A DNA stretch of 64,000 nt. Source: an uncultured Desulfobacteraceae bacterium. GTDB taxonomy: Bacteria > Desulfobacterota > DSM-4660 > Desulfatiglandales > B25-G16. The stretch spans positions 1,968-65,967 of the forward strand of contig CAZZPR010000005.1 of the NCBI GenBank assembly GCA_964655655.1. Reading direction: 5' to 3'. Made by a program: the position numbers and the translations under genes. The notes under the pieces were generated by a model. It ran no database searches. It had not been told where the DNA came from and saw only the letters and a program-made list of their open reading frames with translations. Positions 1 to 64,000 of this stretch are shown in pieces. How positions within the stretch are numbered: the stretch's first letter is position 1; each line of letters opens with the position of its first letter.

Positions 1-1
1 G

Positions 2-892
2 ACATGGGCCGTATTCACCCAGGACGAATGGCGGGTAATTAATCCGCTGACCCTTTATATAGGGCTTCGTTATGATTCCTGGAAGGTCTACGACGGCGCT
101 TCAGGTGTGCCGGGGGCTGAAACCCGATACGCAAGCAATAGAGAATCCAAATTCAGTCCCAAGGTCGCCGCCGTATGGAAGGCCCGTGCCAATACCACCT
201 TGAAAGCCTCCATAGGCCAGGCCTTTCGGCCCCCAACGCTTTACGAACTTTATAGGACCTGGCAATCCTGGGGAAGGACCTATCAAAGCAACCCGGATCT
301 GAAGCCCGAAACCGTGTGGGCCTATGAGATAGGCATAGATCAATTCTTCTTTGACAAAAAGACCCGTCTTTCCCTGACTGGATACCGCAACGACATTGAG
401 GAGCTGATCTATTACCGGACCGTGGGATCGACCAAGATCCGGACCAACGCCGGGAAAGCACGAACCTATGGGCTGGAGTTTGAGACCTCTCAAAGAGTAA
501 CCGATTGGCTTTCGCTTTGGGGTAACCTCACTTTTACGGACACTACAATCACCGAAAACCCCACGGACCCGGCCAGTGTAGACAAGCGGATCACCGGGAT
601 CCCCAAAACCGCCTGGAACGTCGGTTTGGAGACCCAGTACAAATGGTTCAAGGGAAATTTCGTGGGCCGTTATTTCAGCAAGATCTACAATGATACGGAC
701 AACAGGGACACTGAAGAAGGGGTCTACGGTACCTACGAGCCGGCCTTTTTCCTGGACGCCAAGTTGACGGTAAAGCCTTTTAAATGGATAGAGGCCTCTC
801 TCTCCGTGGACAATATCCTGGATGACGAATACTACGAATACTACAAGAGTTATGGGAGGACATTTTTTGCCGAGCTCACATGGCTATACTAA
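2..892 (+). CDS. TonB-dependent outer-membrane receptor, C-terminal barrel portion (5' end outside window)
   Basis: The frame of listed ORF 107..892 stays open back to nt 2 (TWAVFTQDEWRVINPLTLYIGLRYDSWK...). It shows an alternating beta-strand pattern and an aromatic C-terminus (...FFAELTWLY-stop) typical of TBDR barrels. Confidence 0.85.
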   Translation, partial: TWAVFTQDEWRVINPLTLYIGLRYDSWKVYDGASGVPGAETRYASNRESKFSPKVAAVWKARANTTLKASIGQAFRPPTLYELYRTWQSWGRTYQSNPDLKPETVWAYEIGIDQFFFDKKTRLSLTGYRNDIEELIYYRTVGSTKIRTNAGKARTYGLEFETSQRVTDWLSLWGNLTFTDTTITENPTDPASVDKRITGIPKTAWNVGLETQYKWFKGNFVGRYFSKIYNDTDNRDTEEGVYGTYEPAFFLDAKLTVKPFKWIEASLSVDNILDDEYYEYYKSYGRTFFAELTWLY

Positions 893-893
893 C

Positions 894-1949
894 ATGCATG
901 GCCCCGGCCTACTATCACGGGCACTTTTAGTCGGGTGGCTATCTAGCGTACTGTTTTTGACCCTTTTGAAGGGATCAGCTACCGGCGAATCAATGATGGT
1001 AAAGGATGCTTTAGGGCAATACATTCGGGTTACTCCGCCCCTTCAAAGGATTGTGGCCTTGAATTCGGATATCCTGGAAGTCCTTCGCACTCTGAGAGCC
1101 GAAAATCTTGTCGTAGGCGTGTTTTCCGAGATCGTTCGGGAGCGGGAATTCTGGGGAGATTTGGCTGAAAGGCCCAAGGTCGGCAGTTGGCGCGATCCAG
1201 ACATGGAGGCCATTGCCTCCCTCAAACCCGACCTGGTGATCGCCTATGGTTGGAATCCCGGGCCGAGTTTGGAGCGGAATATGGCCCTGTTCGGCATTCA
1301 GGTGCTACGCCTTGACTTCTATAAGGTGAACGAATTGGAACGGGAGGTTCGGATCATGGGACAACTGCTCAAACGAGAAGAGGAGGCAGAGCGCTTCTGT
1401 AACTGGCACCGTAGGCACATCGGAAGGCTCCAGGAAAAAATCGCCGGTACCCCCGATCTTCCGGCCGTATATATTGAAAGCTATACCGATTTCCACGCCG
1501 CAGGTCCGGGTTCGGGAGGCCACGAAATGTGTGTGTTGGCCGGAGGAAGGAATATCGCCGCCGGATTTTCCATCCCCTATCCTCGAGTGACTTCGGAGTG
1601 GGTGGTGGTCCAAAACCCGGAGGCTATCGTCAAAGCAGCCTCTTACGGAAATGGCTATGCCCTCAAGGGTTCTAAGGCCTTAAACCGGCGTCGAGAAGCC
1701 ATCCTGCGGCGTCCAGCCTGGCGCCACATTTCAGCTGTTGCTTCCGGAAATGTCCATGTCATGGACAGCGCCGTCTGGACCGGTCCGCGGGCTGTCGTTG
1801 GGATTGCCCACATGGCCCGATGGTTTCACCACGTGCTTTTCCCCGATCTTGATCCCAAGGCGTTGCACAGGAAATATCTCCAGACCTTTCAAGGCATGGA
1901 CTGTCGCGGTGCGTTCGTGTCAGATCACCTCCAGGAGGCCGGCAGATGA
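894..1949 (+). CDS. Periplasmic substrate-binding protein of a FecB/BtuF-type (siderophore/heme/cobalamin class) ABC importer
   Basis: In-frame ATG at 894, 1 nt after the receptor stop (890-892). The N-terminus looks like a signal peptide (MHGPGLLSRALLVGWLSSVLFLTLL). RIVALNSDILEVL...KPDLVIAY is typical of the PF01497-like family. The start is uncertain because no clear SD is present. Confidence 0.75.
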   Translation: MHGPGLLSRALLVGWLSSVLFLTLLKGSATGESMMVKDALGQYIRVTPPLQRIVALNSDILEVLRTLRAENLVVGVFSEIVREREFWGDLAERPKVGSWRDPDMEAIASLKPDLVIAYGWNPGPSLERNMALFGIQVLRLDFYKVNELEREVRIMGQLLKREEEAERFCNWHRRHIGRLQEKIAGTPDLPAVYIESYTDFHAAGPGSGGHEMCVLAGGRNIAAGFSIPYPRVTSEWVVVQNPEAIVKAASYGNGYALKGSKALNRRREAILRRPAWRHISAVASGNVHVMDSAVWTGPRAVVGIAHMARWFHHVLFPDLDPKALHRKYLQTFQGMDCRGAFVSDHLQEAGR

Positions 1950-2980
1950 GTATCAATTCCGAAATACTCTGCCAGCGCTACAAAGCGCACGCGAGCACAA
2001 GAATACTTTTTATTATTGTCGCTTTTCTTTTGCTTTTTATGGCAACGGCCATCGGGCTTTGTACCGGCGCTTCCGGCATGGGGTTTTGGGAAGTCCTTTT
2101 ATCCCTGGTCAAGGACACCGGTCGCAGCCACAGCATCATCTGGGTGCTGCGGATGCCCCGCATCGCAATGGCAATGCTGGTTGGCTTCGGAATGGGGCTG
2201 GCGGGTTCGGTTTTCCAGGCCATTCTGCGGAACCCCCTAGCCTCCCCATATACCCTGGGAGTGGGGTCTGCCGCGGGGTTCGGGGCGGTTAGCGTGATTC
2301 TTTTCTTCGGTGGCAGCTTTCAAACCTGGCGCGTGGCCTGCGGTGCGTTTCTGCTTTCCCTTTTATCGGCGTTTTTCATTGTTGCGATTGCAAAGATTAA
2401 ACGCGCCTCTTCCGAAACCATGGTTTTGGCAGGCATTGCCCAGATGTTTTTGTTTTCCTCTCTCACATCACTTTTTCAATACATGGGCACCATGGAGCAG
2501 GTACACGAGATCATACTTTGGTTTTTCGGCAACCTTTCCAGGGCAGGATGGACTGAGATCGGCTTAGCCGCGGCAATGATTCTGGTCCCCTTTCCGGCTC
2601 TTTTGTGGCGCGCATGGGATTTCAACCTGCTTTTGTCCGGGGACGAATCCGCCCTGGCCCTTGGAGTAAATGTAAATCGGCTGAGGATGTCAGGGGTCAT
2701 AGCCGCTTCTCTGGTGACCGCCGGCGGCATCTGTTTCACCGGAGTCATCGGATTTGTGGGGCTTGTGGCCCCCCATATCACCCGCATGTTGATCGGAAAC
2801 GACCATCAATTTCTCCTGCCGGCCTCAGGCCTTGTGGGAGCCCTGATTGTTGTGGTTGCGGATACACTGGCCAGGACTCTCTGGGCGCCCCAGGTAATAC
2901 CCATCGGAATTGTGACCTCCTGCATTGGGGTGCCCTTTTTCTTTTATCTTTTGATGAAGCGATCCAAGGAGTATTGGTGA
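1946..2980 (+). CDS. FecCD/BtuC-family ABC importer permease
   Basis: 344 aa multi-TM protein with RMPRIAMAMLVGFGMGLAGSVFQAILRNPLASPYTLGV and a C-terminal IPIGIVTSCIGVPFFFYLL. ATGA overlap with the upstream stop. Confidence 0.9.
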   Translation: MSINSEILCQRYKAHASTRILFIIVAFLLLFMATAIGLCTGASGMGFWEVLLSLVKDTGRSHSIIWVLRMPRIAMAMLVGFGMGLAGSVFQAILRNPLASPYTLGVGSAAGFGAVSVILFFGGSFQTWRVACGAFLLSLLSAFFIVAIAKIKRASSETMVLAGIAQMFLFSSLTSLFQYMGTMEQVHEIILWFFGNLSRAGWTEIGLAAAMILVPFPALLWRAWDFNLLLSGDESALALGVNVNRLRMSGVIAASLVTAGGICFTGVIGFVGLVAPHITRMLIGNDHQFLLPASGLVGALIVVVADTLARTLWAPQVIPIGIVTSCIGVPFFFYLLMKRSKEYW

Positions 2981-3807
2981 TGCTGGAGGTAACGGACCTT
3001 TTCTTCGACTATAATGGCGCATCAGTGCTTGAAAGCATCGGGGCGAGGGTGGGAAAAGGCCGCATTCTAAGCGTAGTGGGGCCCAACGGCGCGGGCAAAA
3101 CCACTTTGCTTAAATGCATCGCCCGCATTCTCAGGCCCAACAGGGGGCATGTTCTTGTGGAGGACCGGGATACGTCCCGCATGCCCCGCATGGAACTGGC
3201 AAAACTCCTGGGATATGTACCACAAAACACGCCCGCCAAATTTCCCGCGACTGTCTTTGAAACGGTGCTTACGGGACGAAGGCCGCATATTGCCTGGCGG
3301 CCTTCCAGAAAGGATTTGGAACGTACCGCCGACATCATTGGGGGGATGAACCTTGCGGATCTGGCCATGAGAGACATGGACCGGCTCAGCGGCGGGCAAA
3401 CTCAGAAGGTGTTGCTTGCCCGGGCATTGGCTCAGGATACGAGCTACCTGTTGCTGGACGAGCCCACTATCAACCTGGACTTGCGACATCAACTGGAAAT
3501 GCTGGAGGTAATCGCTATGCTGGCAAAAAAAAGGGGGATGGGTGTCATGATGGCCATGCATGACCTGAATCTGGCCGCCAGATTTTCTGATACTATCGCC
3601 ATGCTTTACCGGGGCAGGATATTTTGCTCGGGAACGCCGTCCGAGGCGATAACACCGGAGAACATCAGTAAAGTGTACGGTGTGGATGCCGCAGTCCGTG
3701 AGGAAAACGGATATCTTCATGTCCAGCCGCTCCGGTGCACCGATTTGCCACCAACCTGTAAAGATCGAATAAAACTCTACTCAAACGAAAGAAGGAGCAT
3801 TCAATGA
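2980..3807 (+). CDS. ABC importer ATP-binding subunit (FecE/BtuD-like)
   Basis: Internal ATG of ORF 2605..3807, in a TGATG overlap with the permease stop. Walker A VVGPNGAGKTTLLK, signature LSGGQTQKVLLARAL, Walker B LLLDEPT. Confidence 0.9.
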   Translation: MLEVTDLFFDYNGASVLESIGARVGKGRILSVVGPNGAGKTTLLKCIARILRPNRGHVLVEDRDTSRMPRMELAKLLGYVPQNTPAKFPATVFETVLTGRRPHIAWRPSRKDLERTADIIGGMNLADLAMRDMDRLSGGQTQKVLLARALAQDTSYLLLDEPTINLDLRHQLEMLEVIAMLAKKRGMGVMMAMHDLNLAARFSDTIAMLYRGRIFCSGTPSEAITPENISKVYGVDAAVREENGYLHVQPLRCTDLPPTCKDRIKLYSNERRSIQ

Positions 3808-6800
3808 GCACTCGACCAGTTCGAATCGTCTCGATTATGTGGAGTTCCTATCTGCCTGCATTCTTGGCGGCTTCTGAGGGGAGCCCCCATGTGGACCTGA
3901 CCATTTTTTCACAAAAGGAGATCGAAAGCAATGCCGACTGCCTGGAGCCTTTTTGGTCCGCTGCGGCACAGGCCGACGCCATACTTTTATACTGGACCAA
4001 TGATGGGTTCTGGGAGGAGGTCAGCGCCCGTATCGATGAGATGGTTGGGGCCAAGGTCATAGTAACTACCTCCTTTGATCCGGCAAACTGGGGGCGAAAT
4101 TCCACTGTAGATCTTTCGCTATGCGCCCGGGCACATGCCTACATGGCCCAGGGCGGTCAGGAAAACTACCGGCGTTTGCTTGAATTGGTGGCCCACCAAG
4201 TCAATCCTGACATTCCGGTGCAGGACCCCCTGCCTATGCCATGGCAGGGGGTCCTGCACCCGCCGGATCAAACGGTATACGATTCTATAGAAAGCTATCG
4301 CAAAATTCATCCGGCCTTGAATTCTCGTACTGTGGGGCTTTTTTTCTCCCGGCACACCTTTACCAACACCGATGGATCACTGGAGCGAAGCCTCATAGAA
4401 GCACTTGAGGCCCGGGGCCTGGAGGTTCTGCCGGTCTTCTCCCACGGGGTTCCGGACGAAGAGCTCGGATCCCTGGGACCCATTGAGACTGCCCGGTGCT
4501 TTTTTATGAATCCGGAGAATGGCAAACCCCGCATCGACGCACTGGCCAACCTGCACTTTTTCCTACTCGGCCGCGAGGAAAGGGAAGGAAATTCCGAAAT
4601 TGATGTGGCCGGTCAAACTGTGGCCTTTTTTAAGGCACTCAATGTACCGGTCTTTAAACCTGTCGTCTCGTACAGCAAATCCATCCAGGAATGGGAAGAA
4701 GATCCCCAGGGGCTCACCGCGGAGGTCAGCTTCGGCATTGCCATGCCGGAATTCGAGGGGAGTATCGAGCCGATTATCATTGCGTGCAGCCGCAAGCTGA
4801 ACCATGAGCGGACCGACACGGTATTCGAAATCCGGGAAATCATCTCCGAGCGTGTGGCGCATATCGCCGAACGTATAGCTCGATGGGTGCGCCTGGCTTC
4901 CAAGCCGCCTGCTGAACGTAAAGCAGTTTTCGTGTTTCATAAAAACGAATGCGCAGGGCTGGAGGCAAATGTGGGTGGCGCAGCCGGGCTCGATTCAGGG
5001 GAAAGCGTGGTGCGCGTTCTCCAACAAATGGAGTCAAAGGGGTATAATATTGAAAATATCCCCGAGTCCGGGGAAGCCTTAATGCACACCATTTTAGACC
5101 GCAAGGCCATCGCCGAGTTCCGCTGGACCACGGTTGACGAAATCGTCTCCAAAGGCGGCCACCTGGCCCTGCTGGACAATGAGACCTACCGAAAGTGGTT
5201 TGATGAATTGCCCACAAAGGCCCGATCCGCTCTAATCGGTTCCTGGGGAGAGCCCCCGGGGCGGAAAATGAAGGGGGTACCGCCGAGCATGGTGCTGGAC
5301 GGAAAGCTGGTCATTACCGGGCTCAATTTCGGTAATGTAAATGTGATCATGCAGCCCAAGCGCGGCTGCGCCGGATCTCGCTGCGACGGTCAGGTATGCA
5401 AGATTCTCCACGATCCGGACACTCCTCCGCCGCATCAATACATCGCCACGTACATGTATATGGATCGCGTATTCGGCGCCGATGTGGTAATCCATGTGGG
5501 CACCCACGGCAACCTTGAGTGGCTGCCGGGCAAGGGAGCCGGGCTCTCAGCCGCCTGCTGGTCGGATATAGCCACCGGCAATGTGCCTCATTTATATATC
5601 TATAATGCGGACAATCCGGCCGAAGGGGTGGTAGCCAAGCGTCGCAGCTATGCCACCCTGGTGGATCACATGCAGGCGGTTATGAGCACGTCCGACACAT
5701 ACGAAGGCTTGGAGGAATTGGAAGGTCTTCTGGATGAGTATCACCGTGCCAAGTCGTCAAATCCGGCCCGGGTTCATCAGCTAAAAGACCTAATTCGAGA
5801 AACTATCGAACGTTGTAATCTTGACGACGAAATTTCCGCAACCAATCCGGATACCTTCGAGGATTTGGTCGTCCGATGCCATGAAATCCTCTCCGGGATA
5901 AAAAACAGTCAGACCCGGATCGGTATGCATACTTTTGGCCAGCTGCCCGAGGGCGAGGACCGTGCCGAAGTGATTAATACTATCATGAGGTTCGACAGCG
6001 CCAGCGACATCAATACACGCCGGCTTATTTTTGACTCCTGGGGTGAGGATATTTTTAGCGGTTTAAAAGCACCCGGGTCCCGCGGTAAAAACGGCAAAAC
6101 CTACGGGCAGCTCTTGTTTGATGCAGACCGCAAGGCTAAGACCATGATTGCAGGTTTTATCAAAGGGCAGGATTTGTCCGTTGTGATGAAGCATCTAAAT
6201 GTTGCTGTAATCGACAGCACATTAAAGGAGCGCTTCGAGCGTTTTGACTCCCTGGTGCGCGAAATCGATCAGCGCATCGCCGATTCCGACGAGATCGGCG
6301 CCCTGCTCAAGGCAATGAATGGCGGCCATGTGCCTGCTGGTCCAGCCGGTTACATCTCCCGGGGGCGCTATGATATCTTGCCCACCGGCCGCAATTTTTA
6401 CAATGTCGACCCCAGCCGAATTCCCACAAAAGCGGCCTCCCGGGTGGGCGTCCAATTGGCGGAGGCCCTTTTGAAGCGTCATCTAAACGAAGAGGGCCGC
6501 TATCCCGAATCGGTTGGAATGGTATGGCTGGCTGCGGATATTATGCGGGCCGACGGCGAGCAGATCGGCCAGGTACTTCATCTATTGGGTGCACGGCCCA
6601 AGTGGAAGGCAAACGGCCAGGTGGATGGTTTTGAGATCATCCCGGCAGAAGAGCTGGGGCGCCCCCGAATTGATGTTAATATCCGGGTGTCCGGCATCAC
6701 TCGTGACTGCTTTCCGGATAGCGTAAAGTATGTAGATCAGGCGGTCCAGGCAGTGGCCATGCTGAATGAAGCGCCGGAACAAAATTTTATCCGCAAGCAT

Positions 6801-7703
6801 ATCGTCAGGCAGGCAATGCAACAGGGTGTATCAATTGAGGACCAGGAACAGTTCCGGAAGCTGAGCTATCGTGTCTTTTGCGCCCAGCCGGGGGTTTACA
6901 AGGCAGGGGTAAGTTTAGCGGTCTATGCATCAGCCTGGAAGGCCGAAGCCGATCTGTCCGATATCTATGTCTTCTGGAACGGTTATGCCTACGGCAGCGG
7001 GGAGTCCTACGGCGTGCAGGCACATAATGAACTGATGGAAAACCTGCGCCGGGTGGAGGTCACATTTGACAAGCACATTTCAGACGAGGGAGATTTTCTC
7101 AACTGCTGTGGCTATTACAGTAATTACGGCGGCATGACCATGGCTGCCAAGTCGATTTCCGGCAAAACCCCCAAGACCTACTATGGGGATACCCGCGACC
7201 CAGCCAATGTGGCGGTGACCGATTTTGCCGAGGAAATGCGCCGTGTGGTGCGCTCCAAACTCTTGAACCCCAAATATATCGAGGGCATGAAGGCACACGG
7301 CTATAAAGGTGCCGGTGATTTGAACAAACGCATAGGCCGCGTCTATGGCTTCGGTGCCACTACAGGCCAGGTGGATAACTGGATTTTTGATGAAATCGCA
7401 GAAACCTTTGTTCTGGAGTCAGAGATGAAGGCCTGGTTTGAAAAGGTAAATCCCTGGGCCTTGGAAGAGATCGGCCGCCGCTTATTGGAAGCCCAGAGCA
7501 GGGACATATGGAGACCGGATCCGGAACTTCTCGAACGGCTCAAAGAGTCCTATCTGGAAGCCGAGGCCGCGCTGGAGGAAACCATGGGCGATGTAAAAGG
7601 CGATTTCCAGGGAGGTTCCGTCGACGTGGTGACGTCAGAAGAGATAGAGAATTGGAAAGCCGCAATGAACACGGTCAAGGAAAAAATGGGAAGAGAAGAA
7701 TAA
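3804..7703 (+). CDS. cobN: CobN/BchH-family large chelatase subunit (class I, ATP-dependent chelatase)
   Basis: 1299 aa with the CobN hallmark stretch [14 protein letters not shown] and overall CobN-like length. ATGA overlap with the ATPase gene. Confidence 0.9.
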
Positions 7704-7705
7704 CC

Positions 7706-9721
7706 ATGCCGATTAACACCTTTCCGTTTGCGGCCATAGTTGGGCAGGAGAAACTAAAACGCGCCCTGATTTTAAATGCCGTAAACCCGGCCATCGGCGG
7801 TGTTCTGATCCGGGGCGAAAGAGGCACTGCCAAATCAACGGCGGTGCGCGCACTGGCCGCCCTGCTGCCTGAGATCGATGTAGTAAAGGGCTGCCCGTAT
7901 AGCTGCGATCCGGACCAGCCACGAGACTTCTGTGATGAATGTCGAAATAATGCCCACCGGATCCAAGCCGTGCGGCGGCGGATTCGGGTAATCACATTGC
8001 CTCTCAATGCCACCGAGGACAGGGTAGCGGGGGGAATTGATTTTAACCTAGCAGTAAAACAAGGCATCCGGGTATTGCAGCCGGGTCTTTTGGCAAGGGC
8101 CCACCGGGGTATTTTGTATGTTGATGAGGTTAATCTGCTGGATGATCATATAGTGGATATTATCCTGGATGCATCTGCATCCGGCCGGAATACGATTGAA
8201 CGGGAAGGCATCTCCTTTGTGCATAAATCTCATTTCATATTGGTGGGGACCATGAACCCGGAAGAAGGCGAGCTGAGACCTCAGTTGCTGGACAGATTCG
8301 GGCTGTGTGTGGAGGTTGCCTCTGAAAGGGATTTGGAAAAACGGACAATTCTGATGGTGCAAAGGGAGATATACGACACAGATCCGCAGGGGTTTATCCG
8401 GCAATTCGCGGAGATGAACAAAAAAATAGCGGGACAGATCATTGCCGCTCGAAAGTTTTTGAAAGACGTAAGGTTGGCCGGGGAATTGAGAATGTTGATC
8501 TGCGAGCTTTGCACGGAAAACAATGTTGCCGGGCACCGCGCTGATCTGGTTATCGAGCAGGCTGCCAGAGCACTGGCCGCCTTAAGGGGACATCGTGATG
8601 TAACAGTAGACGATATCCGGGAGGTGGCATTCCTGGCACTTTCACATCGAAGACGGGATGCGGCGCCGCCTCCTGATCATGGTCACGATCATAAACATCA
8701 AGATACGCCGGAAAAGGAGCAAGGCGAGACTCAAGATGAAGGGGAAAATAAACAGGATGACCAACAACCGCAAGAGGGGCAAAGCCCCTGGCCAGAAAAA
8801 ATGAATCCTTGGGAGGACAAAGAGGGGGAAAATTCCGACAATAAAGAGGAAGAAAAAAGCAGTGGAGACCGCTCCCTTGAACAGATTTTTGAGGTAGGCG
8901 AGACCTTTAAGGTAAAAAAAATTGCTGCACCCAGGGACCGCGTTTTCCGCCGTGGGTCGGGGCGTCGATCCCGCACCCGGATCTCTCAGAAGCAGGGCCG
9001 TTATGTGAAAAGTACTGTTAACAAGAATACAGGCGATGTGGCCCTGGATGCCACCCTACGGAGAGCAGCCCCCTACCAGCTCCGCAGGAAAAAGGCAAAC
9101 GGCCTGAAGGTGGTCCTTTGGCTAGAAGATATCCGCGAAAAGATCCGGGAAAAGCGGATTGGCAATTTTCTTCTCTTTGTGGTGGATGCCAGCGGCTCTA
9201 TGGGTGCCAGGAGCCGCATGGTAGCTACCAAGGGTGCCATCATGTCCCTGCTTTTGGATGCCTATCAAAAACGGGACCGCGTTGCCATGGTTTCCTTTCG
9301 TAGAGAGAACGCCGTGGTGAATCTGCCGCCTACCGCATCAATCGAATTGGCTGCCGACCTGCTAAAAGAGATGCCGGTGGGAGGGCGTACCCCCCTTTCC
9401 GCCGGTATAGCCAAATCTTATGAAGTGCTGCGCAACTATCTCTTGCGGGAGCCCGCTGCCCGGCCCATCACCATCATCATTACGGACGGCAAAGCCAACA
9501 TGGCCCTTGGAGGGGAAAAGCCGCTTAATGAGGCAATCGCATTTGCCGAGCGGCTTTCCATGGATGAACGCACCCGGTTCATTGTCGTCGACACCGAGGC
9601 CAAGGGCCTGGTGGCGTTCGGCTTGGCCCAAAGGCTGGCTAAGGCAATGAACGCTCACTATTTCAAGATCGAAGACCTTAAAGCAGACACCCTGCTCAAT
9701 ATTGTAAAAGGAGAAAAATAA
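7706..9721 (+). CDS. chlD: ChlD/BchD-like chelatase subunit (AAA+ N-domain, acidic linker, C-terminal vWA domain)
   Basis: ATG at 7706, 2 nt after the cobN stop (internal start of ORF 7508..9721). [14 protein letters not shown] and [13 protein letters not shown] match the AAA+ domain. An acidic His/Pro/Glu-rich linker spans about 8655-8880. MIDAS-like motif [12 protein letters not shown]. Confidence 0.9.
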
Positions 9722-10768
9722 ATGTCCAGGCAACACATCTATCCATTTACAGCCATTGTGGGCCAGGAAAAGATGAAACTGGCCTTGGTATTAAATATTA
9801 TCAATCCAACTCTTTCGGGCGTTCTGATCCGGGGCGAAAAGGGCACGGCCAAGTCCACGGCCGTGCGCTCCCTTGCACAAATTCTGCCCGCCATTGAGGT
9901 AGTTAAAGACTGCCCCTTTCAGCGCTCCCCGGAAGAATCGGAAGAGGTATGCCGGGAATGTGTCAATAGCGAATGCAGAGGCAAAGTCCTGAATAGCGAG
10001 CCGGCAGAAACCGTACGCCGTGACATCCGGGTGATTGAGCTTCCCGTGGGTGCGACAGAAGATCGGGTTGTGGGCACCATGGACCTGGAATACGCCCTTA
10101 AAAAAGGTGAGAAGCAGGTGGAGCCCGGTATCTTGGCGGCGGCCCACCGGGGCATTCTCTACGTGGACGAGGTGAACCTCCTGGATGACCACGTGGTGGA
10201 CGTGTTGCTCGATTCGGCAGCCATGGGGGTTAACAGCATTGAACGGGAAGGGGTAAGTTTTACCCACCCGGCACGGTTTACCCTGGTGGGGACCATGAAC
10301 CCGGAAGAAGGCGAGCTGAGGCCCCAGTTGCTGGACAGATTCGGGCTGTGCGTCCACATTGAGGGCATCAATACCCCTGAAGACCGGGTGGCCGTCATGG
10401 AAAGGTGCGCCGCCTTTGATGATGATCCGGCAAGCTTTTGTTCCCAGTGGCATGAAAAGTCCGAGATACTTGGTGAAAAAATCGAAGGGGTAATGGATAT
10501 CTATCCCCAAGTCAGCATCAGCCGCGAACTACTTTATGAAATCGCAAAGTATTGTCTGGAGGTGGAGGTAGACGGCCACCGGGGGGACATCATCATCTTA
10601 AAGACCGCCAAGACCCTTGCGGTCTACAATGGACGCACTCATGTGATCAAGGAGGACATCGAAACGGCAGCCGAGCTGGCCTTGCCCCATCGCATTCGGC
10701 GGCAGCCGCTTCAGGATGTCGTGGTGGACGTGGAGCAAGTGCGACGCCAAAAGCAAGCCCGGCGATGA
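9722..10768 (+). CDS. chlI: ChlI/BchI-like AAA+ chelatase ATPase subunit
   Basis: 348 aa with [27 protein letters not shown] and [20 protein letters not shown]. The ATG directly abuts the chlD stop. Confidence 0.92.
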
Positions 10769-10830
10769 GGCGGCGGGCGGCCCTGTGCAATCTGCGGCCG
10801 GATGATGGTGCTCGAGAGAAGGAAGATAGG

Positions 10831-11691
10831 ATGGGAAATGGAGGGGGGAAGTTCGTGATTCGCATTAAAAAACTGGAAAAAGTATATGGCAACACTGCGG
10901 CGCTTAAGGGTGTTGATTTGAACATAAAGAGGGGCGAGCTTTTCGCATACCTCGGCCCCAACGGTGCCGGCAAAACCACTACCATCCGCATATTGACCGG
11001 GGTTACCCGGCTGACGGCGGGCAAAGGGATGCTTAACGGCTATGATATCGAAAAACAGGGCCTTGCAGCTAAAAATCAGTATGGATTGGTTCCACAGCAC
11101 ATCAATCTGGATACCGAACTGACGGTTTATGAGAATTTGCGAGTTCACGGCTGGCTCCATCAAATGTCACGCAGTATTATTGGGCAGCGCATGAGTGAGC
11201 TGCTGAATTACATAGAGCTGGATGAAAAACGCTACACACTTATCAAGAAGCTTTCCGGGGGCATGAAAAGGCGTGTGATGATTGCCAGGGCCCTTCTGCA
11301 TGCGCCTAAGATCCTGTTTTTGGATGAACCCACTGTTGGCCTGGATGCCAGCATCCGCCGGCGTATCTGGGCACTCATAAAAAAAATTCAGCAGGACGGT
11401 GTAACCATCTTTCTCACCACCCATTACATCGAAGAGGCTGAATTTCTGGCCCAGCGGGTGGCATTTATCGACAAAGGCAAAATCGTGGCCCTGGATACAC
11501 CGCATAACTTGATGAATGGTATCGGTACCTGGGCAGTGGATAGATTTAAACCAGGCGGTATGGGGACCCTCTATTTTAAAACTCAACAAGAGGCCAAACA
11601 ATACGCTGCCAGGGGTCAAAATGGGTTTGCCGTGCGGCGTGTCAATTTAGAGGATGCCTTTTTGAAAATGACGGGTAAAAAAGTGAAATGA
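10831..11691 (+). CDS. ABC-2-type exporter ATP-binding subunit
   Basis: Internal ATG of ORF 10552..11691, preceded by GAGAGAAGGAAGATAGG. Walker A YLGPNGAGKTTTIR, signature LSGGMKRRVMIARAL, Walker B LFLDEPTVGLD. Confidence 0.88.
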   Translation: MGNGGGKFVIRIKKLEKVYGNTAALKGVDLNIKRGELFAYLGPNGAGKTTTIRILTGVTRLTAGKGMLNGYDIEKQGLAAKNQYGLVPQHINLDTELTVYENLRVHGWLHQMSRSIIGQRMSELLNYIELDEKRYTLIKKLSGGMKRRVMIARALLHAPKILFLDEPTVGLDASIRRRIWALIKKIQQDGVTIFLTTHYIEEAEFLAQRVAFIDKGKIVALDTPHNLMNGIGTWAVDRFKPGGMGTLYFKTQQEAKQYAARGQNGFAVRRVNLEDAFLKMTGKKVK

Positions 11692-12425
11692 TAAGGGGTT
11701 GGAAAGCCATCTATTTCCGGGAAATGCTGATATTGAGGCGGCGCTTATCCAGGCTGGTCAGTGCCTGGTCGGTTTCGCCGCTGCTCTATCTCATCGCCTT
11801 TGGCTATGCCGTGGGAAAGGGCATTACCGTGCAAGGGCACTCTTACATCGAATTTCTAATTCCAGGCCTTGCGGCCATGGCCAGCATGACCCAGGCCTTT
11901 GCCATCAGCAGCGAGATCAACATAGCCCGGTTTTACTGGCACATTTTTGAAGAGTTTCAGGCGGCACCAATCAGCAATGCAGCCTATGTGCTGGGCGAGG
12001 TGATGGCCGGAATGACCCGGGGTTTGCTCGCCGGTGGCCTGATTCTCTTCCTGGGCATGCTTTTTGGCGTCGTTCTTTCGTATAACGGTTTCTTTTGGCT
12101 GGCCTTTTTACTCAACAGCTTTGTCTTTTCCTCCCTGGCAGTGGGAGTTGCGATGCTGGTCAAATCACACGCGGATCAGGCGATGATGAACAGTCTTATT
12201 ATCACGCCCATGGCATTTCTTGGGGGCACCCTCTTCCCCATCGAACGTGTTCTGGGGTGGGCCCAGCAATTGCTTTATTTATTGCCTTTGACCCACGCTT
12301 CTGATGCGATGAGAGTATCATCATTTGGGGGGACGCCGGGAATCCACGGGTATTTAATTCTTGCCGGTACCGGTGTTTCAACTTTTGTCTTTGCGATTAT
12401 GGCTGTCAATAAGGCAAGGGATTAG
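11688..12425 (+). CDS. ABC-2-type exporter permease
   Basis: 245 aa with about 6 hydrophobic segments. ATGA overlap with the preceding ATPase gene. Confidence 0.85.
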   Translation: MIRGWKAIYFREMLILRRRLSRLVSAWSVSPLLYLIAFGYAVGKGITVQGHSYIEFLIPGLAAMASMTQAFAISSEINIARFYWHIFEEFQAAPISNAAYVLGEVMAGMTRGLLAGGLILFLGMLFGVVLSYNGFFWLAFLLNSFVFSSLAVGVAMLVKSHADQAMMNSLIITPMAFLGGTLFPIERVLGWAQQLLYLLPLTHASDAMRVSSFGGTPGIHGYLILAGTGVSTFVFAIMAVNKARD

Positions 12426-12736
12426 CCATGATGAAAAGGGAGCTGTACGTGACAGTTTTTTGATCTACTATTGCGAATTTTTGATGAATTAGGTAAAAAA
12501 TTATCCTTATCAAAAATAATATCCAAATAATCATAAATCCGTACTTCTTTTTTCGTTTTTAACAGTCGGTGAAGTCTGCCTGTATATTGCTGAAGTCTAC
12601 CTTTACATGATACCGGCATGGCTAAAGAAATGGTGGCAAGGCGGGGCTCGTCAAAGCTTTCTCCGATAAAGAGTCTGTAGACTATTTTTTTTAGTAATGC
12701 AATAGCATTGTTTAATGGGGTATTGTAATTTTTTAA

Positions 12737-12780
12737 TCTCAGATTGTACAGCAGCCACCTACTGCACAATATAGGTTCAA
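12737..12780. repeat. Palindromic intergenic repeat, copy A (degenerate, loop CCAC)
   Basis: tctcAGATTGTACAGCAGccacCTACTGCACAATATAGG matches the consensus CCCAGATTGTGCAGCAG-N4-CTGCTGCACAATCTGGG seen at four other sites. Confidence 0.8.
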
Positions 12781-12801
12781 GGTTGGCGGGCAAAAAATTC
12801 C

Positions 12802-12830
12802 TTGACATAGGGATATGAAAACATTTAAAT
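12802..12830 (+). promoter_or_regulatory. Sigma-70-like promoter candidate (TTGACA-17 nt-TTAAAT) upstream of the Fur-family gene
   Basis: TTGACA at 12802-12807, a 17-nt spacer, then TTAAAT at 12825-12830. This would give a very short or absent leader for the ATG at 12841. Confidence 0.45.
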
Positions 12831-12840
12831 AATTTTGAGA

Positions 12841-13278
12841 ATGAGAAACATTCGCAAAAATAAAAATACAGCTAAAGGCAGAATGTTAACCTCCCAGCGG
12901 CAGCTTCTCCTTAAATTGATCAGGCAAGCCGGAAGTCATATCAGTGCAAAGGAGCTTTATAACCAGGCCGCTAAAAAGAACGAATCCATAAGCCTGGCTA
13001 CCGTTTACCGGAATCTTCGTTTGTTCAAACGAATCGGCCTTATCGATGAAAGGAGGTTAGGAAGTCTGCACACATGTTACGAGATAAAAGATTCGCACGA
13101 TCATCAGCACTTGATATGCAGGTCTTGCGGCAAGGTAATTGAATTCGAAAATCCTATTTTTAGCAGAATTGTTGACCAGGTTAGAGAGGATTACGGCTTT
13201 GATATTACAAAGGTTGATATGTATATGGAAGGATATTGCCAGGAATGCAACCCCTATAATGTAAATTCGGAAAGATAA
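12841..13278 (+). CDS. Fur-family metalloregulator (Fur/Zur/PerR-type; metal specificity not determinable)
   Basis: LTSQRQLLLKLIRQAGSHISAKELY matches the wHTH. DSHDHQHLICRSCGKVIEF and CQEC supply His-rich and CxxC...CxxC sites. Start at ATG 12841, or TTG 12835. Confidence 0.85.
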   Translation: MRNIRKNKNTAKGRMLTSQRQLLLKLIRQAGSHISAKELYNQAAKKNESISLATVYRNLRLFKRIGLIDERRLGSLHTCYEIKDSHDHQHLICRSCGKVIEFENPIFSRIVDQVREDYGFDITKVDMYMEGYCQECNPYNVNSER

Positions 13279-13343
13279 ACTTGAGGGAAGCGGCTGGGAT
13301 TTGGAAGACCCTGCATATCGAGCAGTAAAAATTTTATTTTTTA

Positions 13344-13387
13344 TTCAGATTTTGCAGTAGCCAACTGCTGCACAATCTGGGTTTAAG
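13344..13387. repeat. Palindromic intergenic repeat, copy B (loop CCAA)
   Basis: ttCAGATTTTGCAGTAGccaaCTGCTGCACAATCTGGGTTTAA. Confidence 0.85.
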
Positions 13388-13400
13388 AAAGGGGGGCTTT

Positions 13401-14051
13401 ATGGATGATATATCTTTTTCCGACATAATTATAATTTCATGTGGCATCCTGAGCCCGGAATTAAACTACTTGAGAGAAACCGAATTATTTGATGCACAAC
13501 ATGTTGTTTGCACCCCTCCAGGACTTCACGAAAGGCCAAAGGAGTTGGAAAGACAACTCACCCAGAAAGTAAACATTGCCAAAGAAAAATCGGATAAGGT
13601 CATAGTGGTCTACGGGGGAAAATTCTGTTATGTCAATGCTGACAAGCCAACACGTACCCTGGACTCCATGCTCGATGAATTAGGGACTAACGTCAAGAGG
13701 ATACAGGCAACGCATTGTCTGGATGCACTGGCAAGCGAAGAGGAGCGTGAAAGGATTGCCCGGGAAATGGCAGGCGGTGAAAAGATTTGGTGGATGTCTC
13801 CGGGCTGGGTTAAATTCCGGCATCAGGTTTTTAAAGACTGGGACAAAGAGCTCGCCGAGGAAAAATTCTCCAGTTACACCGGCGGTGCAGTTGTACTGGA
13901 TGCTATCGGGTTCATGGAAAAATACAAAAAGGATCATCCAGAAGAGCTAATGGAATATTCGGATTGGATGGGGATACCGATTAAAAACTATCCAATAACA
14001 CTGGATCGATTAAAATCTCTTCTTCGCGATCAAGCAATCGCTCTTCAGTAA
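13401..14051 (+). CDS. Small conserved hypothetical protein, possibly DUF1638 family
   Basis: 216 aa ORF with a good SD (AAAGGGGGG 5 nt upstream). The N-terminal IIIISCGILSPELNYL pattern recalls DUF1638. The family call is from memory only. Confidence 0.6.
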   Translation: MDDISFSDIIIISCGILSPELNYLRETELFDAQHVVCTPPGLHERPKELERQLTQKVNIAKEKSDKVIVVYGGKFCYVNADKPTRTLDSMLDELGTNVKRIQATHCLDALASEEERERIAREMAGGEKIWWMSPGWVKFRHQVFKDWDKELAEEKFSSYTGGAVVLDAIGFMEKYKKDHPEELMEYSDWMGIPIKNYPITLDRLKSLLRDQAIALQ

Positions 14052-14094
14052 TTCCCCTGGTTCCGGTAAGCACTTCGCTGATAACGTTTGGGGT

Positions 14095-15135
14095 TTATTC
14101 ATTTTCCAGCAAATTTCCTATAGCACTTTTGTAAGGGGGAATTATAACGCCTTTTTCAGTAATTATTGCGGATATGTAACGGGCGGGTGTTATATCGAAG
14201 GCCGGATTAAGGGCATCCGAGTCCTCGGGGCTGACCGGACGGCCGCAAATTGATGTTACCTCCGCAGGTTCCCTTTGTTCAACAGGTATTGAATCTCCGT
14301 TTTTTAGGCCGGGATCAAAGGTTGAAAGTGGTGCGGCAATATAAAATGGGATATTGTTCTCCTTGGCAAGTACACCCAATTGATAGGTGCCTATTTTGTT
14401 CGCGGTATCACCGTTAGATGCAATGCGATCCGCACCGGTTATCACCAGGTCCACCTTGCCCTTTCGCATTAGATAGCCTGCTGCGCCGTCCACAATCAGC
14501 TTATAGGGTATGCCCTCCTCTTTCAACTCAAAGGCGGTAAGTCTGGCACCCTGAAGCAGGGGCCTGGTCTCATCCACTATTACCCGTATGTCTTTTTCAG
14601 CCTCCCGGGCCGCCCTTACCACCCCCAGCGCGGTACCATGGCCCCCCGTGGCAAGCGCACCTGCATTGCAATGGGTAAGTATGGTTGACCCCTGGGGCAC
14701 CAGATCCAATCCGTTTATACCTATTTTACGGTTTATGTCTTTATCCTGCTCCAGTATCAGTATTGATTCCCTTTTTAAGGCCCTTTTTATGTCCTCTGTG
14801 CTGTTCTCTTTCATTTCGTCTAAAACATCAGTCATCCTCTTTACCGCCCACGCGAGATTAACCGCAGTAGGCCTGGCAGATTTCATCCGGTCCGCCATTA
14901 CCAGAAAATTCCTTTTGAAATCCTCATATTTCCCGGATGCAATGGATTCGGCGCCCAATGCCATTCCCATGGCTGCGGCAATACCTATAGCAGGAGCTCC
15001 TCTTATGGCCATTTTCCTGATTGCAGAGATTACGCCCTGAATAGACCGGCATACAATCCAATCCTTTTCCTGGGGGAGTTTTCGCTGGTCCAAGATATGA
15101 ATGTCAGACCCTTCCCATTTTATCGCAGGAATCAT
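14095..15135 (-). CDS. mtnA: S-methyl-5-thioribose-1-phosphate isomerase (eIF-2B alpha/beta/delta-like family)
   Basis: ILDQRKLPQE, AIRKMAIRGAPAIGIAAAMG, DETRPLLQGARLTAFEL, ITGADRIASNGDTANKIGTY. Confidence 0.9.
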   Translation of the reverse strand: MIPAIKWEGSDIHILDQRKLPQEKDWIVCRSIQGVISAIRKMAIRGAPAIGIAAAMGMALGAESIASGKYEDFKRNFLVMADRMKSARPTAVNLAWAVKRMTDVLDEMKENSTEDIKRALKRESILILEQDKDINRKIGINGLDLVPQGSTILTHCNAGALATGGHGTALGVVRAAREAEKDIRVIVDETRPLLQGARLTAFELKEEGIPYKLIVDGAAGYLMRKGKVDLVITGADRIASNGDTANKIGTYQLGVLAKENNIPFYIAAPLSTFDPGLKNGDSIPVEQREPAEVTSICGRPVSPEDSDALNPAFDITPARYISAIITEKGVIIPPYKSAIGNLLENE

Positions 15136-15172
15136 AGAAACATCCCCCTTCTTTTCTCCGCCTTAACTAATC

Positions 15173-15985
15173 TCACTGCAACTCCTCGATCATGGACATT
15201 ATTATACGGCTCCACACATCGGGGCCGTTCCCTTCGGCCTTTATAATGTCCCCCCGGGCCACGCCGTCTATATAGCCACCGTCAATGTTTCTCATTAAAA
15301 CAGCCCTGTCCGCTATCTCCAGCATTGGTATATCATTCGGACCGTCCCCGAGTGCAATGGAAAAACATGGCCCCTTTAAGTCCCGGAATATATTCAACAG
15401 TATCCTTACCGCCCTTCCCTTTCCTCCACCCGAAAATAGGTGTATAAAGCGTCCCCCTGAAAGACAATCCAGACCCAGATCCCGGGCCCTGCTGCAGAAA
15501 AATTTTCCATTATCCCGACTGTTCCTCAATAATACCGGTTCGTCAAACTCCCTTTTTGAGGCAAGCAGTGCATCCCCTAAGGGAAGACCTGTAACGGACG
15601 CGATCTCCGATGGTGACATATCTGAAAAGCCCTTGTAGTCAAAATCCTTTTTCAGGGGTCCGCACTTATCCAAAACTTCCTTAACCGGTCTGCCTACGTA
15701 TATGCCCCTGTAGGAACCGGCCCGTTCGAACCGGTATTTCGGGGATAATTCGAAATCCGCGGGAAAGAATATGCCCCCCCCGTTCTCTGACACAAAAGGA
15801 CTCTCCAGGGATAGTTTTTCCCTGAAGACCTGTATTTCGCTCCTGGTTTTGCTGGTTACCGGTATAAGCGGGATATTCAGCGAAGCAAGGAGCTCGATCC
15901 CGGGCAACGCCTTGCTGAAGTCAAAGGTTTGAGTATCAAGGAGGGTGCCGTCAAGGTCGGTAAATACCAGGATCTGCTTGTGCAT
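15173..15985 (-). CDS. HAD-IIB phosphatase of the mannosyl-/glucosyl-3-phosphoglycerate phosphatase (YedP/MpgP) family
   Basis: Internal ATG at 15985 preceded by AGGGGAGGGGG. ILVFTDLDGTLLD, VTSKTRSE and LGDGPNDIPMLE resemble E. coli YedP. Confidence 0.8.
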   Translation of the reverse strand: MHKQILVFTDLDGTLLDTQTFDFSKALPGIELLASLNIPLIPVTSKTRSEIQVFREKLSLESPFVSENGGGIFFPADFELSPKYRFERAGSYRGIYVGRPVKEVLDKCGPLKKDFDYKGFSDMSPSEIASVTGLPLGDALLASKREFDEPVLLRNSRDNGKFFCSRARDLGLDCLSGGRFIHLFSGGGKGRAVRILLNIFRDLKGPCFSIALGDGPNDIPMLEIADRAVLMRNIDGGYIDGVARGDIIKAEGNGPDVWSRIIMSMIEELQ

Positions 15986-15998
15986 ACCACCCCCTCCC

Positions 15999-17282
15999 CT
16001 ACCCACGGAAATACTCCTTGACCTGTTTGATGGCACAGTACTTTCCGCACATGGTGCATACGTCCTCCTCTGCAGGAGGGCTTTTCTTCCTGTATCTTCT
16101 GGCCTTATCCGGGTCTATTGCAAGTGCCATCTGCTCATCCCAGTTCAGATCCTTTCTTGCAAGGCCCATCTTTTTGTCCTTTTCCAAAGAAAGGGGGTTT
16201 CCCCTGGCTATGTCCGCGGCATGTGCAGCTATCTTAGAGGCGACAACCCCGTCTCTTACATCCTTTATACCGGGAAGGGACAGGTGTTCGCTGGGGGTTA
16301 CATAGCAGAGAAAGTCCGCACCCGCCCATCCGGCAACCGCACCTCCTATGGCGCAGGCTATATGGTCATAGCCTGCTGCTATGTCTGTGACCAGGGGACC
16401 GAGCACGTAGAAGGGGGCCTGGCTGCAAAGGGTTTTTTCAAGTTCTATGTTTGCCCTTATCTGGTCAAGGGGGATGTGGCCGGGGCCCTCTATCATTACC
16501 TGGACGTCCTGCTGGAAGGCCAGGTCCCTTAGGTGTCCCAGGATGGTAAGCTCGTGTATCTGGGCCCTGTCTGTTGCATCTGCCAGGCATCCGGGCCTGA
16601 GGCCGTCTCCCAGGCTGAGCACGGTGTCGTATTTTTCGGCTATTGAAAGGAGCCTGTCGTAGTACTGGTAAAGGGGGTTTTCCCTCTGGTGGTAGAGCAT
16701 CCAGGTGGTAAGGAATGCGCCTCCCCTGCTTACTATGTTGAGGTCCCTTCCCTGGCTTTTTAGAAGCTCCAGGCCGGCCATGGTAAGGCCGCAGTGTACG
16801 GTTATAAAGTCCACCCCGTCTGCAGCGTGTTTTTCTATTACCTCGAAGAGTTTGTCAGGGCTCATGTGTATGAGGCCTCCTGACTGGTCCACGGTCTCAA
16901 TTACTGCCTGGTATATGGGAACGGTTCCCAAGGGAACCGTGGATGAGCGGAGCATGGTCCTTCTTATGTGATCCAGGTCTCCACCTGTGGAAAGATCCAT
17001 CACCGTGTCTGCGCCTGCGTCGATGGATGTTTTTAGTTTTTCAAGCTCTTCTGCAAGGTTTACATGATCGGAAGAGGTTCCTATGTTGGAGTTTACCTTG
17101 ATCAGAAGTCCCTGGCCTATGCCGCATGGGTTGGCCTCTTTGTGAGCCGGGTTTGCCAGAATAACGGCGTTTCCCAGGGCCACACTTTTGGCAAGGGTGG
17201 AGGGCTCCAGTCCTTCTTTTTCCGCCACATAGGTTATCTCCGGGGTAAGGTTGCCTGATTTTGCCTTTTGTTGTTGGGTCAT
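15999..17282 (-). CDS. thiC: Phosphomethylpyrimidine synthase (short, anaerobe-type ThiC)
   Basis: VMDLSTGG, ITVHCG, EGPGHIP, and the C-terminal cluster motif CTMCGKYCA. The ATG at 17282 overlaps the thiD stop (TAATG). Confidence 0.92.
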   Translation of the reverse strand: MTQQQKAKSGNLTPEITYVAEKEGLEPSTLAKSVALGNAVILANPAHKEANPCGIGQGLLIKVNSNIGTSSDHVNLAEELEKLKTSIDAGADTVMDLSTGGDLDHIRRTMLRSSTVPLGTVPIYQAVIETVDQSGGLIHMSPDKLFEVIEKHAADGVDFITVHCGLTMAGLELLKSQGRDLNIVSRGGAFLTTWMLYHQRENPLYQYYDRLLSIAEKYDTVLSLGDGLRPGCLADATDRAQIHELTILGHLRDLAFQQDVQVMIEGPGHIPLDQIRANIELEKTLCSQAPFYVLGPLVTDIAAGYDHIACAIGGAVAGWAGADFLCYVTPSEHLSLPGIKDVRDGVVASKIAAHAADIARGNPLSLEKDKKMGLARKDLNWDEQMALAIDPDKARRYRKKSPPAEEDVCTMCGKYCAIKQVKEYFRG

Positions 17283-18079
17283 TAAATGTTTTCTCCTTTC
17301 ACGCCCCCTTGCGGCGGTTGCACACACCCGGGGCCTTTTCCCAGGCCCAAGCCTTTGCTTATTGCCTTTCTCGTATATTGACGGGCCATGTCCACGCCTT
17401 TTACAATATCATAGCCCATGGCCAGAAATACAGCCAGTGCAGCGGAAAATACGCATCCGCTTCCATGGGTATGTTCCGTGTCTATTTTCAGCCCTTTAAA
17501 ACTATAAATACGCCCTTTATGTAATAATATATCCGTGCATTCCCTTTCAAGGTGCCCTCCGGTTATCACTACGTTTTCCGGGCCCAAGTCCTTGATTGCC
17601 TTTGCCGCCTCCTCCATGTCATCCAGATTTTTTATAGACTGCCCGGAAAGGGTACCCGCCTCCTCCAGGTTTGGGGTTACGACCGTTGCAAGGGGCAAAA
17701 GCCTTTCTTTCATTGTACCTAAGGCATCCTGTTCCAGCAAGGGCCTGCCGGTAGAGGAAAAAAAGACCGGGTCCACTACAAGGAAGGGAATTTCGCATTT
17801 CTCAACCGCATCTGCCACGGCCGACAGGATCTCGGTGTTGTAAAGCATACCGGTCTTTGCCGCCTGGGGAAACATATCCCCTGCCACAGTTAAAATCTGA
17901 GCTTTCACGAAACCAGGGGGCACATCGTGTATGGCACTTATCTCCAGGGAATTCTGTGCGGTCAAAGAGGTTATAGCAGTAAGTGGATGGGCCTTCAGCG
18001 CAAAAATAGTCTTCAAATCCGCCTGTACACCGGCTCCGCCGCCGCTGTCCGAACCAGCTATTGTCAATACCCTAACCAT
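17282..18079 (-). CDS. thiD: Hydroxymethylpyrimidine/phosphomethylpyrimidine kinase
   Basis: VLTIAGSDSGGGAGVQADLKT and TPNLEEA, followed by GGHL...HGSGCVFSAALA. Confidence 0.9.
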   Translation of the reverse strand: MVRVLTIAGSDSGGGAGVQADLKTIFALKAHPLTAITSLTAQNSLEISAIHDVPPGFVKAQILTVAGDMFPQAAKTGMLYNTEILSAVADAVEKCEIPFLVVDPVFFSSTGRPLLEQDALGTMKERLLPLATVVTPNLEEAGTLSGQSIKNLDDMEEAAKAIKDLGPENVVITGGHLERECTDILLHKGRIYSFKGLKIDTEHTHGSGCVFSAALAVFLAMGYDIVKGVDMARQYTRKAISKGLGLGKGPGCVQPPQGGVKGENI

Positions 18080-18228
18080 ATTCTGCCAAGCCCTACTGAT
18101 GCTAATATGTTGTCCGTCCCTGAAACAACATACAAAATATATAATAACTTCGATTTAGAAATGCTATCTCTATAATAGAAAATATTTAACAGCCTTAACA
18201 GCCCTTTTGTGTTTGGTTTTTACATTTA

Positions 18229-18269
18229 GCCCAGATTGTGCGGCAGTTGGCTGCTGCACAATCTGGGTT
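18229..18269. repeat. Palindromic intergenic repeat, copy C (loop TTGG, inverted relative to A/B)
   Basis: gCCCAGATTGTGCGGCAGttggCTGCTGCACAATCTGGGtta forms a 17-bp stem with one G-T position. Confidence 0.9.
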
Positions 18270-18320
18270 AAAAAAAGAGATACCCGTGATCTCCCTTTTT
18301 GGAAGCCGGGGAAGGGTTGG
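18270..18320. repeat. Second repeat module (terminator-like hairpin plus flank), copy 1
   Basis: AAAAAAAGAGATACCCGTGATCTCCCTTTTTGGAAGCCGGGGAAGGGTTGG. Its reverse complement matches 62558..62607 with only a few differences. Confidence 0.8.
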
Positions 18321-18405
18321 TATTTTAATCCATGAACATGCAAAAGATATTTTGAATTATGATCGTAAGATGTTATAAGGACGTGAATGACTTAAGGCAT
18401 AAAAA

Positions 18406-20664
18406 ATGAAAAAAAAGCTGGGCCTATTCTTTTCTTTAAACCCTTTTTCCATCACCTTCTACCTGACGATTATTATTATTATCGTCTTTCTTATTGGACC
18501 CTCCTTTCTTGAAATCATAGAGCTGAAAACCCTGGATCTAAGGTTTTTGTCAAGGGGTATTATTAAGGGAAACGACTCTATTGTGCTTGCCGTTATAGAC
18601 GAAAAAAGCCTGGATAAAGAGGGCAGATGGCCCTGGCCCAGGTCAAAGTTCGCCAAGCTTATAGACACCCTTTCCCGGGACGGAGCCAAGGTTGTAGGTC
18701 TTGATGTAGGATTTTTGGAGCCGGATGAAAACACCAATCTTAAGTTGATCCGTCAATTCAAGCAGAAACTCGACTCACTTAAAATCAATAATAGCCAAAT
18801 AAACAAATTCATGGACCAAGCGAAACTTATAGCGGACAATGACCTTGCCCTTGCAAATTCCCTTGAAAGGTCGAAGGCCAAGGTAGTGCTTGGTTACTTC
18901 TTTCACATGACCCAGAAGGAAATAGAATACCGCATCCAGGAAAAACAGATACAAAATCAACTCGATCGAATCAGGAATTCCAAATACCCGCTGATCATGT
19001 ACGATCAGCAGGAAATGGACATAGATCCCTTTCTTACCGCCTATGCACCGGAGTCGAACCTTAAGATATTGAGCCGGGCGGCGGACTCCTCCGGCTATTT
19101 CAACATGATGCCGGATAAAGACGGGGTAGTCAGGTGGATGCCTCTCGCCATAAAATGCGGGAAGGAAGTTTACTCCCCCCTTTCTATCCAATCCGCATGG
19201 CATTACCTCGACAAACCTCAAATGATGGTCGAGGTGGCCAATTACGGCATAGAAGGGGTAAGGATAGGAAAAATATCAATTCCCACCGACGAACAGGGCA
19301 GGATGCTCATAAATTACTGCGGCCCTAAAAAAACTTTCCCCCACTACTCCATAACCGACATAATAAACGGAAATCTACCCGAGGGGCTTTTCAAGGACAA
19401 AATAGTCCTGGTGGGGGCCACATCCGTGGGCATATACGATATGAGAAACACCCCTTTCTCCCCTGTGTATCCCGGCCTGGAAATACATGCAACGGTAATC
19501 AGCAATATATTAAACCAGAATTTTCTCGCCCATCCTAAATGGACAAAAGTCTTAGATCTGATGGTCATCATATTTATGGGCGTAATTATAGGCTTTATTA
19601 TTCCCCGTTTGAGTGCCTTAAGGGCCGCTCCCTTTGCCCTTGGCCTTTTCCTGGCCCATATATTTTTCAGCAGGCTTCTTTTTGTCAGATACGGCATCTG
19701 GTTCAATATTACCTATCCCCTTCTGGCACTTATCGTTCTTTATGTCTCGCTTACGGTTTATAAATATCTGACAGAGGAAAGGGAGAGAAAGAAGATCAAA
19801 GGGGCCTTTACCTACTATGTTTCTTCTTCCGTAGTAAATGAAATGCTTAAACATCCTGAAAAATTGAAATTGGGTGGAGATCGAAAGGAACTTTCCGTGC
19901 TTTTTTCGGATATCAGGGGGTTCACAACCATTGCGGAAGGAATGACACCTGAAGACCTCGTGCATCTTTTGAACGAATACCTTACCGTAATGACAGACAT
20001 TGTATTCAAGTACGAGGGCACCCTGGATAAATACATAGGCGACGCCATAATGGCATTGTACGGCGCCCCCCTGGACCTGCCGGATCACGCAGAAAGGGCG
20101 TGCCGATCCGCACTTGATATGGTAGAAGAGTTAAAGGAGCTGAACCGGAAATGGGTCAGCGAGGGCAAACAGCCCATGGATATCGGCATTGGAATAAACA
20201 CCGGGCCCATGATGGTGGGGAACATGGGCTCCGAACAGAGGTTTGATTTCACCGCCATGGGCGATGCTGTAAATCTTAGCTCCAGGCTGGAGGGTGCAAA
20301 CAAGAGCTACAAGACAAGTATCATAATCAGCGAATCCACCCACGAACAGATAAAGGGCAAATTTACCTGCATGGAGCTTGACCTTGTAAGGGTAAAGGGG
20401 AGGACAAAACCTATAAAGATTTACAGCCTGGTTGGCTACGGAGACCTCACGGATATTAAGTCCGACATTGTAAATCAATTCAACAACGCGGTAAATCTGT
20501 ACAGGAATAGAAATTGGGCTGAAGCAATGCGTATCTTTGAAAATATTACGGCCCTGGACCCGGATATGTACGCAGCCCGGATATACATAGAAAGGTGCAA
20601 TGAGCTGAAAGAAAATCCTCCGCCGGAAGAGTGGGACGGTGTGTTTGTAATGACTACCAAGTAG
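18406..20664 (+). CDS. CHASE2 sensor-domain class III adenylate/guanylate cyclase
   Basis: N-terminal TM, a periplasmic domain of about 330 aa (CHASE2-like), then 3 TM segments. Cyclase core VLFSDIRGFTT...KYIGDAIMALYGAP...GINTGPMMVGNMGS, and a C-terminal WDGVFVMTTK tail. Confidence 0.88.
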   Translation: MKKKLGLFFSLNPFSITFYLTIIIIIVFLIGPSFLEIIELKTLDLRFLSRGIIKGNDSIVLAVIDEKSLDKEGRWPWPRSKFAKLIDTLSRDGAKVVGLDVGFLEPDENTNLKLIRQFKQKLDSLKINNSQINKFMDQAKLIADNDLALANSLERSKAKVVLGYFFHMTQKEIEYRIQEKQIQNQLDRIRNSKYPLIMYDQQEMDIDPFLTAYAPESNLKILSRAADSSGYFNMMPDKDGVVRWMPLAIKCGKEVYSPLSIQSAWHYLDKPQMMVEVANYGIEGVRIGKISIPTDEQGRMLINYCGPKKTFPHYSITDIINGNLPEGLFKDKIVLVGATSVGIYDMRNTPFSPVYPGLEIHATVISNILNQNFLAHPKWTKVLDLMVIIFMGVIIGFIIPRLSALRAAPFALGLFLAHIFFSRLLFVRYGIWFNITYPLLALIVLYVSLTVYKYLTEERERKKIKGAFTYYVSSSVVNEMLKHPEKLKLGGDRKELSVLFSDIRGFTTIAEGMTPEDLVHLLNEYLTVMTDIVFKYEGTLDKYIGDAIMALYGAPLDLPDHAERACRSALDMVEELKELNRKWVSEGKQPMDIGIGINTGPMMVGNMGSEQRFDFTAMGDAVNLSSRLEGANKSYKTSIIISESTHEQIKGKFTCMELDLVRVKGRTKPIKIYSLVGYGDLTDIKSDIVNQFNNAVNLYRNRNWAEAMRIFENITALDPDMYAARIYIERCNELKENPPPEEWDGVFVMTTK

Positions 20665-20744
20665 GGCTCCTGTGCCGGCCCTGGAGAAACCCGGGTCTAA
20701 GCTCCAATAAAAAACCTGTTTGTTTATTTTAATAGTACGAGACC

Positions 20745-20930
20745 TTTAAACCCAGATTGTGCGGCAGACATCGTAGCGAGGGTTGAAAAACCCAGGCGAG
20801 ACGCGAATTTGGAGCAATTTTGAACCGCAGGCATATTCATAAATATGTTGAGGATCAAGATTGCGAAAAGAGCGTTGCAGCAAGGTTTTTCAGGCCGCAG
20901 TAGTTGGCTGCTGCACAATCTGGGTTTAAA
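20745..20930. repeat. Palindromic intergenic repeat, copy D, split by an insertion of about 130 nt
   Basis: Left arm TTTAAACCCAGATTGTGCGGCAG (20745-20767), right arm GCAGTAGttggCTGCTGCACAATCTGGGTTTAAA (20897-20930). The outer 23 nt are perfect inverted repeats. Confidence 0.85.
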
Positions 20931-21020
20931 ACCTGACATATTTTGGCATCAAAAATATTAGTTATGTAAAGGTCTCAGTGCATTATCTAATTCATCTCGG
21001 GGGTAGTTTAAATCAAGCCG

Positions 21021-21791
21021 ATGCATTCTCTTCTTTATTTCCTGGGTAAAAACGCCCTATTGCTGGTGAGAGAAATGGGCAGGATTTTCATCCTGCTAAT
21101 ACACGCCTTTATGTGGATGTTTCTCCCTCCCTACAGATTTAAGGCCATATTTAAACAGATGGAATTCGTTGGCGTAAAATCCCTTTTCGTTGTTGTACTC
21201 ACAGGTATATTTACCGGCGGGGTCCTGGCACTGCAGAGCCACCATGGATTTAAACTCTTCGGCGCGGAAACCTTGGTGGGCTCCATCGTGGCCCTTTCCG
21301 TGACCAGGGAACTGGGCCCGGTGTTGACCGCACTGATGGTCAACGGAAGGGCGGGTTCCGCCATGGCTGCGGAGCTGGGTACCATGAAGGTGACCGAGCA
21401 GATCGACGCCCTTTACGTAATGGCAACCAATCCGGTAAAATATCTTATCGTACCAAGGATCATAGCCGGAATCGCAATGCTTCCGGTACTCACCATCATA
21501 GCGGACTTTCTGGGAATACTCGGTGGTTACTTTGTAGGCGTATGCCTTCTGGATATAAACTCCGGGATGTTTGTGGCCAACATACTAGAATACCTGGAAC
21601 TTTCGGATATATTTCACGGACTTACCAAGTCCGCTTTCTTCGGTCTTATATTCACCCATATAGGATGTTACAAGGGTTTTTACACCGAAGGAGGAGCAGA
21701 GGGCGTGGGCAGGGCCACCACACAGGCGGTGGTGCTTTCCTCCGTACTTATACTGGTAAGTGATTATTTCCTAACCTCTATCATGTTTTAG
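21021..21791 (+). CDS. mlaE: MlaE-family ABC permease (phospholipid/retrograde lipid transport type)
   Basis: 256 aa with GVKSLFVVVLTGIFTGGVLALQ, RELGPVLTALMVNGRAGSAMAAELGTMKVTEQIDAL. Confidence 0.9.
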   Translation: MHSLLYFLGKNALLLVREMGRIFILLIHAFMWMFLPPYRFKAIFKQMEFVGVKSLFVVVLTGIFTGGVLALQSHHGFKLFGAETLVGSIVALSVTRELGPVLTALMVNGRAGSAMAAELGTMKVTEQIDALYVMATNPVKYLIVPRIIAGIAMLPVLTIIADFLGILGGYFVGVCLLDINSGMFVANILEYLELSDIFHGLTKSAFFGLIFTHIGCYKGFYTEGGAEGVGRATTQAVVLSSVLILVSDYFLTSIMF

Positions 21792-21793
21792 CT

Positions 21794-22540
21794 ATGATAA
21801 AATTGAAAGATATATACAAGTCATTCGGAAATAACGCCGTGCTGAATGGTTTGAATCTATCCATTCAGGAGGGCAAGATAACGGTCATTATCGGCCAGAG
21901 CGGTGGTGGAAAAAGCGTACTCCTAAAACACATCATTGGGCTTATCCGTCCGGACAAGGGCAAAGTGGAAATAGACGGCCAGAATATAACCGGATTAAAC
22001 GACCGCCAACTTAATGAAGTACGCAAGAAATTCGGCATGCTCTTTCAGGAGGCGGCGCTTTTTGATTCCATGACCGTGGGCCAGAATGTGGCCTTTCCTC
22101 TTGTAGAGCATACGCGGCTCAATAAAAAGAAGATAACGGAAATAGTAAGCAAAAAACTTTCCCAGGTGGGCCTCAAAGGGGTGGAAGACAAAATGCCCTC
22201 AGAATTGTCCGGGGGCATGAGAAAACGGGTTGGCCTGGCCAGGGCCATTGCCCTTGAACCCAGGATCATCCTTTTCGACGAGCCCACTACAGGCCTGGAT
22301 CCCATAATAAGCGATGCAATAGGCCAGCTCATTGTGGATACCCAGAAACAACTGAATATTACCTGCGTGGTGATAAGTCACGATATACACGGAACCTTCA
22401 AGATTGCCCATAATATCGCCATGCTACACGGCGGAAATATCATAGCTTACGGAACCGCGGAGGAGATAAAAAACAGTACCGACCCGGTACTCAAGCAATT
22501 TTTGGAGGGCAGGAGGGAAGGACCTGTAAAGGTGATTTAA
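21794..22540 (+). CDS. mlaF: MlaF-family ABC ATP-binding subunit
   Basis: Walker A IIGQSGGGKSVLLK, signature LSGGMRKRVGLARA, Walker B ILFDEPTTGLD. Confidence 0.9.
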   Translation: MIKLKDIYKSFGNNAVLNGLNLSIQEGKITVIIGQSGGGKSVLLKHIIGLIRPDKGKVEIDGQNITGLNDRQLNEVRKKFGMLFQEAALFDSMTVGQNVAFPLVEHTRLNKKKITEIVSKKLSQVGLKGVEDKMPSELSGGMRKRVGLARAIALEPRIILFDEPTTGLDPIISDAIGQLIVDTQKQLNITCVVISHDIHGTFKIAHNIAMLHGGNIIAYGTAEEIKNSTDPVLKQFLEGRREGPVKVI

Positions 22541-22649
22541 ATCTAACCCTAAAGGAAAAGGGTACATGCAAAACAGCAGGGGGCTCTGGCCATTTCCGGT
22601 AAAAAATGTTATAGGCCTTTTCAGATAATGATAAACAGGTTCGGAAAAC

Positions 22650-24257
22650 ATGAACAATCACGGCTCTGAGATAAAGGTGGGCATCTTCGTATTGATAGGG
22701 ATAATAATACTTGCGTACATGTCCCTTAAGGTAGGAAAGTTTGACTTTGGAAAACCTGAGGGTTATGAAATCATAGCATATTTTGATAATGTCTCCGGAC
22801 TCAATACCGATGTCCCGGTGGAGATTGCGGGCATTGAAGTCGGGAGGGTAAAAGAAATAGTCCTGGATCAGGGAAAGGCCAAAGTTTCCATGAGGATCAG
22901 TTATGATACATCCATACCATCCGACTCTACGGCCAGTTTAAGAAGCAGGGGCCTTATGGGGGATAAATTCATAGAGATCGCACTGGGTAGCCCTGAATCA
23001 CCAAGCCTGAAAAACGGTGAGAAGGTAGTACACACTCGTACCCCGGCGGACATAGATCAGGCGGTAAACAAAATAGGGGAAGTGGCCGGGGATATAAGCA
23101 AGGTTTCCAAAGCCCTGGGAAATGCGCTCGGGGGTGAACAGGGACAAGGTGATATCAGGCAGGTGCTTGAAAACCTCAAAAAAGGCACTGAAACCCTGAG
23201 CAGGATAATAACGGAAAACGAGAATAATATTAATTCCCTTTTGAAAAATCTCAATCAATTCAGCAAGGACCTGGAGGGTATATCTCAGGCCAACAAGGCG
23301 CACATAAACCGTATAATTATTGACCTCAAACAAAGCACGGCCCAGCTAAGGGAATCCACAAGCACATTCAATAATATAGCAAAAAAGATGGAACGGGGTG
23401 AGGGCACCCTGGGCAGGCTGATAAATGATCCCAGCACCCTGGAGGAGCTCAATCAGACCCTGGCCCATCTAAAAAGCATCACCCAAAAAATAGACTCGGG
23501 GGAAGGCACCCTGGGCAGGCTAATAAGCAGAGAAGACACCGGAAAAGGCCTGGATGAAACAGTAGACTCCCTGAAAAGCATAAGCAAAAAGATAGACTCC
23601 GGAAAAGGAACCCTGGGCAGATTGATAAACGATGAAAAGATAGCGGAAAACCTGGAAGACACACTCCACGGTATAAACGACTATTTTACAAAAACGGATG
23701 CATTCAAATTCGATGTGGATTTTCACATAGAGCAATTGACCCGGCACAACGATATAAAGTCATACCTGAACCTTAAAATCCAGCCCAAGGCGGATAAATA
23801 TTATCTCCTGGGCATAGTATCAGATCCCTCCGGGCTGGAGACTACCACTGATACCAGGATAACCCAGAGCCCGGGGGGCACCAGGACCATACACGAGGAG
23901 AAGACCGAAAAGGATAAATTGAAGTTCAACGCCCAGATAGCAAAGAGATATTACGACCTTGTTTTGAGGGGGGGGATAATCGAGTCCACGGGCGGGGTGG
24001 GCATAGACTATTACCTGCTCGACGACAGGTTGAAATTGGGAATCGAGGCATTCGATTTCAGCTCCGACTCCGATGAGAAAACACATCTCAAAGGATACGC
24101 CGATTTCAGCTTTTTTAAGTACCTTTACCTGACCGCGGGGTTTGATGACTTTATCAGCGACCAGGGAGAATCCTCCTTTTTCATAGGAGCAGGACTTACC
24201 TTTCGGGATGACGACATCAAATACCTTTTGACTTCAGCCCCCATCCCGGGACAGTGA
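22650..24257 (+). CDS. mlaD: MlaD/MCE-domain protein with internal tandem repeats and a long C-terminal extension
   Basis: N-terminal TM (IKVGIFVLIGIIILAYMSL) and MCE core (VPVEIAGIEVGRVKEI). It contains three 34-aa repeats with GxGTLGRLI. 535 aa in total. Confidence 0.85.
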   Translation: MNNHGSEIKVGIFVLIGIIILAYMSLKVGKFDFGKPEGYEIIAYFDNVSGLNTDVPVEIAGIEVGRVKEIVLDQGKAKVSMRISYDTSIPSDSTASLRSRGLMGDKFIEIALGSPESPSLKNGEKVVHTRTPADIDQAVNKIGEVAGDISKVSKALGNALGGEQGQGDIRQVLENLKKGTETLSRIITENENNINSLLKNLNQFSKDLEGISQANKAHINRIIIDLKQSTAQLRESTSTFNNIAKKMERGEGTLGRLINDPSTLEELNQTLAHLKSITQKIDSGEGTLGRLISREDTGKGLDETVDSLKSISKKIDSGKGTLGRLINDEKIAENLEDTLHGINDYFTKTDAFKFDVDFHIEQLTRHNDIKSYLNLKIQPKADKYYLLGIVSDPSGLETTTDTRITQSPGGTRTIHEEKTEKDKLKFNAQIAKRYYDLVLRGGIIESTGGVGIDYYLLDDRLKLGIEAFDFSSDSDEKTHLKGYADFSFFKYLYLTAGFDDFISDQGESSFFIGAGLTFRDDDIKYLLTSAPIPGQ

Positions 24258-24274
24258 TCACGTTCAAAATCCTG

Positions 24275-24994
24275 TTAAACGAGGTACTTGATCTTGTAAT
24301 ATATCAACTTCTGGTACTCCAGGATGACTTCCTTTAGATACCTCCTGCTTTTCCACCAATCCTTGGGGTCAAATTCCTGATAATGCGAGGGAAGGGAAAT
24401 CAGCCTTACCTCATCCTCCCCGAAGACCTTCTTGAAGGTATTCCACGCACGGCGGGAGTGGGTTGGCGACGTGATTAATATAATCGACTTATAATCCCCT
24501 TCCCTCACAAAGTCGTGTATCATCCCGGCTTCACTTATGGTACTGTTCACCCGGTGTTCTGTGGTCAATATCGCATTCTTGGGCACCCCCAGCCCCTGCA
24601 ATATCTTTTTAAACAACTCAAAGTCTGAAGGGTAATCCTCAACCTTTTCCTTTACATAGCCATAACCGTCCGGCTCCAGCACCTTGGCCCTGAATATGCA
24701 GGGTGCAAGTCCCTCTTTGTAGGCATCCGCAGCAGCAGGGGCCCTTTCAAGGTTTGAACCTGCAAGGCATACAATCAGATCTGATTTCTTCGGCTCATGC
24801 TCTACGATAAGATATTTCCCCAGTTGAATGAGTATAGGCACACTATAAAGGGACAGGATAAAATAGAGGACAAAGATTATAAAAAAGATCCATTTCCAGA
24901 AATTTAACTTACTGCCCTTATCCTGCTGCTCTCGAGACTTCGGCAGGCCTAAATCATCCGTTTCCTTCCTTGCTTCTTCTTGCTCGTATTCCAT
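24275..24994 (-). CDS. DUF218/YdcF(ElyC)-family membrane-anchored protein
   Basis: N-terminal TM, then LIVCLAGSNLERAPAAADAYKEG and ILITSPTHSRRAWNTFKKVF. Confidence 0.75.
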   Translation of the reverse strand: MEYEQEEARKETDDLGLPKSREQQDKGSKLNFWKWIFFIIFVLYFILSLYSVPILIQLGKYLIVEHEPKKSDLIVCLAGSNLERAPAAADAYKEGLAPCIFRAKVLEPDGYGYVKEKVEDYPSDFELFKKILQGLGVPKNAILTTEHRVNSTISEAGMIHDFVREGDYKSIILITSPTHSRRAWNTFKKVFGEDEVRLISLPSHYQEFDPKDWWKSRRYLKEVILEYQKLIYYKIKYLV

Positions 24995-25061
24995 AATAGG
25001 TTACCCTGCAAATAGATATCACATAATCTTTATAATATCACAATTCTCATCTTGGAATCTC

Positions 25062-25511
25062 CTAAAAAATCTTTGAACTGTCAAGCAGCATGGTAACAGG
25101 GCCGTCGTTTACAAGATGAACCTCCATCATCTCCTGAAACCTTCCCTCGGTCACCTGAATGCCCTTTTCTTTCAAAAGCCGAATAAATTCCCGGTATAAT
25201 TCAACGGCACCAGAAGGGTCTGCAGCCTCTACAAAAGAGGGTCTTCTGCCCTTTCTGCAATCCCCCAGCAAGGTGAACTGAGAAACCACCAGGGCCTCAC
25301 CGCCCGTGTCAAGCAGGGAAAGGTTCATCTTGCCCTCGTGATCGCCGAATATTCTTAAATTTGCTATCTTGGACGCCGTGTAATCCGCCTCCCCCTTACT
25401 GTCTCCCTTGCCCACTCCCAAAAAGATCAGGAGACCCTTCCCTATTTCTCCGGCCGTCTGATCACCCACAGTCACCCTGGCCTTTTTCACCCTCTGAACA
25501 ACCGCTCTCAT
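25062..25511 (-). CDS. dtd: D-aminoacyl-tRNA deacylase
   Basis: [48 protein letters not shown] upstream. Confidence 0.93.
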
Positions 25512-25567
25512 AGGACCTCCTTATAATTATTGTTGTAAGATCTTTACAGTTGATTTAAAAACTCTAC

Positions 25568-26935
25568 ATGGATGCCACTTTAATCCTCATCAATCCCTGG
25601 ATATACGACTTTGCGGCCTACGACCTCTGGGCGAAACCGCTGGGGCTTCTCTATCTGGCAGGGGAGCTGAGAGAAAAGGGCTTCAACATACACCTCATAG
25701 ACTGCCTGGATACCCATAATCCTGAAAGGAAAAGCAGCGCAACCCTAAAGAAACCCCTAAAAAGAAAATATGGAACAGGAAAATTCTGGAGGCAACGTGT
25801 TCCCAGCCCAGCCCCTTTATCCAGAATCTCAAGGCCTTACCACAGGTACGGTATCTCCACCGATGTATTCATAAATGAGTTACAAAAGCCAAGAAAGCCG
25901 GAGGCCATACTTGTCACCTCCCTCATGACCTACTGGTACCCGGGAGTCTTCGAGGCCATAAGGCTTGCAAAAAAGGCCCATCCGAACGTTCCTGTAATAC
26001 TGGGGGGAATCTACGCCACCCTGTGCCCGGAGCACGCACGGGCATATTCCGGGGCGGATTTTGTTATTCCCTCACCGGGTCAACTCCGGCCCAGTAATTT
26101 AAATATATGCATGAATAATCTTATAACAAATTTTCCCGTTGAAAAAAAGGTGCAACACTTCCTGCCTTATCCTTCCTTTGACTTGTTAACCTATACGAAA
26201 TATATATGCATTTTGAGTACATGCGGATGCCCCTTCTCATGTGCCTACTGTGCCTCGCCTTATCTCAGTCCCCCTTTTTTTAAAAGAGATCCCCTGGAAT
26301 TATTCGAGGAAGTTAAATTCTGGCACAGGCGTTATAATATAGTGGATTTCGCCTTTTATGACGACGCCCTGCTCGTAGACGCCAAGGCTCATATCTGCAT
26401 ATTTTTGGAAGAGGTGCTGAAAAACAACCTTGCATTGAGGTTCCATTGCCCCAATGGGCTGCACGTTGCATTTCTGGACCGGGATACGGCAAGGCTTCTT
26501 TATAAATCCGGTTTCAAAACCCTGAGGCTCGGGCTGGAGACCTCCGATGACTTTCTTCGGCACCGTCTTGGGGAAAAATACTCACCCGGGGACTCCGAGC
26601 GGGCCGTGGCCCACCTCAAAAGCGCAGGTTTTGAATCAGACCAGATAGGCGCCTATATCCTGGCCGGCCTCCCAGGGCAAAGCTGGGAACAGGTTGCAGA
26701 GACAATAAGATATACGGAAAAAATCGGTGTCCCGCCCTATATTAGTGAATACTCTCCCATACCTCACACAGGTCTCTGGAAAGACGCAGTGAGTTCCTCG
26801 AGATTTGACATAGAATCGGAGCCCCTGTTTCATAACAACTCTCTGCTCCCCTGTTGGAGCGAAAATGAGCTTCAAAATGTGAAAAAATTGAAACAAATGG
26901 TAAAGGATGCAAGAAAACGGCTCCGGAAAAAATAA
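25568..26935 (+). CDS. Radical SAM protein with N-terminal B12-binding-like domain
   Basis: CxxxCxxC motif CGCPFSCAYC. The N-terminus LILINPWIYDFAAYDLWAKPLGLLYLAGELREKGFNIHLIDC is typical of class B-like radical SAM proteins. Confidence 0.8.
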   Translation: MDATLILINPWIYDFAAYDLWAKPLGLLYLAGELREKGFNIHLIDCLDTHNPERKSSATLKKPLKRKYGTGKFWRQRVPSPAPLSRISRPYHRYGISTDVFINELQKPRKPEAILVTSLMTYWYPGVFEAIRLAKKAHPNVPVILGGIYATLCPEHARAYSGADFVIPSPGQLRPSNLNICMNNLITNFPVEKKVQHFLPYPSFDLLTYTKYICILSTCGCPFSCAYCASPYLSPPFFKRDPLELFEEVKFWHRRYNIVDFAFYDDALLVDAKAHICIFLEEVLKNNLALRFHCPNGLHVAFLDRDTARLLYKSGFKTLRLGLETSDDFLRHRLGEKYSPGDSERAVAHLKSAGFESDQIGAYILAGLPGQSWEQVAETIRYTEKIGVPPYISEYSPIPHTGLWKDAVSSSRFDIESEPLFHNNSLLPCWSENELQNVKKLKQMVKDARKRLRKK

Positions 26936-27206
26936 ACGGCATCCCCGCACCTTGGAAGAAAGAGTTAGCACTATAATGCCATATCCCTCAGCACCTAAGT
27001 CCGACTAATTCCTTGAATCTCTAAGTTCAATTTCATATATAAAACAGATACCTTGGTTACTTTTTATTCTCGCTTTTATTAACACCGCCCTTATTCAGCC
27101 GTGGCCGAAAACTGTCTTTGTAACTTCTTTATTTTATTATCTAATATTGATATTTAATTAAGCCCGAAAAAAATATTCTCTTATCAATTTCCAAAAATAA
27201 TTTTGA

Positions 27207-27235
27207 TTGACAAAAAGCACTTTCATATATAGATA
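27207..27235 (+). promoter_or_regulatory. Sigma-70-like promoter candidate in the AT-rich leader of the ABC/acyl-CoA ligase operon
   Basis: TTGACA at 27207-27212, a 17-nt spacer, then TAGATA at 27230-27235. The -10 element is weak and alternatives exist. Confidence 0.3.
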
Positions 27236-27431
27236 AATAAAATATTAGCTAAATTAAATATCCGTTTTTTAAAAACAAAAAATTGATGGCTTCATAAATT
27301 AGAAACCTGCTGATTTCCAATGATCAATATCAGCAGCATTTACTCGTTTTTTCATTGCTCCTGAAACATGCTTAAAAATAACCGTGGAAAGGGGCTGCAA
27401 TTTCGCCCAGGGATCGGCTCCAATTCTATTT

Positions 27432-28205
27432 ATGCCTGATGACAACGTATATATCCAAATCAGGGGGTTAAACCTGGCTTTTGGTCACCTGGAGGCATTA
27501 TCGGAAATAGATCTTGACCTTAAAAAGGGAGAAAAGCTGGGTGTTATAGGGCCCAACGGGGCGGGAAAGACATGTATTCTGAACTGTATAAGCGGCTTTT
27601 ACAGGCCCCAGACAGGCAAGATAATGTACAAGGGCAAAGACCTTGTGAACATACCCACCCATACTATTTCCCGGCTCGGAATATCGCGTACCTTTCAAAA
27701 CGTGGAACTCTACACAGGCCTGAGTACCCTGGACAACCTGCTGGCCGCCAGGCATTCCCTTATCCAATACGGTCCTTTGGCCGCCTTATTTCACTTTGGA
27801 AAATCCAGGACGGAGGAGGTAAAACACCGGAAAAATGTGGAAGAAGTGATCAAGCTCCTGGAGGTGGAAGACATACGGGATCACCTGGTACATTCCCTTC
27901 CATATGGATTGAGAAAGAGGGTGGAACTGGGAAGGGCCCTGGTGCAGGAGCCGGAAATACTATTGCTGGACGAACCCATGGCGGGAATGAACGTGGAAGA
28001 AAAGGAGGATATGGCCAGGTTCATTATTGATATCAACGAGCTGAAAAAAACCAGCATAATGTTGATAGAACATGACATGGGGGTGGTTATGGATATCGCA
28101 GACCGTGTGGCTGTCCTGGATTTCGGCCATAAAATTGCAGAGGGTTCGCCCCGGGAAGTTCGAAGTGATCCTCATGTAATCAGGGCATACCTCGGAAAGG
28201 AGTAA
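27432..28205 (+). CDS. LivG-like ABC ATP-binding subunit
   Basis: Walker A VIGPNGAGKTCILN, LPYGLRKRVELGRAL, and Walker B LLLDEPMAGMN. Start chosen at ATG 27432 (MPDDNVYIQIRGLNLAFG); the ORF is open from GTG 27384. Confidence 0.85.
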   Translation: MPDDNVYIQIRGLNLAFGHLEALSEIDLDLKKGEKLGVIGPNGAGKTCILNCISGFYRPQTGKIMYKGKDLVNIPTHTISRLGISRTFQNVELYTGLSTLDNLLAARHSLIQYGPLAALFHFGKSRTEEVKHRKNVEEVIKLLEVEDIRDHLVHSLPYGLRKRVELGRALVQEPEILLLDEPMAGMNVEEKEDMARFIIDINELKKTSIMLIEHDMGVVMDIADRVAVLDFGHKIAEGSPREVRSDPHVIRAYLGKE

Positions 28206-28208
28206 AAA

Positions 28209-30131
28209 ATGAACCACAAACAAAGCCATATGCATAGCATAGACGGAATGGACACCATTCCCAAGCTCCTGAAAAACAGATCCATGGTCTACAATCACGG
28301 AAAAATAGCAATGCGGAAAAAGGACTATGGAATCTGGAACCAATACACCTGGCAGGATGTATACATGCACGTGGAAAACATGGCATACGGGCTTTTATAT
28401 TTGGGATTCCGCAAAGGAGACAAGGTTGCCATCCTGGGCGACAACGATCCGGAATGGTACTGGGCAGAGTGGGCGGCCCAGTGCCTCGGAGGTACTGCTG
28501 TGGGGATCTATATAGATTGTATCGCATCGGAGATAAAATTCTATATACAGCACTCCGATGCCTCCTTTATCTTCGCCAGGGATCAGGAGCAGGTGGACAA
28601 GGTGCTGGAGGTTCACGAGGAACTGCCTAACGTGAAAAAAATTATCTACTGGGACCCCAGGGGATTATGGTTTTACGAACATGACCAAATAATGGACATA
28701 GAAAGTCTTGAGGACATGGGGAAACGTTACAAAGAAGAAAGGCCCGGACTTGTCGACCAATTTATAGCCGATGGAAGCGGAGAAGACATAGCCGCCTTTT
28801 GCTACACTTCCGGAACCACGGGAACCCCCAAGGCGGCGATGATAAGCCATAAAAATCTTCTTTACGCAGTAAGGGCCCTGTGGCAGTACAATAAATTTCT
28901 TCCATCCGACGATTATCTCTCATACATATCCCCAGCATGGATTACAGAACAAATGCTCGCCCTGACCGGCGGGGTGGCCGTGCCGTTTATTATAAATTTC
29001 CCCGAGAAACCTGAAACAGTGCAAAAAGACATTCGGGACATTGCTCCCAGTATCATCTTTTACGGGGCCAGGCTCTGGGAGAACCTCGCCTCCACGATAC
29101 AGGCCAAGATTACGGATACCACCAGGCTTAAAAAATTCTTTTATCAGATTGCCTCCAGGGTCAGCTACAAGAAGCTGGAGTCATCTGAGAACGGCAAGCA
29201 GGCCAGTCCTTTGCTGAACGTACTGCACAGAATAGCCGACTTCATAGTGTTCCGACCTCTGCGGGACAGGATCGGTTTCCGTAAAAACAGGGTTGGTTAT
29301 ACAGCAGGGGCTGCAATAAGCCCTGACATGATGAAGCTCTTTCATATGATAGGGGTGAATATCAAAAACCTGTATGGCTCCACCGAGGCCAGCCTGGTAT
29401 GCCTGCACAAGGACGAGGACATTCGCTATGAAACCGTAGGTGTCCCCTTTGAAGGATGCGATATAAAGCTTTCCGAGGAGGGAGAAATACTTGTAAAAAA
29501 TGATGGGGTCTTCGCGGGTTACTACAAAAATTCTGAGGCCACCACAGAGGTGCTTAAAAACGGATATTACCATACCCGTGACGCCGGAATTTTCGATGGA
29601 GATCACCTTGTTTACCTGGATCGGGTTAACGAAATGATTACCCTTCCGAACGGCAAAAAATTTTCTCCCCAGTTTATTGAGATTAGATTGAGATTCAGCC
29701 CTTATGTAAAAGACGCCATGGTCTTCGGCGGCAGGGACAAACCATTCGTTTCCGCTATTCTCAATATTGAATATGCAAATGTTGGAAAGTGGGCCGAGAG
29801 AAACAAGGTAAATTACACCAATTACAGCGACCTCTCTCAGAAACCGGAGGTCATAAACCTTTTAAAAAAGATTGTGGCCCAGGTAAACGCAGTGCTTCCG
29901 GATCATTCCACGATATCATCCTTTGTAAGCCTGCACAAGGAATTCGACCCGGACGAGGAGGAGTTGACAAGGACAAGGAAATTAAAGCGGAAGTCTATAG
30001 AAAAGCGATACGAAGACATACTTAAGGCTATTTACCAGGGCAATGACAGGGTGAAAGCGGAAAGTCAAGTGGCATACCGGGACGGAAGAATCGGTTTCAG
30101 GGAGATAGAGGTAAAGATAACACATCTGTGA
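28209..30131 (+). CDS. AMP-dependent synthetase/ligase (acyl-CoA ligase, FadD-like) embedded in the ABC operon
   Basis: AMP-binding motif YTSGTTGTPKAAMISH, and later YHTRDAG and a KLKRK tail. 640 aa. Starts 3 nt after the livG-like stop. Confidence 0.88.
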   Translation: MNHKQSHMHSIDGMDTIPKLLKNRSMVYNHGKIAMRKKDYGIWNQYTWQDVYMHVENMAYGLLYLGFRKGDKVAILGDNDPEWYWAEWAAQCLGGTAVGIYIDCIASEIKFYIQHSDASFIFARDQEQVDKVLEVHEELPNVKKIIYWDPRGLWFYEHDQIMDIESLEDMGKRYKEERPGLVDQFIADGSGEDIAAFCYTSGTTGTPKAAMISHKNLLYAVRALWQYNKFLPSDDYLSYISPAWITEQMLALTGGVAVPFIINFPEKPETVQKDIRDIAPSIIFYGARLWENLASTIQAKITDTTRLKKFFYQIASRVSYKKLESSENGKQASPLLNVLHRIADFIVFRPLRDRIGFRKNRVGYTAGAAISPDMMKLFHMIGVNIKNLYGSTEASLVCLHKDEDIRYETVGVPFEGCDIKLSEEGEILVKNDGVFAGYYKNSEATTEVLKNGYYHTRDAGIFDGDHLVYLDRVNEMITLPNGKKFSPQFIEIRLRFSPYVKDAMVFGGRDKPFVSAILNIEYANVGKWAERNKVNYTNYSDLSQKPEVINLLKKIVAQVNAVLPDHSTISSFVSLHKEFDPDEEELTRTRKLKRKSIEKRYEDILKAIYQGNDRVKAESQVAYRDGRIGFREIEVKITHL

Positions 30132-30158
30132 TGATCAAATTCCCGCGGTGAGAGCTCC

Positions 30159-31214
30159 ATGTGGCGACCAGCAGGCATTTTTAATACAAGGTATGAACAG
30201 GACCGGGCAGTTATAAGAACCCGGCTCCAGTGGACAGGTTTAATCCTGTTCCTTGGCGGCCTGGTTACACTTTTCTTTTTCCTGGCAGATCAATATCTTC
30301 TGAGCATAGTTATTCTGACCATTATCACCATTGTATCCCTCCAGGGGCTCAACTTTATCCTGGGTTTTTGCGGCCAGATTTCCGTCGGTCATTCCGCGTT
30401 CATGGCTATAGGTGCGTACACTGCCACCATCCTGATGACCCGTCTCGGCTTTCCATTTATTCTCGCATTTCCCTGTGCGGGGATAAGTGCCGCCTCCATA
30501 GGGATGATTTTCGGTTTGCCTTCATTAAGGGTCAAGGGCTTTTATCTGGCACTGGCCACCCTGGCTGCACAATACCTTATAGGATGGTTTCTGCTTCATG
30601 GGGGAAGCCTGACAGGCAATATTTACGGTTTGACGGTGCCCAATGCCTCCATATTCGGAATTGTTCTGGACACAGACCGCAGCTTTTTCCTGTTCTCAAT
30701 AGCCATGCTGCTTATCATGTCCTATTTTTCCAAGAACCTGGAAAGAAGCAAAATAGGCCGGGCCTTTATCGCGGTTCGGGATAATGACACGGCAGCGGAG
30801 ATCATGGGCATAAACATTTTCAGATACAAGCTGCTGGCCTTTTTTATAGGCTCCTTTTATGCGGGCATAGCAGGGGCCATGTGGGCGCATTATCTGCTCC
30901 AGATCCATCCATCGCATTTTCCCTTGATGGATTCCATCTGGTACCTGGGCTTTCTGGTGGTTGGAGGACTGGGAACAGCCATGGGACCTATATTCGGAGG
31001 CATAGTGTATATCGGGCTAAGAGAATTGGTATCCATGATAACCCCTTTCCTGGGGGGGCTTTTTCCCGGGATTTCCACCAATATATTCTCCGGGATGGCA
31101 CTGGTGCTTTATTCCCTGGTAGTTATCTGTTTCCTCCTTTTCGAACCCCGGGGGATCAACCGGCAATTTAATCTTTTCAAGGCCTACTACAGGCTTTGGC
31201 CTTTTGCATATTAA
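30159..31214 (+). CDS. LivM-like branched-chain/hydrophobic amino-acid-type ABC permease
   Basis: 351 aa multi-TM protein with GQISVGHSAFMAIGAYTA, RVKGFYLALATLAAQ. Confidence 0.85.
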   Translation: MWRPAGIFNTRYEQDRAVIRTRLQWTGLILFLGGLVTLFFFLADQYLLSIVILTIITIVSLQGLNFILGFCGQISVGHSAFMAIGAYTATILMTRLGFPFILAFPCAGISAASIGMIFGLPSLRVKGFYLALATLAAQYLIGWFLLHGGSLTGNIYGLTVPNASIFGIVLDTDRSFFLFSIAMLLIMSYFSKNLERSKIGRAFIAVRDNDTAAEIMGINIFRYKLLAFFIGSFYAGIAGAMWAHYLLQIHPSHFPLMDSIWYLGFLVVGGLGTAMGPIFGGIVYIGLRELVSMITPFLGGLFPGISTNIFSGMALVLYSLVVICFLLFEPRGINRQFNLFKAYYRLWPFAY

Positions 31215-31243
31215 CAAAAATTTTAAGGGAGGGAGACTGGATT

Positions 31244-32467
31244 ATGATCAAAAAGATTTTTAAAAAAGCGAGTTTGGTTTTGTTGGTCCTGGGTGTGTTT
31301 GGTATTTTCGCAGCATTCACCGCTGCTCCGGCTACAGCCAAGGTGGTCAAGCTTGGGGTATTCGGCGATGTAACCGGCCCGATCGCCTTTACCGCTCAGC
31401 AGTTCTGGAAAGGCTACACCGACTACTTCAAATGGGTAGAGAAGCATGATCCCATCACCGGCATTACCATCGAGATATTGATGGAGGATACGGGCTATAA
31501 TCCAAAAAGGTATTTACCCGTTTTAAAGAAGTTCAACTCAGAAGGGATCAGCGCTGGTTATATTATGGGAACCATGGGCACTATGACCCTGGACAAGGAA
31601 TTGCGCAAGTTAAAAATTCCCTGCGTCAGCGAGGGCTCCGGTTATCCGCCTGCCATAGATCCGCCCGGCTATATCTTTCTGCTTCGACCCCTTTACCCTG
31701 ACTTTCTCGCCGCCGCGTGCATCCATTTTATGGACGTATGGAAAAAGGCCGGGCATAAAGAGAAGCCCAAGCTGATGGAGATTACCTGGGACAATCCTTA
31801 CGGCAGGGGATGTATAGCAGAGGGTGAACCCTGGGCTGAAAAATACGGTTTTGAAGTACTCCCCTACCAGCTATACAGCGGCCAGCCCAATGATCTTAGC
31901 ACCCAGCTCGGCCAGGCCAAGAAACTGGGTGCGGACCTTATTTACTCCAATCACCTGGAGGGTGCCCATGCGGTTTTATTAAAAGACGCCCGAAGAATGG
32001 GTCTTCTTGATAAAATGCAATTCTGCGGTGGCTCGGAGACAAGGGGTGCGGAACTTACAAAGCTGGCAGGAAAGGCAGTAGAAGGTGCATGGTCGGTAAA
32101 CCACTTTGTGGACTGGTCACAAACCCAGATCGAGGCCATTCAGCTGGCTATGAAAATGCAAAAGGAATTCAGGGGAAAGCTGGATTATCAAACCCAGTAT
32201 CTCATGGGAATAATACCCGCAAGAATTACCGCGGAGGCCATAAGATATGCGGCCGAGAATTACGGTGCTGAGAATGTGGACAGGGAAACCATATACAAGG
32301 CCCTGGTTACTATGCCGAAAATTGATATGCTTGGCCTGACCCCAGCAGAAGTCAAATATACTCCGGAGGAGAGAAGGCCTTTCAAGTATTTAAATATCTC
32401 CAAATGCGAGAACGGGGAGTGGGTTGAGAAAAAATACCACATAGAAGTTCCCTGGTTAAAACCGTAA
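31244..32467 (+). CDS. Type-1 periplasmic substrate-binding protein (LivJ/K-like fold)
   Basis: ATG at 31244 follows AAGGGAGGGAG. Signal peptide MIKKIFKKASLVLLVLGVFGIFAAFTAAPATA, then KLGVFGDVTGPIAF. Confidence 0.85.
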   Translation: MIKKIFKKASLVLLVLGVFGIFAAFTAAPATAKVVKLGVFGDVTGPIAFTAQQFWKGYTDYFKWVEKHDPITGITIEILMEDTGYNPKRYLPVLKKFNSEGISAGYIMGTMGTMTLDKELRKLKIPCVSEGSGYPPAIDPPGYIFLLRPLYPDFLAAACIHFMDVWKKAGHKEKPKLMEITWDNPYGRGCIAEGEPWAEKYGFEVLPYQLYSGQPNDLSTQLGQAKKLGADLIYSNHLEGAHAVLLKDARRMGLLDKMQFCGGSETRGAELTKLAGKAVEGAWSVNHFVDWSQTQIEAIQLAMKMQKEFRGKLDYQTQYLMGIIPARITAEAIRYAAENYGAENVDRETIYKALVTMPKIDMLGLTPAEVKYTPEERRPFKYLNISKCENGEWVEKKYHIEVPWLKP

Positions 32468-32471
32468 ACCT

Positions 32472-32507
32472 GAAAAAGCGCCCCTTCTGAGAGGGGCGCT
32501 TTTTTTG
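32472..32507 (+). terminator. Strong intrinsic terminator/attenuator hairpin between the binding-protein gene and the livH-like gene
   Basis: AAAAAGCGCCCCTtctgagAGGGGCGCTTTTTTT: a 9-bp GC-rich stem flanked by an A-run and a T-run. Confidence 0.8.
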
Positions 32508-32519
32508 CAGAGAATATTC

Positions 32520-33407
32520 ATGGATTTATTTTTTCAAGCACTGGCTAGCGGCCTGGTAGTAGGGTCCCTTTATAGCCTTGTAGGGCTGGGTATTGTGGTG
32601 ATCTATAAATCCACCCGGGTATTTAACTTCGCACAGGGTGGTCTTCTAATGATAGGGGCCTACCTGGTCTGGTCTTTCATAGATCAGGCCGGCATGCCGG
32701 TATGGCTTGCAGTTTTGTGCGGCCTTGGGTCATCTGTGGCCATAGGGTTCCTCATAGAGCGTTTCGGCATGAGAAGACTGGTTGGTCACCCCATTCTTTC
32801 CCTGATAATTGTCACACTGGCCCTTGAGGCCCTGCTCAACGGGGTTGTAACCCTGTTCTGGGGTAACCGTGAGTACAACGTATACCCTGAATTCATCCCG
32901 CCCGAGCCCGTGGAATTCTTTGGTATTATACTGTCTTTTCAGCATATTATCATCTTCCTGATAACGATGGTGATAATCGGGCTGTTCGTACTTTTTTTCA
33001 AGTACAGCAGGTGGGGGCTGGATATGCGCGCAGTGGCGGAGGACCATCAGGCCTCCATGTGTATGGGCATAAGCACCAGGCTGGTCTTTATAATGGCCTG
33101 GGTGATCTCCACTTTTCTGGCCTGCATAGGAGGCGTGCTCCTGGGGAGCATAAACGGGGTGAGCACCACCCTTAATGCCATTGCCACCAACTGCTTTCCG
33201 GTGGTGCTCCTCGGGGGGCTTGAATCCATACCCGGCGTTCTGCTCGCGGGGCTTATCGTGGGGGTTCTCCAGTATATGTCAGGGCAATACATAGACCCAC
33301 TTCTGGGAGCAAGCACAAGGGATATTGTTCCCTACATCATATTGATCCTGGTGCTTATGATCAAGCCATACGGCCTTTTCGGTTTGAAGAGAATAGAAAG
33401 GATATAA
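32520..33407 (+). CDS. LivH-like ABC permease
   Basis: MDLFFQALASGLVVGSLYSLVGLGIVVIY, FNFAQGGLLMIGAY. ATG at 32520, with the ORF open from TTG 32505. Confidence 0.88.
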   Translation: MDLFFQALASGLVVGSLYSLVGLGIVVIYKSTRVFNFAQGGLLMIGAYLVWSFIDQAGMPVWLAVLCGLGSSVAIGFLIERFGMRRLVGHPILSLIIVTLALEALLNGVVTLFWGNREYNVYPEFIPPEPVEFFGIILSFQHIIIFLITMVIIGLFVLFFKYSRWGLDMRAVAEDHQASMCMGISTRLVFIMAWVISTFLACIGGVLLGSINGVSTTLNAIATNCFPVVLLGGLESIPGVLLAGLIVGVLQYMSGQYIDPLLGASTRDIVPYIILILVLMIKPYGLFGLKRIERI

Positions 33408-33417
33408 AGAGTTCCTG

Positions 33418-34209
33418 ATGCTGCGTCTAAACAATGTAGAAGTAAAATTCAACAAGGTAATCCTGGTCCTGCGGGGGGTGTTTCTCGAGGTTCCCCCAAA
33501 ATCCATTATAGCCCTGCTCGGTGCAAACGGGGCCGGAAAAAGCACCACCCTTAAATCCATTACCGGGCTTATCGGAACCGAGATGGGCGAAATAACAGAT
33601 GGCAATATAGAATTCGAGGGTAAAACACTCAACGGCATGCCCACGGAGAAGATCGCCCAGATGGGAATAACCCAGGTAATGGAAGGCAGACGGCTTTTTT
33701 CTCATCTCACGGTGGAGGAAAACCTGCGTGTGGGAGCAAGGGCAAAAAGGGACAGGACCTCAATGAAGGAATCCCTTGAGATGGTTTACGGGTATTTCCC
33801 AAGGCTGGGCTTAATGCAAAAAGCAGTAGCCGGATATTGTTCCGGCGGTGAACAGCAGATGGTTTCAATAGGCCGGGCATTGATAAGCAACCCAAAGGTA
33901 ATGCTCCTGGATGAACCCTCGATGGGCCTCAGCCCTATCCTGGTACAGGAAATATTCAAAATTATCGAAAACATCCATAAAGACAAGGGGACCTCTATTT
34001 TGCTGGTTGAGCAGAACGCAACCAGCGCACTTGACATTGCCGACTACGGTTACATAATGGAAAATGGAAAGATAGTGCTCGACGGCTCCAGGAAAGAACT
34101 AAAGGAAAACGAGGACGTAAGGGAGTTTTACCTGGGACTGAGCGAAGTGGGGCAAAAAAAGAGCTACCGTGATATAAAACACTACAGGAGACGAAAAAGA
34201 TGGCTGTAA
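33418..34209 (+). CDS. LivF-like ABC ATP-binding subunit
   Basis: Walker A LLGANGAGKSTTLK, signature CSGGEQQMVSIGRAL, Walker B MLLDEPSMGLSP. Confidence 0.9.
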   Translation: MLRLNNVEVKFNKVILVLRGVFLEVPPKSIIALLGANGAGKSTTLKSITGLIGTEMGEITDGNIEFEGKTLNGMPTEKIAQMGITQVMEGRRLFSHLTVEENLRVGARAKRDRTSMKESLEMVYGYFPRLGLMQKAVAGYCSGGEQQMVSIGRALISNPKVMLLDEPSMGLSPILVQEIFKIIENIHKDKGTSILLVEQNATSALDIADYGYIMENGKIVLDGSRKELKENEDVREFYLGLSEVGQKKSYRDIKHYRRRKRWL

Positions 34210-34232
34210 GTCTCCTGCCCCAACCATATCAT

Positions 34233-34248
34233 TTTGCAAATATGCAAA
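34233..34248. promoter_or_regulatory. 6-4-6 inverted repeat TTTGCA-AATA-TGCAAA immediately upstream of the IclR gene (operator candidate)
   Basis: Perfect 6-bp arms read directly from the sequence, 10 nt upstream of ATG 34258. The function is inferred. Confidence 0.3.
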
Positions 34249-34257
34249 GGGGTCAGA

Positions 34258-35043
34258 ATGATCAAGAAGTCTAAATCTATGGCCCCCTCACTCGAGAGGG
34301 GTTTAAATGTCCTGGAAATACTGGCCTGGAAAAACCAGGAAATTACATTCGCGGAGCTGCTGGATGAAATAGATATTCCTCCCTCGTCCCTTTGGAGAGT
34401 GCTAAACGTTTTGAAGGAGCGGGGATATGTACACTTTAACGAAAAAAGAAGGGTTTACCGCCTCGGCCTCCAGTTTCTTTACATGAATAACTCCCTCATG
34501 GGCGGGATAGGCTACCGCTCAACCGCCTGGGAATACCTGAAAAGGCTTTCCAGGTTGACCGGAGAGACAGCTGAGCTGGATATTCGCGTACAGGACCACC
34601 TTGTGCTCGTGGAGCAGATAGAGGGAGAAAAAGGGAAAGTGGAAGAGCTTTACTCTCACCCTGGAAGCAGCATTCCCTATTTTCATGCCACCGCACCCGG
34701 CAAGGTCTATCTCGCAGAAATGGATATGGACAAGGTAAGAAGAGTGATCAACAAGCTCGGTCTTCAGCGGCTCACGGGGCATACCATCCAGGATATAAAA
34801 AAACTGGAAAAGGAGCTTATCACGGTTAAATCAAAGGGGTATGCCTTTGACTTCGAGGAAATGAGGAAGGGGGTATGCCGGGTTTCAGCGCCAATATATG
34901 ACAAGGAAAAGGCGCTTTTGGGCTGTTTTACCATTACATCTCCCTGTTCACGGTTAAAAAGGAACAGCCCCAGGAAAAATGAACTGGGTAACCTGGTAAA
35001 AGAAACCGCCGACGAATTCACCCGGGAGAGAGGCAGGTTGTAA
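34258..35043 (+). CDS. IclR-family transcriptional regulator
   Basis: N-terminal wHTH SLERGLNVLEILAWKNQEITFAELLDEIDIPPSSLWRVLNVLKERGYV, C-terminal effector domain (GHTIQD...GYAFDFEE...GVCRVSAPI). ATG at 34258 follows AAAGGGG. Confidence 0.88.
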   Translation: MIKKSKSMAPSLERGLNVLEILAWKNQEITFAELLDEIDIPPSSLWRVLNVLKERGYVHFNEKRRVYRLGLQFLYMNNSLMGGIGYRSTAWEYLKRLSRLTGETAELDIRVQDHLVLVEQIEGEKGKVEELYSHPGSSIPYFHATAPGKVYLAEMDMDKVRRVINKLGLQRLTGHTIQDIKKLEKELITVKSKGYAFDFEEMRKGVCRVSAPIYDKEKALLGCFTITSPCSRLKRNSPRKNELGNLVKETADEFTRERGRL

Positions 35044-35107
35044 TGAACTGTCGGGGACTTAAATACCTGCCTTGAGCTCAAAATACACCCTCGGCCTTTA
35101 TGCTAAT

Positions 35108-36310
35108 TCAAATGCTGAACAGCTTCTCCAATATATTAACGTTTTTATCCCAGGAATAATTCTCTACAGCAAATTTTCTGCATCGAGAGGAAACCTCCTT
35201 CCACTGGCGAGGATTATCCCGGTATACCTTCCAGGTATCTATAATCAATTCCGCCATTGATTCTGGTGTAGTATCCTTAAAGAGAAAGTTTGGATCAAGT
35301 CTGTCAAGAATTTCTGCCGTTCCACCTACGGGCGTCCCCAACACAGGGATACCTGAGGCCAATGCTTCTAAAGTCACAAGGCCAAAACCCTCCAGCTCCT
35401 TGGTAGGAAGTATAAAAATATCGGCTGCACGATAGTAATCCGGAAGGTCCTCGTCTGGTATAAAGCCAACAAACCTAATGTAGTCTCTAACTCCTGCTTT
35501 CTGACTCAACGAAATAAGAGTTTTCTGGAGTGGACCTTTTCCACCCAGAATAAGATAACTATCCGGCACCACTTTAATTACCTTTTTTATTGCATATATA
35601 AGATTTTCAAGCCCCATTCTGGGTTCCAGGTCTCTTACAGTTAGCAATACCATCTTGTCCTCGGGAATATTTAGACGACGCCTTACTTCTACCCTATTAA
35701 TGGCAGGGAAAAACTTCTGACTATCAACCCCTCCAGGCATGATCTCAATTTTGGCTGAGGGTATTCCATAAACATTCCGCAATTTTCCAAGAGTGAATCG
35801 GCTTAAAACAGCAATCTTATCAGATGCATTTAGAGCCCTTTTCTCAACCCATTTTCGCGCTTGGATATTCAAAAAATACAACACTCTTCTTGTGATTCCC
35901 TTTGGTTTGGGATTTCTCGATTGAAATTCCTCAAATGAAAGGGAGTGGCAGGTATAGATTTTTTTTGCTTTTTTCACGGCAGAGGAATGAATGATGGCAA
36001 AAGCGGAAAAAGGCTGATGAAAATTGATACAATCAAAAAAATACTCATTCTGGAGGCGCTCAAAGAGTTTTCTACAGTTTGATAACGTTGTTTTGATAAA
36101 GGTAAGATCATTTTTTTGATTGATATAGTACCTCCATTCCCGAACTCCCTTAACCATTTCACTATTGGATTTATGATCTTTTAGCTTTCTGGTAAGGATA
36201 TGCACATCATGGCCCCGCTTGGCTAAAAGGATACTTTCCTCAAATAACACCCTTTCTGATCCTGAGCTTGCGTTACTTATTGAAACATCTGTTACAAATA
36301 GAATATTCAA
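35108..36310 (-). CDS. Glycosyltransferase family 4 (GT-B, retaining type)
   Basis: MNILFVTD...SGSERV at the N-terminus and PTKELEGFGLVTLEALASGIPVLGT at the C-terminus. TTG start after AAAGGATGA. Confidence 0.85.
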   Translation of the reverse strand: MNILFVTDVSISNASSGSERVLFEESILLAKRGHDVHILTRKLKDHKSNSEMVKGVREWRYYINQKNDLTFIKTTLSNCRKLFERLQNEYFFDCINFHQPFSAFAIIHSSAVKKAKKIYTCHSLSFEEFQSRNPKPKGITRRVLYFLNIQARKWVEKRALNASDKIAVLSRFTLGKLRNVYGIPSAKIEIMPGGVDSQKFFPAINRVEVRRRLNIPEDKMVLLTVRDLEPRMGLENLIYAIKKVIKVVPDSYLILGGKGPLQKTLISLSQKAGVRDYIRFVGFIPDEDLPDYYRAADIFILPTKELEGFGLVTLEALASGIPVLGTPVGGTAEILDRLDPNFLFKDTTPESMAELIIDTWKVYRDNPRQWKEVSSRCRKFAVENYSWDKNVNILEKLFSI

Positions 36311-36525
36311 AATTCATCCTTTAAACTCGAACAACCATCCATCTGCCTTCAGCAATTTTATATAGATGAGTTTCGATAAATTTGGAAAGATTAATAAAAA
36401 TGAATACATACCTGGATCAAGCTTCAGTTTCTGGTGAATTCATAATGATTGTTTTGCAAGACACCTGTCTGGAAATATTCTATATAAATAAATACTCCAA
36501 TTACATTTTATGACGTACCTTATGA

Positions 36526-37548
36526 TTACTGGCTTACCTTAATATGATAGCCATAAGGATTTTTTTTGTGCCATATCCAGGCACTCTCTATTACCTTTTT
36601 CAATTCTGGAAATTTTGGGCTCCACCCTAATTCCCTTTTTATTTTTTCTGAGCTTGCCACCAATATAGCCGGGTCTCCCGCCCTCCTTTGCCCCTCAATT
36701 GCAGGGATTCTCTTTCCCGTCACCTTATTTGCTGTTTCCAGCACCTCTCTTACCGAATATCCATTTCCATTTCCTAGATTGAAAGCCTGGCTCTGCATCT
36801 CACCCCTTAAGGCTTCCAGGGCTAAAATGTGCGCCTGGGCCAGATCAGTAACATGGACATAATCTCTTATGCAGGTGCCATCCGGAGTAGGATAGTCTGT
36901 TCCAAAGATTCGTAATATATCCTTTGAAGTGGTCTGAATCTCCTGCCCAACAGAAAGTGCTTGCTTCAGGACCCTGGGTATAAGGTGTGTTTCCGGATTA
37001 TGATCTTCTCCGATCCTTCCTGTTGAATCAGCCCCAGCAGCATTGAAATAACGGAGGGAAATATACTTTAGACCATAAGCCCTAGCACAGTCAGCTAGAA
37101 TGTTCTCAAACATTGCCTTGGATCGCCCATAAGGATTTACCGGAACTAAAGGATTTCTCTCAGTAATCGGAATCTCTTTAGGTTCTCCATAGACAGCAGC
37201 GGTAGAAGAAAAGATAAATACCTCGACCTTGAACTCTAACATTACCTTAAGAAGATTTAGACCGGCAGCGACATTATTATAGTAGTATTTTTGGGGATCC
37301 ACTACAGACTCACCCACTAAACACGAAGCAGCAAAGTGCATTACCGCATCAATATGGTTTTTCTCGAATGTTTCTCTTAACTTTCTCTTATCTAATAGAC
37401 TAGCCTCCACAAATTGCCCACCTGTAATCGCCTCCTTATGCCCCACTGACAAGTCATCATAGGTAATTGGCCAATGACCTTTAGCAAAAAGTTCTTTTAC
37501 TGTATGACTCCCAATATAACCTCCGCCACCTGTGACAAAAATATTCAT
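36526..37548 (-). CDS. galE: UDP-glucose 4-epimerase
   Basis: VTGGGGYIGSH Rossmann motif, catalytic PYGRSK (YxxxK), DGTCIRDYVHVTDLA. Confidence 0.9.
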   Translation of the reverse strand: MNIFVTGGGGYIGSHTVKELFAKGHWPITYDDLSVGHKEAITGGQFVEASLLDKRKLRETFEKNHIDAVMHFAASCLVGESVVDPQKYYYNNVAAGLNLLKVMLEFKVEVFIFSSTAAVYGEPKEIPITERNPLVPVNPYGRSKAMFENILADCARAYGLKYISLRYFNAAGADSTGRIGEDHNPETHLIPRVLKQALSVGQEIQTTSKDILRIFGTDYPTPDGTCIRDYVHVTDLAQAHILALEALRGEMQSQAFNLGNGNGYSVREVLETANKVTGKRIPAIEGQRRAGDPAILVASSEKIKRELGWSPKFPELKKVIESAWIWHKKNPYGYHIKVSQ

Positions 37549-37718
37549 AATTCATTTATCCCTTCTACCTTGTGGACCTGAAACAAAAAAAACGTCCCAA
37601 TAAATATCTTGGCCATCATCGAGTTTCCTTCCTAAAAAATATATGAAAGGCTTTACAGACAATTAAACATTAAGCTTCTTATTCTATTATTACACTTTTC
37701 ATTTTATCATAATAAAAA

Positions 37719-38855
37719 TTATATTTTCTTACGATTGCCTCTCATGAGGGACAAATACACCTTTTCCGTTTCCGCTACCATCCTTTCAACCGAAAACTCC
37801 TGTTCCACCTTTTTTCTCGCTTCCAAGCCCATTGCCTCTGCACTTTTTTTATCGCTGAGAACCCTTATAATGGCTTCTGCTAAGGATTTAGGATCTCTTG
37901 GCGGTACTAATATTCCATCTTTGCCATCCGTTATCTGCTCAGTTATGCCATCTATTTTAGTTGCAACAATCGGCCTGGCCATGGCCATGGCCTCCAGTGT
38001 TATCATCGGAAATCCCTCTAAGAGGGAAGGTATCGCTAAGAGATCGATTGCAGAGAGTATTTCCTTTACATCGCTCCGAAACCCGGTAAAAATTACATGG
38101 TCTTTTACCTTAAGCTCTTCGCTCAAAGCTACAAGCTTGTCACTAAGCGGCCCATCGCCTACAAATAATATTTTAGCCTGAGGATAAGCCTTTATAATTG
38201 CGGGGGTGGCTTCGATCAAATATTCAAAACCTTTTTGCCATACCAAACGCCCGATTGTCCCAATTAGGGGTGCCTCTGAAGAAACTCCCCATTGTTTTCG
38301 CAGATTGCTTTGTTTTGCGGAGGGGCGATATTGATCCAGCTCGATTCCATTATATATTTTTACAACCCTCTCCGCCGGAATTCCACGCCATTCGACAAGT
38401 ACCCTCTTTAAGGTATCTGCTACTACGATAAAGCGTTCTACATACCGTTCCGAAAGCCAGTCTATAAACCGGTAGATTTTCTTGCGCAAAGGACCAATAT
38501 CGAAATTCTCCACAGGCATTTGTATGGTGCAAAGAATATGGGGGACTCCTGCTAATCTCCCCGCTATTCTGGTGAAAAAATCAGCTCTTGCTCCCTGGCT
38601 ATGCACTAACTCGATGCTATGTTTACGGATGATTCTCTCAATCTGGCGTATGGGCTTGAAAGTGAAGCGCCTTTTTATATCTACTGAAATTATTCCTATA
38701 TCGGCTTGTTCAAGCCCTTGTTCAAATCTTCCGCCGGGCATTGCAGCAACAAAAATCCTAAAACGGTCTCTTAGGCTGACAGCTAACTGCATGAATCCCC
38801 GCTCTCCACCACCGAATTCATCATTCTGTATTATATATAGAATATTCAAAGGCAT
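37719..38855 (-). CDS. Glycosyltransferase family 4
   Basis: LNILYIIQNDEFGGGERG at the N-terminus and PSLLEGFPMITLEAMAMARPIVATKIDG at the C-terminus. Confidence 0.85.
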   Translation of the reverse strand: MPLNILYIIQNDEFGGGERGFMQLAVSLRDRFRIFVAAMPGGRFEQGLEQADIGIISVDIKRRFTFKPIRQIERIIRKHSIELVHSQGARADFFTRIAGRLAGVPHILCTIQMPVENFDIGPLRKKIYRFIDWLSERYVERFIVVADTLKRVLVEWRGIPAERVVKIYNGIELDQYRPSAKQSNLRKQWGVSSEAPLIGTIGRLVWQKGFEYLIEATPAIIKAYPQAKILFVGDGPLSDKLVALSEELKVKDHVIFTGFRSDVKEILSAIDLLAIPSLLEGFPMITLEAMAMARPIVATKIDGITEQITDGKDGILVPPRDPKSLAEAIIRVLSDKKSAEAMGLEARKKVEQEFSVERMVAETEKVYLSLMRGNRKKI

Positions 38856-39283
38856 TTCCCCAGAGCTATTAAAATACTTGGCCGAATCAAATTTAAACTA
38901 AGCTATTTCAGGCTAGCTTGTTGTAACCCTAAGGTCGTACAGAAAATCCTCTGGAAAAGGATCACCTATGCTGCCTCAGTTTATAATTGTCTCATACAGC
39001 TTATTATAAATTTAGACAGCCTTCCAAATAAACGAGGAAGGCTTATTTAGGCCAATAAGAAGTGGGCTTGAAAAAACCTTCTTCCTTACCCCTTGACTGC
39101 TACTCCAAAGATCCCCTAATATCATATTTATTTCATGCATATGTCTGGGCTGGACATTGAAACTCCAAAACAACGCTTCTATATCAGTGTTCCGACTAAA
39201 GCACATTTTGCATCAACTTTGCGCCGCAAGAGCTTTATAATTCATTAGAAAACAATGGCTAAACATGGGCATGAGAAAGTAAA

Positions 39284-39961
39284 ATGTTAATAGAAGAAGC
39301 AAAATGGCTTTCTCAAAAGATTTCTTTGTTAGATCCTTCTGCCATTTTCCCTATGTTGAACATAGGTAGTTCTACAGAAACACATAGGAAAATAGTTCAG
39401 CCTTGGATTGATGAGTATATATTTAAACCAGCAGAGCGCAAAGGACAAATTCTGTGCCTGGATAAAAAAAGAGCTCCAGGTGTAGATATTGTTGGAGATC
39501 TTTCTGAAACCCCCTTTTTAAAAAAACTATCCAAAATGCAATTCAACTCAGTGTTGTGCTCAAATTTATTAGAGCATATACCCAACAGAAATGAAATTGG
39601 CCAAGCTATTGCCTCGCTTGTACCCAAAGGTGGGTACCTCTTTGTATCTTGCCCATACAGATATCCGTATCATCCAGACCCTATTGATACATTATTTCGT
39701 CCAAATATAAAGGAGTTGTCCAGTATTTTTCCAAATACACATATCATTTACGGTGAAATAGTTATTTGTCGCACTTACCTTGATTACCTTACCCATAGTC
39801 CTATAGGCAGCCCCATAGTATTCGCAAAGTCAATTCTTCGATTATTTCTTCCTTTTCATAAGCCAAAAGAATGGCTTTCTGCACTATACCGCTTTCCTTG
39901 GCTTTTTAAAAATTTTAGTGCGACTTGTCTGGTTTTAAAAAAGTCTTTTGAAGAAATTTGA
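39284..39961 (+). CDS. Putative class I SAM-dependent methyltransferase (divergent); the only plus-strand gene in the glycan island
   Basis: 225 aa with LNIGSS...CLDKKRAPGVDIVGDL...VLCSNLLEHIPN...LVPKGGYLFVSCP, resembling the methyltransferase type 11/12 layout. Confidence 0.55.
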   Translation: MLIEEAKWLSQKISLLDPSAIFPMLNIGSSTETHRKIVQPWIDEYIFKPAERKGQILCLDKKRAPGVDIVGDLSETPFLKKLSKMQFNSVLCSNLLEHIPNRNEIGQAIASLVPKGGYLFVSCPYRYPYHPDPIDTLFRPNIKELSSIFPNTHIIYGEIVICRTYLDYLTHSPIGSPIVFAKSILRLFLPFHKPKEWLSALYRFPWLFKNFSATCLVLKKSFEEI

Positions 39962-40067
39962 AATAATAGGGTAACCGTTTTACCAAAACAAGCTAGTTAC
40001 AGGCTGAATTTTTGATTAGCGAAAAATTTGACAATTAAAAAAATCCCTGTCGGACAATAAAATATAC

Positions 40068-41105
40068 TTAGGATTTATCAATGCTACTACTCAATGAAAC
40101 CCTATGTTTTCGGTAGAAGAATAAAACCTCTTCCATAACGTTTTCCACACCGATGTTTTCAATGTCCTGATTATCAGCTTGAATCTTTTTCAATATTACA
40201 CCAGGGCTGGCCGGGGGAATATCATATTCGAAAAAGCTGTGTAATTCGCCGAGTAAGGCAATCATATTAAGGGAAATCCCTTCCAGGAAATAGACAAGGT
40301 TGGCAGGTCCCGTATCCAGGCAGATGAAAAGATCTGAATTGGCAATAATAGATATACTCTCTGAAATTGAAAATTTTTCCCTGGCATCCAACAATCTTTC
40401 GTCTGCGGGATATTCGCCTTCTCCATCCTTATCCACTAAAATTATCCTGGCTTCTGGAATTGAGTTTAAAATACTATAAATAAGGGCTTCAAAATTGAAG
40501 AATCCCCAGTCCCTATTATATTGGTAATAAGTCTGAGTTCCGGTAGAGCTGTTAATAGTAATCACAAATTTTTTGTTTCCTGGAAATACCTGATCAATAA
40601 AAGACCTGCCAAATTGTTCCTCCTGTTTGGTCCATTTCAGAGACGGCCTCAATTGAGAAGGATCCCGAAACCACCATTTTCCCAATGGATAAGGCAGAAT
40701 CATATCAAATCCTTCTTTTAGGTTAGTTTTATCTACTACTCTCCTAATTCCCCAGGGGGTCGGATAAGCCAAGCCCCATATAGATTTGATTGTCTGGTTT
40801 CGGCCCCAATCATTTATTGTGATGATCTCCCTTACATCCTCAAGCCATTTTGCCGCTTCCTCAAGTCCTGGACGGACAAAGAGGGTGATTTCAGCGTCCG
40901 GAATCCTTTTTCTTATGTATTTAAGGGAAACACTAAGGATAACAGAAATATCCCCCAGCCCCCTAATCCAAGCGGTGGCAAACCTCTTAGCCCCTTTCTT
41001 TTGAGCTTTTTTGAGCATTAAATCAAGATCAAAAAGCCTGAAAAGAATGGCGCCGGCATATCTGGATAGCCTTGATTTTATTGCCATGATAGAATTATTA
41101 GCCAA
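40068..41105 (-). CDS. Glycosyltransferase family 9-like (heptosyltransferase-like fold)
   Basis: RGLGDISVILSVSLKYIRKRIPDAEITLFVRPGLEEAAKWL and IANSDLFICLDTGPANLVYFL resemble GT9 motifs. TTG start at 41105 (SD AAAGG), with an alternative ATG at 41087. Confidence 0.55.
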   Translation of the reverse strand: MANNSIMAIKSRLSRYAGAILFRLFDLDLMLKKAQKKGAKRFATAWIRGLGDISVILSVSLKYIRKRIPDAEITLFVRPGLEEAAKWLEDVREIITINDWGRNQTIKSIWGLAYPTPWGIRRVVDKTNLKEGFDMILPYPLGKWWFRDPSQLRPSLKWTKQEEQFGRSFIDQVFPGNKKFVITINSSTGTQTYYQYNRDWGFFNFEALIYSILNSIPEARIILVDKDGEGEYPADERLLDAREKFSISESISIIANSDLFICLDTGPANLVYFLEGISLNMIALLGELHSFFEYDIPPASPGVILKKIQADNQDIENIGVENVMEEVLFFYRKHRVSLSSSIDKS

Positions 41106-42222
41106 TTAAACCTTTACTTCTTTTTGGCAAAATTAACTCCATATAAAGTGAATAAGTTTGATCTATTATCTTGGAGCATTTATGAATGGAAAAAGGATAA
41201 GTCGGCCTTCTGTCTGAGTTAGAAACCTCGATGATTTTGCTTACAATTTTTTCAGGTTTAATCTCCTCAAGAATGAAGTCCGGACAGTACCTTGTAAATT
41301 CAGGTACACACCCTGGCAAAATTACCTTTACTCCGAGTGAAATTGCTTCCAGAGAAACCCTGGAAATACTTTCAGTTTTTGAAGGCAGGATAAAGATATC
41401 GCAGGCTTGAATGAGCCCTAAGGCATCTTCTCGCTTTAGACTGCCAAGATAAATAATACCGGGATGACGAATCTCTGATTTAAATTTTCTAAAATTCTTG
41501 GAGCGTTTCCCGAGCCCCATCGGGCCTATAATTACAAGGCGCAATTCATGTCCTTTCAAAAGAAGCAGTCTGAAGGCATCTATCAACTCAAAAATACCTT
41601 TGTATTCTATGATAGCTCCTGCAAAACAGATATTTGGGCAGTCTGTATCTAAGCCATATTCCTTTTTCAGGGAGGCCAGCCTGTTTTTTGTTCGTTTTTC
41701 AGGAATTTTAAAAGGAATGGGTATGTATGTGGTTTTGTTTCTCAAAAAATTATAGGAACGGATAAACTGGCACACATTCTCTGAACAACATATGATCTTA
41801 GATGCATGGCGGTAATAAGCGAGGCTGGCCCCCTCGTTTTTGGCTGCAAGGTCACGCATATCGCAAATCAGGGGTATTCTGAAAAAAAATGACAAATAAT
41901 GAATAGCTTTATAGGAGGAAAGCGAATGGTAGTGGATTAAATCGATCCTCAAAAGTTTAGAGAAAATAAGAATGATTATGGGAATAATTATACTTTTAAT
42001 AGAGCCTAAAAGCCTGTTTTGATAGTTCATATAAGGCAGGCATCTTAACACCCGAATCTTTTGACGTTTTTCTATGATGCTTTCATCCTTAAGATATCCT
42101 GATAACACATAGACTTTCTCCACGCTATTTTTTCCAGCTAAACCCTTGCCGAGCAGGTCAAAATAAACAGAAGCTCCTCCGGAGTGCGACTTGAACAAAG
42201 GAGTAACCAGCATTATTCTCAT
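41098..42222 (-). CDS. Glycosyltransferase family 4/GT1-like
   Basis: MRIMLVTPLFKSHSGGASVY at the N-terminus and PSKTESISRVSLEAISLGVKVILPG at the C-terminus. Confidence 0.8.
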   Translation of the reverse strand: MRIMLVTPLFKSHSGGASVYFDLLGKGLAGKNSVEKVYVLSGYLKDESIIEKRQKIRVLRCLPYMNYQNRLLGSIKSIIIPIIILIFSKLLRIDLIHYHSLSSYKAIHYLSFFFRIPLICDMRDLAAKNEGASLAYYRHASKIICCSENVCQFIRSYNFLRNKTTYIPIPFKIPEKRTKNRLASLKKEYGLDTDCPNICFAGAIIEYKGIFELIDAFRLLLLKGHELRLVIIGPMGLGKRSKNFRKFKSEIRHPGIIYLGSLKREDALGLIQACDIFILPSKTESISRVSLEAISLGVKVILPGCVPEFTRYCPDFILEEIKPEKIVSKIIEVSNSDRRPTYPFSIHKCSKIIDQTYSLYMELILPKRSKGLIG

Positions 42223-42309
42223 TTATCTTCCTTTAAGTTTTACCTTAAACCACTCCATCTCATTGAATTTTGACGGACCGACCCAAATATTTTAGTTTTC
42301 TCGTTATGA

Positions 42310-42972
42310 TTAATTTTTTTCTGCCAGTACAAAGTTACAAAAGCCTAATAAATCCCAAAAAACAGAACCAGCCACATAACCCTTGGTTCTTTTTGACCTG
42401 ATAATATTATAAGGTGTCAATAAAATGTTTATTAGGCTTTTTCTGGTTCCCCCTTTTAATATTTTAAAATCATTTTTAATTAATAAATTGTAAACTTCCA
42501 TTAAAGAATATAGACGACAATGGGTGGGATCATCGAAAAAATTTAATGTACCTTTCTTGCTGGGTAGTTTAGTGCTCCAGAATGATGGAAATTCTATGTA
42601 TAGAATTCCCCTTTTCTTTAATTTTATTAGCAATCTTTCTATGACTTGATCTCCATTAGTTAAATGCTCGATAACATGGTTCATAAGGATTACATCAAAG
42701 AAATTTTCTGGGATAAAGTCAAATTCGATATAATTCAAATTCATCTGAAAATATTTTTCAGAAATATCATCTATCTCTATTTCCGGATCCTTGTCGATAG
42801 CATAATAACGGCACTGGGGAAAATAGGATTTTATAATTCTACCTGAAGTCTTACCGCAGCCTACATCAAGGATCTTAAAATTATCATTTTCATCAAATTT
42901 TCTGAGCAAAAAAGTAAGGTTTTTGGGAATTTTTACATATTTAAGCATGTTGTTTAATGTTGATTTCCCCAT
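42310..42972 (-). CDS. Class I SAM-dependent methyltransferase
   Basis: Motif I ILDVGCGKTSG, and later VILMNHVIEHL and KKRGILYIEFP. Confidence 0.8.
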   Translation of the reverse strand: MGKSTLNNMLKYVKIPKNLTFLLRKFDENDNFKILDVGCGKTSGRIIKSYFPQCRYYAIDKDPEIEIDDISEKYFQMNLNYIEFDFIPENFFDVILMNHVIEHLTNGDQVIERLLIKLKKRGILYIEFPSFWSTKLPSKKGTLNFFDDPTHCRLYSLMEVYNLLIKNDFKILKGGTRKSLINILLTPYNIIRSKRTKGYVAGSVFWDLLGFCNFVLAEKN

Positions 42973-42980
42973 TTTTTAAA

Positions 42981-44102
42981 TTACCAATAACCAAGTTGAC
43001 GATTTTTATGAGCAAAAATTATTGCATCTTTGAATCCTTGCACCATGTGATCCCAATCAAATTTACCTGCAACAATCTTTTTTGATTCAATTCCCATCTT
43101 TTTCCGAAGATATTTATTTGCAATTATTTTACGCAATGCCTGATAAAGAGCATAAACATTTCTTTCCGGTATGACATAACCATTAATGCCATCCCTTACC
43201 AAATCATAAGAACTTCCTACCATATTTGTTGCAATAACAGGTTTGCTAAAATACATGGCTTCATTGAGCACTAAACCCCACGGTTCAACATTTCTGTGAT
43301 AGACAGATGGGATGACAAATATATCGCAACTTGAATATAATATATTTTTTTCCAGCTCATTAGCCGCTTTACCTGTCATAATTACATTTTTGAGCTTACT
43401 CCTTGAAATTTCTTCTTTTATGTGCCTTAGGAGAGGTCCTGTACCTGCTATAATCAATGCTACATTACCAAACTCTTGGTTTATCTTTATAAAAGCTTCC
43501 ATTAGAAAACTGGTGCCTTTGCCTCTAACGAGACGGCCAAGATATAAGATCACCATACTGTCCTCAGCAATGTTAATTCCAATATCGCTCAAACAATATT
43601 TTAAATTAACCGGCTCCTTAGGTATGCTAACATCCGGTGCAATAAAAATTTTTTTATCGGGAACACCCAAAAACTGAAAAAATTCTTTTGATTTTATGCC
43701 GGAAGCAACACAGGCATCAGCAACTGAAACCAATTTTCTTTTCCAATGAAATTGTTTTTTTGTCAGATACCAGTCCGGATGCCATTCCTCAGACCAGACG
43801 ATAAAGGGTTTATTCTCCAACTTTGCTATGCAGCATGTTAAATATGTATTTGCTAATCCTGTATCTCCAGCTATAAAAACGTCGAAATTCCCTCGCAACA
43901 ATTTTATGGGCAAGGTTGGCGAAAGACGATAGCGTGGCCTTCTAGGTAAATGAAATGTTAAAGAAAATGAGGAATGAATTTGAGTCTTCGGTTTCGGACG
44001 CTCTGAGTCAAAAAAGAAGGTAGTATCAAATGCCCTGCTTATCAGCTTAAACAGTGGAATTCTATAACCTATATAGCGATTATGTACAAAAGCCAATCTC
44101 AT
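42981..44102 (-). CDS. Glycosyltransferase family 4
   Basis: ILYLGRLVRGKG and the C-terminal PSVYHRNVEPWGLVLNEAMYFSKPVIATNMVG. ATGA overlap with the downstream gene. Confidence 0.85.
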   Translation of the reverse strand: MRLAFVHNRYIGYRIPLFKLISRAFDTTFFFDSERPKPKTQIHSSFSLTFHLPRRPRYRLSPTLPIKLLRGNFDVFIAGDTGLANTYLTCCIAKLENKPFIVWSEEWHPDWYLTKKQFHWKRKLVSVADACVASGIKSKEFFQFLGVPDKKIFIAPDVSIPKEPVNLKYCLSDIGINIAEDSMVILYLGRLVRGKGTSFLMEAFIKINQEFGNVALIIAGTGPLLRHIKEEISRSKLKNVIMTGKAANELEKNILYSSCDIFVIPSVYHRNVEPWGLVLNEAMYFSKPVIATNMVGSSYDLVRDGINGYVIPERNVYALYQALRKIIANKYLRKKMGIESKKIVAGKFDWDHMVQGFKDAIIFAHKNRQLGYW

Positions 44103-44908
44103 AAAACTTTATAAAGAGCCTCTCGAAGTGTTTCACAACGGTAAGAAGACAAGAATACACAAAGCTTTTCAAAAGCTTGGAAGTTGTCAGCCACATGCAT
44201 ACAAAGAGGGTGGACCAGTAAGGTCGCTATACCGGACGTCGTTTCAATTTCTTTTACCTGTTCTTTTACCAACTCCAGCCAGTCTTCGATTTGGTAGGAT
44301 TTTTGAGTAAAATCATCTTGCCAGCCAGCTTTAACTTTCCTTTCAACATGCGAGACAGTACGGTCAGCGTGAAAAATGTGCTCATGATCAGGGAGAACAT
44401 TTATGGAAAAAGAAAATAGGTTAGCATTAATCAGGTGAGGCTGATATAGATTTTTTTTTACTTCATCTGTGATAATTCTAACACCAAATCTTGGTAGAAG
44501 CTTATACGTTATTTTATCGGAACTGTAAGCATGAGTGCGCCAAGAGACTACAGTTATACCAGTCTTCCGCTTTATTGTAGACAAGGTTCTCTTTATATCA
44601 AACCATTGGTAAAAACTTGGACCATAATAAGAATGGAATAATTTCCTAAAATAATCATGGAGAAGTCTGGGCCGCAAGGCAGTAAAAGTATGACCCCCTA
44701 TTTCGAAATTGTTGAATTTCATCAGCTCACGGATATGTTCCCAATCGTCAAGAAATGACCTTCCTGTAAAAAACAAAGTGGCTTTTATGTTGTAACGTTT
44801 GCAGATCTTAAGATAATGAGATGCTAATTCAGCTTCTGAATAATCTGAATATCTTTGTTCAGGAGAATTCAGAGAAGAATGGTGGATATCGCCGGTCAAG
44901 CAAATCAT
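44099..44908 (-). CDS. Polysaccharide deacetylase-like protein (tentative, CE4-like)
   Basis: 269 aa with KATLFFTGRSF...EIGGHTF and LTGDIHHS, which recall the NodB-homology His/Asp motifs. The assignment is weak. Confidence 0.45.
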   Translation of the reverse strand: MICLTGDIHHSSLNSPEQRYSDYSEAELASHYLKICKRYNIKATLFFTGRSFLDDWEHIRELMKFNNFEIGGHTFTALRPRLLHDYFRKLFHSYYGPSFYQWFDIKRTLSTIKRKTGITVVSWRTHAYSSDKITYKLLPRFGVRIITDEVKKNLYQPHLINANLFSFSINVLPDHEHIFHADRTVSHVERKVKAGWQDDFTQKSYQIEDWLELVKEQVKEIETTSGIATLLVHPLCMHVADNFQAFEKLCVFLSSYRCETLREALYKVL

Positions 44909-44916
44909 GATTTATA

Positions 44917-45684
44917 TCAACGCCTTCTTGCCAAAATAATAAATTCCCCGCAGTACCTTCGCAAGTAGCTGCTTTTATTTAAAAAAAGATTTACCTGAAT
45001 AATTACCTCTAGATAAATTCTCTTTAAAAGTCTAAAAGGAAAAAAGCGATAGAATTTCCAAACAAAATCAGGGCTGATAAAAAAAGTCCCCTGATAAGAA
45101 ATGAGCTTAAATCTGCTCTCCTGCAAATAATTTTTGATATCACCTAGCTTGCTCTTCCCCTTAGCCAAATACTCGCCTTCCGCTTTACGAAAATTTATTT
45201 TTCGAAATAAGGATTCCGAATTATTGCAAGTAAATACAAATGGAGAACCTATCTTTAAGGTTTTATTAACTTCATTAAGGAAAGGACGTAAATCCTCGAC
45301 GTACTCGAACATGCCTATGGAGAATGCAGCATCAAAAACTTCATTTTTGAACCCCAAATTAAGGGCATCCATAACTATATAATACTCGTTTGTTTTCTTA
45401 TTTCTGTGGGCAGCTTCTACCATGTTCCTCGAAAAATCAATTCCCACTATCTTTGATGCGGTGTTAATAATGCTGCGAGACAAGCGGCCTGTGCCGCACC
45501 CCAAATCCATAATAAACTTATTATCCAAATTCACCATCTTCTTAATGAAGCAGTCTTCCAGTCTATAATAGTATTGAGAACGTTCTCCGGTATATCTGAA
45601 TGAATAAGTGGAAGACTCAAGGTTATAGACAGAACGTATTTTTTCAGTTACTGATTTGATTTCATATTTTGGCAGGGAAATCAT
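44917..45684 (-). CDS. Class I SAM-dependent methyltransferase
   Basis: Motif I IMDLGCGTGRLS, then IVGIDFSRNMVE and FDAAFSIGMFEYV. Confidence 0.85.
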   Translation of the reverse strand: MISLPKYEIKSVTEKIRSVYNLESSTYSFRYTGERSQYYYRLEDCFIKKMVNLDNKFIMDLGCGTGRLSRSIINTASKIVGIDFSRNMVEAAHRNKKTNEYYIVMDALNLGFKNEVFDAAFSIGMFEYVEDLRPFLNEVNKTLKIGSPFVFTCNNSESLFRKINFRKAEGEYLAKGKSKLGDIKNYLQESRFKLISYQGTFFISPDFVWKFYRFFPFRLLKRIYLEVIIQVNLFLNKSSYLRRYCGEFIILARRR

Positions 45685-45860
45685 AAATTAATTCTTGCAA
45701 TAAGGAAATTTTCTTCTTCATATAACGCCGTTTAATAATCTTGAATAGACTTTTCCTTGTCTGGTTATGCAAGTAAAATCAACAAATCCAACCGGCCTTA
45801 TACGAGGCGCCGAATAATATTTTAAAATAAAAAAATAGGGTAATGTAGGCTGTATTTTTT

Positions 45861-47225
45861 CTATTTCGCAATTCTATTGAAAACATCGCAAAGTTTTTTT
45901 GTTAGGTTATAATAATTGTACTGATATATAAATTCTTTTTGGGGGGAAACAGGAATAGTATTTCTGTGATAGTAATTGTAAAGATTCAGAATTGTTTTTT
46001 CAATTTCTGGAACATCATCAGGGGCGGCAAAATACGCCAATCCTGTTTTTTGTAATAGCTCTTTAGCGTCGCCTTCAGGCACCAAACCTAAGATGGGTTT
46101 TTTGGAGGCCATATATTCATATGCCTTGCCAGGTATGCATTCGAGGTAGGGCCTTTCCAAAGGCTTATAAAGTGTAAACAATAAAAGATCAGCTCTCTGG
46201 ATATACTTCAAGGTAATCTCGTGAGCCTGATAATCTAAAATTTCAACTGACTTATACAAGTTAAGGTTTTCATAAATCATTTGATGAAACTTCTCGTGGA
46301 CTTGCCCCAAGAGCACTATATGAACTCCGGAGGGTTTTATGAGTTCCTTTTTAAAAAGATTTGAAATTGCTTTAAAGAAATAATAGGGGGAATGAGCGCT
46401 CATATTGACTTTTTCCGGTCTGTATTTTAATTTTTCACGAACTTTCCTTAAAGAACCCGGTTCCCACAAGTCATCTTTTTCGGGAGGTTTTCCATAGAAA
46501 TGTCCTGCATGCAATATCATCATCTTACGTTTGCTTCTTTTGGAGTGTGAAGACTTGAAGTTAGTGAAATCCTCTCTATCAAATCCGCTATTAATGGTTG
46601 TAATATTATCCGGACTGAGATTCCGGAATTTGTCGAGCAACATTCTTCGGCTTTGCGGCGTGTTTGCAATTATATGGTCAGCAACTGATAGGGTAAATCC
46701 TTCAAGGCTTTCTTCGATATTATACCGAAATTTACCGGACCATGTTTCTGCCAAACACTGAGTCCATGGGTCACGGAAATCAACAATAAGTGCCTTCCTG
46801 GAAAGTTTCTTTAACAAAATTCCAATTAATGCAGTACTATAAGGGGGACAAGTTGCATAAATGATCCCGATATTATATTTCTTAATAATCCGCAAGCCTT
46901 CCTTTATTGCCCTAAAGGCCCAAGCAATTTGGTAATCAGGGATAAAAATAAAATCAATCAGCCACCCTAAATGGATTCGTGAAAACGATCTGCTGATTTT
47001 CCATACATCTAAATGCGATGTTCTTAATACCTTAAGCCCTTTTATCTTTTCCTTTAGACTCTCGTCGAAGGGTAGTCCTTTGGTTTGGTACAAATCTTCC
47101 TTAACGGTAAGAATTATGGGTTCGTAATTAAATTTCTTAAGATATTTGGAGAAATTTGCTGTCCGTTGAACTCCGCCTCCTCCACCAGGAGGGAACACAA
47201 ATGAGACTATCAATATTTTGCGCAA
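45861..47225 (-). CDS. Glycosyltransferase (GT4-like, 454 aa)
   Basis: MRKILIVSFVFPPGGGGGVQRTANF at the N-terminus and GKAYEYMASKKPILGLVPEGDAKELL at the C-terminus. TTG start after AAGGAGAAG. Confidence 0.75.
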   Translation of the reverse strand: MRKILIVSFVFPPGGGGGVQRTANFSKYLKKFNYEPIILTVKEDLYQTKGLPFDESLKEKIKGLKVLRTSHLDVWKISRSFSRIHLGWLIDFIFIPDYQIAWAFRAIKEGLRIIKKYNIGIIYATCPPYSTALIGILLKKLSRKALIVDFRDPWTQCLAETWSGKFRYNIEESLEGFTLSVADHIIANTPQSRRMLLDKFRNLSPDNITTINSGFDREDFTNFKSSHSKRSKRKMMILHAGHFYGKPPEKDDLWEPGSLRKVREKLKYRPEKVNMSAHSPYYFFKAISNLFKKELIKPSGVHIVLLGQVHEKFHQMIYENLNLYKSVEILDYQAHEITLKYIQRADLLLFTLYKPLERPYLECIPGKAYEYMASKKPILGLVPEGDAKELLQKTGLAYFAAPDDVPEIEKTILNLYNYYHRNTIPVSPQKEFIYQYNYYNLTKKLCDVFNRIAK

Positions 47226-47333
47226 ACTTCTTCTCCTTGACCTGGCTTCAAAGTGAATTGAAAAAATCCGGTCTTCACTTTACTCAACATAGCCGGAGGC
47301 TTGGGAACCAGATGTTATATAAAGATATTGGTG

Positions 47334-48029
47334 TCATCTTATTTTTTTCAATATCATTGTGTACCCGGTTTTAGTATATCTTCCAAACCCAATATTGCTA
47401 AGCCATTGTGTTAATAACAACAAGAAGGTGTTCGGGAGACCGGCTTTGGGAATAAGGAATGAGCCTAACGGAACTTTTGCGTACCTCCATTTGATTTCTT
47501 CTACCTCATAGAAACAATCTATTTCATCTTTTGTTGTTTGAAACTTATCTTTTCCGTAGTAGTGCATAATGGCACCCGGATAGTAAGGTTTTATGTGGGT
47601 AAAATCCTCAAAGAAACCTTCCCATAATAAAGGAGTGCTTATTATTAGGATACCGCCAACTTTTAAGATTCTATTCATTTCCACCAATAATTGATATGCA
47701 TCATTGGGGATTAAATGCTCAATAACATGGGAACAATTTATTCCATCAAAAGAGTCACTTGAGAAAGGTAGCTGTAAAATATCGCCCCGTACTAACCTAT
47801 TAGAATATTTTTTCGATTCTTTTAAGCTTTCATGGTTTGTGTCAACCCCCACAATACTACCATTGCCAAACTTCAAGAAATTGCCAACACCGCAACCAAG
47901 ATCCAAAATATTTTTCTTTTTATGCAATTTTTCATATGAATAGCTATAGAAATATATTTTTTTCCAGTTTTTCTTTCGCTCCTGGTTTTTCTCGATAAAC
48001 TTGAGTCTAAATTTTTTAAAAATATTCAT
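47334..48029 (-). CDS. Class I SAM-dependent methyltransferase
   Basis: Motif I ILDLGCGVGNF, then FDGINCSHVIEHL and KVGGILIISTP. ATG at 48029, with the ORF open to TTG 48038. Confidence 0.85.
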   Translation of the reverse strand: MNIFKKFRLKFIEKNQERKKNWKKIYFYSYSYEKLHKKKNILDLGCGVGNFLKFGNGSIVGVDTNHESLKESKKYSNRLVRGDILQLPFSSDSFDGINCSHVIEHLIPNDAYQLLVEMNRILKVGGILIISTPLLWEGFFEDFTHIKPYYPGAIMHYYGKDKFQTTKDEIDCFYEVEEIKWRYAKVPLGSFLIPKAGLPNTFLLLLTQWLSNIGFGRYTKTGYTMILKKIR

Positions 48030-48091
48030 TGCCACCAAAATTATCTAAGTGGTAGTTAAATCTTTTATTAAACCGCAGTTGATAAGCCTGT

Positions 48092-49588
48092 TTAACGAAT
48101 AGCTAAACTTTCTTTGACTAACTTTTGTATTCCGTAGCCAAATAATTTATCAAATAAGTAGGCCATACAAAGATATACTATGACCCCAGCAACAACAAGT
48201 AGAATAAAATGCCAAATTTCGATTAAAGAAATGCTACTTTTAAAAATTATTAATATTAGCACCATTATTAATGCATTTATAAAGGGGAGAGCTATCATTT
48301 TGGAAAAAGAAGATATCCCGCATTTTGTAATATTTAAAACCATAAAAGCGAACCCCAAAGAAGATAAAAAAGTGCTAAAAAAAACTGCAAAGGATACCCC
48401 CAATATACCCCAATGGATAGAAAAGGGATAAATTAAAACAACTAATACAATCAGTCTAATTGCTTGCCATTTGGGTATTATGTACGGCCTATTCACAGCC
48501 AAGAATATTGGCCCTGTTGAAGCCTGTATTGATCTCACCAAGCCAGATAACACTAAGGCCTGCATAGCCGGTATCATCGGCATCCATTTATCGCCTAAAA
48601 AAATTGTTACGAATTCTGGAGCAAGCACAAATATGCCCCCAGCTAATGGCATGGAAATAAAAGCAGTTAGTTGTAACACTTTTAGATATGCCTCTCTCAG
48701 TTTTGGCAAATCGTCCTGCAATTTGGAATAGGCGGGAAATGTCACTCGGGAAATGACATGGGTTATTTCAGTAGCAGGTAAATTTGATATGAGGTAGGCC
48801 ATCTGATAAAGACCTAAGGCTGTAACGCCTAGCATTTTTCCAACAAAAATGTCGTCCCCCTGAGTTATTAAGAAACCCAATATACTTGAGCCCAACACCC
48901 ATCTGCCAAAACCGAATAGTTCCTGAAATTTTTCCTTTTCAAACCTGATCCGAGGCCGAAAAGGGTGGAGTATATAAGACATAATAAGACGAATGAAGTG
49001 GGCTGCAAGCCCTCCCCATACCAGGGCCCAGACATTTCGCAGAATAAAGGCCAGGGTAAGGGCAACACCAAGGTCAACCAAAGTACCTGACAATTCGTAG
49101 ATAAACTGCCTGCTGAACCGAAGTTCCTTTTGGAAAAAGATTATTCCTATGTTCCTTAGCCCTGAAAAAAGCGTGGAAACAGCAATGACTTTTATTACCA
49201 GCGTTGCCTGGGCGGAATTGAAGAATTCTGCGATTATAGGGGCGGAGAAAAACAGGATTGCAAAAAGAACAATTCCGCGTATAACGGAAACAGTCCAGGC
49301 GGTATCAAGGAAGCATTCGATATTCTCCTTTTTTTGGACAAGTGCTGCCTGGAAGCCGGTTTGGGAGAATGTTTCAAGGGTTGATATGGCGAGCATCGCA
49401 ATCCCCAGGAGACCGAAATCCGATGGGGCAAGCAGCCTCGCAAGGATTATTGTTCGAATAAAACCTAATCCTCGATTGGTAATCCTCAGGGAAAAAACCC
49501 ACAGCCCTCCCCTGGCCACCTTTTGTGAAAGAGATTCAGATGATGCTGGTTTGATTACCTCAATTGGTTTTATTGGTTCTGTTAACAT
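48092..49588 (-). CDS. Wzx-type polysaccharide flippase (MOP superfamily, polysaccharide biosynthesis protein)
   Basis: 498 aa with about 12-14 hydrophobic segments. The N-terminus GGLWVFSLRITNRGLGFIRTIILARLLAPSDFGL is typical of PST/Wzx proteins. Confidence 0.85.
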   Translation of the reverse strand: MLTEPIKPIEVIKPASSESLSQKVARGGLWVFSLRITNRGLGFIRTIILARLLAPSDFGLLGIAMLAISTLETFSQTGFQAALVQKKENIECFLDTAWTVSVIRGIVLFAILFFSAPIIAEFFNSAQATLVIKVIAVSTLFSGLRNIGIIFFQKELRFSRQFIYELSGTLVDLGVALTLAFILRNVWALVWGGLAAHFIRLIMSYILHPFRPRIRFEKEKFQELFGFGRWVLGSSILGFLITQGDDIFVGKMLGVTALGLYQMAYLISNLPATEITHVISRVTFPAYSKLQDDLPKLREAYLKVLQLTAFISMPLAGGIFVLAPEFVTIFLGDKWMPMIPAMQALVLSGLVRSIQASTGPIFLAVNRPYIIPKWQAIRLIVLVVLIYPFSIHWGILGVSFAVFFSTFLSSLGFAFMVLNITKCGISSFSKMIALPFINALIMVLILIIFKSSISLIEIWHFILLVVAGVIVYLCMAYLFDKLFGYGIQKLVKESLAIR

Positions 49589-49949
49589 CTTTGTTTAGAT
49601 AAGTTATGAAATTGTTGACTTTTTTCCAGACAACATCAGCCCGAGTTTTTACAAGCTCCATTTCTTCTTCACTAATATAATGCTGATCAAGGGCCACATA
49701 GCTATGACTCACTGTTTCGGCTACAGAAGCTCTTGAGTAATCAAGAAATTTCATGAAATCCTTATTACTTTTTCGATGGAAGCCTTCGGCTATGTTGGCC
49801 ATCGAGGAAACCGCACTATCTGTGATTTGACTCACTAATCTAAAATCTTTTGAGAAACGTCCTTGCTTTGTTAAACTGTAAATTAGTTGAACAAACCTTC
49901 TGGCTTCCTGCCAGCACTCTAAATCTTCAAATCGCTTAATAGTAGCCAT
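49560..49949 (-). CDS. Four-helix-bundle protein (the so-called 23S rRNA intervening-sequence protein family, TIGR02436-like)
   Basis: FEDLECWQEARRFVQLIY...QITDSAVSSMANIAEGFHR...FLDYSRASVAET. The 3' end overlaps the wzx start by 29 nt. Confidence 0.8.
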   Translation of the reverse strand: MATIKRFEDLECWQEARRFVQLIYSLTKQGRFSKDFRLVSQITDSAVSSMANIAEGFHRKSNKDFMKFLDYSRASVAETVSHSYVALDQHYISEEEMELVKTRADVVWKKVNNFITYLNKDVNRTNKTN

Positions 49950-50069
49950 AATAAAAAACAAGGCTCTTTTTCTTGTCTAATTGACAAATCAAACCAATCG
50001 GATAAATGGGAATGAAAACCCTCTTTTTTGACTAACAAACCAATAAACCAATCTAACCAATAGAACCAT

Positions 50070-50687
50070 TTAAACCCTTATTGCTGCAGCCTCTAAGAAC
50101 TCTTTTATCTCTCTGTCGTCAGGGGCGTAATCAATATATTCCATGGTCTCAGAGTAATCTACGTCCTCAAAATAACACAATTGCTCTCTAAATAGTTTTG
50201 AATTGAAATGGGAGGTAAATATATCTCTGGCCTTTTCAATAAGCTCTTCCATGGTTATTCTAAATTTCAACAAAAAGTACAAATCCACATAATCCTTCCA
50301 TTTACTGCGCCTGCCTAAGGCGTAAGCCTTCATGGCACCCAGTTCAATAATTTCAGGAAGAGTTATATTTCCTCGCTGCCAGATTATTTCATGGTGAATT
50401 GCAAAGGGGAAATTAAAAAAAGTCACTCTGATGCCAGAGATAAGTACTGAAAATTCATAACTTGTTGCAGTAAATACTTTCTGAATCCTAAATCCAGTCC
50501 TGATAAGCTGGCGCTCCAAATCAAACGGAATAATTTCCTTGAAAGATGCCAAGTCAAAATCCAAGGAGCGTCTATGCCCCATATGAAGAGCAAGCGCCGT
50601 GCCTCCTGCCAGGTAAAAATTTTCCATTTCGGGCAACAATCCCTCTGCCAAAGCCATCTGCTTTTGAGATAAGACGTTCTCAAACAT
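50070..50687 (-). CDS. Nucleotidyltransferase, AbiEii/AbiGii-type toxin family (short form)
   Basis: FYLAGGTALALHMGHRRSLDFDL is characteristic of the DUF1814/AbiEii family. ATG at 50687, with the ORF open to TTG 50696. Confidence 0.75.
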   Translation of the reverse strand: MFENVLSQKQMALAEGLLPEMENFYLAGGTALALHMGHRRSLDFDLASFKEIIPFDLERQLIRTGFRIQKVFTATSYEFSVLISGIRVTFFNFPFAIHHEIIWQRGNITLPEIIELGAMKAYALGRRSKWKDYVDLYFLLKFRITMEELIEKARDIFTSHFNSKLFREQLCYFEDVDYSETMEYIDYAPDDREIKEFLEAAAIRV

Positions 50688-50943
50688 TCTTGGCAAAGAC
50701 CTTTCTAAAAAAATTGACCGTTTGAGGGCGGTAATTATGCCGGGGTCTTGAGATCTGCTTCAAAAAAATCTCTTTTACCTGCTCCCTGCCCGCAAGTTGA
50801 AACAGTCTCTCTACATCATCCATATCCCCATTAGCAAGCACACCCTGAACAACGGATTCCAGAGATAAATCTTCTTTGTTTTTAACCCACCACCAGAGGT
50901 ACGGCCTCTGTTTTACTATCCTATCATACAATACTGTGTCCAT
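50680..50943 (-). CDS. Small protein, putative cognate antitoxin/partner of the AbiEii-like gene
   Basis: 87 aa ORF overlapping the toxin start by 8 nt. The LWWWVKNKEDLSLESVVQGVLANGDMDDVERLFQLAGREQVKEIF pattern recurs upstream of such short NTases (from memory). Confidence 0.6.
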   Translation of the reverse strand: MDTVLYDRIVKQRPYLWWWVKNKEDLSLESVVQGVLANGDMDDVERLFQLAGREQVKEIFLKQISRPRHNYRPQTVNFFRKVFAKNV

Positions 50944-51078
50944 AACTTGAATATTGGTTTAATTTGCCTTCTTTATTCTATCCGTCCTGAATGGTTGCAA
51001 CAATTGCATATAGCCTGGAGCCCTATCAAAATATTTTTCGAATTTAATCCTATTAAGATCCCCTACTAAGCAAAACTT

Positions 51079-51097
51079 GGCACATAGAGAGTGCCAT
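51079..51097 (-). terminator. Hairpin TGGCAC-N7-GTGCCA just downstream of the AAA ATPase gene (possible terminator)
   Basis: 6-bp perfect stem. On the minus strand it is followed by AGTTTTGC. It lies 24 nt past the stop at 51121. Confidence 0.3.
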
Positions 51098-51120
51098 TTC
51101 TAGATTTTCTACACATCTCT

Positions 51121-52407
51121 TTATATCATCCATGGGGGCAGGAAAAAAATCTCATTATTGCTTGCAAATTGGTCATGTGTTACTACGACCTTCTTAAAAT
51201 CAGGGTAAATCTCGCCAAATGCCTTGAGTCCGGAAGGCTGTCTAAAGCGGGCATTGGGTGTGAACTTCACCTCAAATGCCAGGTTTTGTTCTCCAGTCAA
51301 AACAAAATCAATCTCAGTTTTTGAGATTGTTCTCCAAAAATAGAGTCCGTCTATTACACCCAAGTTCTTGTAAAGCTCACAAAAGATCGTGTTTTCAAGT
51401 AGAGCGCCCTTATCAGGACGAAAGCTCAACTCTGTAAAATTTTTTAGGGCAAAATTCCTTAATCCGGTGTCCAGAAAAAATAACTTCGGCATTTTGGTCA
51501 ACTCTTTTCGAATATTAGTATGAAACGGGGGGAGCATATACATGATAAAAGAATTTTCAAGAACCGATAGATAGCGTCTCACAGTATCCCTGCCAATTCC
51601 AAGAGTGCCTGAAAGTTCATTTACATTCAAAAGCCCTCCTGTACTTCCGGCTAATAGCTTGAACAAATTCCGAAAAGCGGAGATATTAAGCACATCAAAC
51701 ATGACATTGACGTCTTTCATTTCATATGTCTCAAAGATCTCTCTCAATTCTCTCAGCTTTTCCTCTTTTGATCTTGCCAAAACAACCTTTGGATAGCCAC
51801 CATAAAGAACATATTCCTCAAACAGGGCTTCCATTTCCTGGGTAAACGGTTTAATTCTTTCAGGGTCGATTTTCATTTTTTTTTGGAGGAGATTCCTGAA
51901 ATAAAATTTTTCCGCTACGGATGTAAGTATTTTATTTTCCTTGAACAATAAAAATTCCTGAAAATCGAGGGGGAATAGCGTAAATGCCTTCTTCCTTCCA
52001 GTCATACCGTCTTTGAATCTCTTGATGGCTAAAGAAATAGAACCTGTTACAATCAGCTTGAGAGTAGTCTCAAAGTCAGCAATATATTTCAAAAAATGGG
52101 ATGGATCATTCAGATACTGGATTTCATCTATCATAACTATCGAATCTTTGTGTGGGTCTGCTCCAGAAAAAATACAATACTCTCGAAAGTATTTAGGATC
52201 CCTATTCAGAGCAGACAGTTGATCTGTATCTTCCAAGTTAAAGGTCAGAATATTTCTCGAGTCACCCCATTTCTCTTTTATATCTTCCCTTAAAAGGTCT
52301 AAAAGGGTTGATTTCCCCACTTGGCGTGCGCCTAAGATAACCAAGGCGTCAGGCTTTTCAAGCCAGGGTTGTATCTTCTTCTGTAATTTTCTCTTGAAAT
52401 ATTTCAT
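51121..52407 (-). CDS. AAA+ ATPase with C-terminal DUF4143-like domain
   Basis: Walker A ILGARQVGKSTLL and Walker B VMIDEIQYL. The C-terminal region, with FWRTISKTEIDFV, is typical of the DUF4143 family. Confidence 0.82.
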   Translation of the reverse strand: MKYFKRKLQKKIQPWLEKPDALVILGARQVGKSTLLDLLREDIKEKWGDSRNILTFNLEDTDQLSALNRDPKYFREYCIFSGADPHKDSIVMIDEIQYLNDPSHFLKYIADFETTLKLIVTGSISLAIKRFKDGMTGRKKAFTLFPLDFQEFLLFKENKILTSVAEKFYFRNLLQKKMKIDPERIKPFTQEMEALFEEYVLYGGYPKVVLARSKEEKLRELREIFETYEMKDVNVMFDVLNISAFRNLFKLLAGSTGGLLNVNELSGTLGIGRDTVRRYLSVLENSFIMYMLPPFHTNIRKELTKMPKLFFLDTGLRNFALKNFTELSFRPDKGALLENTIFCELYKNLGVIDGLYFWRTISKTEIDFVLTGEQNLAFEVKFTPNARFRQPSGLKAFGEIYPDFKKVVVTHDQFASNNEIFFLPPWMI

Positions 52408-52722
52408 AAAAGCTATTACTTATAATACATTTAATTTAATAATATGTATTATTGACCATCTATTTGTCAATAATTATTTTATCTGTTGCAAGATTAGGTT
52501 GAGGCACAGAGCGCGCTCCTCAACTCAGACAATTCTATGAGATAATTGATAAATTTTCAAAAATATAGAATATTTCCTTCAAATCCCCTGAGTATTCCTT
52601 TGGCAGGCGCCTGACTTAGGAACCCCCTATTCCTCCGGAAAACAAGTTCTGCTGCAAAATATGGTTCTAAACACAGTGATATTTGTTTGATATTCAATCG
52701 TCTTCTGTTATAAATCATAAAT

Positions 52723-55275
52723 ATGAAGGCCAAGATAAAATACAAGGTAATCCCAAACATCCCTCCGGGCCTTGATGCACTCAGAAGACTGGCCTATAAC
52801 ATCTGTTTTAGCTGGAAGGACGAAATACAGGACCTTTTTCAGCGCATAAACCCCAGGCTGTGGGAGGAATGCTCCCACAACCCTGTACTTATGCTGGGCC
52901 TGGTCAGCCAGGACCGTCTCGACGAGTTATCCAGTGATTCCAACTTCCTTGCACAATTGGACAGGGTGACTCAGAATTTCGACCGCTACCTTTCTCAGCC
53001 CCGCATACGGGCAGAGGAATACTTTCCGGAAATCCCGTTCCAAATAGCCTATTTTTCCGCGGAGTTCGGCCTTACCAAGTGCCTCCCCATTTATTCCGGT
53101 GGTTTGGGCGTGCTCGCCGGAGATACCCTTAAATCCGCCAGCGACTTGAATGTACCACTGGTTGGAGTAGGGCTCCTCTATCAGGAAGGTTACTTTAGAC
53201 AGTACCTGACCGCAGACGGGTGGCAGATGGAAACCTATCTTTTGAACGATTTCGATAACATGCCCGTTGATTTGGTGCGCGATGAGAAAGGCCGTCCCCT
53301 CACCGTATCTGTGAATCTCGGAGGACAAAACGTTGATATCCTGATATGGCGTATCAACGCAGGCAGAGTGCCTCTTTATATGCTGGATACAAACCTTGGA
53401 ACCAATCCACCGGAATACCGTAGAATTACCGCCCAGCTTTACGGAGGGGACCGCGAAATGAGACTCAGACAGGAAATCGTCCTGGGAATAGGCGGTATGC
53501 GGGCGCTTAAGGCACTGGGCATTGATCCTGCGGTTATCCATATAAACGAGGGGCATTCGGCATTTTCCGCCCTGGAAAGGATAAACACACTGCGCAAAGA
53601 ATATGCCCTTTCCTTTGACCAGGCCCGGGAGATTGTACTGGCAACCACGGTTTTTACCACTCATACCCCGGTACCGGCTGGAAATGATCTGTTTGACCCC
53701 GAATTGGTACGTGCGTATTTCGAGTCCTATGCCAAGGAGCTCGGAATTGCTTTCAAGGTATTACTTGGCTACGGCAGAACCGACCCCAGGGATGAGGGGG
53801 AATCATTTGGTATGAGCACCCTTGCATTGAGGCTTTCCGCCCATACCAATGCCGTTAGCCGGCTTCACAAGCAGGTCAGCCAGTCGATGTGGCAAAAGGT
53901 ATGGCACCACCAGCCGGTGGAAGACGTTCCCATAGACTACATCACCAACGGCATTCATGTCCCCACCTGGATCTCCAGGGATATGGGGACATTATTCGAT
54001 CGCTATTTGGGGCTGGACTGGGCCGAAGACCCGGACAATGAGCGGGTTTGGGAGCAGGTGGAACATATCCCGGACCCGGAACTCTGGCGTACCCACGAAC
54101 GATGCCGCGAACGGCTGGTGGGCTTCGTCCGCGGGCAATTGCAGGACCAGCTCAACAACCGTGGTGCACCTGTTTCCGAGGTCCAGGCTGCGGGAGAGGT
54201 GCTGACACCCGAGGCCCTGACCATAGGATTTGCGCGGCGCTTTGCCACATACAAAAGGGCCATACTTCTCTTTCAAGACCCGGACACACTTGATAAGATA
54301 GTGAACAACCCCAAATATCCGGTTCAAATAGTTTTTGCCGGAAAGGCACACCCCCAGGATCATCAGGCCAAGGAATTCATAAAAAGGATCTTTCATCTGA
54401 CACGGGAGGAACGTTTCCGGCGCAGGATTATATTCCTGGAAAACTACAACATACATCTCGCGCAGCAGCTTGTAAGCGGATGCGATCTCTGGCTCAACAC
54501 TCCCCGCCGTCCCCTGGAAGCCTGCGGCACAAGCGGCATGAAGGCCCTTGCCAACGGTTCTCTCAACATGAGCGTACTGGACGGCTGGTGGGACGAGGGA
54601 TATAATCGTGATTTCGGGTGGGCGATCGGGCACGGAGAGGTATACCAGGATCACGAGGCCCAGGATAATATTGAAAGCCGGGAGATTTTTAACCTGTTAC
54701 AGGAAGAAGTCATACCCCTCTTCTACCAGAGGGGGCCGGACGGTATACCCAGGGGCTGGGTGCAAAAGATGAAGGCCGGGCTCCGGTTTCTCACCCCTGC
54801 ATTCAACTCCCACCGAATGCTCCAGGAGTACCTGAGGCGATACTACCTCCCCTGCTCCATCCGTTTCAACAACCTCTGCCGCAACGATTTCGCCAATGCC
54901 AAAAAACTGGCCTCCTGGAGGCAAAAGCTTATGACAGGCTGGCAGGACATAACCGTGGAAGGTGTTTCCTCCGGTGACAACCTGGAAATGCCCGCAGGAA
55001 AAGAACTTGAAGTGAAGGCTAGAATAAGGCTTGGACCGCTTTCTCCGGAAGACGTTACAGTAGAGGCCTATTACGGAAGACTGAATCAAAACGGCGATTT
55101 TATGGAGCGCAATACAACCCCTTTACAGGCAACGGACACGGAGGACGGTGTCTATATCTTCAGGGGAAAAATCCCATGCCTGACAACGGGCCGCTTCGGC
55201 TATACTGTACGCATCACACCCAGCACAGAAAGGCTGGAAAACCGTTTCGCAATCGGCCTGCTCAAATGGGCCTGA
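52723..55275 (+). CDS. glgP: Alpha-glucan phosphorylase (GT35, GlgP-type with N-terminal DUF3417-like region)
   Basis: IAYFSAEFGL, YSGGLGVLAGD, and the PLP-lysine region LEACGTSGMKALANG. 850 aa. Confidence 0.9.
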   Translation: MKAKIKYKVIPNIPPGLDALRRLAYNICFSWKDEIQDLFQRINPRLWEECSHNPVLMLGLVSQDRLDELSSDSNFLAQLDRVTQNFDRYLSQPRIRAEEYFPEIPFQIAYFSAEFGLTKCLPIYSGGLGVLAGDTLKSASDLNVPLVGVGLLYQEGYFRQYLTADGWQMETYLLNDFDNMPVDLVRDEKGRPLTVSVNLGGQNVDILIWRINAGRVPLYMLDTNLGTNPPEYRRITAQLYGGDREMRLRQEIVLGIGGMRALKALGIDPAVIHINEGHSAFSALERINTLRKEYALSFDQAREIVLATTVFTTHTPVPAGNDLFDPELVRAYFESYAKELGIAFKVLLGYGRTDPRDEGESFGMSTLALRLSAHTNAVSRLHKQVSQSMWQKVWHHQPVEDVPIDYITNGIHVPTWISRDMGTLFDRYLGLDWAEDPDNERVWEQVEHIPDPELWRTHERCRERLVGFVRGQLQDQLNNRGAPVSEVQAAGEVLTPEALTIGFARRFATYKRAILLFQDPDTLDKIVNNPKYPVQIVFAGKAHPQDHQAKEFIKRIFHLTREERFRRRIIFLENYNIHLAQQLVSGCDLWLNTPRRPLEACGTSGMKALANGSLNMSVLDGWWDEGYNRDFGWAIGHGEVYQDHEAQDNIESREIFNLLQEEVIPLFYQRGPDGIPRGWVQKMKAGLRFLTPAFNSHRMLQEYLRRYYLPCSIRFNNLCRNDFANAKKLASWRQKLMTGWQDITVEGVSSGDNLEMPAGKELEVKARIRLGPLSPEDVTVEAYYGRLNQNGDFMERNTTPLQATDTEDGVYIFRGKIPCLTTGRFGYTVRITPSTERLENRFAIGLLKWA

Positions 55276-55288
55276 CTACTTACCTGCC

Positions 55289-56878
55289 CTATACAGTGGA
55301 TATGGTGTGATACGCGTCCTCAGCTATTTCCTGGAAATTAATCCTGCATTCAAGTAATGCCTCGGGAAGGTACTCCATAATATCCTGGGCGGTTACTCCG
55401 TCCCCTCCGATTTCCCGGGCTGAAAGATCACCGGAAAACCCGTGAACGAAAACCCCCATCCTGATACCCTGCTCGAGAGGCAATCCCATGCCACACATAG
55501 CTGCTATGGTACCCACCAACACATCCCCGCTTCCGGCAGTGGCCATGCCCGGATTTCCGCTGGTGTTTATGAAGATAGGGCCCCCCGGAAACCCTATCAA
55601 TGTGTGGGCCCCTTTCAGGATTATTGTGGAATTCAATTCCCTGCAGGCACCGGACAATACGGATATCCTGTCTTGTTTAATCTCATCCGCATTTTTACCT
55701 ATAATCCTGGACATTTCGCCCGGATGAGGTGTGAGTAAAGTAGGCCCTGTCCTTTTTTTCAGGATTTCCGTATCCTCTGATATTGCGGTAATCCCGTCCC
55801 CGTCTATTATCAGGGGTTTCTGTATGCTTTTTGCCAGCTCCCTTGCCAACTCCTTGGTTTCACTGTTCAAAGACAGACCAGGGCCCATTACCACTAAGTC
55901 CGCGCCCTGGGAAAAATCCAGGATTGATTCAGCGGCCTTCAGGGAAATACTTCCGGTATCCGTTTCCTCCTGGGGAACAAATACGATCTCACTTCCCTTT
56001 GTGGCCAAAAAATTGGTTATGGACCGGGGCGAAGCCAGGTATGAAAGCCCCCCGCCCGCTTTCAGAAAGGAAAGGGCGGAAAAATAGGGTGCACCCAGGT
56101 AATTTGATGAGCCTGCTATGAAAAGCGTCTTTCCGTAGTCTCCCTTGTGGGAATCAGGATCTCTTTCCGGAATCTGCACCGGGTCATTGGTCTCCACCTT
56201 AATTTCCGGGTCATTATAAAGGGCGGGAGGAAAGGATATATGGGTTACAAAAAGTTTCCCGCAATAATCAAATCCCGGATAAAGCAGGTTTCCCAGTTTC
56301 GGAAGACCGAATGTCACGGTATAATCCGCTTTTACGGCACAGCCCATTACCTGGCCCGTGTCCCCGCTTATCCCCGAGGGTATATCCACGCTGAATACAG
56401 TTTTACCACTCAGGTTTATATGCAGTAAAACATCCCTGTATTTGCCGCCCACATTCCTCATGAGCCCTGTCCCTAACAAGGCATCCACTATTGCGTCGCA
56501 ACCTGATATGGATTCCAGTGCCTGGTCTAGGTTTTTCAGGACCTCCATCTCCACCGGAAGTGCATCCATAATATCAAGGTTAAATCTCGCGGCACCCTTT
56601 AATTTTTCTCTTTCCCCTAAGAAAAATACCTTTACCAGGCCACCGTTGGAGTGAAGCTTTCTGGCGACTACAAATCCGTCTCCGCCGTTATTGCCGGATC
56701 CGCAAAACACGGCGAACCTTTTGCCCACCACTCCGAATTCACCTTGTATTACGGTATATACCGCACCACCCGCATTCTCCATTAGTATGTTATCCGGTAT
56801 CCTGTAATGCTCTATGGCTCTTTGGTCAAGGGCCCTCATCTGGTCCACGTTAGTTATCTTCACGCGTCCTCCTATCAA
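55289..56878 (-). CDS. nnr: Bifunctional NAD(P)H-hydrate repair enzyme (epimerase/ADP-dependent dehydratase)
   Basis: FCGSGNNGGDGFVVA in the YjeF-N domain, GSGDVLVGTIAA in the C-terminal kinase-like domain. The start is ambiguous: TTG 56878, or GTG 56863 after TAGGAGGA. Confidence 0.88.
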   Translation of the reverse strand: MIGGRVKITNVDQMRALDQRAIEHYRIPDNILMENAGGAVYTVIQGEFGVVGKRFAVFCGSGNNGGDGFVVARKLHSNGGLVKVFFLGEREKLKGAARFNLDIMDALPVEMEVLKNLDQALESISGCDAIVDALLGTGLMRNVGGKYRDVLLHINLSGKTVFSVDIPSGISGDTGQVMGCAVKADYTVTFGLPKLGNLLYPGFDYCGKLFVTHISFPPALYNDPEIKVETNDPVQIPERDPDSHKGDYGKTLFIAGSSNYLGAPYFSALSFLKAGGGLSYLASPRSITNFLATKGSEIVFVPQEETDTGSISLKAAESILDFSQGADLVVMGPGLSLNSETKELARELAKSIQKPLIIDGDGITAISEDTEILKKRTGPTLLTPHPGEMSRIIGKNADEIKQDRISVLSGACRELNSTIILKGAHTLIGFPGGPIFINTSGNPGMATAGSGDVLVGTIAAMCGMGLPLEQGIRMGVFVHGFSGDLSAREIGGDGVTAQDIMEYLPEALLECRINFQEIAEDAYHTISTV

Positions 56879-56879
56879 A

Positions 56880-58658
56880 TCAGCCTTTAAGCTGGCTTAA
56901 ATCCAATATGTAAAATCCCTTATAGCTCAAAAACCGCTTCATCTCTTCAGGCATCCGCTTACCGGTTACAAATATATTTCTTTCCTGTTTATCGAAAAAG
57001 GTAATGCCCGGTATTTTAAATTTAATATTCCTTTTTACTTCCCTTTGTGCGGCCAGGATCTCATGATCCTCCGAATATAATGAGACACCCAGGAATTGGA
57101 GTATGCTTTCTGTTATCTTCATGGGGTTATTATTCTCAGAGAGGGAGAGCACCATGAACTGGTGTTTCTGAAGAAGGGATACAATCCTCGGGGATAATCC
57201 ACTCAAGTCTATTATGCAATCCCTGCCATTTCTGTTGAAGAAAATATCCGCATTGATGGTAAGTTTGAACCCGGCCTTCTCGCCCTGATAAACGGGAATT
57301 TCCACCTGCTTTGAAAAAGGTTGTCCTGCAAGGTCCAGCAATAATGAAGCCAGGGGAAAATCCCTTTCCTGATCGATATCCAAACAATGCTCTGCAAGTA
57401 ATTTGTCTTTTTTTTCAAGGGAATCGGAAAAATCCGGGTAATCCACTATCCTTATGCCCATTTTTCCTAAATAGTCCTTTACCGGACCGGGCGTTTTTTC
57501 CCTTCCGGTTTCCAGCAGGGTAATCACAACGACTCCCTTGGCCTTTTCCTCCCGGCTTTTTACCGGCATAACAACCCAATCACCCCCGATGGATATGTCT
57601 ATGTCCCCCTGTGTTTTGAGGTTCTCCCCTGATTCAATAATCTTGTAAAAACCGCCTGCGCCGAGAATCTTATCCACCGCCTCCCTGAGCTTGTCCTCAG
57701 GGTCCAGGGTTACTATCCGGTAATCCTCCCAGTCCGTCTCAATCAAACTGCGCACGTCCCCGGGAAGATCCCCCTTTAAGTCCACAATCAACCTTATGCC
57801 GTTTGCCAAATTAAGCACCGGAAAAGAACTGGCCTCCAGGTGGATCTGTCCCCCGGATTTTAATGGAATAAACTGTTTTCCAGTATCGAGCCACTCCTCG
57901 CCCATTCGGGTAAAGATATCCTTAAGGCCCTTTTTCAATGAAACGGTCTCTTGTTTATCAACTTCTTCCTCAGGGGTTGGGCTCACCACCCTTTCCACCC
58001 TCTCCTCCTTGGGTGGGGCCTTTTTCTTTCTCTCTATGGGTTTTTTTACCACCTGGGGAGAGTAAATCGGAAGCTTGATGACCTGGCCCGGATATATGCG
58101 GTTAAGGTCTTTCAAGGAAGGATTTAATGCACGGATAAGGCTCAGGTACTCATCGTACAAATAATCCGTCGGCACCTCGTACTTGTCCTGCACCACCATG
58201 GTAAGACTGTCTCCGGGTCTAATGCGGTAATTTTCAAGATCGATTTCATCCCCGGAGAGTATTTTATCGATTGATCCCTTTGCCTTTACTTCTCCTTCCG
58301 GGTGACCTTTGAGGGGTACTATGTCGATGGGGATCATTATGTTCTGTCCGGGGTGAATGATGTCAAGATTTCTCAATTTAGGGTTCATTCCCTTGATCAA
58401 AGAGATCAATTCCCCTGAGTCCCCCTTGTCAAGAAGGCCTCTTCGGCGCAAAAGTTTCCATATATAATCACCCTTTTTAACCCTATAGCGCTCGTAAACT
58501 ATCCTTCGGTCTTTTGTCTCCTTTACGGTAGCCTTGCGTACAAGCGAAATTGAAAATGTATCCTTATCCTTTCCTAAACCCTGGCTTGTACACAGGCTTG
58601 AAAAAAAGAAAAAAAATATAAATATTTCTAATGACTTCTTTAAAAAATCTTTTTGCAT
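56880..58658 (-). CDS. Secreted protein with two LysM domains and a large uncharacterised C-terminal region
   Basis: Signal-like N-terminus. LysM 1 is YRVKKGDYIWKLL...IHPGQNIMIP and LysM 2 is YRIRPGDSLTMVV...IYPGQVIKLP. The remaining roughly 380 aa have no motif I recognise. Confidence 0.8.
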   Translation of the reverse strand: MQKDFLKKSLEIFIFFFFFSSLCTSQGLGKDKDTFSISLVRKATVKETKDRRIVYERYRVKKGDYIWKLLRRRGLLDKGDSGELISLIKGMNPKLRNLDIIHPGQNIMIPIDIVPLKGHPEGEVKAKGSIDKILSGDEIDLENYRIRPGDSLTMVVQDKYEVPTDYLYDEYLSLIRALNPSLKDLNRIYPGQVIKLPIYSPQVVKKPIERKKKAPPKEERVERVVSPTPEEEVDKQETVSLKKGLKDIFTRMGEEWLDTGKQFIPLKSGGQIHLEASSFPVLNLANGIRLIVDLKGDLPGDVRSLIETDWEDYRIVTLDPEDKLREAVDKILGAGGFYKIIESGENLKTQGDIDISIGGDWVVMPVKSREEKAKGVVVITLLETGREKTPGPVKDYLGKMGIRIVDYPDFSDSLEKKDKLLAEHCLDIDQERDFPLASLLLDLAGQPFSKQVEIPVYQGEKAGFKLTINADIFFNRNGRDCIIDLSGLSPRIVSLLQKHQFMVLSLSENNNPMKITESILQFLGVSLYSEDHEILAAQREVKRNIKFKIPGITFFDKQERNIFVTGKRMPEEMKRFLSYKGFYILDLSQLKG

Positions 58659-58913
58659 TCAGGGAGCTCTAAAGATTAATATCATGGCCTCTTCCTTGAA
58701 ACCAGGTTAAAACAGCGGAAGACGGAGAAAGAGGTAAAGTAATATCTAATATTAAATAGTTAAATAAAATTATGTCAAGATTTTTCCTTATACCCATTGT
58801 AACCACAATATATGGCTATATTTTACTTTTATCTATACATTATATAGTATTTTTCTTTACATTTCAGGAAACATCTGTTATTAAAACATGTCAGTATAAA
58901 GAGAGGCGGGGAC

Positions 58914-61900
58914 ATGAGAATCAACAACATACACATACTGGGATTTAAATCCTTTATGAATAAAACGAATATCCGGGTGTCACGCGGAATAAGCGCTTTT
59001 GTAGGGCCTAATGGCTGCGGAAAAAGTAACATTGTGGATGCTATAAGATGGGTAATGGGTGAACAGAGCCCTCGCCAGTTGAGGGGACGTCGCATGGAGG
59101 ACATAATCTTCTCCAGCACCGGCAGCCAGAAGTCTCTGGGCCTTGCTGAGGTAACCCTCACCCTGGAGCATACAAACGGCAACCAAGAAGCCAGGGAAAA
59201 ATCCGTGACCAGGAGATTGTACAGATCCGGCGAAAGCGAATACTTGATGGATAACATGCCCTGCAGATTAAAAGACATACAAGATATTTTCATGGGCACC
59301 GGCCTGGGTAACAGGGCCTATTCCATCATAGCCCAAGGCGAAATCAGCTCTTTGATAGAGAAAAAGCCGGAAGAATTAAGGTCCCTGCTGGAGGAAGCTG
59401 CCGGAATATCCAAATATAAGGCTAGGAGAGAGGAATCTCTAAGAAAAATATCTCTTACCAAAGAAAACCTGGACCGGGTGGAGGATCTTCTCTCTGAAAT
59501 AAACAGAGAGATGAATTCTCTGAAACGGCAGGCGCGTAAGGCAAAGAAGTTCAAGGAGGCGAACTCGGAAATAAGACATCTGGAGCTTGCAATGCTCGCC
59601 AGTGACTACTCCGAATTAAAGAAGGACAAGACTGACCGGGAGAGGGTGATCCATGAACTGACAAACGAGGAAAGGAAATCAGAAGAACTCTCGTCCGAGG
59701 CGGAAGGGGCACTGGAAAAACAAAATCTTTTATTGATGGACAAAGAGAAACAATTAACCGAGATGAGGGATTCTCTATACTCAGTAAAGGAAGAACGCTC
59801 CAACAAAGAAAGCTCGCTATCCCATATATCCAGTGACCTGGAAAGGTTAAATCTGGACAGCTCAAAGCTGAAACAGGAAAAGGATGGAATCCTGAAGAGG
59901 CTTTGCGAGTATGAGTCGGAAATGGAAAATATCGACCAAAGGATTCAAGGGCTGCAGGGTTCAGCTCAGGAAGCCTCCGAACTTCAGGAACATTACAGTT
60001 GCATGCTGAAAGACAGGAGCGCCTCGCTGGAGGATTTAAAAAGAGGACTTAACCAGGAAAAGGCCCGGCTTATGGAGTTGAACACCCGAGAGGCGAATTT
60101 AAAAGGCCGGAAAAGAAACCTGTTCGAAATGGTCAATAACACGGATACCAGAAAAAAAGGGTTTGAGGAGGAAGCAACAGACATCTCCAAAAGAACGGAG
60201 GATTTATCCAACAGGCTAAACAAAAAAAACGAATACAGGGAAAACCTTTCACAACAATTACAACCTCTGGAAAAAGAGATCCAGAAAAAACAGTCCAGGC
60301 TTGAAGAGCTGCAAGAACTCAGAACAAAAAGGGAATCAGAGAAAAACGAGGCCGAATCAAACCTCAATTTGCTTCGGTCCAGGGTGCAGACCCTCAAAGA
60401 CCTGATCCAAAATTATGAAGGCTATAAATCCGGTGTACAGGCCATCATGAACTCTAAAGATCTAAATCCGGTAAAACAAGGCCGGGTACTGGGCGTTATT
60501 GCCGATTTCATTCAGGTAAAACCGGAATACGAGATAGCCACAGAGGCGGTCCTGGGAGAAAGGCTTCAGTATATGGTCGTAACCAAACAGGATGACTGCA
60601 AGGACGCGGTAGAATACCTCAAATCCAAGAAAAAGGGTAGAAGCTATTTCCTGCCCCTGGAGGAATTCAAAACCGAATTAAACAAAGGTCATACCAACGG
60701 TTTCAGGCTTTTAAAAAATTATGTATCCATTCCCGATAAGTTCAGGCCGGTGGTAGAATCATTTTTGGGCAACGCCGCTATAGTAGAGAGTCTTTCCGAG
60801 GCAATATCCATATGGAAAAAGGAAAGGACCAAGCAGACCCTTGTTACCCCGCAAGGGGATGTGGTGGACGAGAGGGGAATCATAATAGGAGGCAGGGACG
60901 GAAAAGAAGGCCTGGGCTTGCTCAAAAGAAGAAGGGAGGCAAAGGAATTAACCAATAATATAAAAGACCGGGAAAAACTGGTTTCTTCCCTGGAATCCGA
61001 GATTTCGAATTTAGTCTCGAGCCTGGATGATCTCAGTGACAGTATGCTCCGGCTGGAAACAGAAAAAAGCTCTTGCTTAAAAAAACTGGATGAGCTTGAC
61101 AGGGATATACGGTCCCTCAAGAGCGAGTCCGAACAGTTAACAAGGCATAAACACTATACCCTGGACCAGCTAGAATCCTTGACAAGGGAAAAAGAAGAAA
61201 AGTCATTGCAGGTAAAGGAGCTTGAAAAAAGCCTCTCGGAATGCCTAAATGAAAAAAAGGCCCTCGAACGATCCCTTTCGAAAAAGGAAGGCAGCCTTAA
61301 TGACCTGGAAAGGGATATTGCCGAGGTCAAGGAAAAATATTCCGGGGTACTGGTACAGGTAAATCAGTTCAACGAGGAAAAAAAAGGTCTACTCAGAGAA
61401 AGGGAGAGGCTGGAGCAGTTTATGAGTGAAATGGATTTAAGGATAAAAAAGATAGACCGGGACATAGATTCGAATGTAGACCAATCCCGTAACTGCAAGG
61501 AAAAGGAAATCGAGATAAAGAAAAGACTGGAAGAAATTCATAAAAAACAAGATGCTATGCAAGGGGGGCTTCGCTCCCTGGAAGCCGAGTGTGAACGCCT
61601 GAAGGAAAATCTTCGGCAGAAGGAAAAAAATGCAGGGGTTATAAGGGAAAAACTCCGGGATACCAGGGAAAAGATAAACCAGGCAAAAATTAACAAGGCG
61701 GAGACCGATTTCAGGCTCAGCAATGTCATTTCCCGGGCAAACAGGGAATTGAATATTGACTTGCAGAACTCTTACGAGGAATACCGGGTGGATGATTTTT
61801 CAAAAGACGAATATGAACAGAGGCTCAATAAATTTAGAAAGTTGAAAGAAAATATAGGCGAAGTGAATCTCTTGGCCTTGAACGAATATGAGAAATTAAA

Positions 61901-62471
61901 GGAAAGGTGCGAATTTATACAATCACAAAGGGATGATCTGATTAAGTCAATCGAATCGCTAAATAATGCCATTCGAAGGATAAACAGGATCTCCAGGCGG
62001 AGATTCCTGTCTACCCTGAAAAAAGTGGATGAGAAATTAAAAACGGTTTTCCCTGTACTCTTTAACGGCGGAACAGCCCATCTAAAATTAATAGACGAAA
62101 ACATCCCCCTGGAAACCGGTGTCTTGCTGGAAGCGCAGCCACCGGGAAAAAGCCTCGTGCACATGGGGCTTTTGTCCGGCGGGGAAAAGGCCATGACAGC
62201 TATGGCTTTTCTTTTTGCCATTTACCTTATTAAACCCAGTCCCTTTATTATAATGGATGAGGTGGATGCCCCCCTGGATGAGGCCAACACAGACCGTTTT
62301 AACGACCTTTTGGCGGAAATACGGAAATCCTCCCAGGTTATCATGGTTACTCACAACAGAAATACCATGGAGGCATCGGAAAGGCTTTACGGGGTCACCA
62401 TGGACAAGACCGGTATTTCCAAGCTGGTTTCCGTAGACCTGAGTGATCACAAAGAGCAAGCGGCCTCTTAA
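58914..62471 (+). CDS. smc: Chromosome partition protein SMC
   Basis: Walker A FVGPNGCGKSNIVDAIRW, long coiled coils, hinge GVIADFIQV, signature LSGGEKAMTAMAF, Walker B IIMDEVDAPLDEAN. Confidence 0.95.
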   Translation: MRINNIHILGFKSFMNKTNIRVSRGISAFVGPNGCGKSNIVDAIRWVMGEQSPRQLRGRRMEDIIFSSTGSQKSLGLAEVTLTLEHTNGNQEAREKSVTRRLYRSGESEYLMDNMPCRLKDIQDIFMGTGLGNRAYSIIAQGEISSLIEKKPEELRSLLEEAAGISKYKARREESLRKISLTKENLDRVEDLLSEINREMNSLKRQARKAKKFKEANSEIRHLELAMLASDYSELKKDKTDRERVIHELTNEERKSEELSSEAEGALEKQNLLLMDKEKQLTEMRDSLYSVKEERSNKESSLSHISSDLERLNLDSSKLKQEKDGILKRLCEYESEMENIDQRIQGLQGSAQEASELQEHYSCMLKDRSASLEDLKRGLNQEKARLMELNTREANLKGRKRNLFEMVNNTDTRKKGFEEEATDISKRTEDLSNRLNKKNEYRENLSQQLQPLEKEIQKKQSRLEELQELRTKRESEKNEAESNLNLLRSRVQTLKDLIQNYEGYKSGVQAIMNSKDLNPVKQGRVLGVIADFIQVKPEYEIATEAVLGERLQYMVVTKQDDCKDAVEYLKSKKKGRSYFLPLEEFKTELNKGHTNGFRLLKNYVSIPDKFRPVVESFLGNAAIVESLSEAISIWKKERTKQTLVTPQGDVVDERGIIIGGRDGKEGLGLLKRRREAKELTNNIKDREKLVSSLESEISNLVSSLDDLSDSMLRLETEKSSCLKKLDELDRDIRSLKSESEQLTRHKHYTLDQLESLTREKEEKSLQVKELEKSLSECLNEKKALERSLSKKEGSLNDLERDIAEVKEKYSGVLVQVNQFNEEKKGLLRERERLEQFMSEMDLRIKKIDRDIDSNVDQSRNCKEKEIEIKKRLEEIHKKQDAMQGGLRSLEAECERLKENLRQKEKNAGVIREKLRDTREKINQAKINKAETDFRLSNVISRANRELNIDLQNSYEEYRVDDFSKDEYEQRLNKFRKLKENIGEVNLLALNEYEKLKERCEFIQSQRDDLIKSIESLNNAIRRINRISRRRFLSTLKKVDEKLKTVFPVLFNGGTAHLKLIDENIPLETGVLLEAQPPGKSLVHMGLLSGGEKAMTAMAFLFAIYLIKPSPFIIMDEVDAPLDEANTDRFNDLLAEIRKSSQVIMVTHNRNTMEASERLYGVTMDKTGISKLVSVDLSDHKEQAAS

Positions 62472-62557
62472 CTTATTCTTTTTTTTCGTTTTACAGTAGC
62501 TAATCTCTGCCAACCGCCCCACTTGTATCCCAAGTATCGGCCTTATATTTATCTCTC

Positions 62558-62607
62558 ACAACCCTTCCCCGGTACCAAAAAGGGAGATCACGGGCATCTC
62601 TTTTTTT
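62558..62607. repeat. Second repeat module, copy 2 (inverted relative to 18270..18320); could serve as the smc terminator
   Basis: acAACCCTTCCCCGGtaccAAAAAGGGAGATCACGGGCATCTCTTTTTTT. The GGGAGAT/ATCTCTT hairpin plus T-run lies about 100 nt after the smc stop. Confidence 0.75.
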
Positions 62608-63045
62608 AAACGTATCATTCCTTTGCCTTGCCTTTCCAGGTACCTCCACGGCGGGCGGGGATGACTCAGGATATGCTATCCGTATAACCAGGAGTTTTCA
62701 TAGTGTATCTTTGCCTATCGCCCACCTTGTATTCGAAGCATGGGCCGGATATAGATAAGGATTCTTCTCCGTTTAAAAATAAGAGACACCCGTACTCTCC
62801 CTGGGTGCAATTAGCCGGAATATTTATGAAAGGGCATAATATGTTTTTTAACCTTGAACTGTGAACATGGAACCTGGAACCTGTGTATTGAAATACCACA
62901 GGATTGGGAAGTGCTTAAAATATTGGGGGGTTACTACAAGGATTCTTTAATTTGTTTATGAGTTCTCCGGGTGTAAGAAAAATTTTAAAAAAGGCAAAAA
63001 TTTACGTGAATCTCGCAAGGAAATGGGCTAATTTACGAACAAATA

Positions 63046-63088
63046 TTTGAACCCGGATGTACAGCAGCCACCTGCTGCTGTATGAAAG
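63046..63088. repeat. Palindromic intergenic repeat, copy E (degenerate, loop CCAC)
   Basis: tttgaaCCCGGATGTACAGCAGccacCTGCTGCTGTATgaaagg overlaps the candidate ftsY start codon. Confidence 0.65.
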
Positions 63089-64000
63089 GAGATACGCTTG
63101 CCTTGAATAATTCATATTACCAAAATAATTCCCATGGAAGAAGGCTCTGGAGCAAGTTGGCCAAAACGAGTTCCAGGATAACCAGATTGATTACCGGGAA
63201 AAAGGACCTGGACCCTGAGCTTTTGGAGGAGCTGGAGGAAACCCTTTTGACCTCGGACATAGGCGTGGAGACATCGCTGGAGCTGATACAAAACCTAAAG
63301 GAAAGGGTGGAAAAAAACCCGCCTGACAGCCCGGACCAGCTGAAGAATGTTTTAAAAGAGGAATTAAAATCCATCCTGAAGGAGACAGGGGAAGGCCTTC
63401 CCTCCGAAAATATGTTCGAAAACCCCACGGACAAGCCCCATGTAACCTTATTCGTGGGAGTAAACGGCGTGGGGAAAACGACTACCATCGCCAAGATGTC
63501 ACATTATTTCAAGCGCAGAGACCAAAAGGTGATGCTGGTGGCCGCCGACACTTTCAGGCACGCCGCAATCGAGCAATTGCAGATATGGGGTGACAGAACA
63601 GGTGCGGAAGTAATAACCCAAAAAAGGGGTGCGGACCCGGCGGCCGTTGTATATGACGCCCTTTCAGCAGCCAGGGCCAGGAACACGGACAGGGTGTTGA
63701 TCGACACAGCCGGAAGGCTTCATACCAAGTCAAACCTCATGGAGGAGCTAAGCAAACTTCGCAAGGTTGCCGGCCGACAGGTGCCAGGATCTCCCCACCG
63801 CATAACGCTTGTGCTGGACGCCACCACCGGCCAGAACGCTATCATCCAGGCCCGGGAATTTTCCCAGTTTCTGGGTATAACAGATATAGTCCTCACCAAA
63901 CTGGACGGAACCGCCAAAGGGGGAATAGTGGTCGCGGTGGCACGAAAACTCCAGATACCCATTTCCTTTCTAAGCATAGGAGAGGGTCTCAATGACCTCC
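63082..64000 (+). CDS. ftsY: Signal-recognition-particle receptor FtsY (3' end outside window; absent from the supplied ORF track)
   Basis: Hand translation from ATG 63082 is open to the window end: ...LAKTSSRITRLITGKKDLDPELLEELEETLLTSDIGVETS...FVGVNGVGKTTTIAK...DTAGRLH...LTKLDGTAKGG. The start could also be TTG 63103. Confidence 0.9.
   Translation, partial: MKGDTLALNNSYYQNNSHGRRLWSKLAKTSSRITRLITGKKDLDPELLEELEETLLTSDIGVETSLELIQNLKERVEKNPPDSPDQLKNVLKEELKSILKETGEGLPSENMFENPTDKPHVTLFVGVNGVGKTTTIAKMSHYFKRRDQKVMLVAADTFRHAAIEQLQIWGDRTGAEVITQKRGADPAAVVYDALSAARARNTDRVLIDTAGRLHTKSNLMEELSKLRKVAGRQVPGSPHRITLVLDATTGQNAIIQAREFSQFLGITDIVLTKLDGTAKGGIVVAVARKLQIPISFLSIGEGLNDL

Follow-up and report, generated by a model that had tools for sequence, protein, structure and literature searches.

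The question raised by this locus is what an operon that joins an outer-membrane importer, a complete class I chelatase and an exporter does in an anaerobe, and it bears on the role of CobN homologues in anaerobes. The window analysed, 64,000 nucleotides from an uncultured Desulfobacteraceae bacterium, begins with nine co-directional genes on the forward strand (1-12425), found by sequence inspection to be separated by short gaps or to overlap. Their order is TonB receptor, binding protein, FecCD permease, ATPase, CobN, ChlD, ChlI, ABC-2 ATPase and ABC-2 permease (Table 1). The receptor stop TAA (890-892) is followed by an ATG at 894. ATGA overlaps join the binding-protein and FecCD permease genes (1946-1949) and the importer ATPase gene and cobN (3804-3807), with a TGATG overlap between the FecCD permease and importer ATPase genes (2978-2982). 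The TAA of cobN (7701-7703) precedes the chlD ATG at 7706, and the TAA of chlD (9719-9721) the chlI ATG at 9722. A spacer of 62 nt, with a Shine-Dalgarno-like AGAAGGAAG stretch, separates the TGA of chlI (10766-10768) from the ATG of the ABC-2 ATPase gene at 10831. All these junctions, from the receptor to the ABC-2 pair, are as described in the initial annotation; an ATGA overlap between the two ABC-2 genes (11688-11691) is additional. Pfam and NCBIfam confirmed each of its gene-family assignments. The start of the operon and its leader fall outside the window. A Fur-family gene lies directly downstream (12835-13278), and a terminator scan of the 410 nt between it and the last stop (12425) listed nothing.

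Table 1. Genes of the operon, their coordinates in the window and the models that support each assignment.
Feature	Coordinates	Strand	Support
TonB-dependent outer-membrane receptor, C-terminal 296 residues, cut by window start	2..892	+	PF00593 (TonB_dep_Rec_b-barrel), E=3e-49
Periplasmic binding protein, BtuF/FhuD class, signal-peptide-like N-terminus	894..1949	+	PF01497 (Peripla_BP_2), E=6e-23
FecCD/BtuC-type ABC importer permease	1946..2980	+	PF01032, E=3e-88
ABC importer ATPase	2980..3807	+	PF00005 (ABC_tran)
Class I chelatase large subunit, CobN family, 'Cys-Cys' subfamily, 1299 aa	3804..7703	+	PF02514 (CobN-Mg_chel), 1201 bits
ChlD-like adaptor: AAA+ domain, acidic/Pro-rich linker, vWA domain	7706..9721	+	TIGR02442, 822 bits vs cutoff 779
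ChlI-like AAA+ motor subunit	9722..10768	+	PF01078 and AAA_lid_2; BchI-ChlI 427 bits vs cutoff 467
ABC-2-type exporter ATPase, DrrA/NodI-like	10831..11691	+	PF00005; DrrA subfamily 275 bits vs cutoff 312
ABC-2 exporter permease, last operon gene	11688..12425	+	PF01061 (ABC2_membrane), E=2e-22

The receptor, the BtuF/FhuD-class binding protein and the FecCD permease with its ATPase make up a predicted importer that would deliver a bulky chelate to the cytoplasm. Its four-component architecture and Pfam families are those of the BtuB-BtuFCD (cobalamin) and HmuTUV/ShuTUV-type (heme) importers, but each transporter part scores below the equivalog cutoffs of the B12, heme, ferric citrate and siderophore systems, and the regulation differs. 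The receptor fragment passes none of the NCBIfam receptor models (best partial match TonB-hemin, 109 bits), and a full-length orthologue (L004:4870-7089) reaches 209 bits for TonB-hemin (cutoff 317) and 182 for TonB-B12 (cutoff 600). The binding protein is likewise under all NCBIfam cutoffs, with best PDB relatives that are weak and mixed (YiuA-like 6b2x, 54 bits; BtuF, 46; ShuT-like, 41). Among NCBIfam models, the importer ATPase comes nearest to the heme ABC ATPase (219 bits, cutoff 261). A PDB search with the ABC-2 permease returned no informative relative.

The large subunit has no TM-like windows and is soluble. It passes NF004646, 'cobaltochelatase subunit CobN' (1538 bits, cutoff 1468), and in the PDB it is closest to Mycobacterium tuberculosis CobN (583 bits), followed by ChlH (482) and HmuS (360). 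It is thus already catalogued by homology, not characterised, and the 'Cys-Cys' subfamily is itself uncharacterised. In Brucella CobN the Co2+-site residues are H554, E593 and D1100 (bioRxiv 10.64898/2026.07.21.739949); they align to H568, in an HVGTHG motif, E607 and C1102 of the large subunit. C1101-C1102 stand at the 'SD' of the motif that reads DSDD in canonical CobNs and DVSH in ChlH, and the pair is invariant wherever the motif is covered among about 90 orthologues and the 48% clade. By alignment, the pair is the mark of a clade separate from canonical CobN, ChlH and HmuS, and with Cys in place of Asp the predicted site differs from the one in the characterised cobaltochelatase. The protein, whose clade the initial annotation had asked about, lies outside canonical CobN and has an altered metal site.

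The two partner subunits complete a familiar design. The ChlD-like protein carries a P-loop (GERGTAKS), Walker B (LYVDE) and MIDAS (DASGS at residue 494), and its model TIGR02442 is named 'putative cobaltochelatase'; the ChlI-like protein has GEKGTAKS and LYVDE. CobN-CobS-CobT of Pseudomonas and Brucella and the actinobacterial CobN-ChlID (TIGR02442) likewise combine a CobN-family subunit, an AAA+ motor and a vWA/MIDAS adaptor, and the likeness extends to H568/E607 and to the NCBIfam CobN and ChlD models passed. The operon differs from them in the clade-wide replacement of Asp-1100 by Cys with a second Cys adjacent, in having its chelatase genes set among genes of an importer and an exporter instead of cob genes, in lacking a B12 riboswitch and in its strictly anaerobic hosts. 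BchH/ChlH-BchI-BchD has ChlI/ChlD-type partners and the overall six-domain large subunit in common with it. However, the large subunit reaches 751 bits against the BchH cutoff of 829, has NCCGYYS where ChlH has DVSHYFD (His-1174 position), and lies outside any photosynthesis context.

The nine-gene order recurs in many Desulfobacterota genomes; at least 10 independent genomes have it, with 57-82% protein identity, so the arrangement is not due to chance. Where importer genes have changed places, the ABC-2 pair still accompanies ChlD/ChlI. Comparable layouts were found in Bacillota, in an unclassified MAG and in archaea, and Cys-Cys-type CobN genes adjoin Peripla_BP_2/FecCD/ABC importer genes in L152 (a 52% relative), in L153 and L154 (the 47-48% clade), in L158 (Bacillota) and in L156/157 (Ca. 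Alkanophaga archaea). Treponema denticola TDE_0746-0750 matches these importer-CobN clusters in gene layout (PMC12724145). That importer, chelatase and exporter are functionally coupled, as proposed in the initial annotation, is supported by this synteny conserved across phyla. Near the 31 orthologous loci, the only recurrent neighbours are TonB/ExbBD, receptor and binding-protein genes, and no cob/cbi genes recur. The data show a predicted self-contained operon for uptake, chelatase action and efflux, conserved in strict anaerobes.

No cobalamin riboswitch (RF00174) was found upstream of the operon in 14 related loci; the search works, since a genuine one was detected elsewhere in L004. No canonical Fur box was found upstream of the orthologous operons. 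These operons are instead preceded by two conserved leader elements that have no Rfam entry. Leader 1 is a hairpin with a U-run (RCCACGAAGG...CGUGGY-U7) upstream of receptor, CobN, ExbB and DUF3842 genes in the orthologous loci, whereas leader 2, supported by covariation, precedes only TonB-receptor or CobN genes. A pattern scan for leader 1 in reference genomes, whose pattern imposes the hairpin by construction and which had no scrambled-pattern control, gave at least 120 matches. Among the matches listed, leader 1 stands upstream of DUF4198 (at least 14), TonB receptors (at least 7), CbiM/NikM (at least 7), FmdE-like (at least 6), NikA-like SBP (at least 4) and FecCD (at least 4) genes and of porins. 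The CbiM/NikM-type ECF transporters with this leader have no CbiN and have His-rich CbiO tails, features that we take to be those of Nik-type systems. A methyltransferase also belongs to the shared-leader regulon, as do unknown proteins.

In the 47%-identical paralogue clade, nikR lies directly upstream of TBDR-ChlD-PBP-FecCD-ABC-CobN (L153), and its product is a bona fide NikR with RHH and NikR_C domains and the HxHx5C site. The window and the 31 orthologous loci showed neither a NikR gene nor an operator. The leader shared with Nik-type transporters and this adjacent nikR make the predicted regulatory and genomic context point to nickel/cobalt rather than to iron/heme or B12. The nickel link is indirect, consisting of shared leader motifs and the one nikR adjacency; the same two features constitute the likeness to NikR-controlled Nik(MN)QO/NikKL ECF systems, NikABCDE and FrpB4-type receptors. 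We know of no described nickel uptake system that contains a class I chelatase.

The reading we prefer, tentatively and with somewhat less than even confidence, is a nickel/cobalt-acquisition module that imports a metal-macrocycle complex, processes it with an ATP-driven chelatase, probably by metal removal, and exports the leftover ligand. The operon would belong to a nickel/cobalt-acquisition regulon, and the cargo would be a nickel or cobalt tetrapyrrole or corrinoid-like compound, or another tight chelate. The CobN/ChlD/ChlI complex may spend ATP on extracting or exchanging the metal, as an ATP-driven counterpart of HmuS action on heme, and the ABC-2 pump would then expel the metal-free ligand. 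Metal removal has its precedent within the CobN superfamily in HmuS (PMC12583661). The acquisition reading draws on the conserved order with the ABC-2 pair kept beside ChlD/ChlI, the importer-linked Cys-Cys-type CobNs of other lineages, the altered metal site (H568/E607/C1102), the shared leader in place of a B12 riboswitch or Fur box, the nikR of L153 and the lack of recurring cob/cbi genes. Against dechelation, all characterised enzymes with ChlI/ChlD or CobS/CobT motors are, to our knowledge, insertases, and the one dechelatase known to us, HmuS, is membrane-bound, NADH-dependent and without AAA+ partners. The equivalog models also name the subunits cobaltochelatase, and in L155 Cys-Cys-type CobN paralogues adjoin TP_methylase, CbiC and a NifH-like gene, which fits a biosynthetic role.

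These same points favour the main alternative, a high-affinity insertase, which we consider possible but rather unlikely. Here an ATP-driven cobaltochelatase or nickel chelatase would be switched on when Co or Ni is scarce, the importer bringing in a metal chelate or a metal-free or incomplete corrinoid, and metal would be loaded into a made or salvaged tetrapyrrole, with the ABC-2 pump as an accessory. Conserved H568 and E607 agree with it, and co-regulation with Ni/Co uptake would also suit an enzyme needed under metal limitation. However, Desulfobacterota are strict anaerobes that normally insert cobalt early, with CbiK/CbiX, and neither cob/cbi neighbours nor a B12 riboswitch accompany the operon. 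The Asp-to-Cys change and a conserved exporter left without a role also argue against this alternative.

Heme-iron harvesting as in hmu, in which heme is imported, the CobN homologue removes iron and the exporter removes protoporphyrin, is improbable. The best sub-threshold matches of the receptor and ATPase are to heme/hemoglobin receptor and heme ABC ATPase families, a Fur-family gene lies directly downstream, HmuS is a precedent, and the similar T. denticola cluster was speculated by its authors to take iron from hemin (PMC12724145). The Bacteroidota hmuYRSTUV loci, likewise from anaerobes, also pair a CobN-superfamily gene with one for a TonB-dependent receptor, the superfamily His of HxGxHG is kept, and the metal-removal logic is plausible. 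Yet the difference from hmu noted in the initial annotation is real: HmuS has membrane anchors, a Met-rich insert, LSLDHxxEFMGG and head/neck heme ligands, none of which the large subunit has, and it is NADH-dependent without AAA+ partners, whereas the operon encodes a full ChlD/ChlI motor; no HmuY hemophore gene was seen. Moreover, no Fur box precedes the orthologous operons, the Fur-family gene is not a conserved neighbour of the cluster, the leader is shared with CbiM/NikM, DUF4198 and NikA-like genes and not with iron genes, and the L153 neighbour is nikR, not fur. The overall interpretation of the initial annotation is partly supported, in the coupling, the non-canonical CobN and the difference from hmu.

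There is an equally slim chance that the cargo is a Ni/Co complex of a non-tetrapyrrole metallophore, stripped by the CobN-family complex and recycled in apo form by the ABC-2 pump. The leader and nikR suit this as well as the preferred acquisition reading, the exporter fits ligand recycling, and the methyltransferase and unknown proteins of the regulon could make such a compound. However, each characterised CobN-superfamily member known to us binds a tetrapyrrole, and no metallophore-synthesis genes are conserved beside the operon across the orthologous loci.

Ordinary B12 uptake (btuB-btuFCD) with canonical late cobalt insertion (cobN-chlID) matches the domain architecture and the NCBI annotation names, but is very unlikely given the 14 loci without RF00174, transporter components all below the BtuB/BtuF/BtuC/BtuD cutoffs, a large subunit outside the canonical DSDD clade and anaerobic hosts. 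A plain btuB-btuFCD plus cobNST operon behind a B12 riboswitch, which the initial annotation had given as the case against itself, was looked for and is not what the operon shows; the operon seems linked to the acquisition of nickel/cobalt and not to ordinary B12 synthesis.

The nine plus-strand genes at 1-12425 form the chain described in the initial annotation, and ORF listing, junction reading and domain scans upheld both the genes and their junctions in full. Direct reading gave TAA-n-ATG between receptor and binding protein (890-896), ATGA overlaps at 1946, 3804 and 11688, a TGATG overlap at 2978, TAA-cc-ATG between the CobN-family and ChlD-like genes (7701-7708) and TAAATG between the ChlD-like and ChlI-like genes (9719-9724). 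A 62-nt spacer precedes the ABC-2 ATPase gene at 10831. The ChlD-like protein is complete and scored 822 bits with TIGR02442 (cutoff 779). Its P-loop reads GERGTAKS and its Walker B LYVDE, and an acidic/Pro-rich linker leads to a vWA domain whose MIDAS sequence is DASGS. The ChlI-like protein has P-loop GEKGTAKS and Walker B LYVDE. Both partners of a class I chelatase, the AAA+ motor (ChlI-like) and the vWA adaptor (ChlD-like), are encoded. The importer parts fell under the BtuB-BtuFCD equivalog cutoffs (BtuF 61 bits vs 234, BtuC 236 vs 461, BtuD 132 vs 281), and a full-length receptor orthologue scored 182 bits with TonB-B12 against a cutoff of 600. Comparison of receptor and binding protein with NCBIfam and PDB gave weak and mixed matches for the ligand (heme, B12, siderophore, YiuA), and the ABC-2 permease had no informative match in PDB. 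A gene for a Fur-family regulator, below every Fur/PerR/Zur cutoff and with its own TTGACA-type promoter near 12800, lies directly after the operon, and a DUF1638 gene comes next. These two were considered as operon parts and left out because neither is kept beside the cluster in other genomes.

Coordinates of the features in the window and in loci from other genomes (L-numbers)
Feature	Sequence	Position	Strand
TonB-dependent receptor, last 296 residues	window	2-892	+
Peripla_BP_2 binding protein	window	894-1949	+
FecCD permease	window	1946-2980	+
ABC ATPase	window	2980-3807	+
CobN-family protein (large subunit), 1299 aa	window	3804-7703	+
ChlD-like protein	window	7706-9721	+
ChlI-like protein	window	9722-10768	+
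ABC-2 ATPase	window	10831-11691	+
ABC-2 permease	window	11688-12425	+
Fur-family regulator	window	12835-13278	+
DUF1638 protein	window	13401-14051	+
thiC-thiD pair	window	15999-18079	-
nikR	L153	1800-2219	
Receptor promoter bracketed by GTAGCAYGAATTTTAAAAARGTAA copies	L153	2219-2351	
CobN paralogues with dockerin-bearing neighbours	L156/L157	8320-22436	
Locus with four CobN-family ORFs	L155	10001-23882	
Element A	L004	2477-2535, 3387-3445, 4546-4605	
Element A	L015	4549-4610	
Element A, three copies	L018		
Element A	L010	9671-9725	
Element B	L024	1478-1600	
Element B	L004	4671-4793	
Element B	L014	2560-2681	
Element B	L015	4676-4795	
Element B	L010	9777-9912	
Element B	L009	9783-9915	
Element B	eight more		
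DUF3842 gene	L004	2555-2977	
DUF3842 gene	L025	850-1266	
DUF3842 gene	L018, L023, at least five pattern-scan loci		
CbiO-type ATPase, His-rich tail	L078	4889-5710	
CbiO-type ATPase, His-rich tail	L128	5338-6150	
CbiO-type ATPase, His-rich tail	L140	6182-6916	

The large subunit scored 1201 bits with PF02514 and passed NF004646 (1538 bits, cutoff 1468). It narrowly failed TIGR02257 (807 vs 822), the other CobN equivalogs were also below cutoff, and the BchH/ChlH models TIGR02025 (751 vs 829) and NF009140 (705 vs 1300) both failed. Its closest PDB relative is M. tuberculosis CobN (583 bits), followed by Brucella CobN (504), ChlH (482) and HmuS (360). HmuS is anchored in the membrane at both termini and carries a Met-rich insertion (PMC12583661), whereas the large subunit has neither feature. 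None of its 19-residue windows has a mean hydropathy above 1.6 and its Met content is 2.6%, which excludes a membrane enzyme of the HmuS type. The HmuS motif LSLDHxxEFMGG (His-1209/Glu-1212) is absent where the two proteins were provisionally aligned by a GG anchor, and HmuS has no motor, whereas the operon encodes a ChlD/ChlI motor. The superfamily motif HxGxHG reads HVGTHG here, with H568 matching the His of HFG(T/A)HG in HmuS, a correspondence that is superfamily-wide and so does not discriminate.

The metal site separates the protein from its characterised relatives. In the Brucella CobSTN structure obtained by cryo-EM, two Co2+ ions are found at H554, E593 and D1100 (bioRxiv 10.64898/2026.07.21.739949). 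In phmmer alignments these positions correspond to H568, E607 and C1102, with C1101 adjacent; H568 and E607 are thus conserved and the Asp is replaced by Cys. The second active-site motif is REHD(L/I)xDSDDY(Y/F)Q in canonical CobN (also given as REHDxxDSDDYYQ), SEISLTDVSHYFD in ChlH and LSLDHxxEF in HmuS. The 14 residues found in the large subunit contain NCCGYYS and do not match REHDxxDSDDYYQ; the His-1174 region of ChlH reads DVSHYFD. The Cys-Cys pair is invariant in all orthologues covering the motif, and also in a clade at 47-53% identity in which the motif is DEYDLFGCCCYF. In an exhaustive HMMER search of protein representatives with residues 530-1299, the nearest ones (about the first 16, to roughly 45% identity) were almost all of the Cys-Cys type, and the canonical DSDD type started at about 40% identity. 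Cys-Cys proteins were also found in Spirochaetota, Bacillota and Ca. Alkanophagales/Methanomicrobia. Therefore, the large subunit lies outside the canonical CobN clade. A position squarely within that clade, considered in the initial annotation, was not borne out, and the Cys-Cys pair marks a sister group. Judged from its sequence, the protein is a member, or the defining member, of a sister subfamily that is uncharacterised and predicted to have a softer metal site, and the complex is predicted to work as a class I chelatase, to be filed in the CobN superfamily. The Cys-Cys clade occurs widely and is listed as "CobN" by homology, ahead of any experimental work.

A protein search found about 90 large-subunit orthologues at 64-78% identity, nearly all in Desulfobacterota, with hosts such as Desulfobacca, Desulfolithobacter, Desulforhabdus, Desulfobacula and Desulfosarcina. 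Gene order was read by tblastn with the nine window proteins in 31 loci taken from reference genomes. It is identical in L004, L007, L014, L022, L024 and L025, is kept with small insertions in L002, L005 and L020, and agrees over the readable extent of L030. The ABC-2 pair still follows ChlD/ChlI in the rearranged loci L016, L029, L021 and L012. Recurrent neighbours are more TonB receptors, binding proteins and ExbB/ExbD/TonB/DUF3450/TPR sets; DUF3842 lies near the clusters in four loci, and no recurrent cob/cbi genes were found around the 31 loci. What is co-inherited is an importer for a bulky chelate, a complete, cytoplasmic, ATP-driven class I chelatase whose metal site is modified, and an ABC-2 exporter.

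Distant relatives also keep chelatase and importer genes together. With TBDR for the TonB-dependent receptor and PBP for the binding protein, the order is TBDR-PBP-FecCD-ABC-CobN-ChlD-ChlI in a 52% relative (L152), ABC2-ABC2-PBP-FecCD-ABC-TBDR-CobN-ChlI-ChlD in the 48% clade (L154) and CobN-PBP-ChlD-ChlI-FecCD-ABC in Bacillota (L158). Ca. Alkanophaga archaea (L156/L157) have two CobN paralogues flanked by binding proteins. The Peripla_BP_2 proteins beside these paralogues carry dockerin domains and a cohesin protein is encoded nearby, which suggests that they are surface-anchored. Another locus, L155, has four CobN-family ORFs with MotA/ExbB-like, DUF2149, TP_methylase, CbiC, ABC-2 permease and NifH-like genes, placing its Cys-Cys-type CobN in a tetrapyrrole-biosynthesis context; this locus is probably Gram-positive, given the Cu_amine_oxidN1 domains on its binding proteins. 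Such clusters have been mentioned in passing, with their role called unknown, in G. lovleyi pSZ77 (PMC3403914) and T. denticola (TDE_0746-0750; PMC12724145).

The window begins inside the receptor gene and the operon leader lies outside it. Regulation was read from related loci, where the cobalamin riboswitch (14 loci, each with about 5 kb upstream) and the Fur box that the initial annotation had considered ahead of the receptor were sought. Rfam found no RF00174 riboswitch before the operon in the 14 orthologous loci, nor anywhere in the window, and detected one elsewhere in L004 as a positive control; no Rfam family covered the L015 leader at E<=10. The Fur box GATAATGATAATCATTATC, with up to 5 mismatches, had no consistent placement upstream of the receptors. 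Judging by the orthologous loci, the operon is under neither B12 nor Fur control.

Two conserved leader elements were found before the orthologous operons; they are absent within the window and have no match in Rfam 15. Element A is a long, terminator-like hairpin: its base (RCCACGAAGG ... YUUCGUGGY) is conserved, its inner stem is variable and covarying, its inner loop is often xGAAG, and a U7 tract follows. It precedes receptor, CobN, ExbB and DUF3842 genes, often in several copies per locus. Ahead of it come a consensus TTGACA-N17-TAnnnT promoter and then a small hairpin whose loop ends in GAA, this hairpin being present in 77/143 upstream regions vs 10/143 shuffled ones. The two lie about 50-110 nt before element A, and no shared operator was seen at the promoter. 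In the small hairpin a C-G pair closes a loop of N(1-3)GAA, as in GCGGC-AGAA-GCCGC, and GAAG occurs again in element A, both in its base and in its apical loop. The 3' end of element A is often only about 20 nt from the start codon, which therefore places it in the 5' UTR, attenuator-like.

A scan of reference genomes, run without a scrambled control and with a pattern that partly defines its own matches, gave at least 120 matches to element A. Among the matches listed, mostly from Desulfobacterota, the following gene encodes DUF4198 (at least 14), TonB receptors or CbiM/NikM, some of the latter fused to DUF4198 (at least 7 each), ECF S-components, FmdE-like proteins or a methyltransferase (at least 6 each), DUF3842 (at least 5), a NikA-like SBP or FecCD (at least 4 each), and binding proteins or porins (at least 3 each). 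The firmicute matches lie near genuine cobalamin riboswitches, their gene content is uninformative, and some may be chance terminators. The ECF operons behind element A have no CbiN, and their CbiO has a His-rich tail, e.g. HEHVHRHGEIIHRHLHFHPLPHKHEE. In the Rodionov 2006 classification this combination reportedly marks a nickel-type system, and we take these operons to be nickel-type by that scheme. They also encode small periplasmic proteins in which His is the first residue after the predicted signal peptide. DUF3842, of about 140 aa, occurs repeatedly beside the clusters and behind element A and is likely an unrecognised member of the same regulon. Element A may be an attenuator, or an aptamer embedded in a terminator, that serves a Ni/Co uptake regulon.

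Element B, of about 125 nt, follows element A and precedes the first gene. A covariance model found it 14 times, the gene directly behind it being the first one and encoding a TonB receptor or CobN, except that in L051, L084 and L123 this gene was not confirmed as either. It contains two stems, one of them of 11 bp with a YCCGGYCAARG loop that is conserved, and the stretches UAUAnCAC and GUCAAU are conserved as well. In its two main helices 92% of cells are paired vs about 49% in slid controls, and 16/21 pairs show compensatory changes. A third helix had no consistent alignment, and an anti-Shine-Dalgarno pairing was suggestive in about half of the cases only and is not claimed. Element B could be a riboswitch or cis-regulatory RNA of a new kind, and each of the two elements may represent a new family of cis-regulatory RNA. 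No relevant literature was found for the motif string CCACGAAGG or for a nickel riboswitch with DUF4198.

A second line points to nickel. In L153, nikR (RHH and NikR_C, HxHx5C) lies directly upstream of TBDR-ChlD-PBP-FecCD-ABC-CobN, whose CobN is of the Cys-Cys type, has 47% identity to the large subunit and belongs to a paralogous clade. The two GTAGCAYGAATTTTAAAAARGTAA copies there may be NikR operators. This adjacency occurs only in L153, nikR being absent from the window and the 31 orthologous loci; the 31 loci carry the leader common to Nik-type transporter genes. From the shared leader motifs and the one nikR adjacency, we infer that the module belongs to a nickel/cobalt-acquisition regulon.

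The reading that we prefer, at somewhat less than even confidence, is metal harvesting, for which substrate, metal and direction are deduced. The cargo of the importer would be a metal-macrocycle complex, the chelatase would pull out or exchange its metal, driven by the ChlI/ChlD motor, and the ABC-2 exporter would expel the emptied ligand. This would account for the universal importer link, the conserved exporter, the co-regulation with other Ni/Co uptake routes, the missing biosynthetic neighbours and the thiolate site. Sulfidic habitats offer little free Ni and Co; harvesting from macrocycles would there add a new way to acquire trace metals, and it would be the first case of the chelatase AAA+ motor running in reverse. 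Within the superfamily, dechelation has a precedent in HmuS (PMC12583661). A bolder form, which we consider rather unlikely, is that of the first ATP-driven metal-extracting or -swapping class I chelatase: a Ni (or Co) dechelatase would let sediment anaerobes extract the metal of imported environmental metallo-macrocycles (e.g. F430, nickel porphyrins, debris of corrinoids) and then expel the metal-free ligand, under two undescribed leader RNAs (a terminator hairpin shared with Nik-type genes and the receptor/CobN-specific element of about 125 nt), one of them maybe a new metal- or tetrapyrrole-sensing riboswitch.

The complex could possibly, though somewhat doubtfully, insert Co (or Ni) with high affinity and be induced when the metal is scarce. 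To our knowledge, all characterised ChlID/CobST-coupled enzymes insert metal, and the biosynthetic neighbours of the Cys-Cys-type paralogues in L155 (TP_methylase, CbiC, NifH-like) favor insertion as well. Anaerobes would then keep an ATP-driven high-affinity alternative to CbiK/CbiX. Harvesting of heme iron is improbable: the receptor and ATPase have sub-threshold similarities and a Fur-family gene is adjacent, but this neighbour is not conserved. There is similarly little chance that metal is harvested from a non-tetrapyrrole metallophore. A canonical btuB-btuFCD-cobNST operon is very improbable. The CobN-family score and AAA+/vWA partners are shared with canonical cobaltochelatase, but the Co-site Asp is absent, and neither the window nor the orthologous loci have the cob/B12-riboswitch context; the importer likewise lacks the equivalog scores of BtuB-BtuFCD, and the orthologous loci lack its riboswitch. 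Under harvesting or insertion alike, the blanket label "cobaltochelatase CobN" is unproven for the Cys-Cys clade. The role of CobN homologues in anaerobes and archaea without the late-insertion B12 pathway or chlorophyll is an acknowledged open question (PMC12583661, PMC3087415, PMC3403914). This locus makes it testable through the Cys-Cys signature at the cobalt-site Asp position, and offers a fixed partner set (importer, ChlD/ChlI motor, ABC-2 exporter) and regulation pointing to nickel/cobalt.

The remainder of the window is ordinary chromosome, with thiC/thiD, Mla, a polysaccharide cluster and SMC. No TPP riboswitch was found at the thiC-thiD pair, Rfam at gathering thresholds giving zero matches in the 64 kb. 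The G+C content is 52-55% in the operon (1-12000) vs 34-49% in much of the window (cf. 36000-52000), with its minimum in the polysaccharide-synthesis cluster. Either the operon or the polysaccharide region may have been horizontally acquired.
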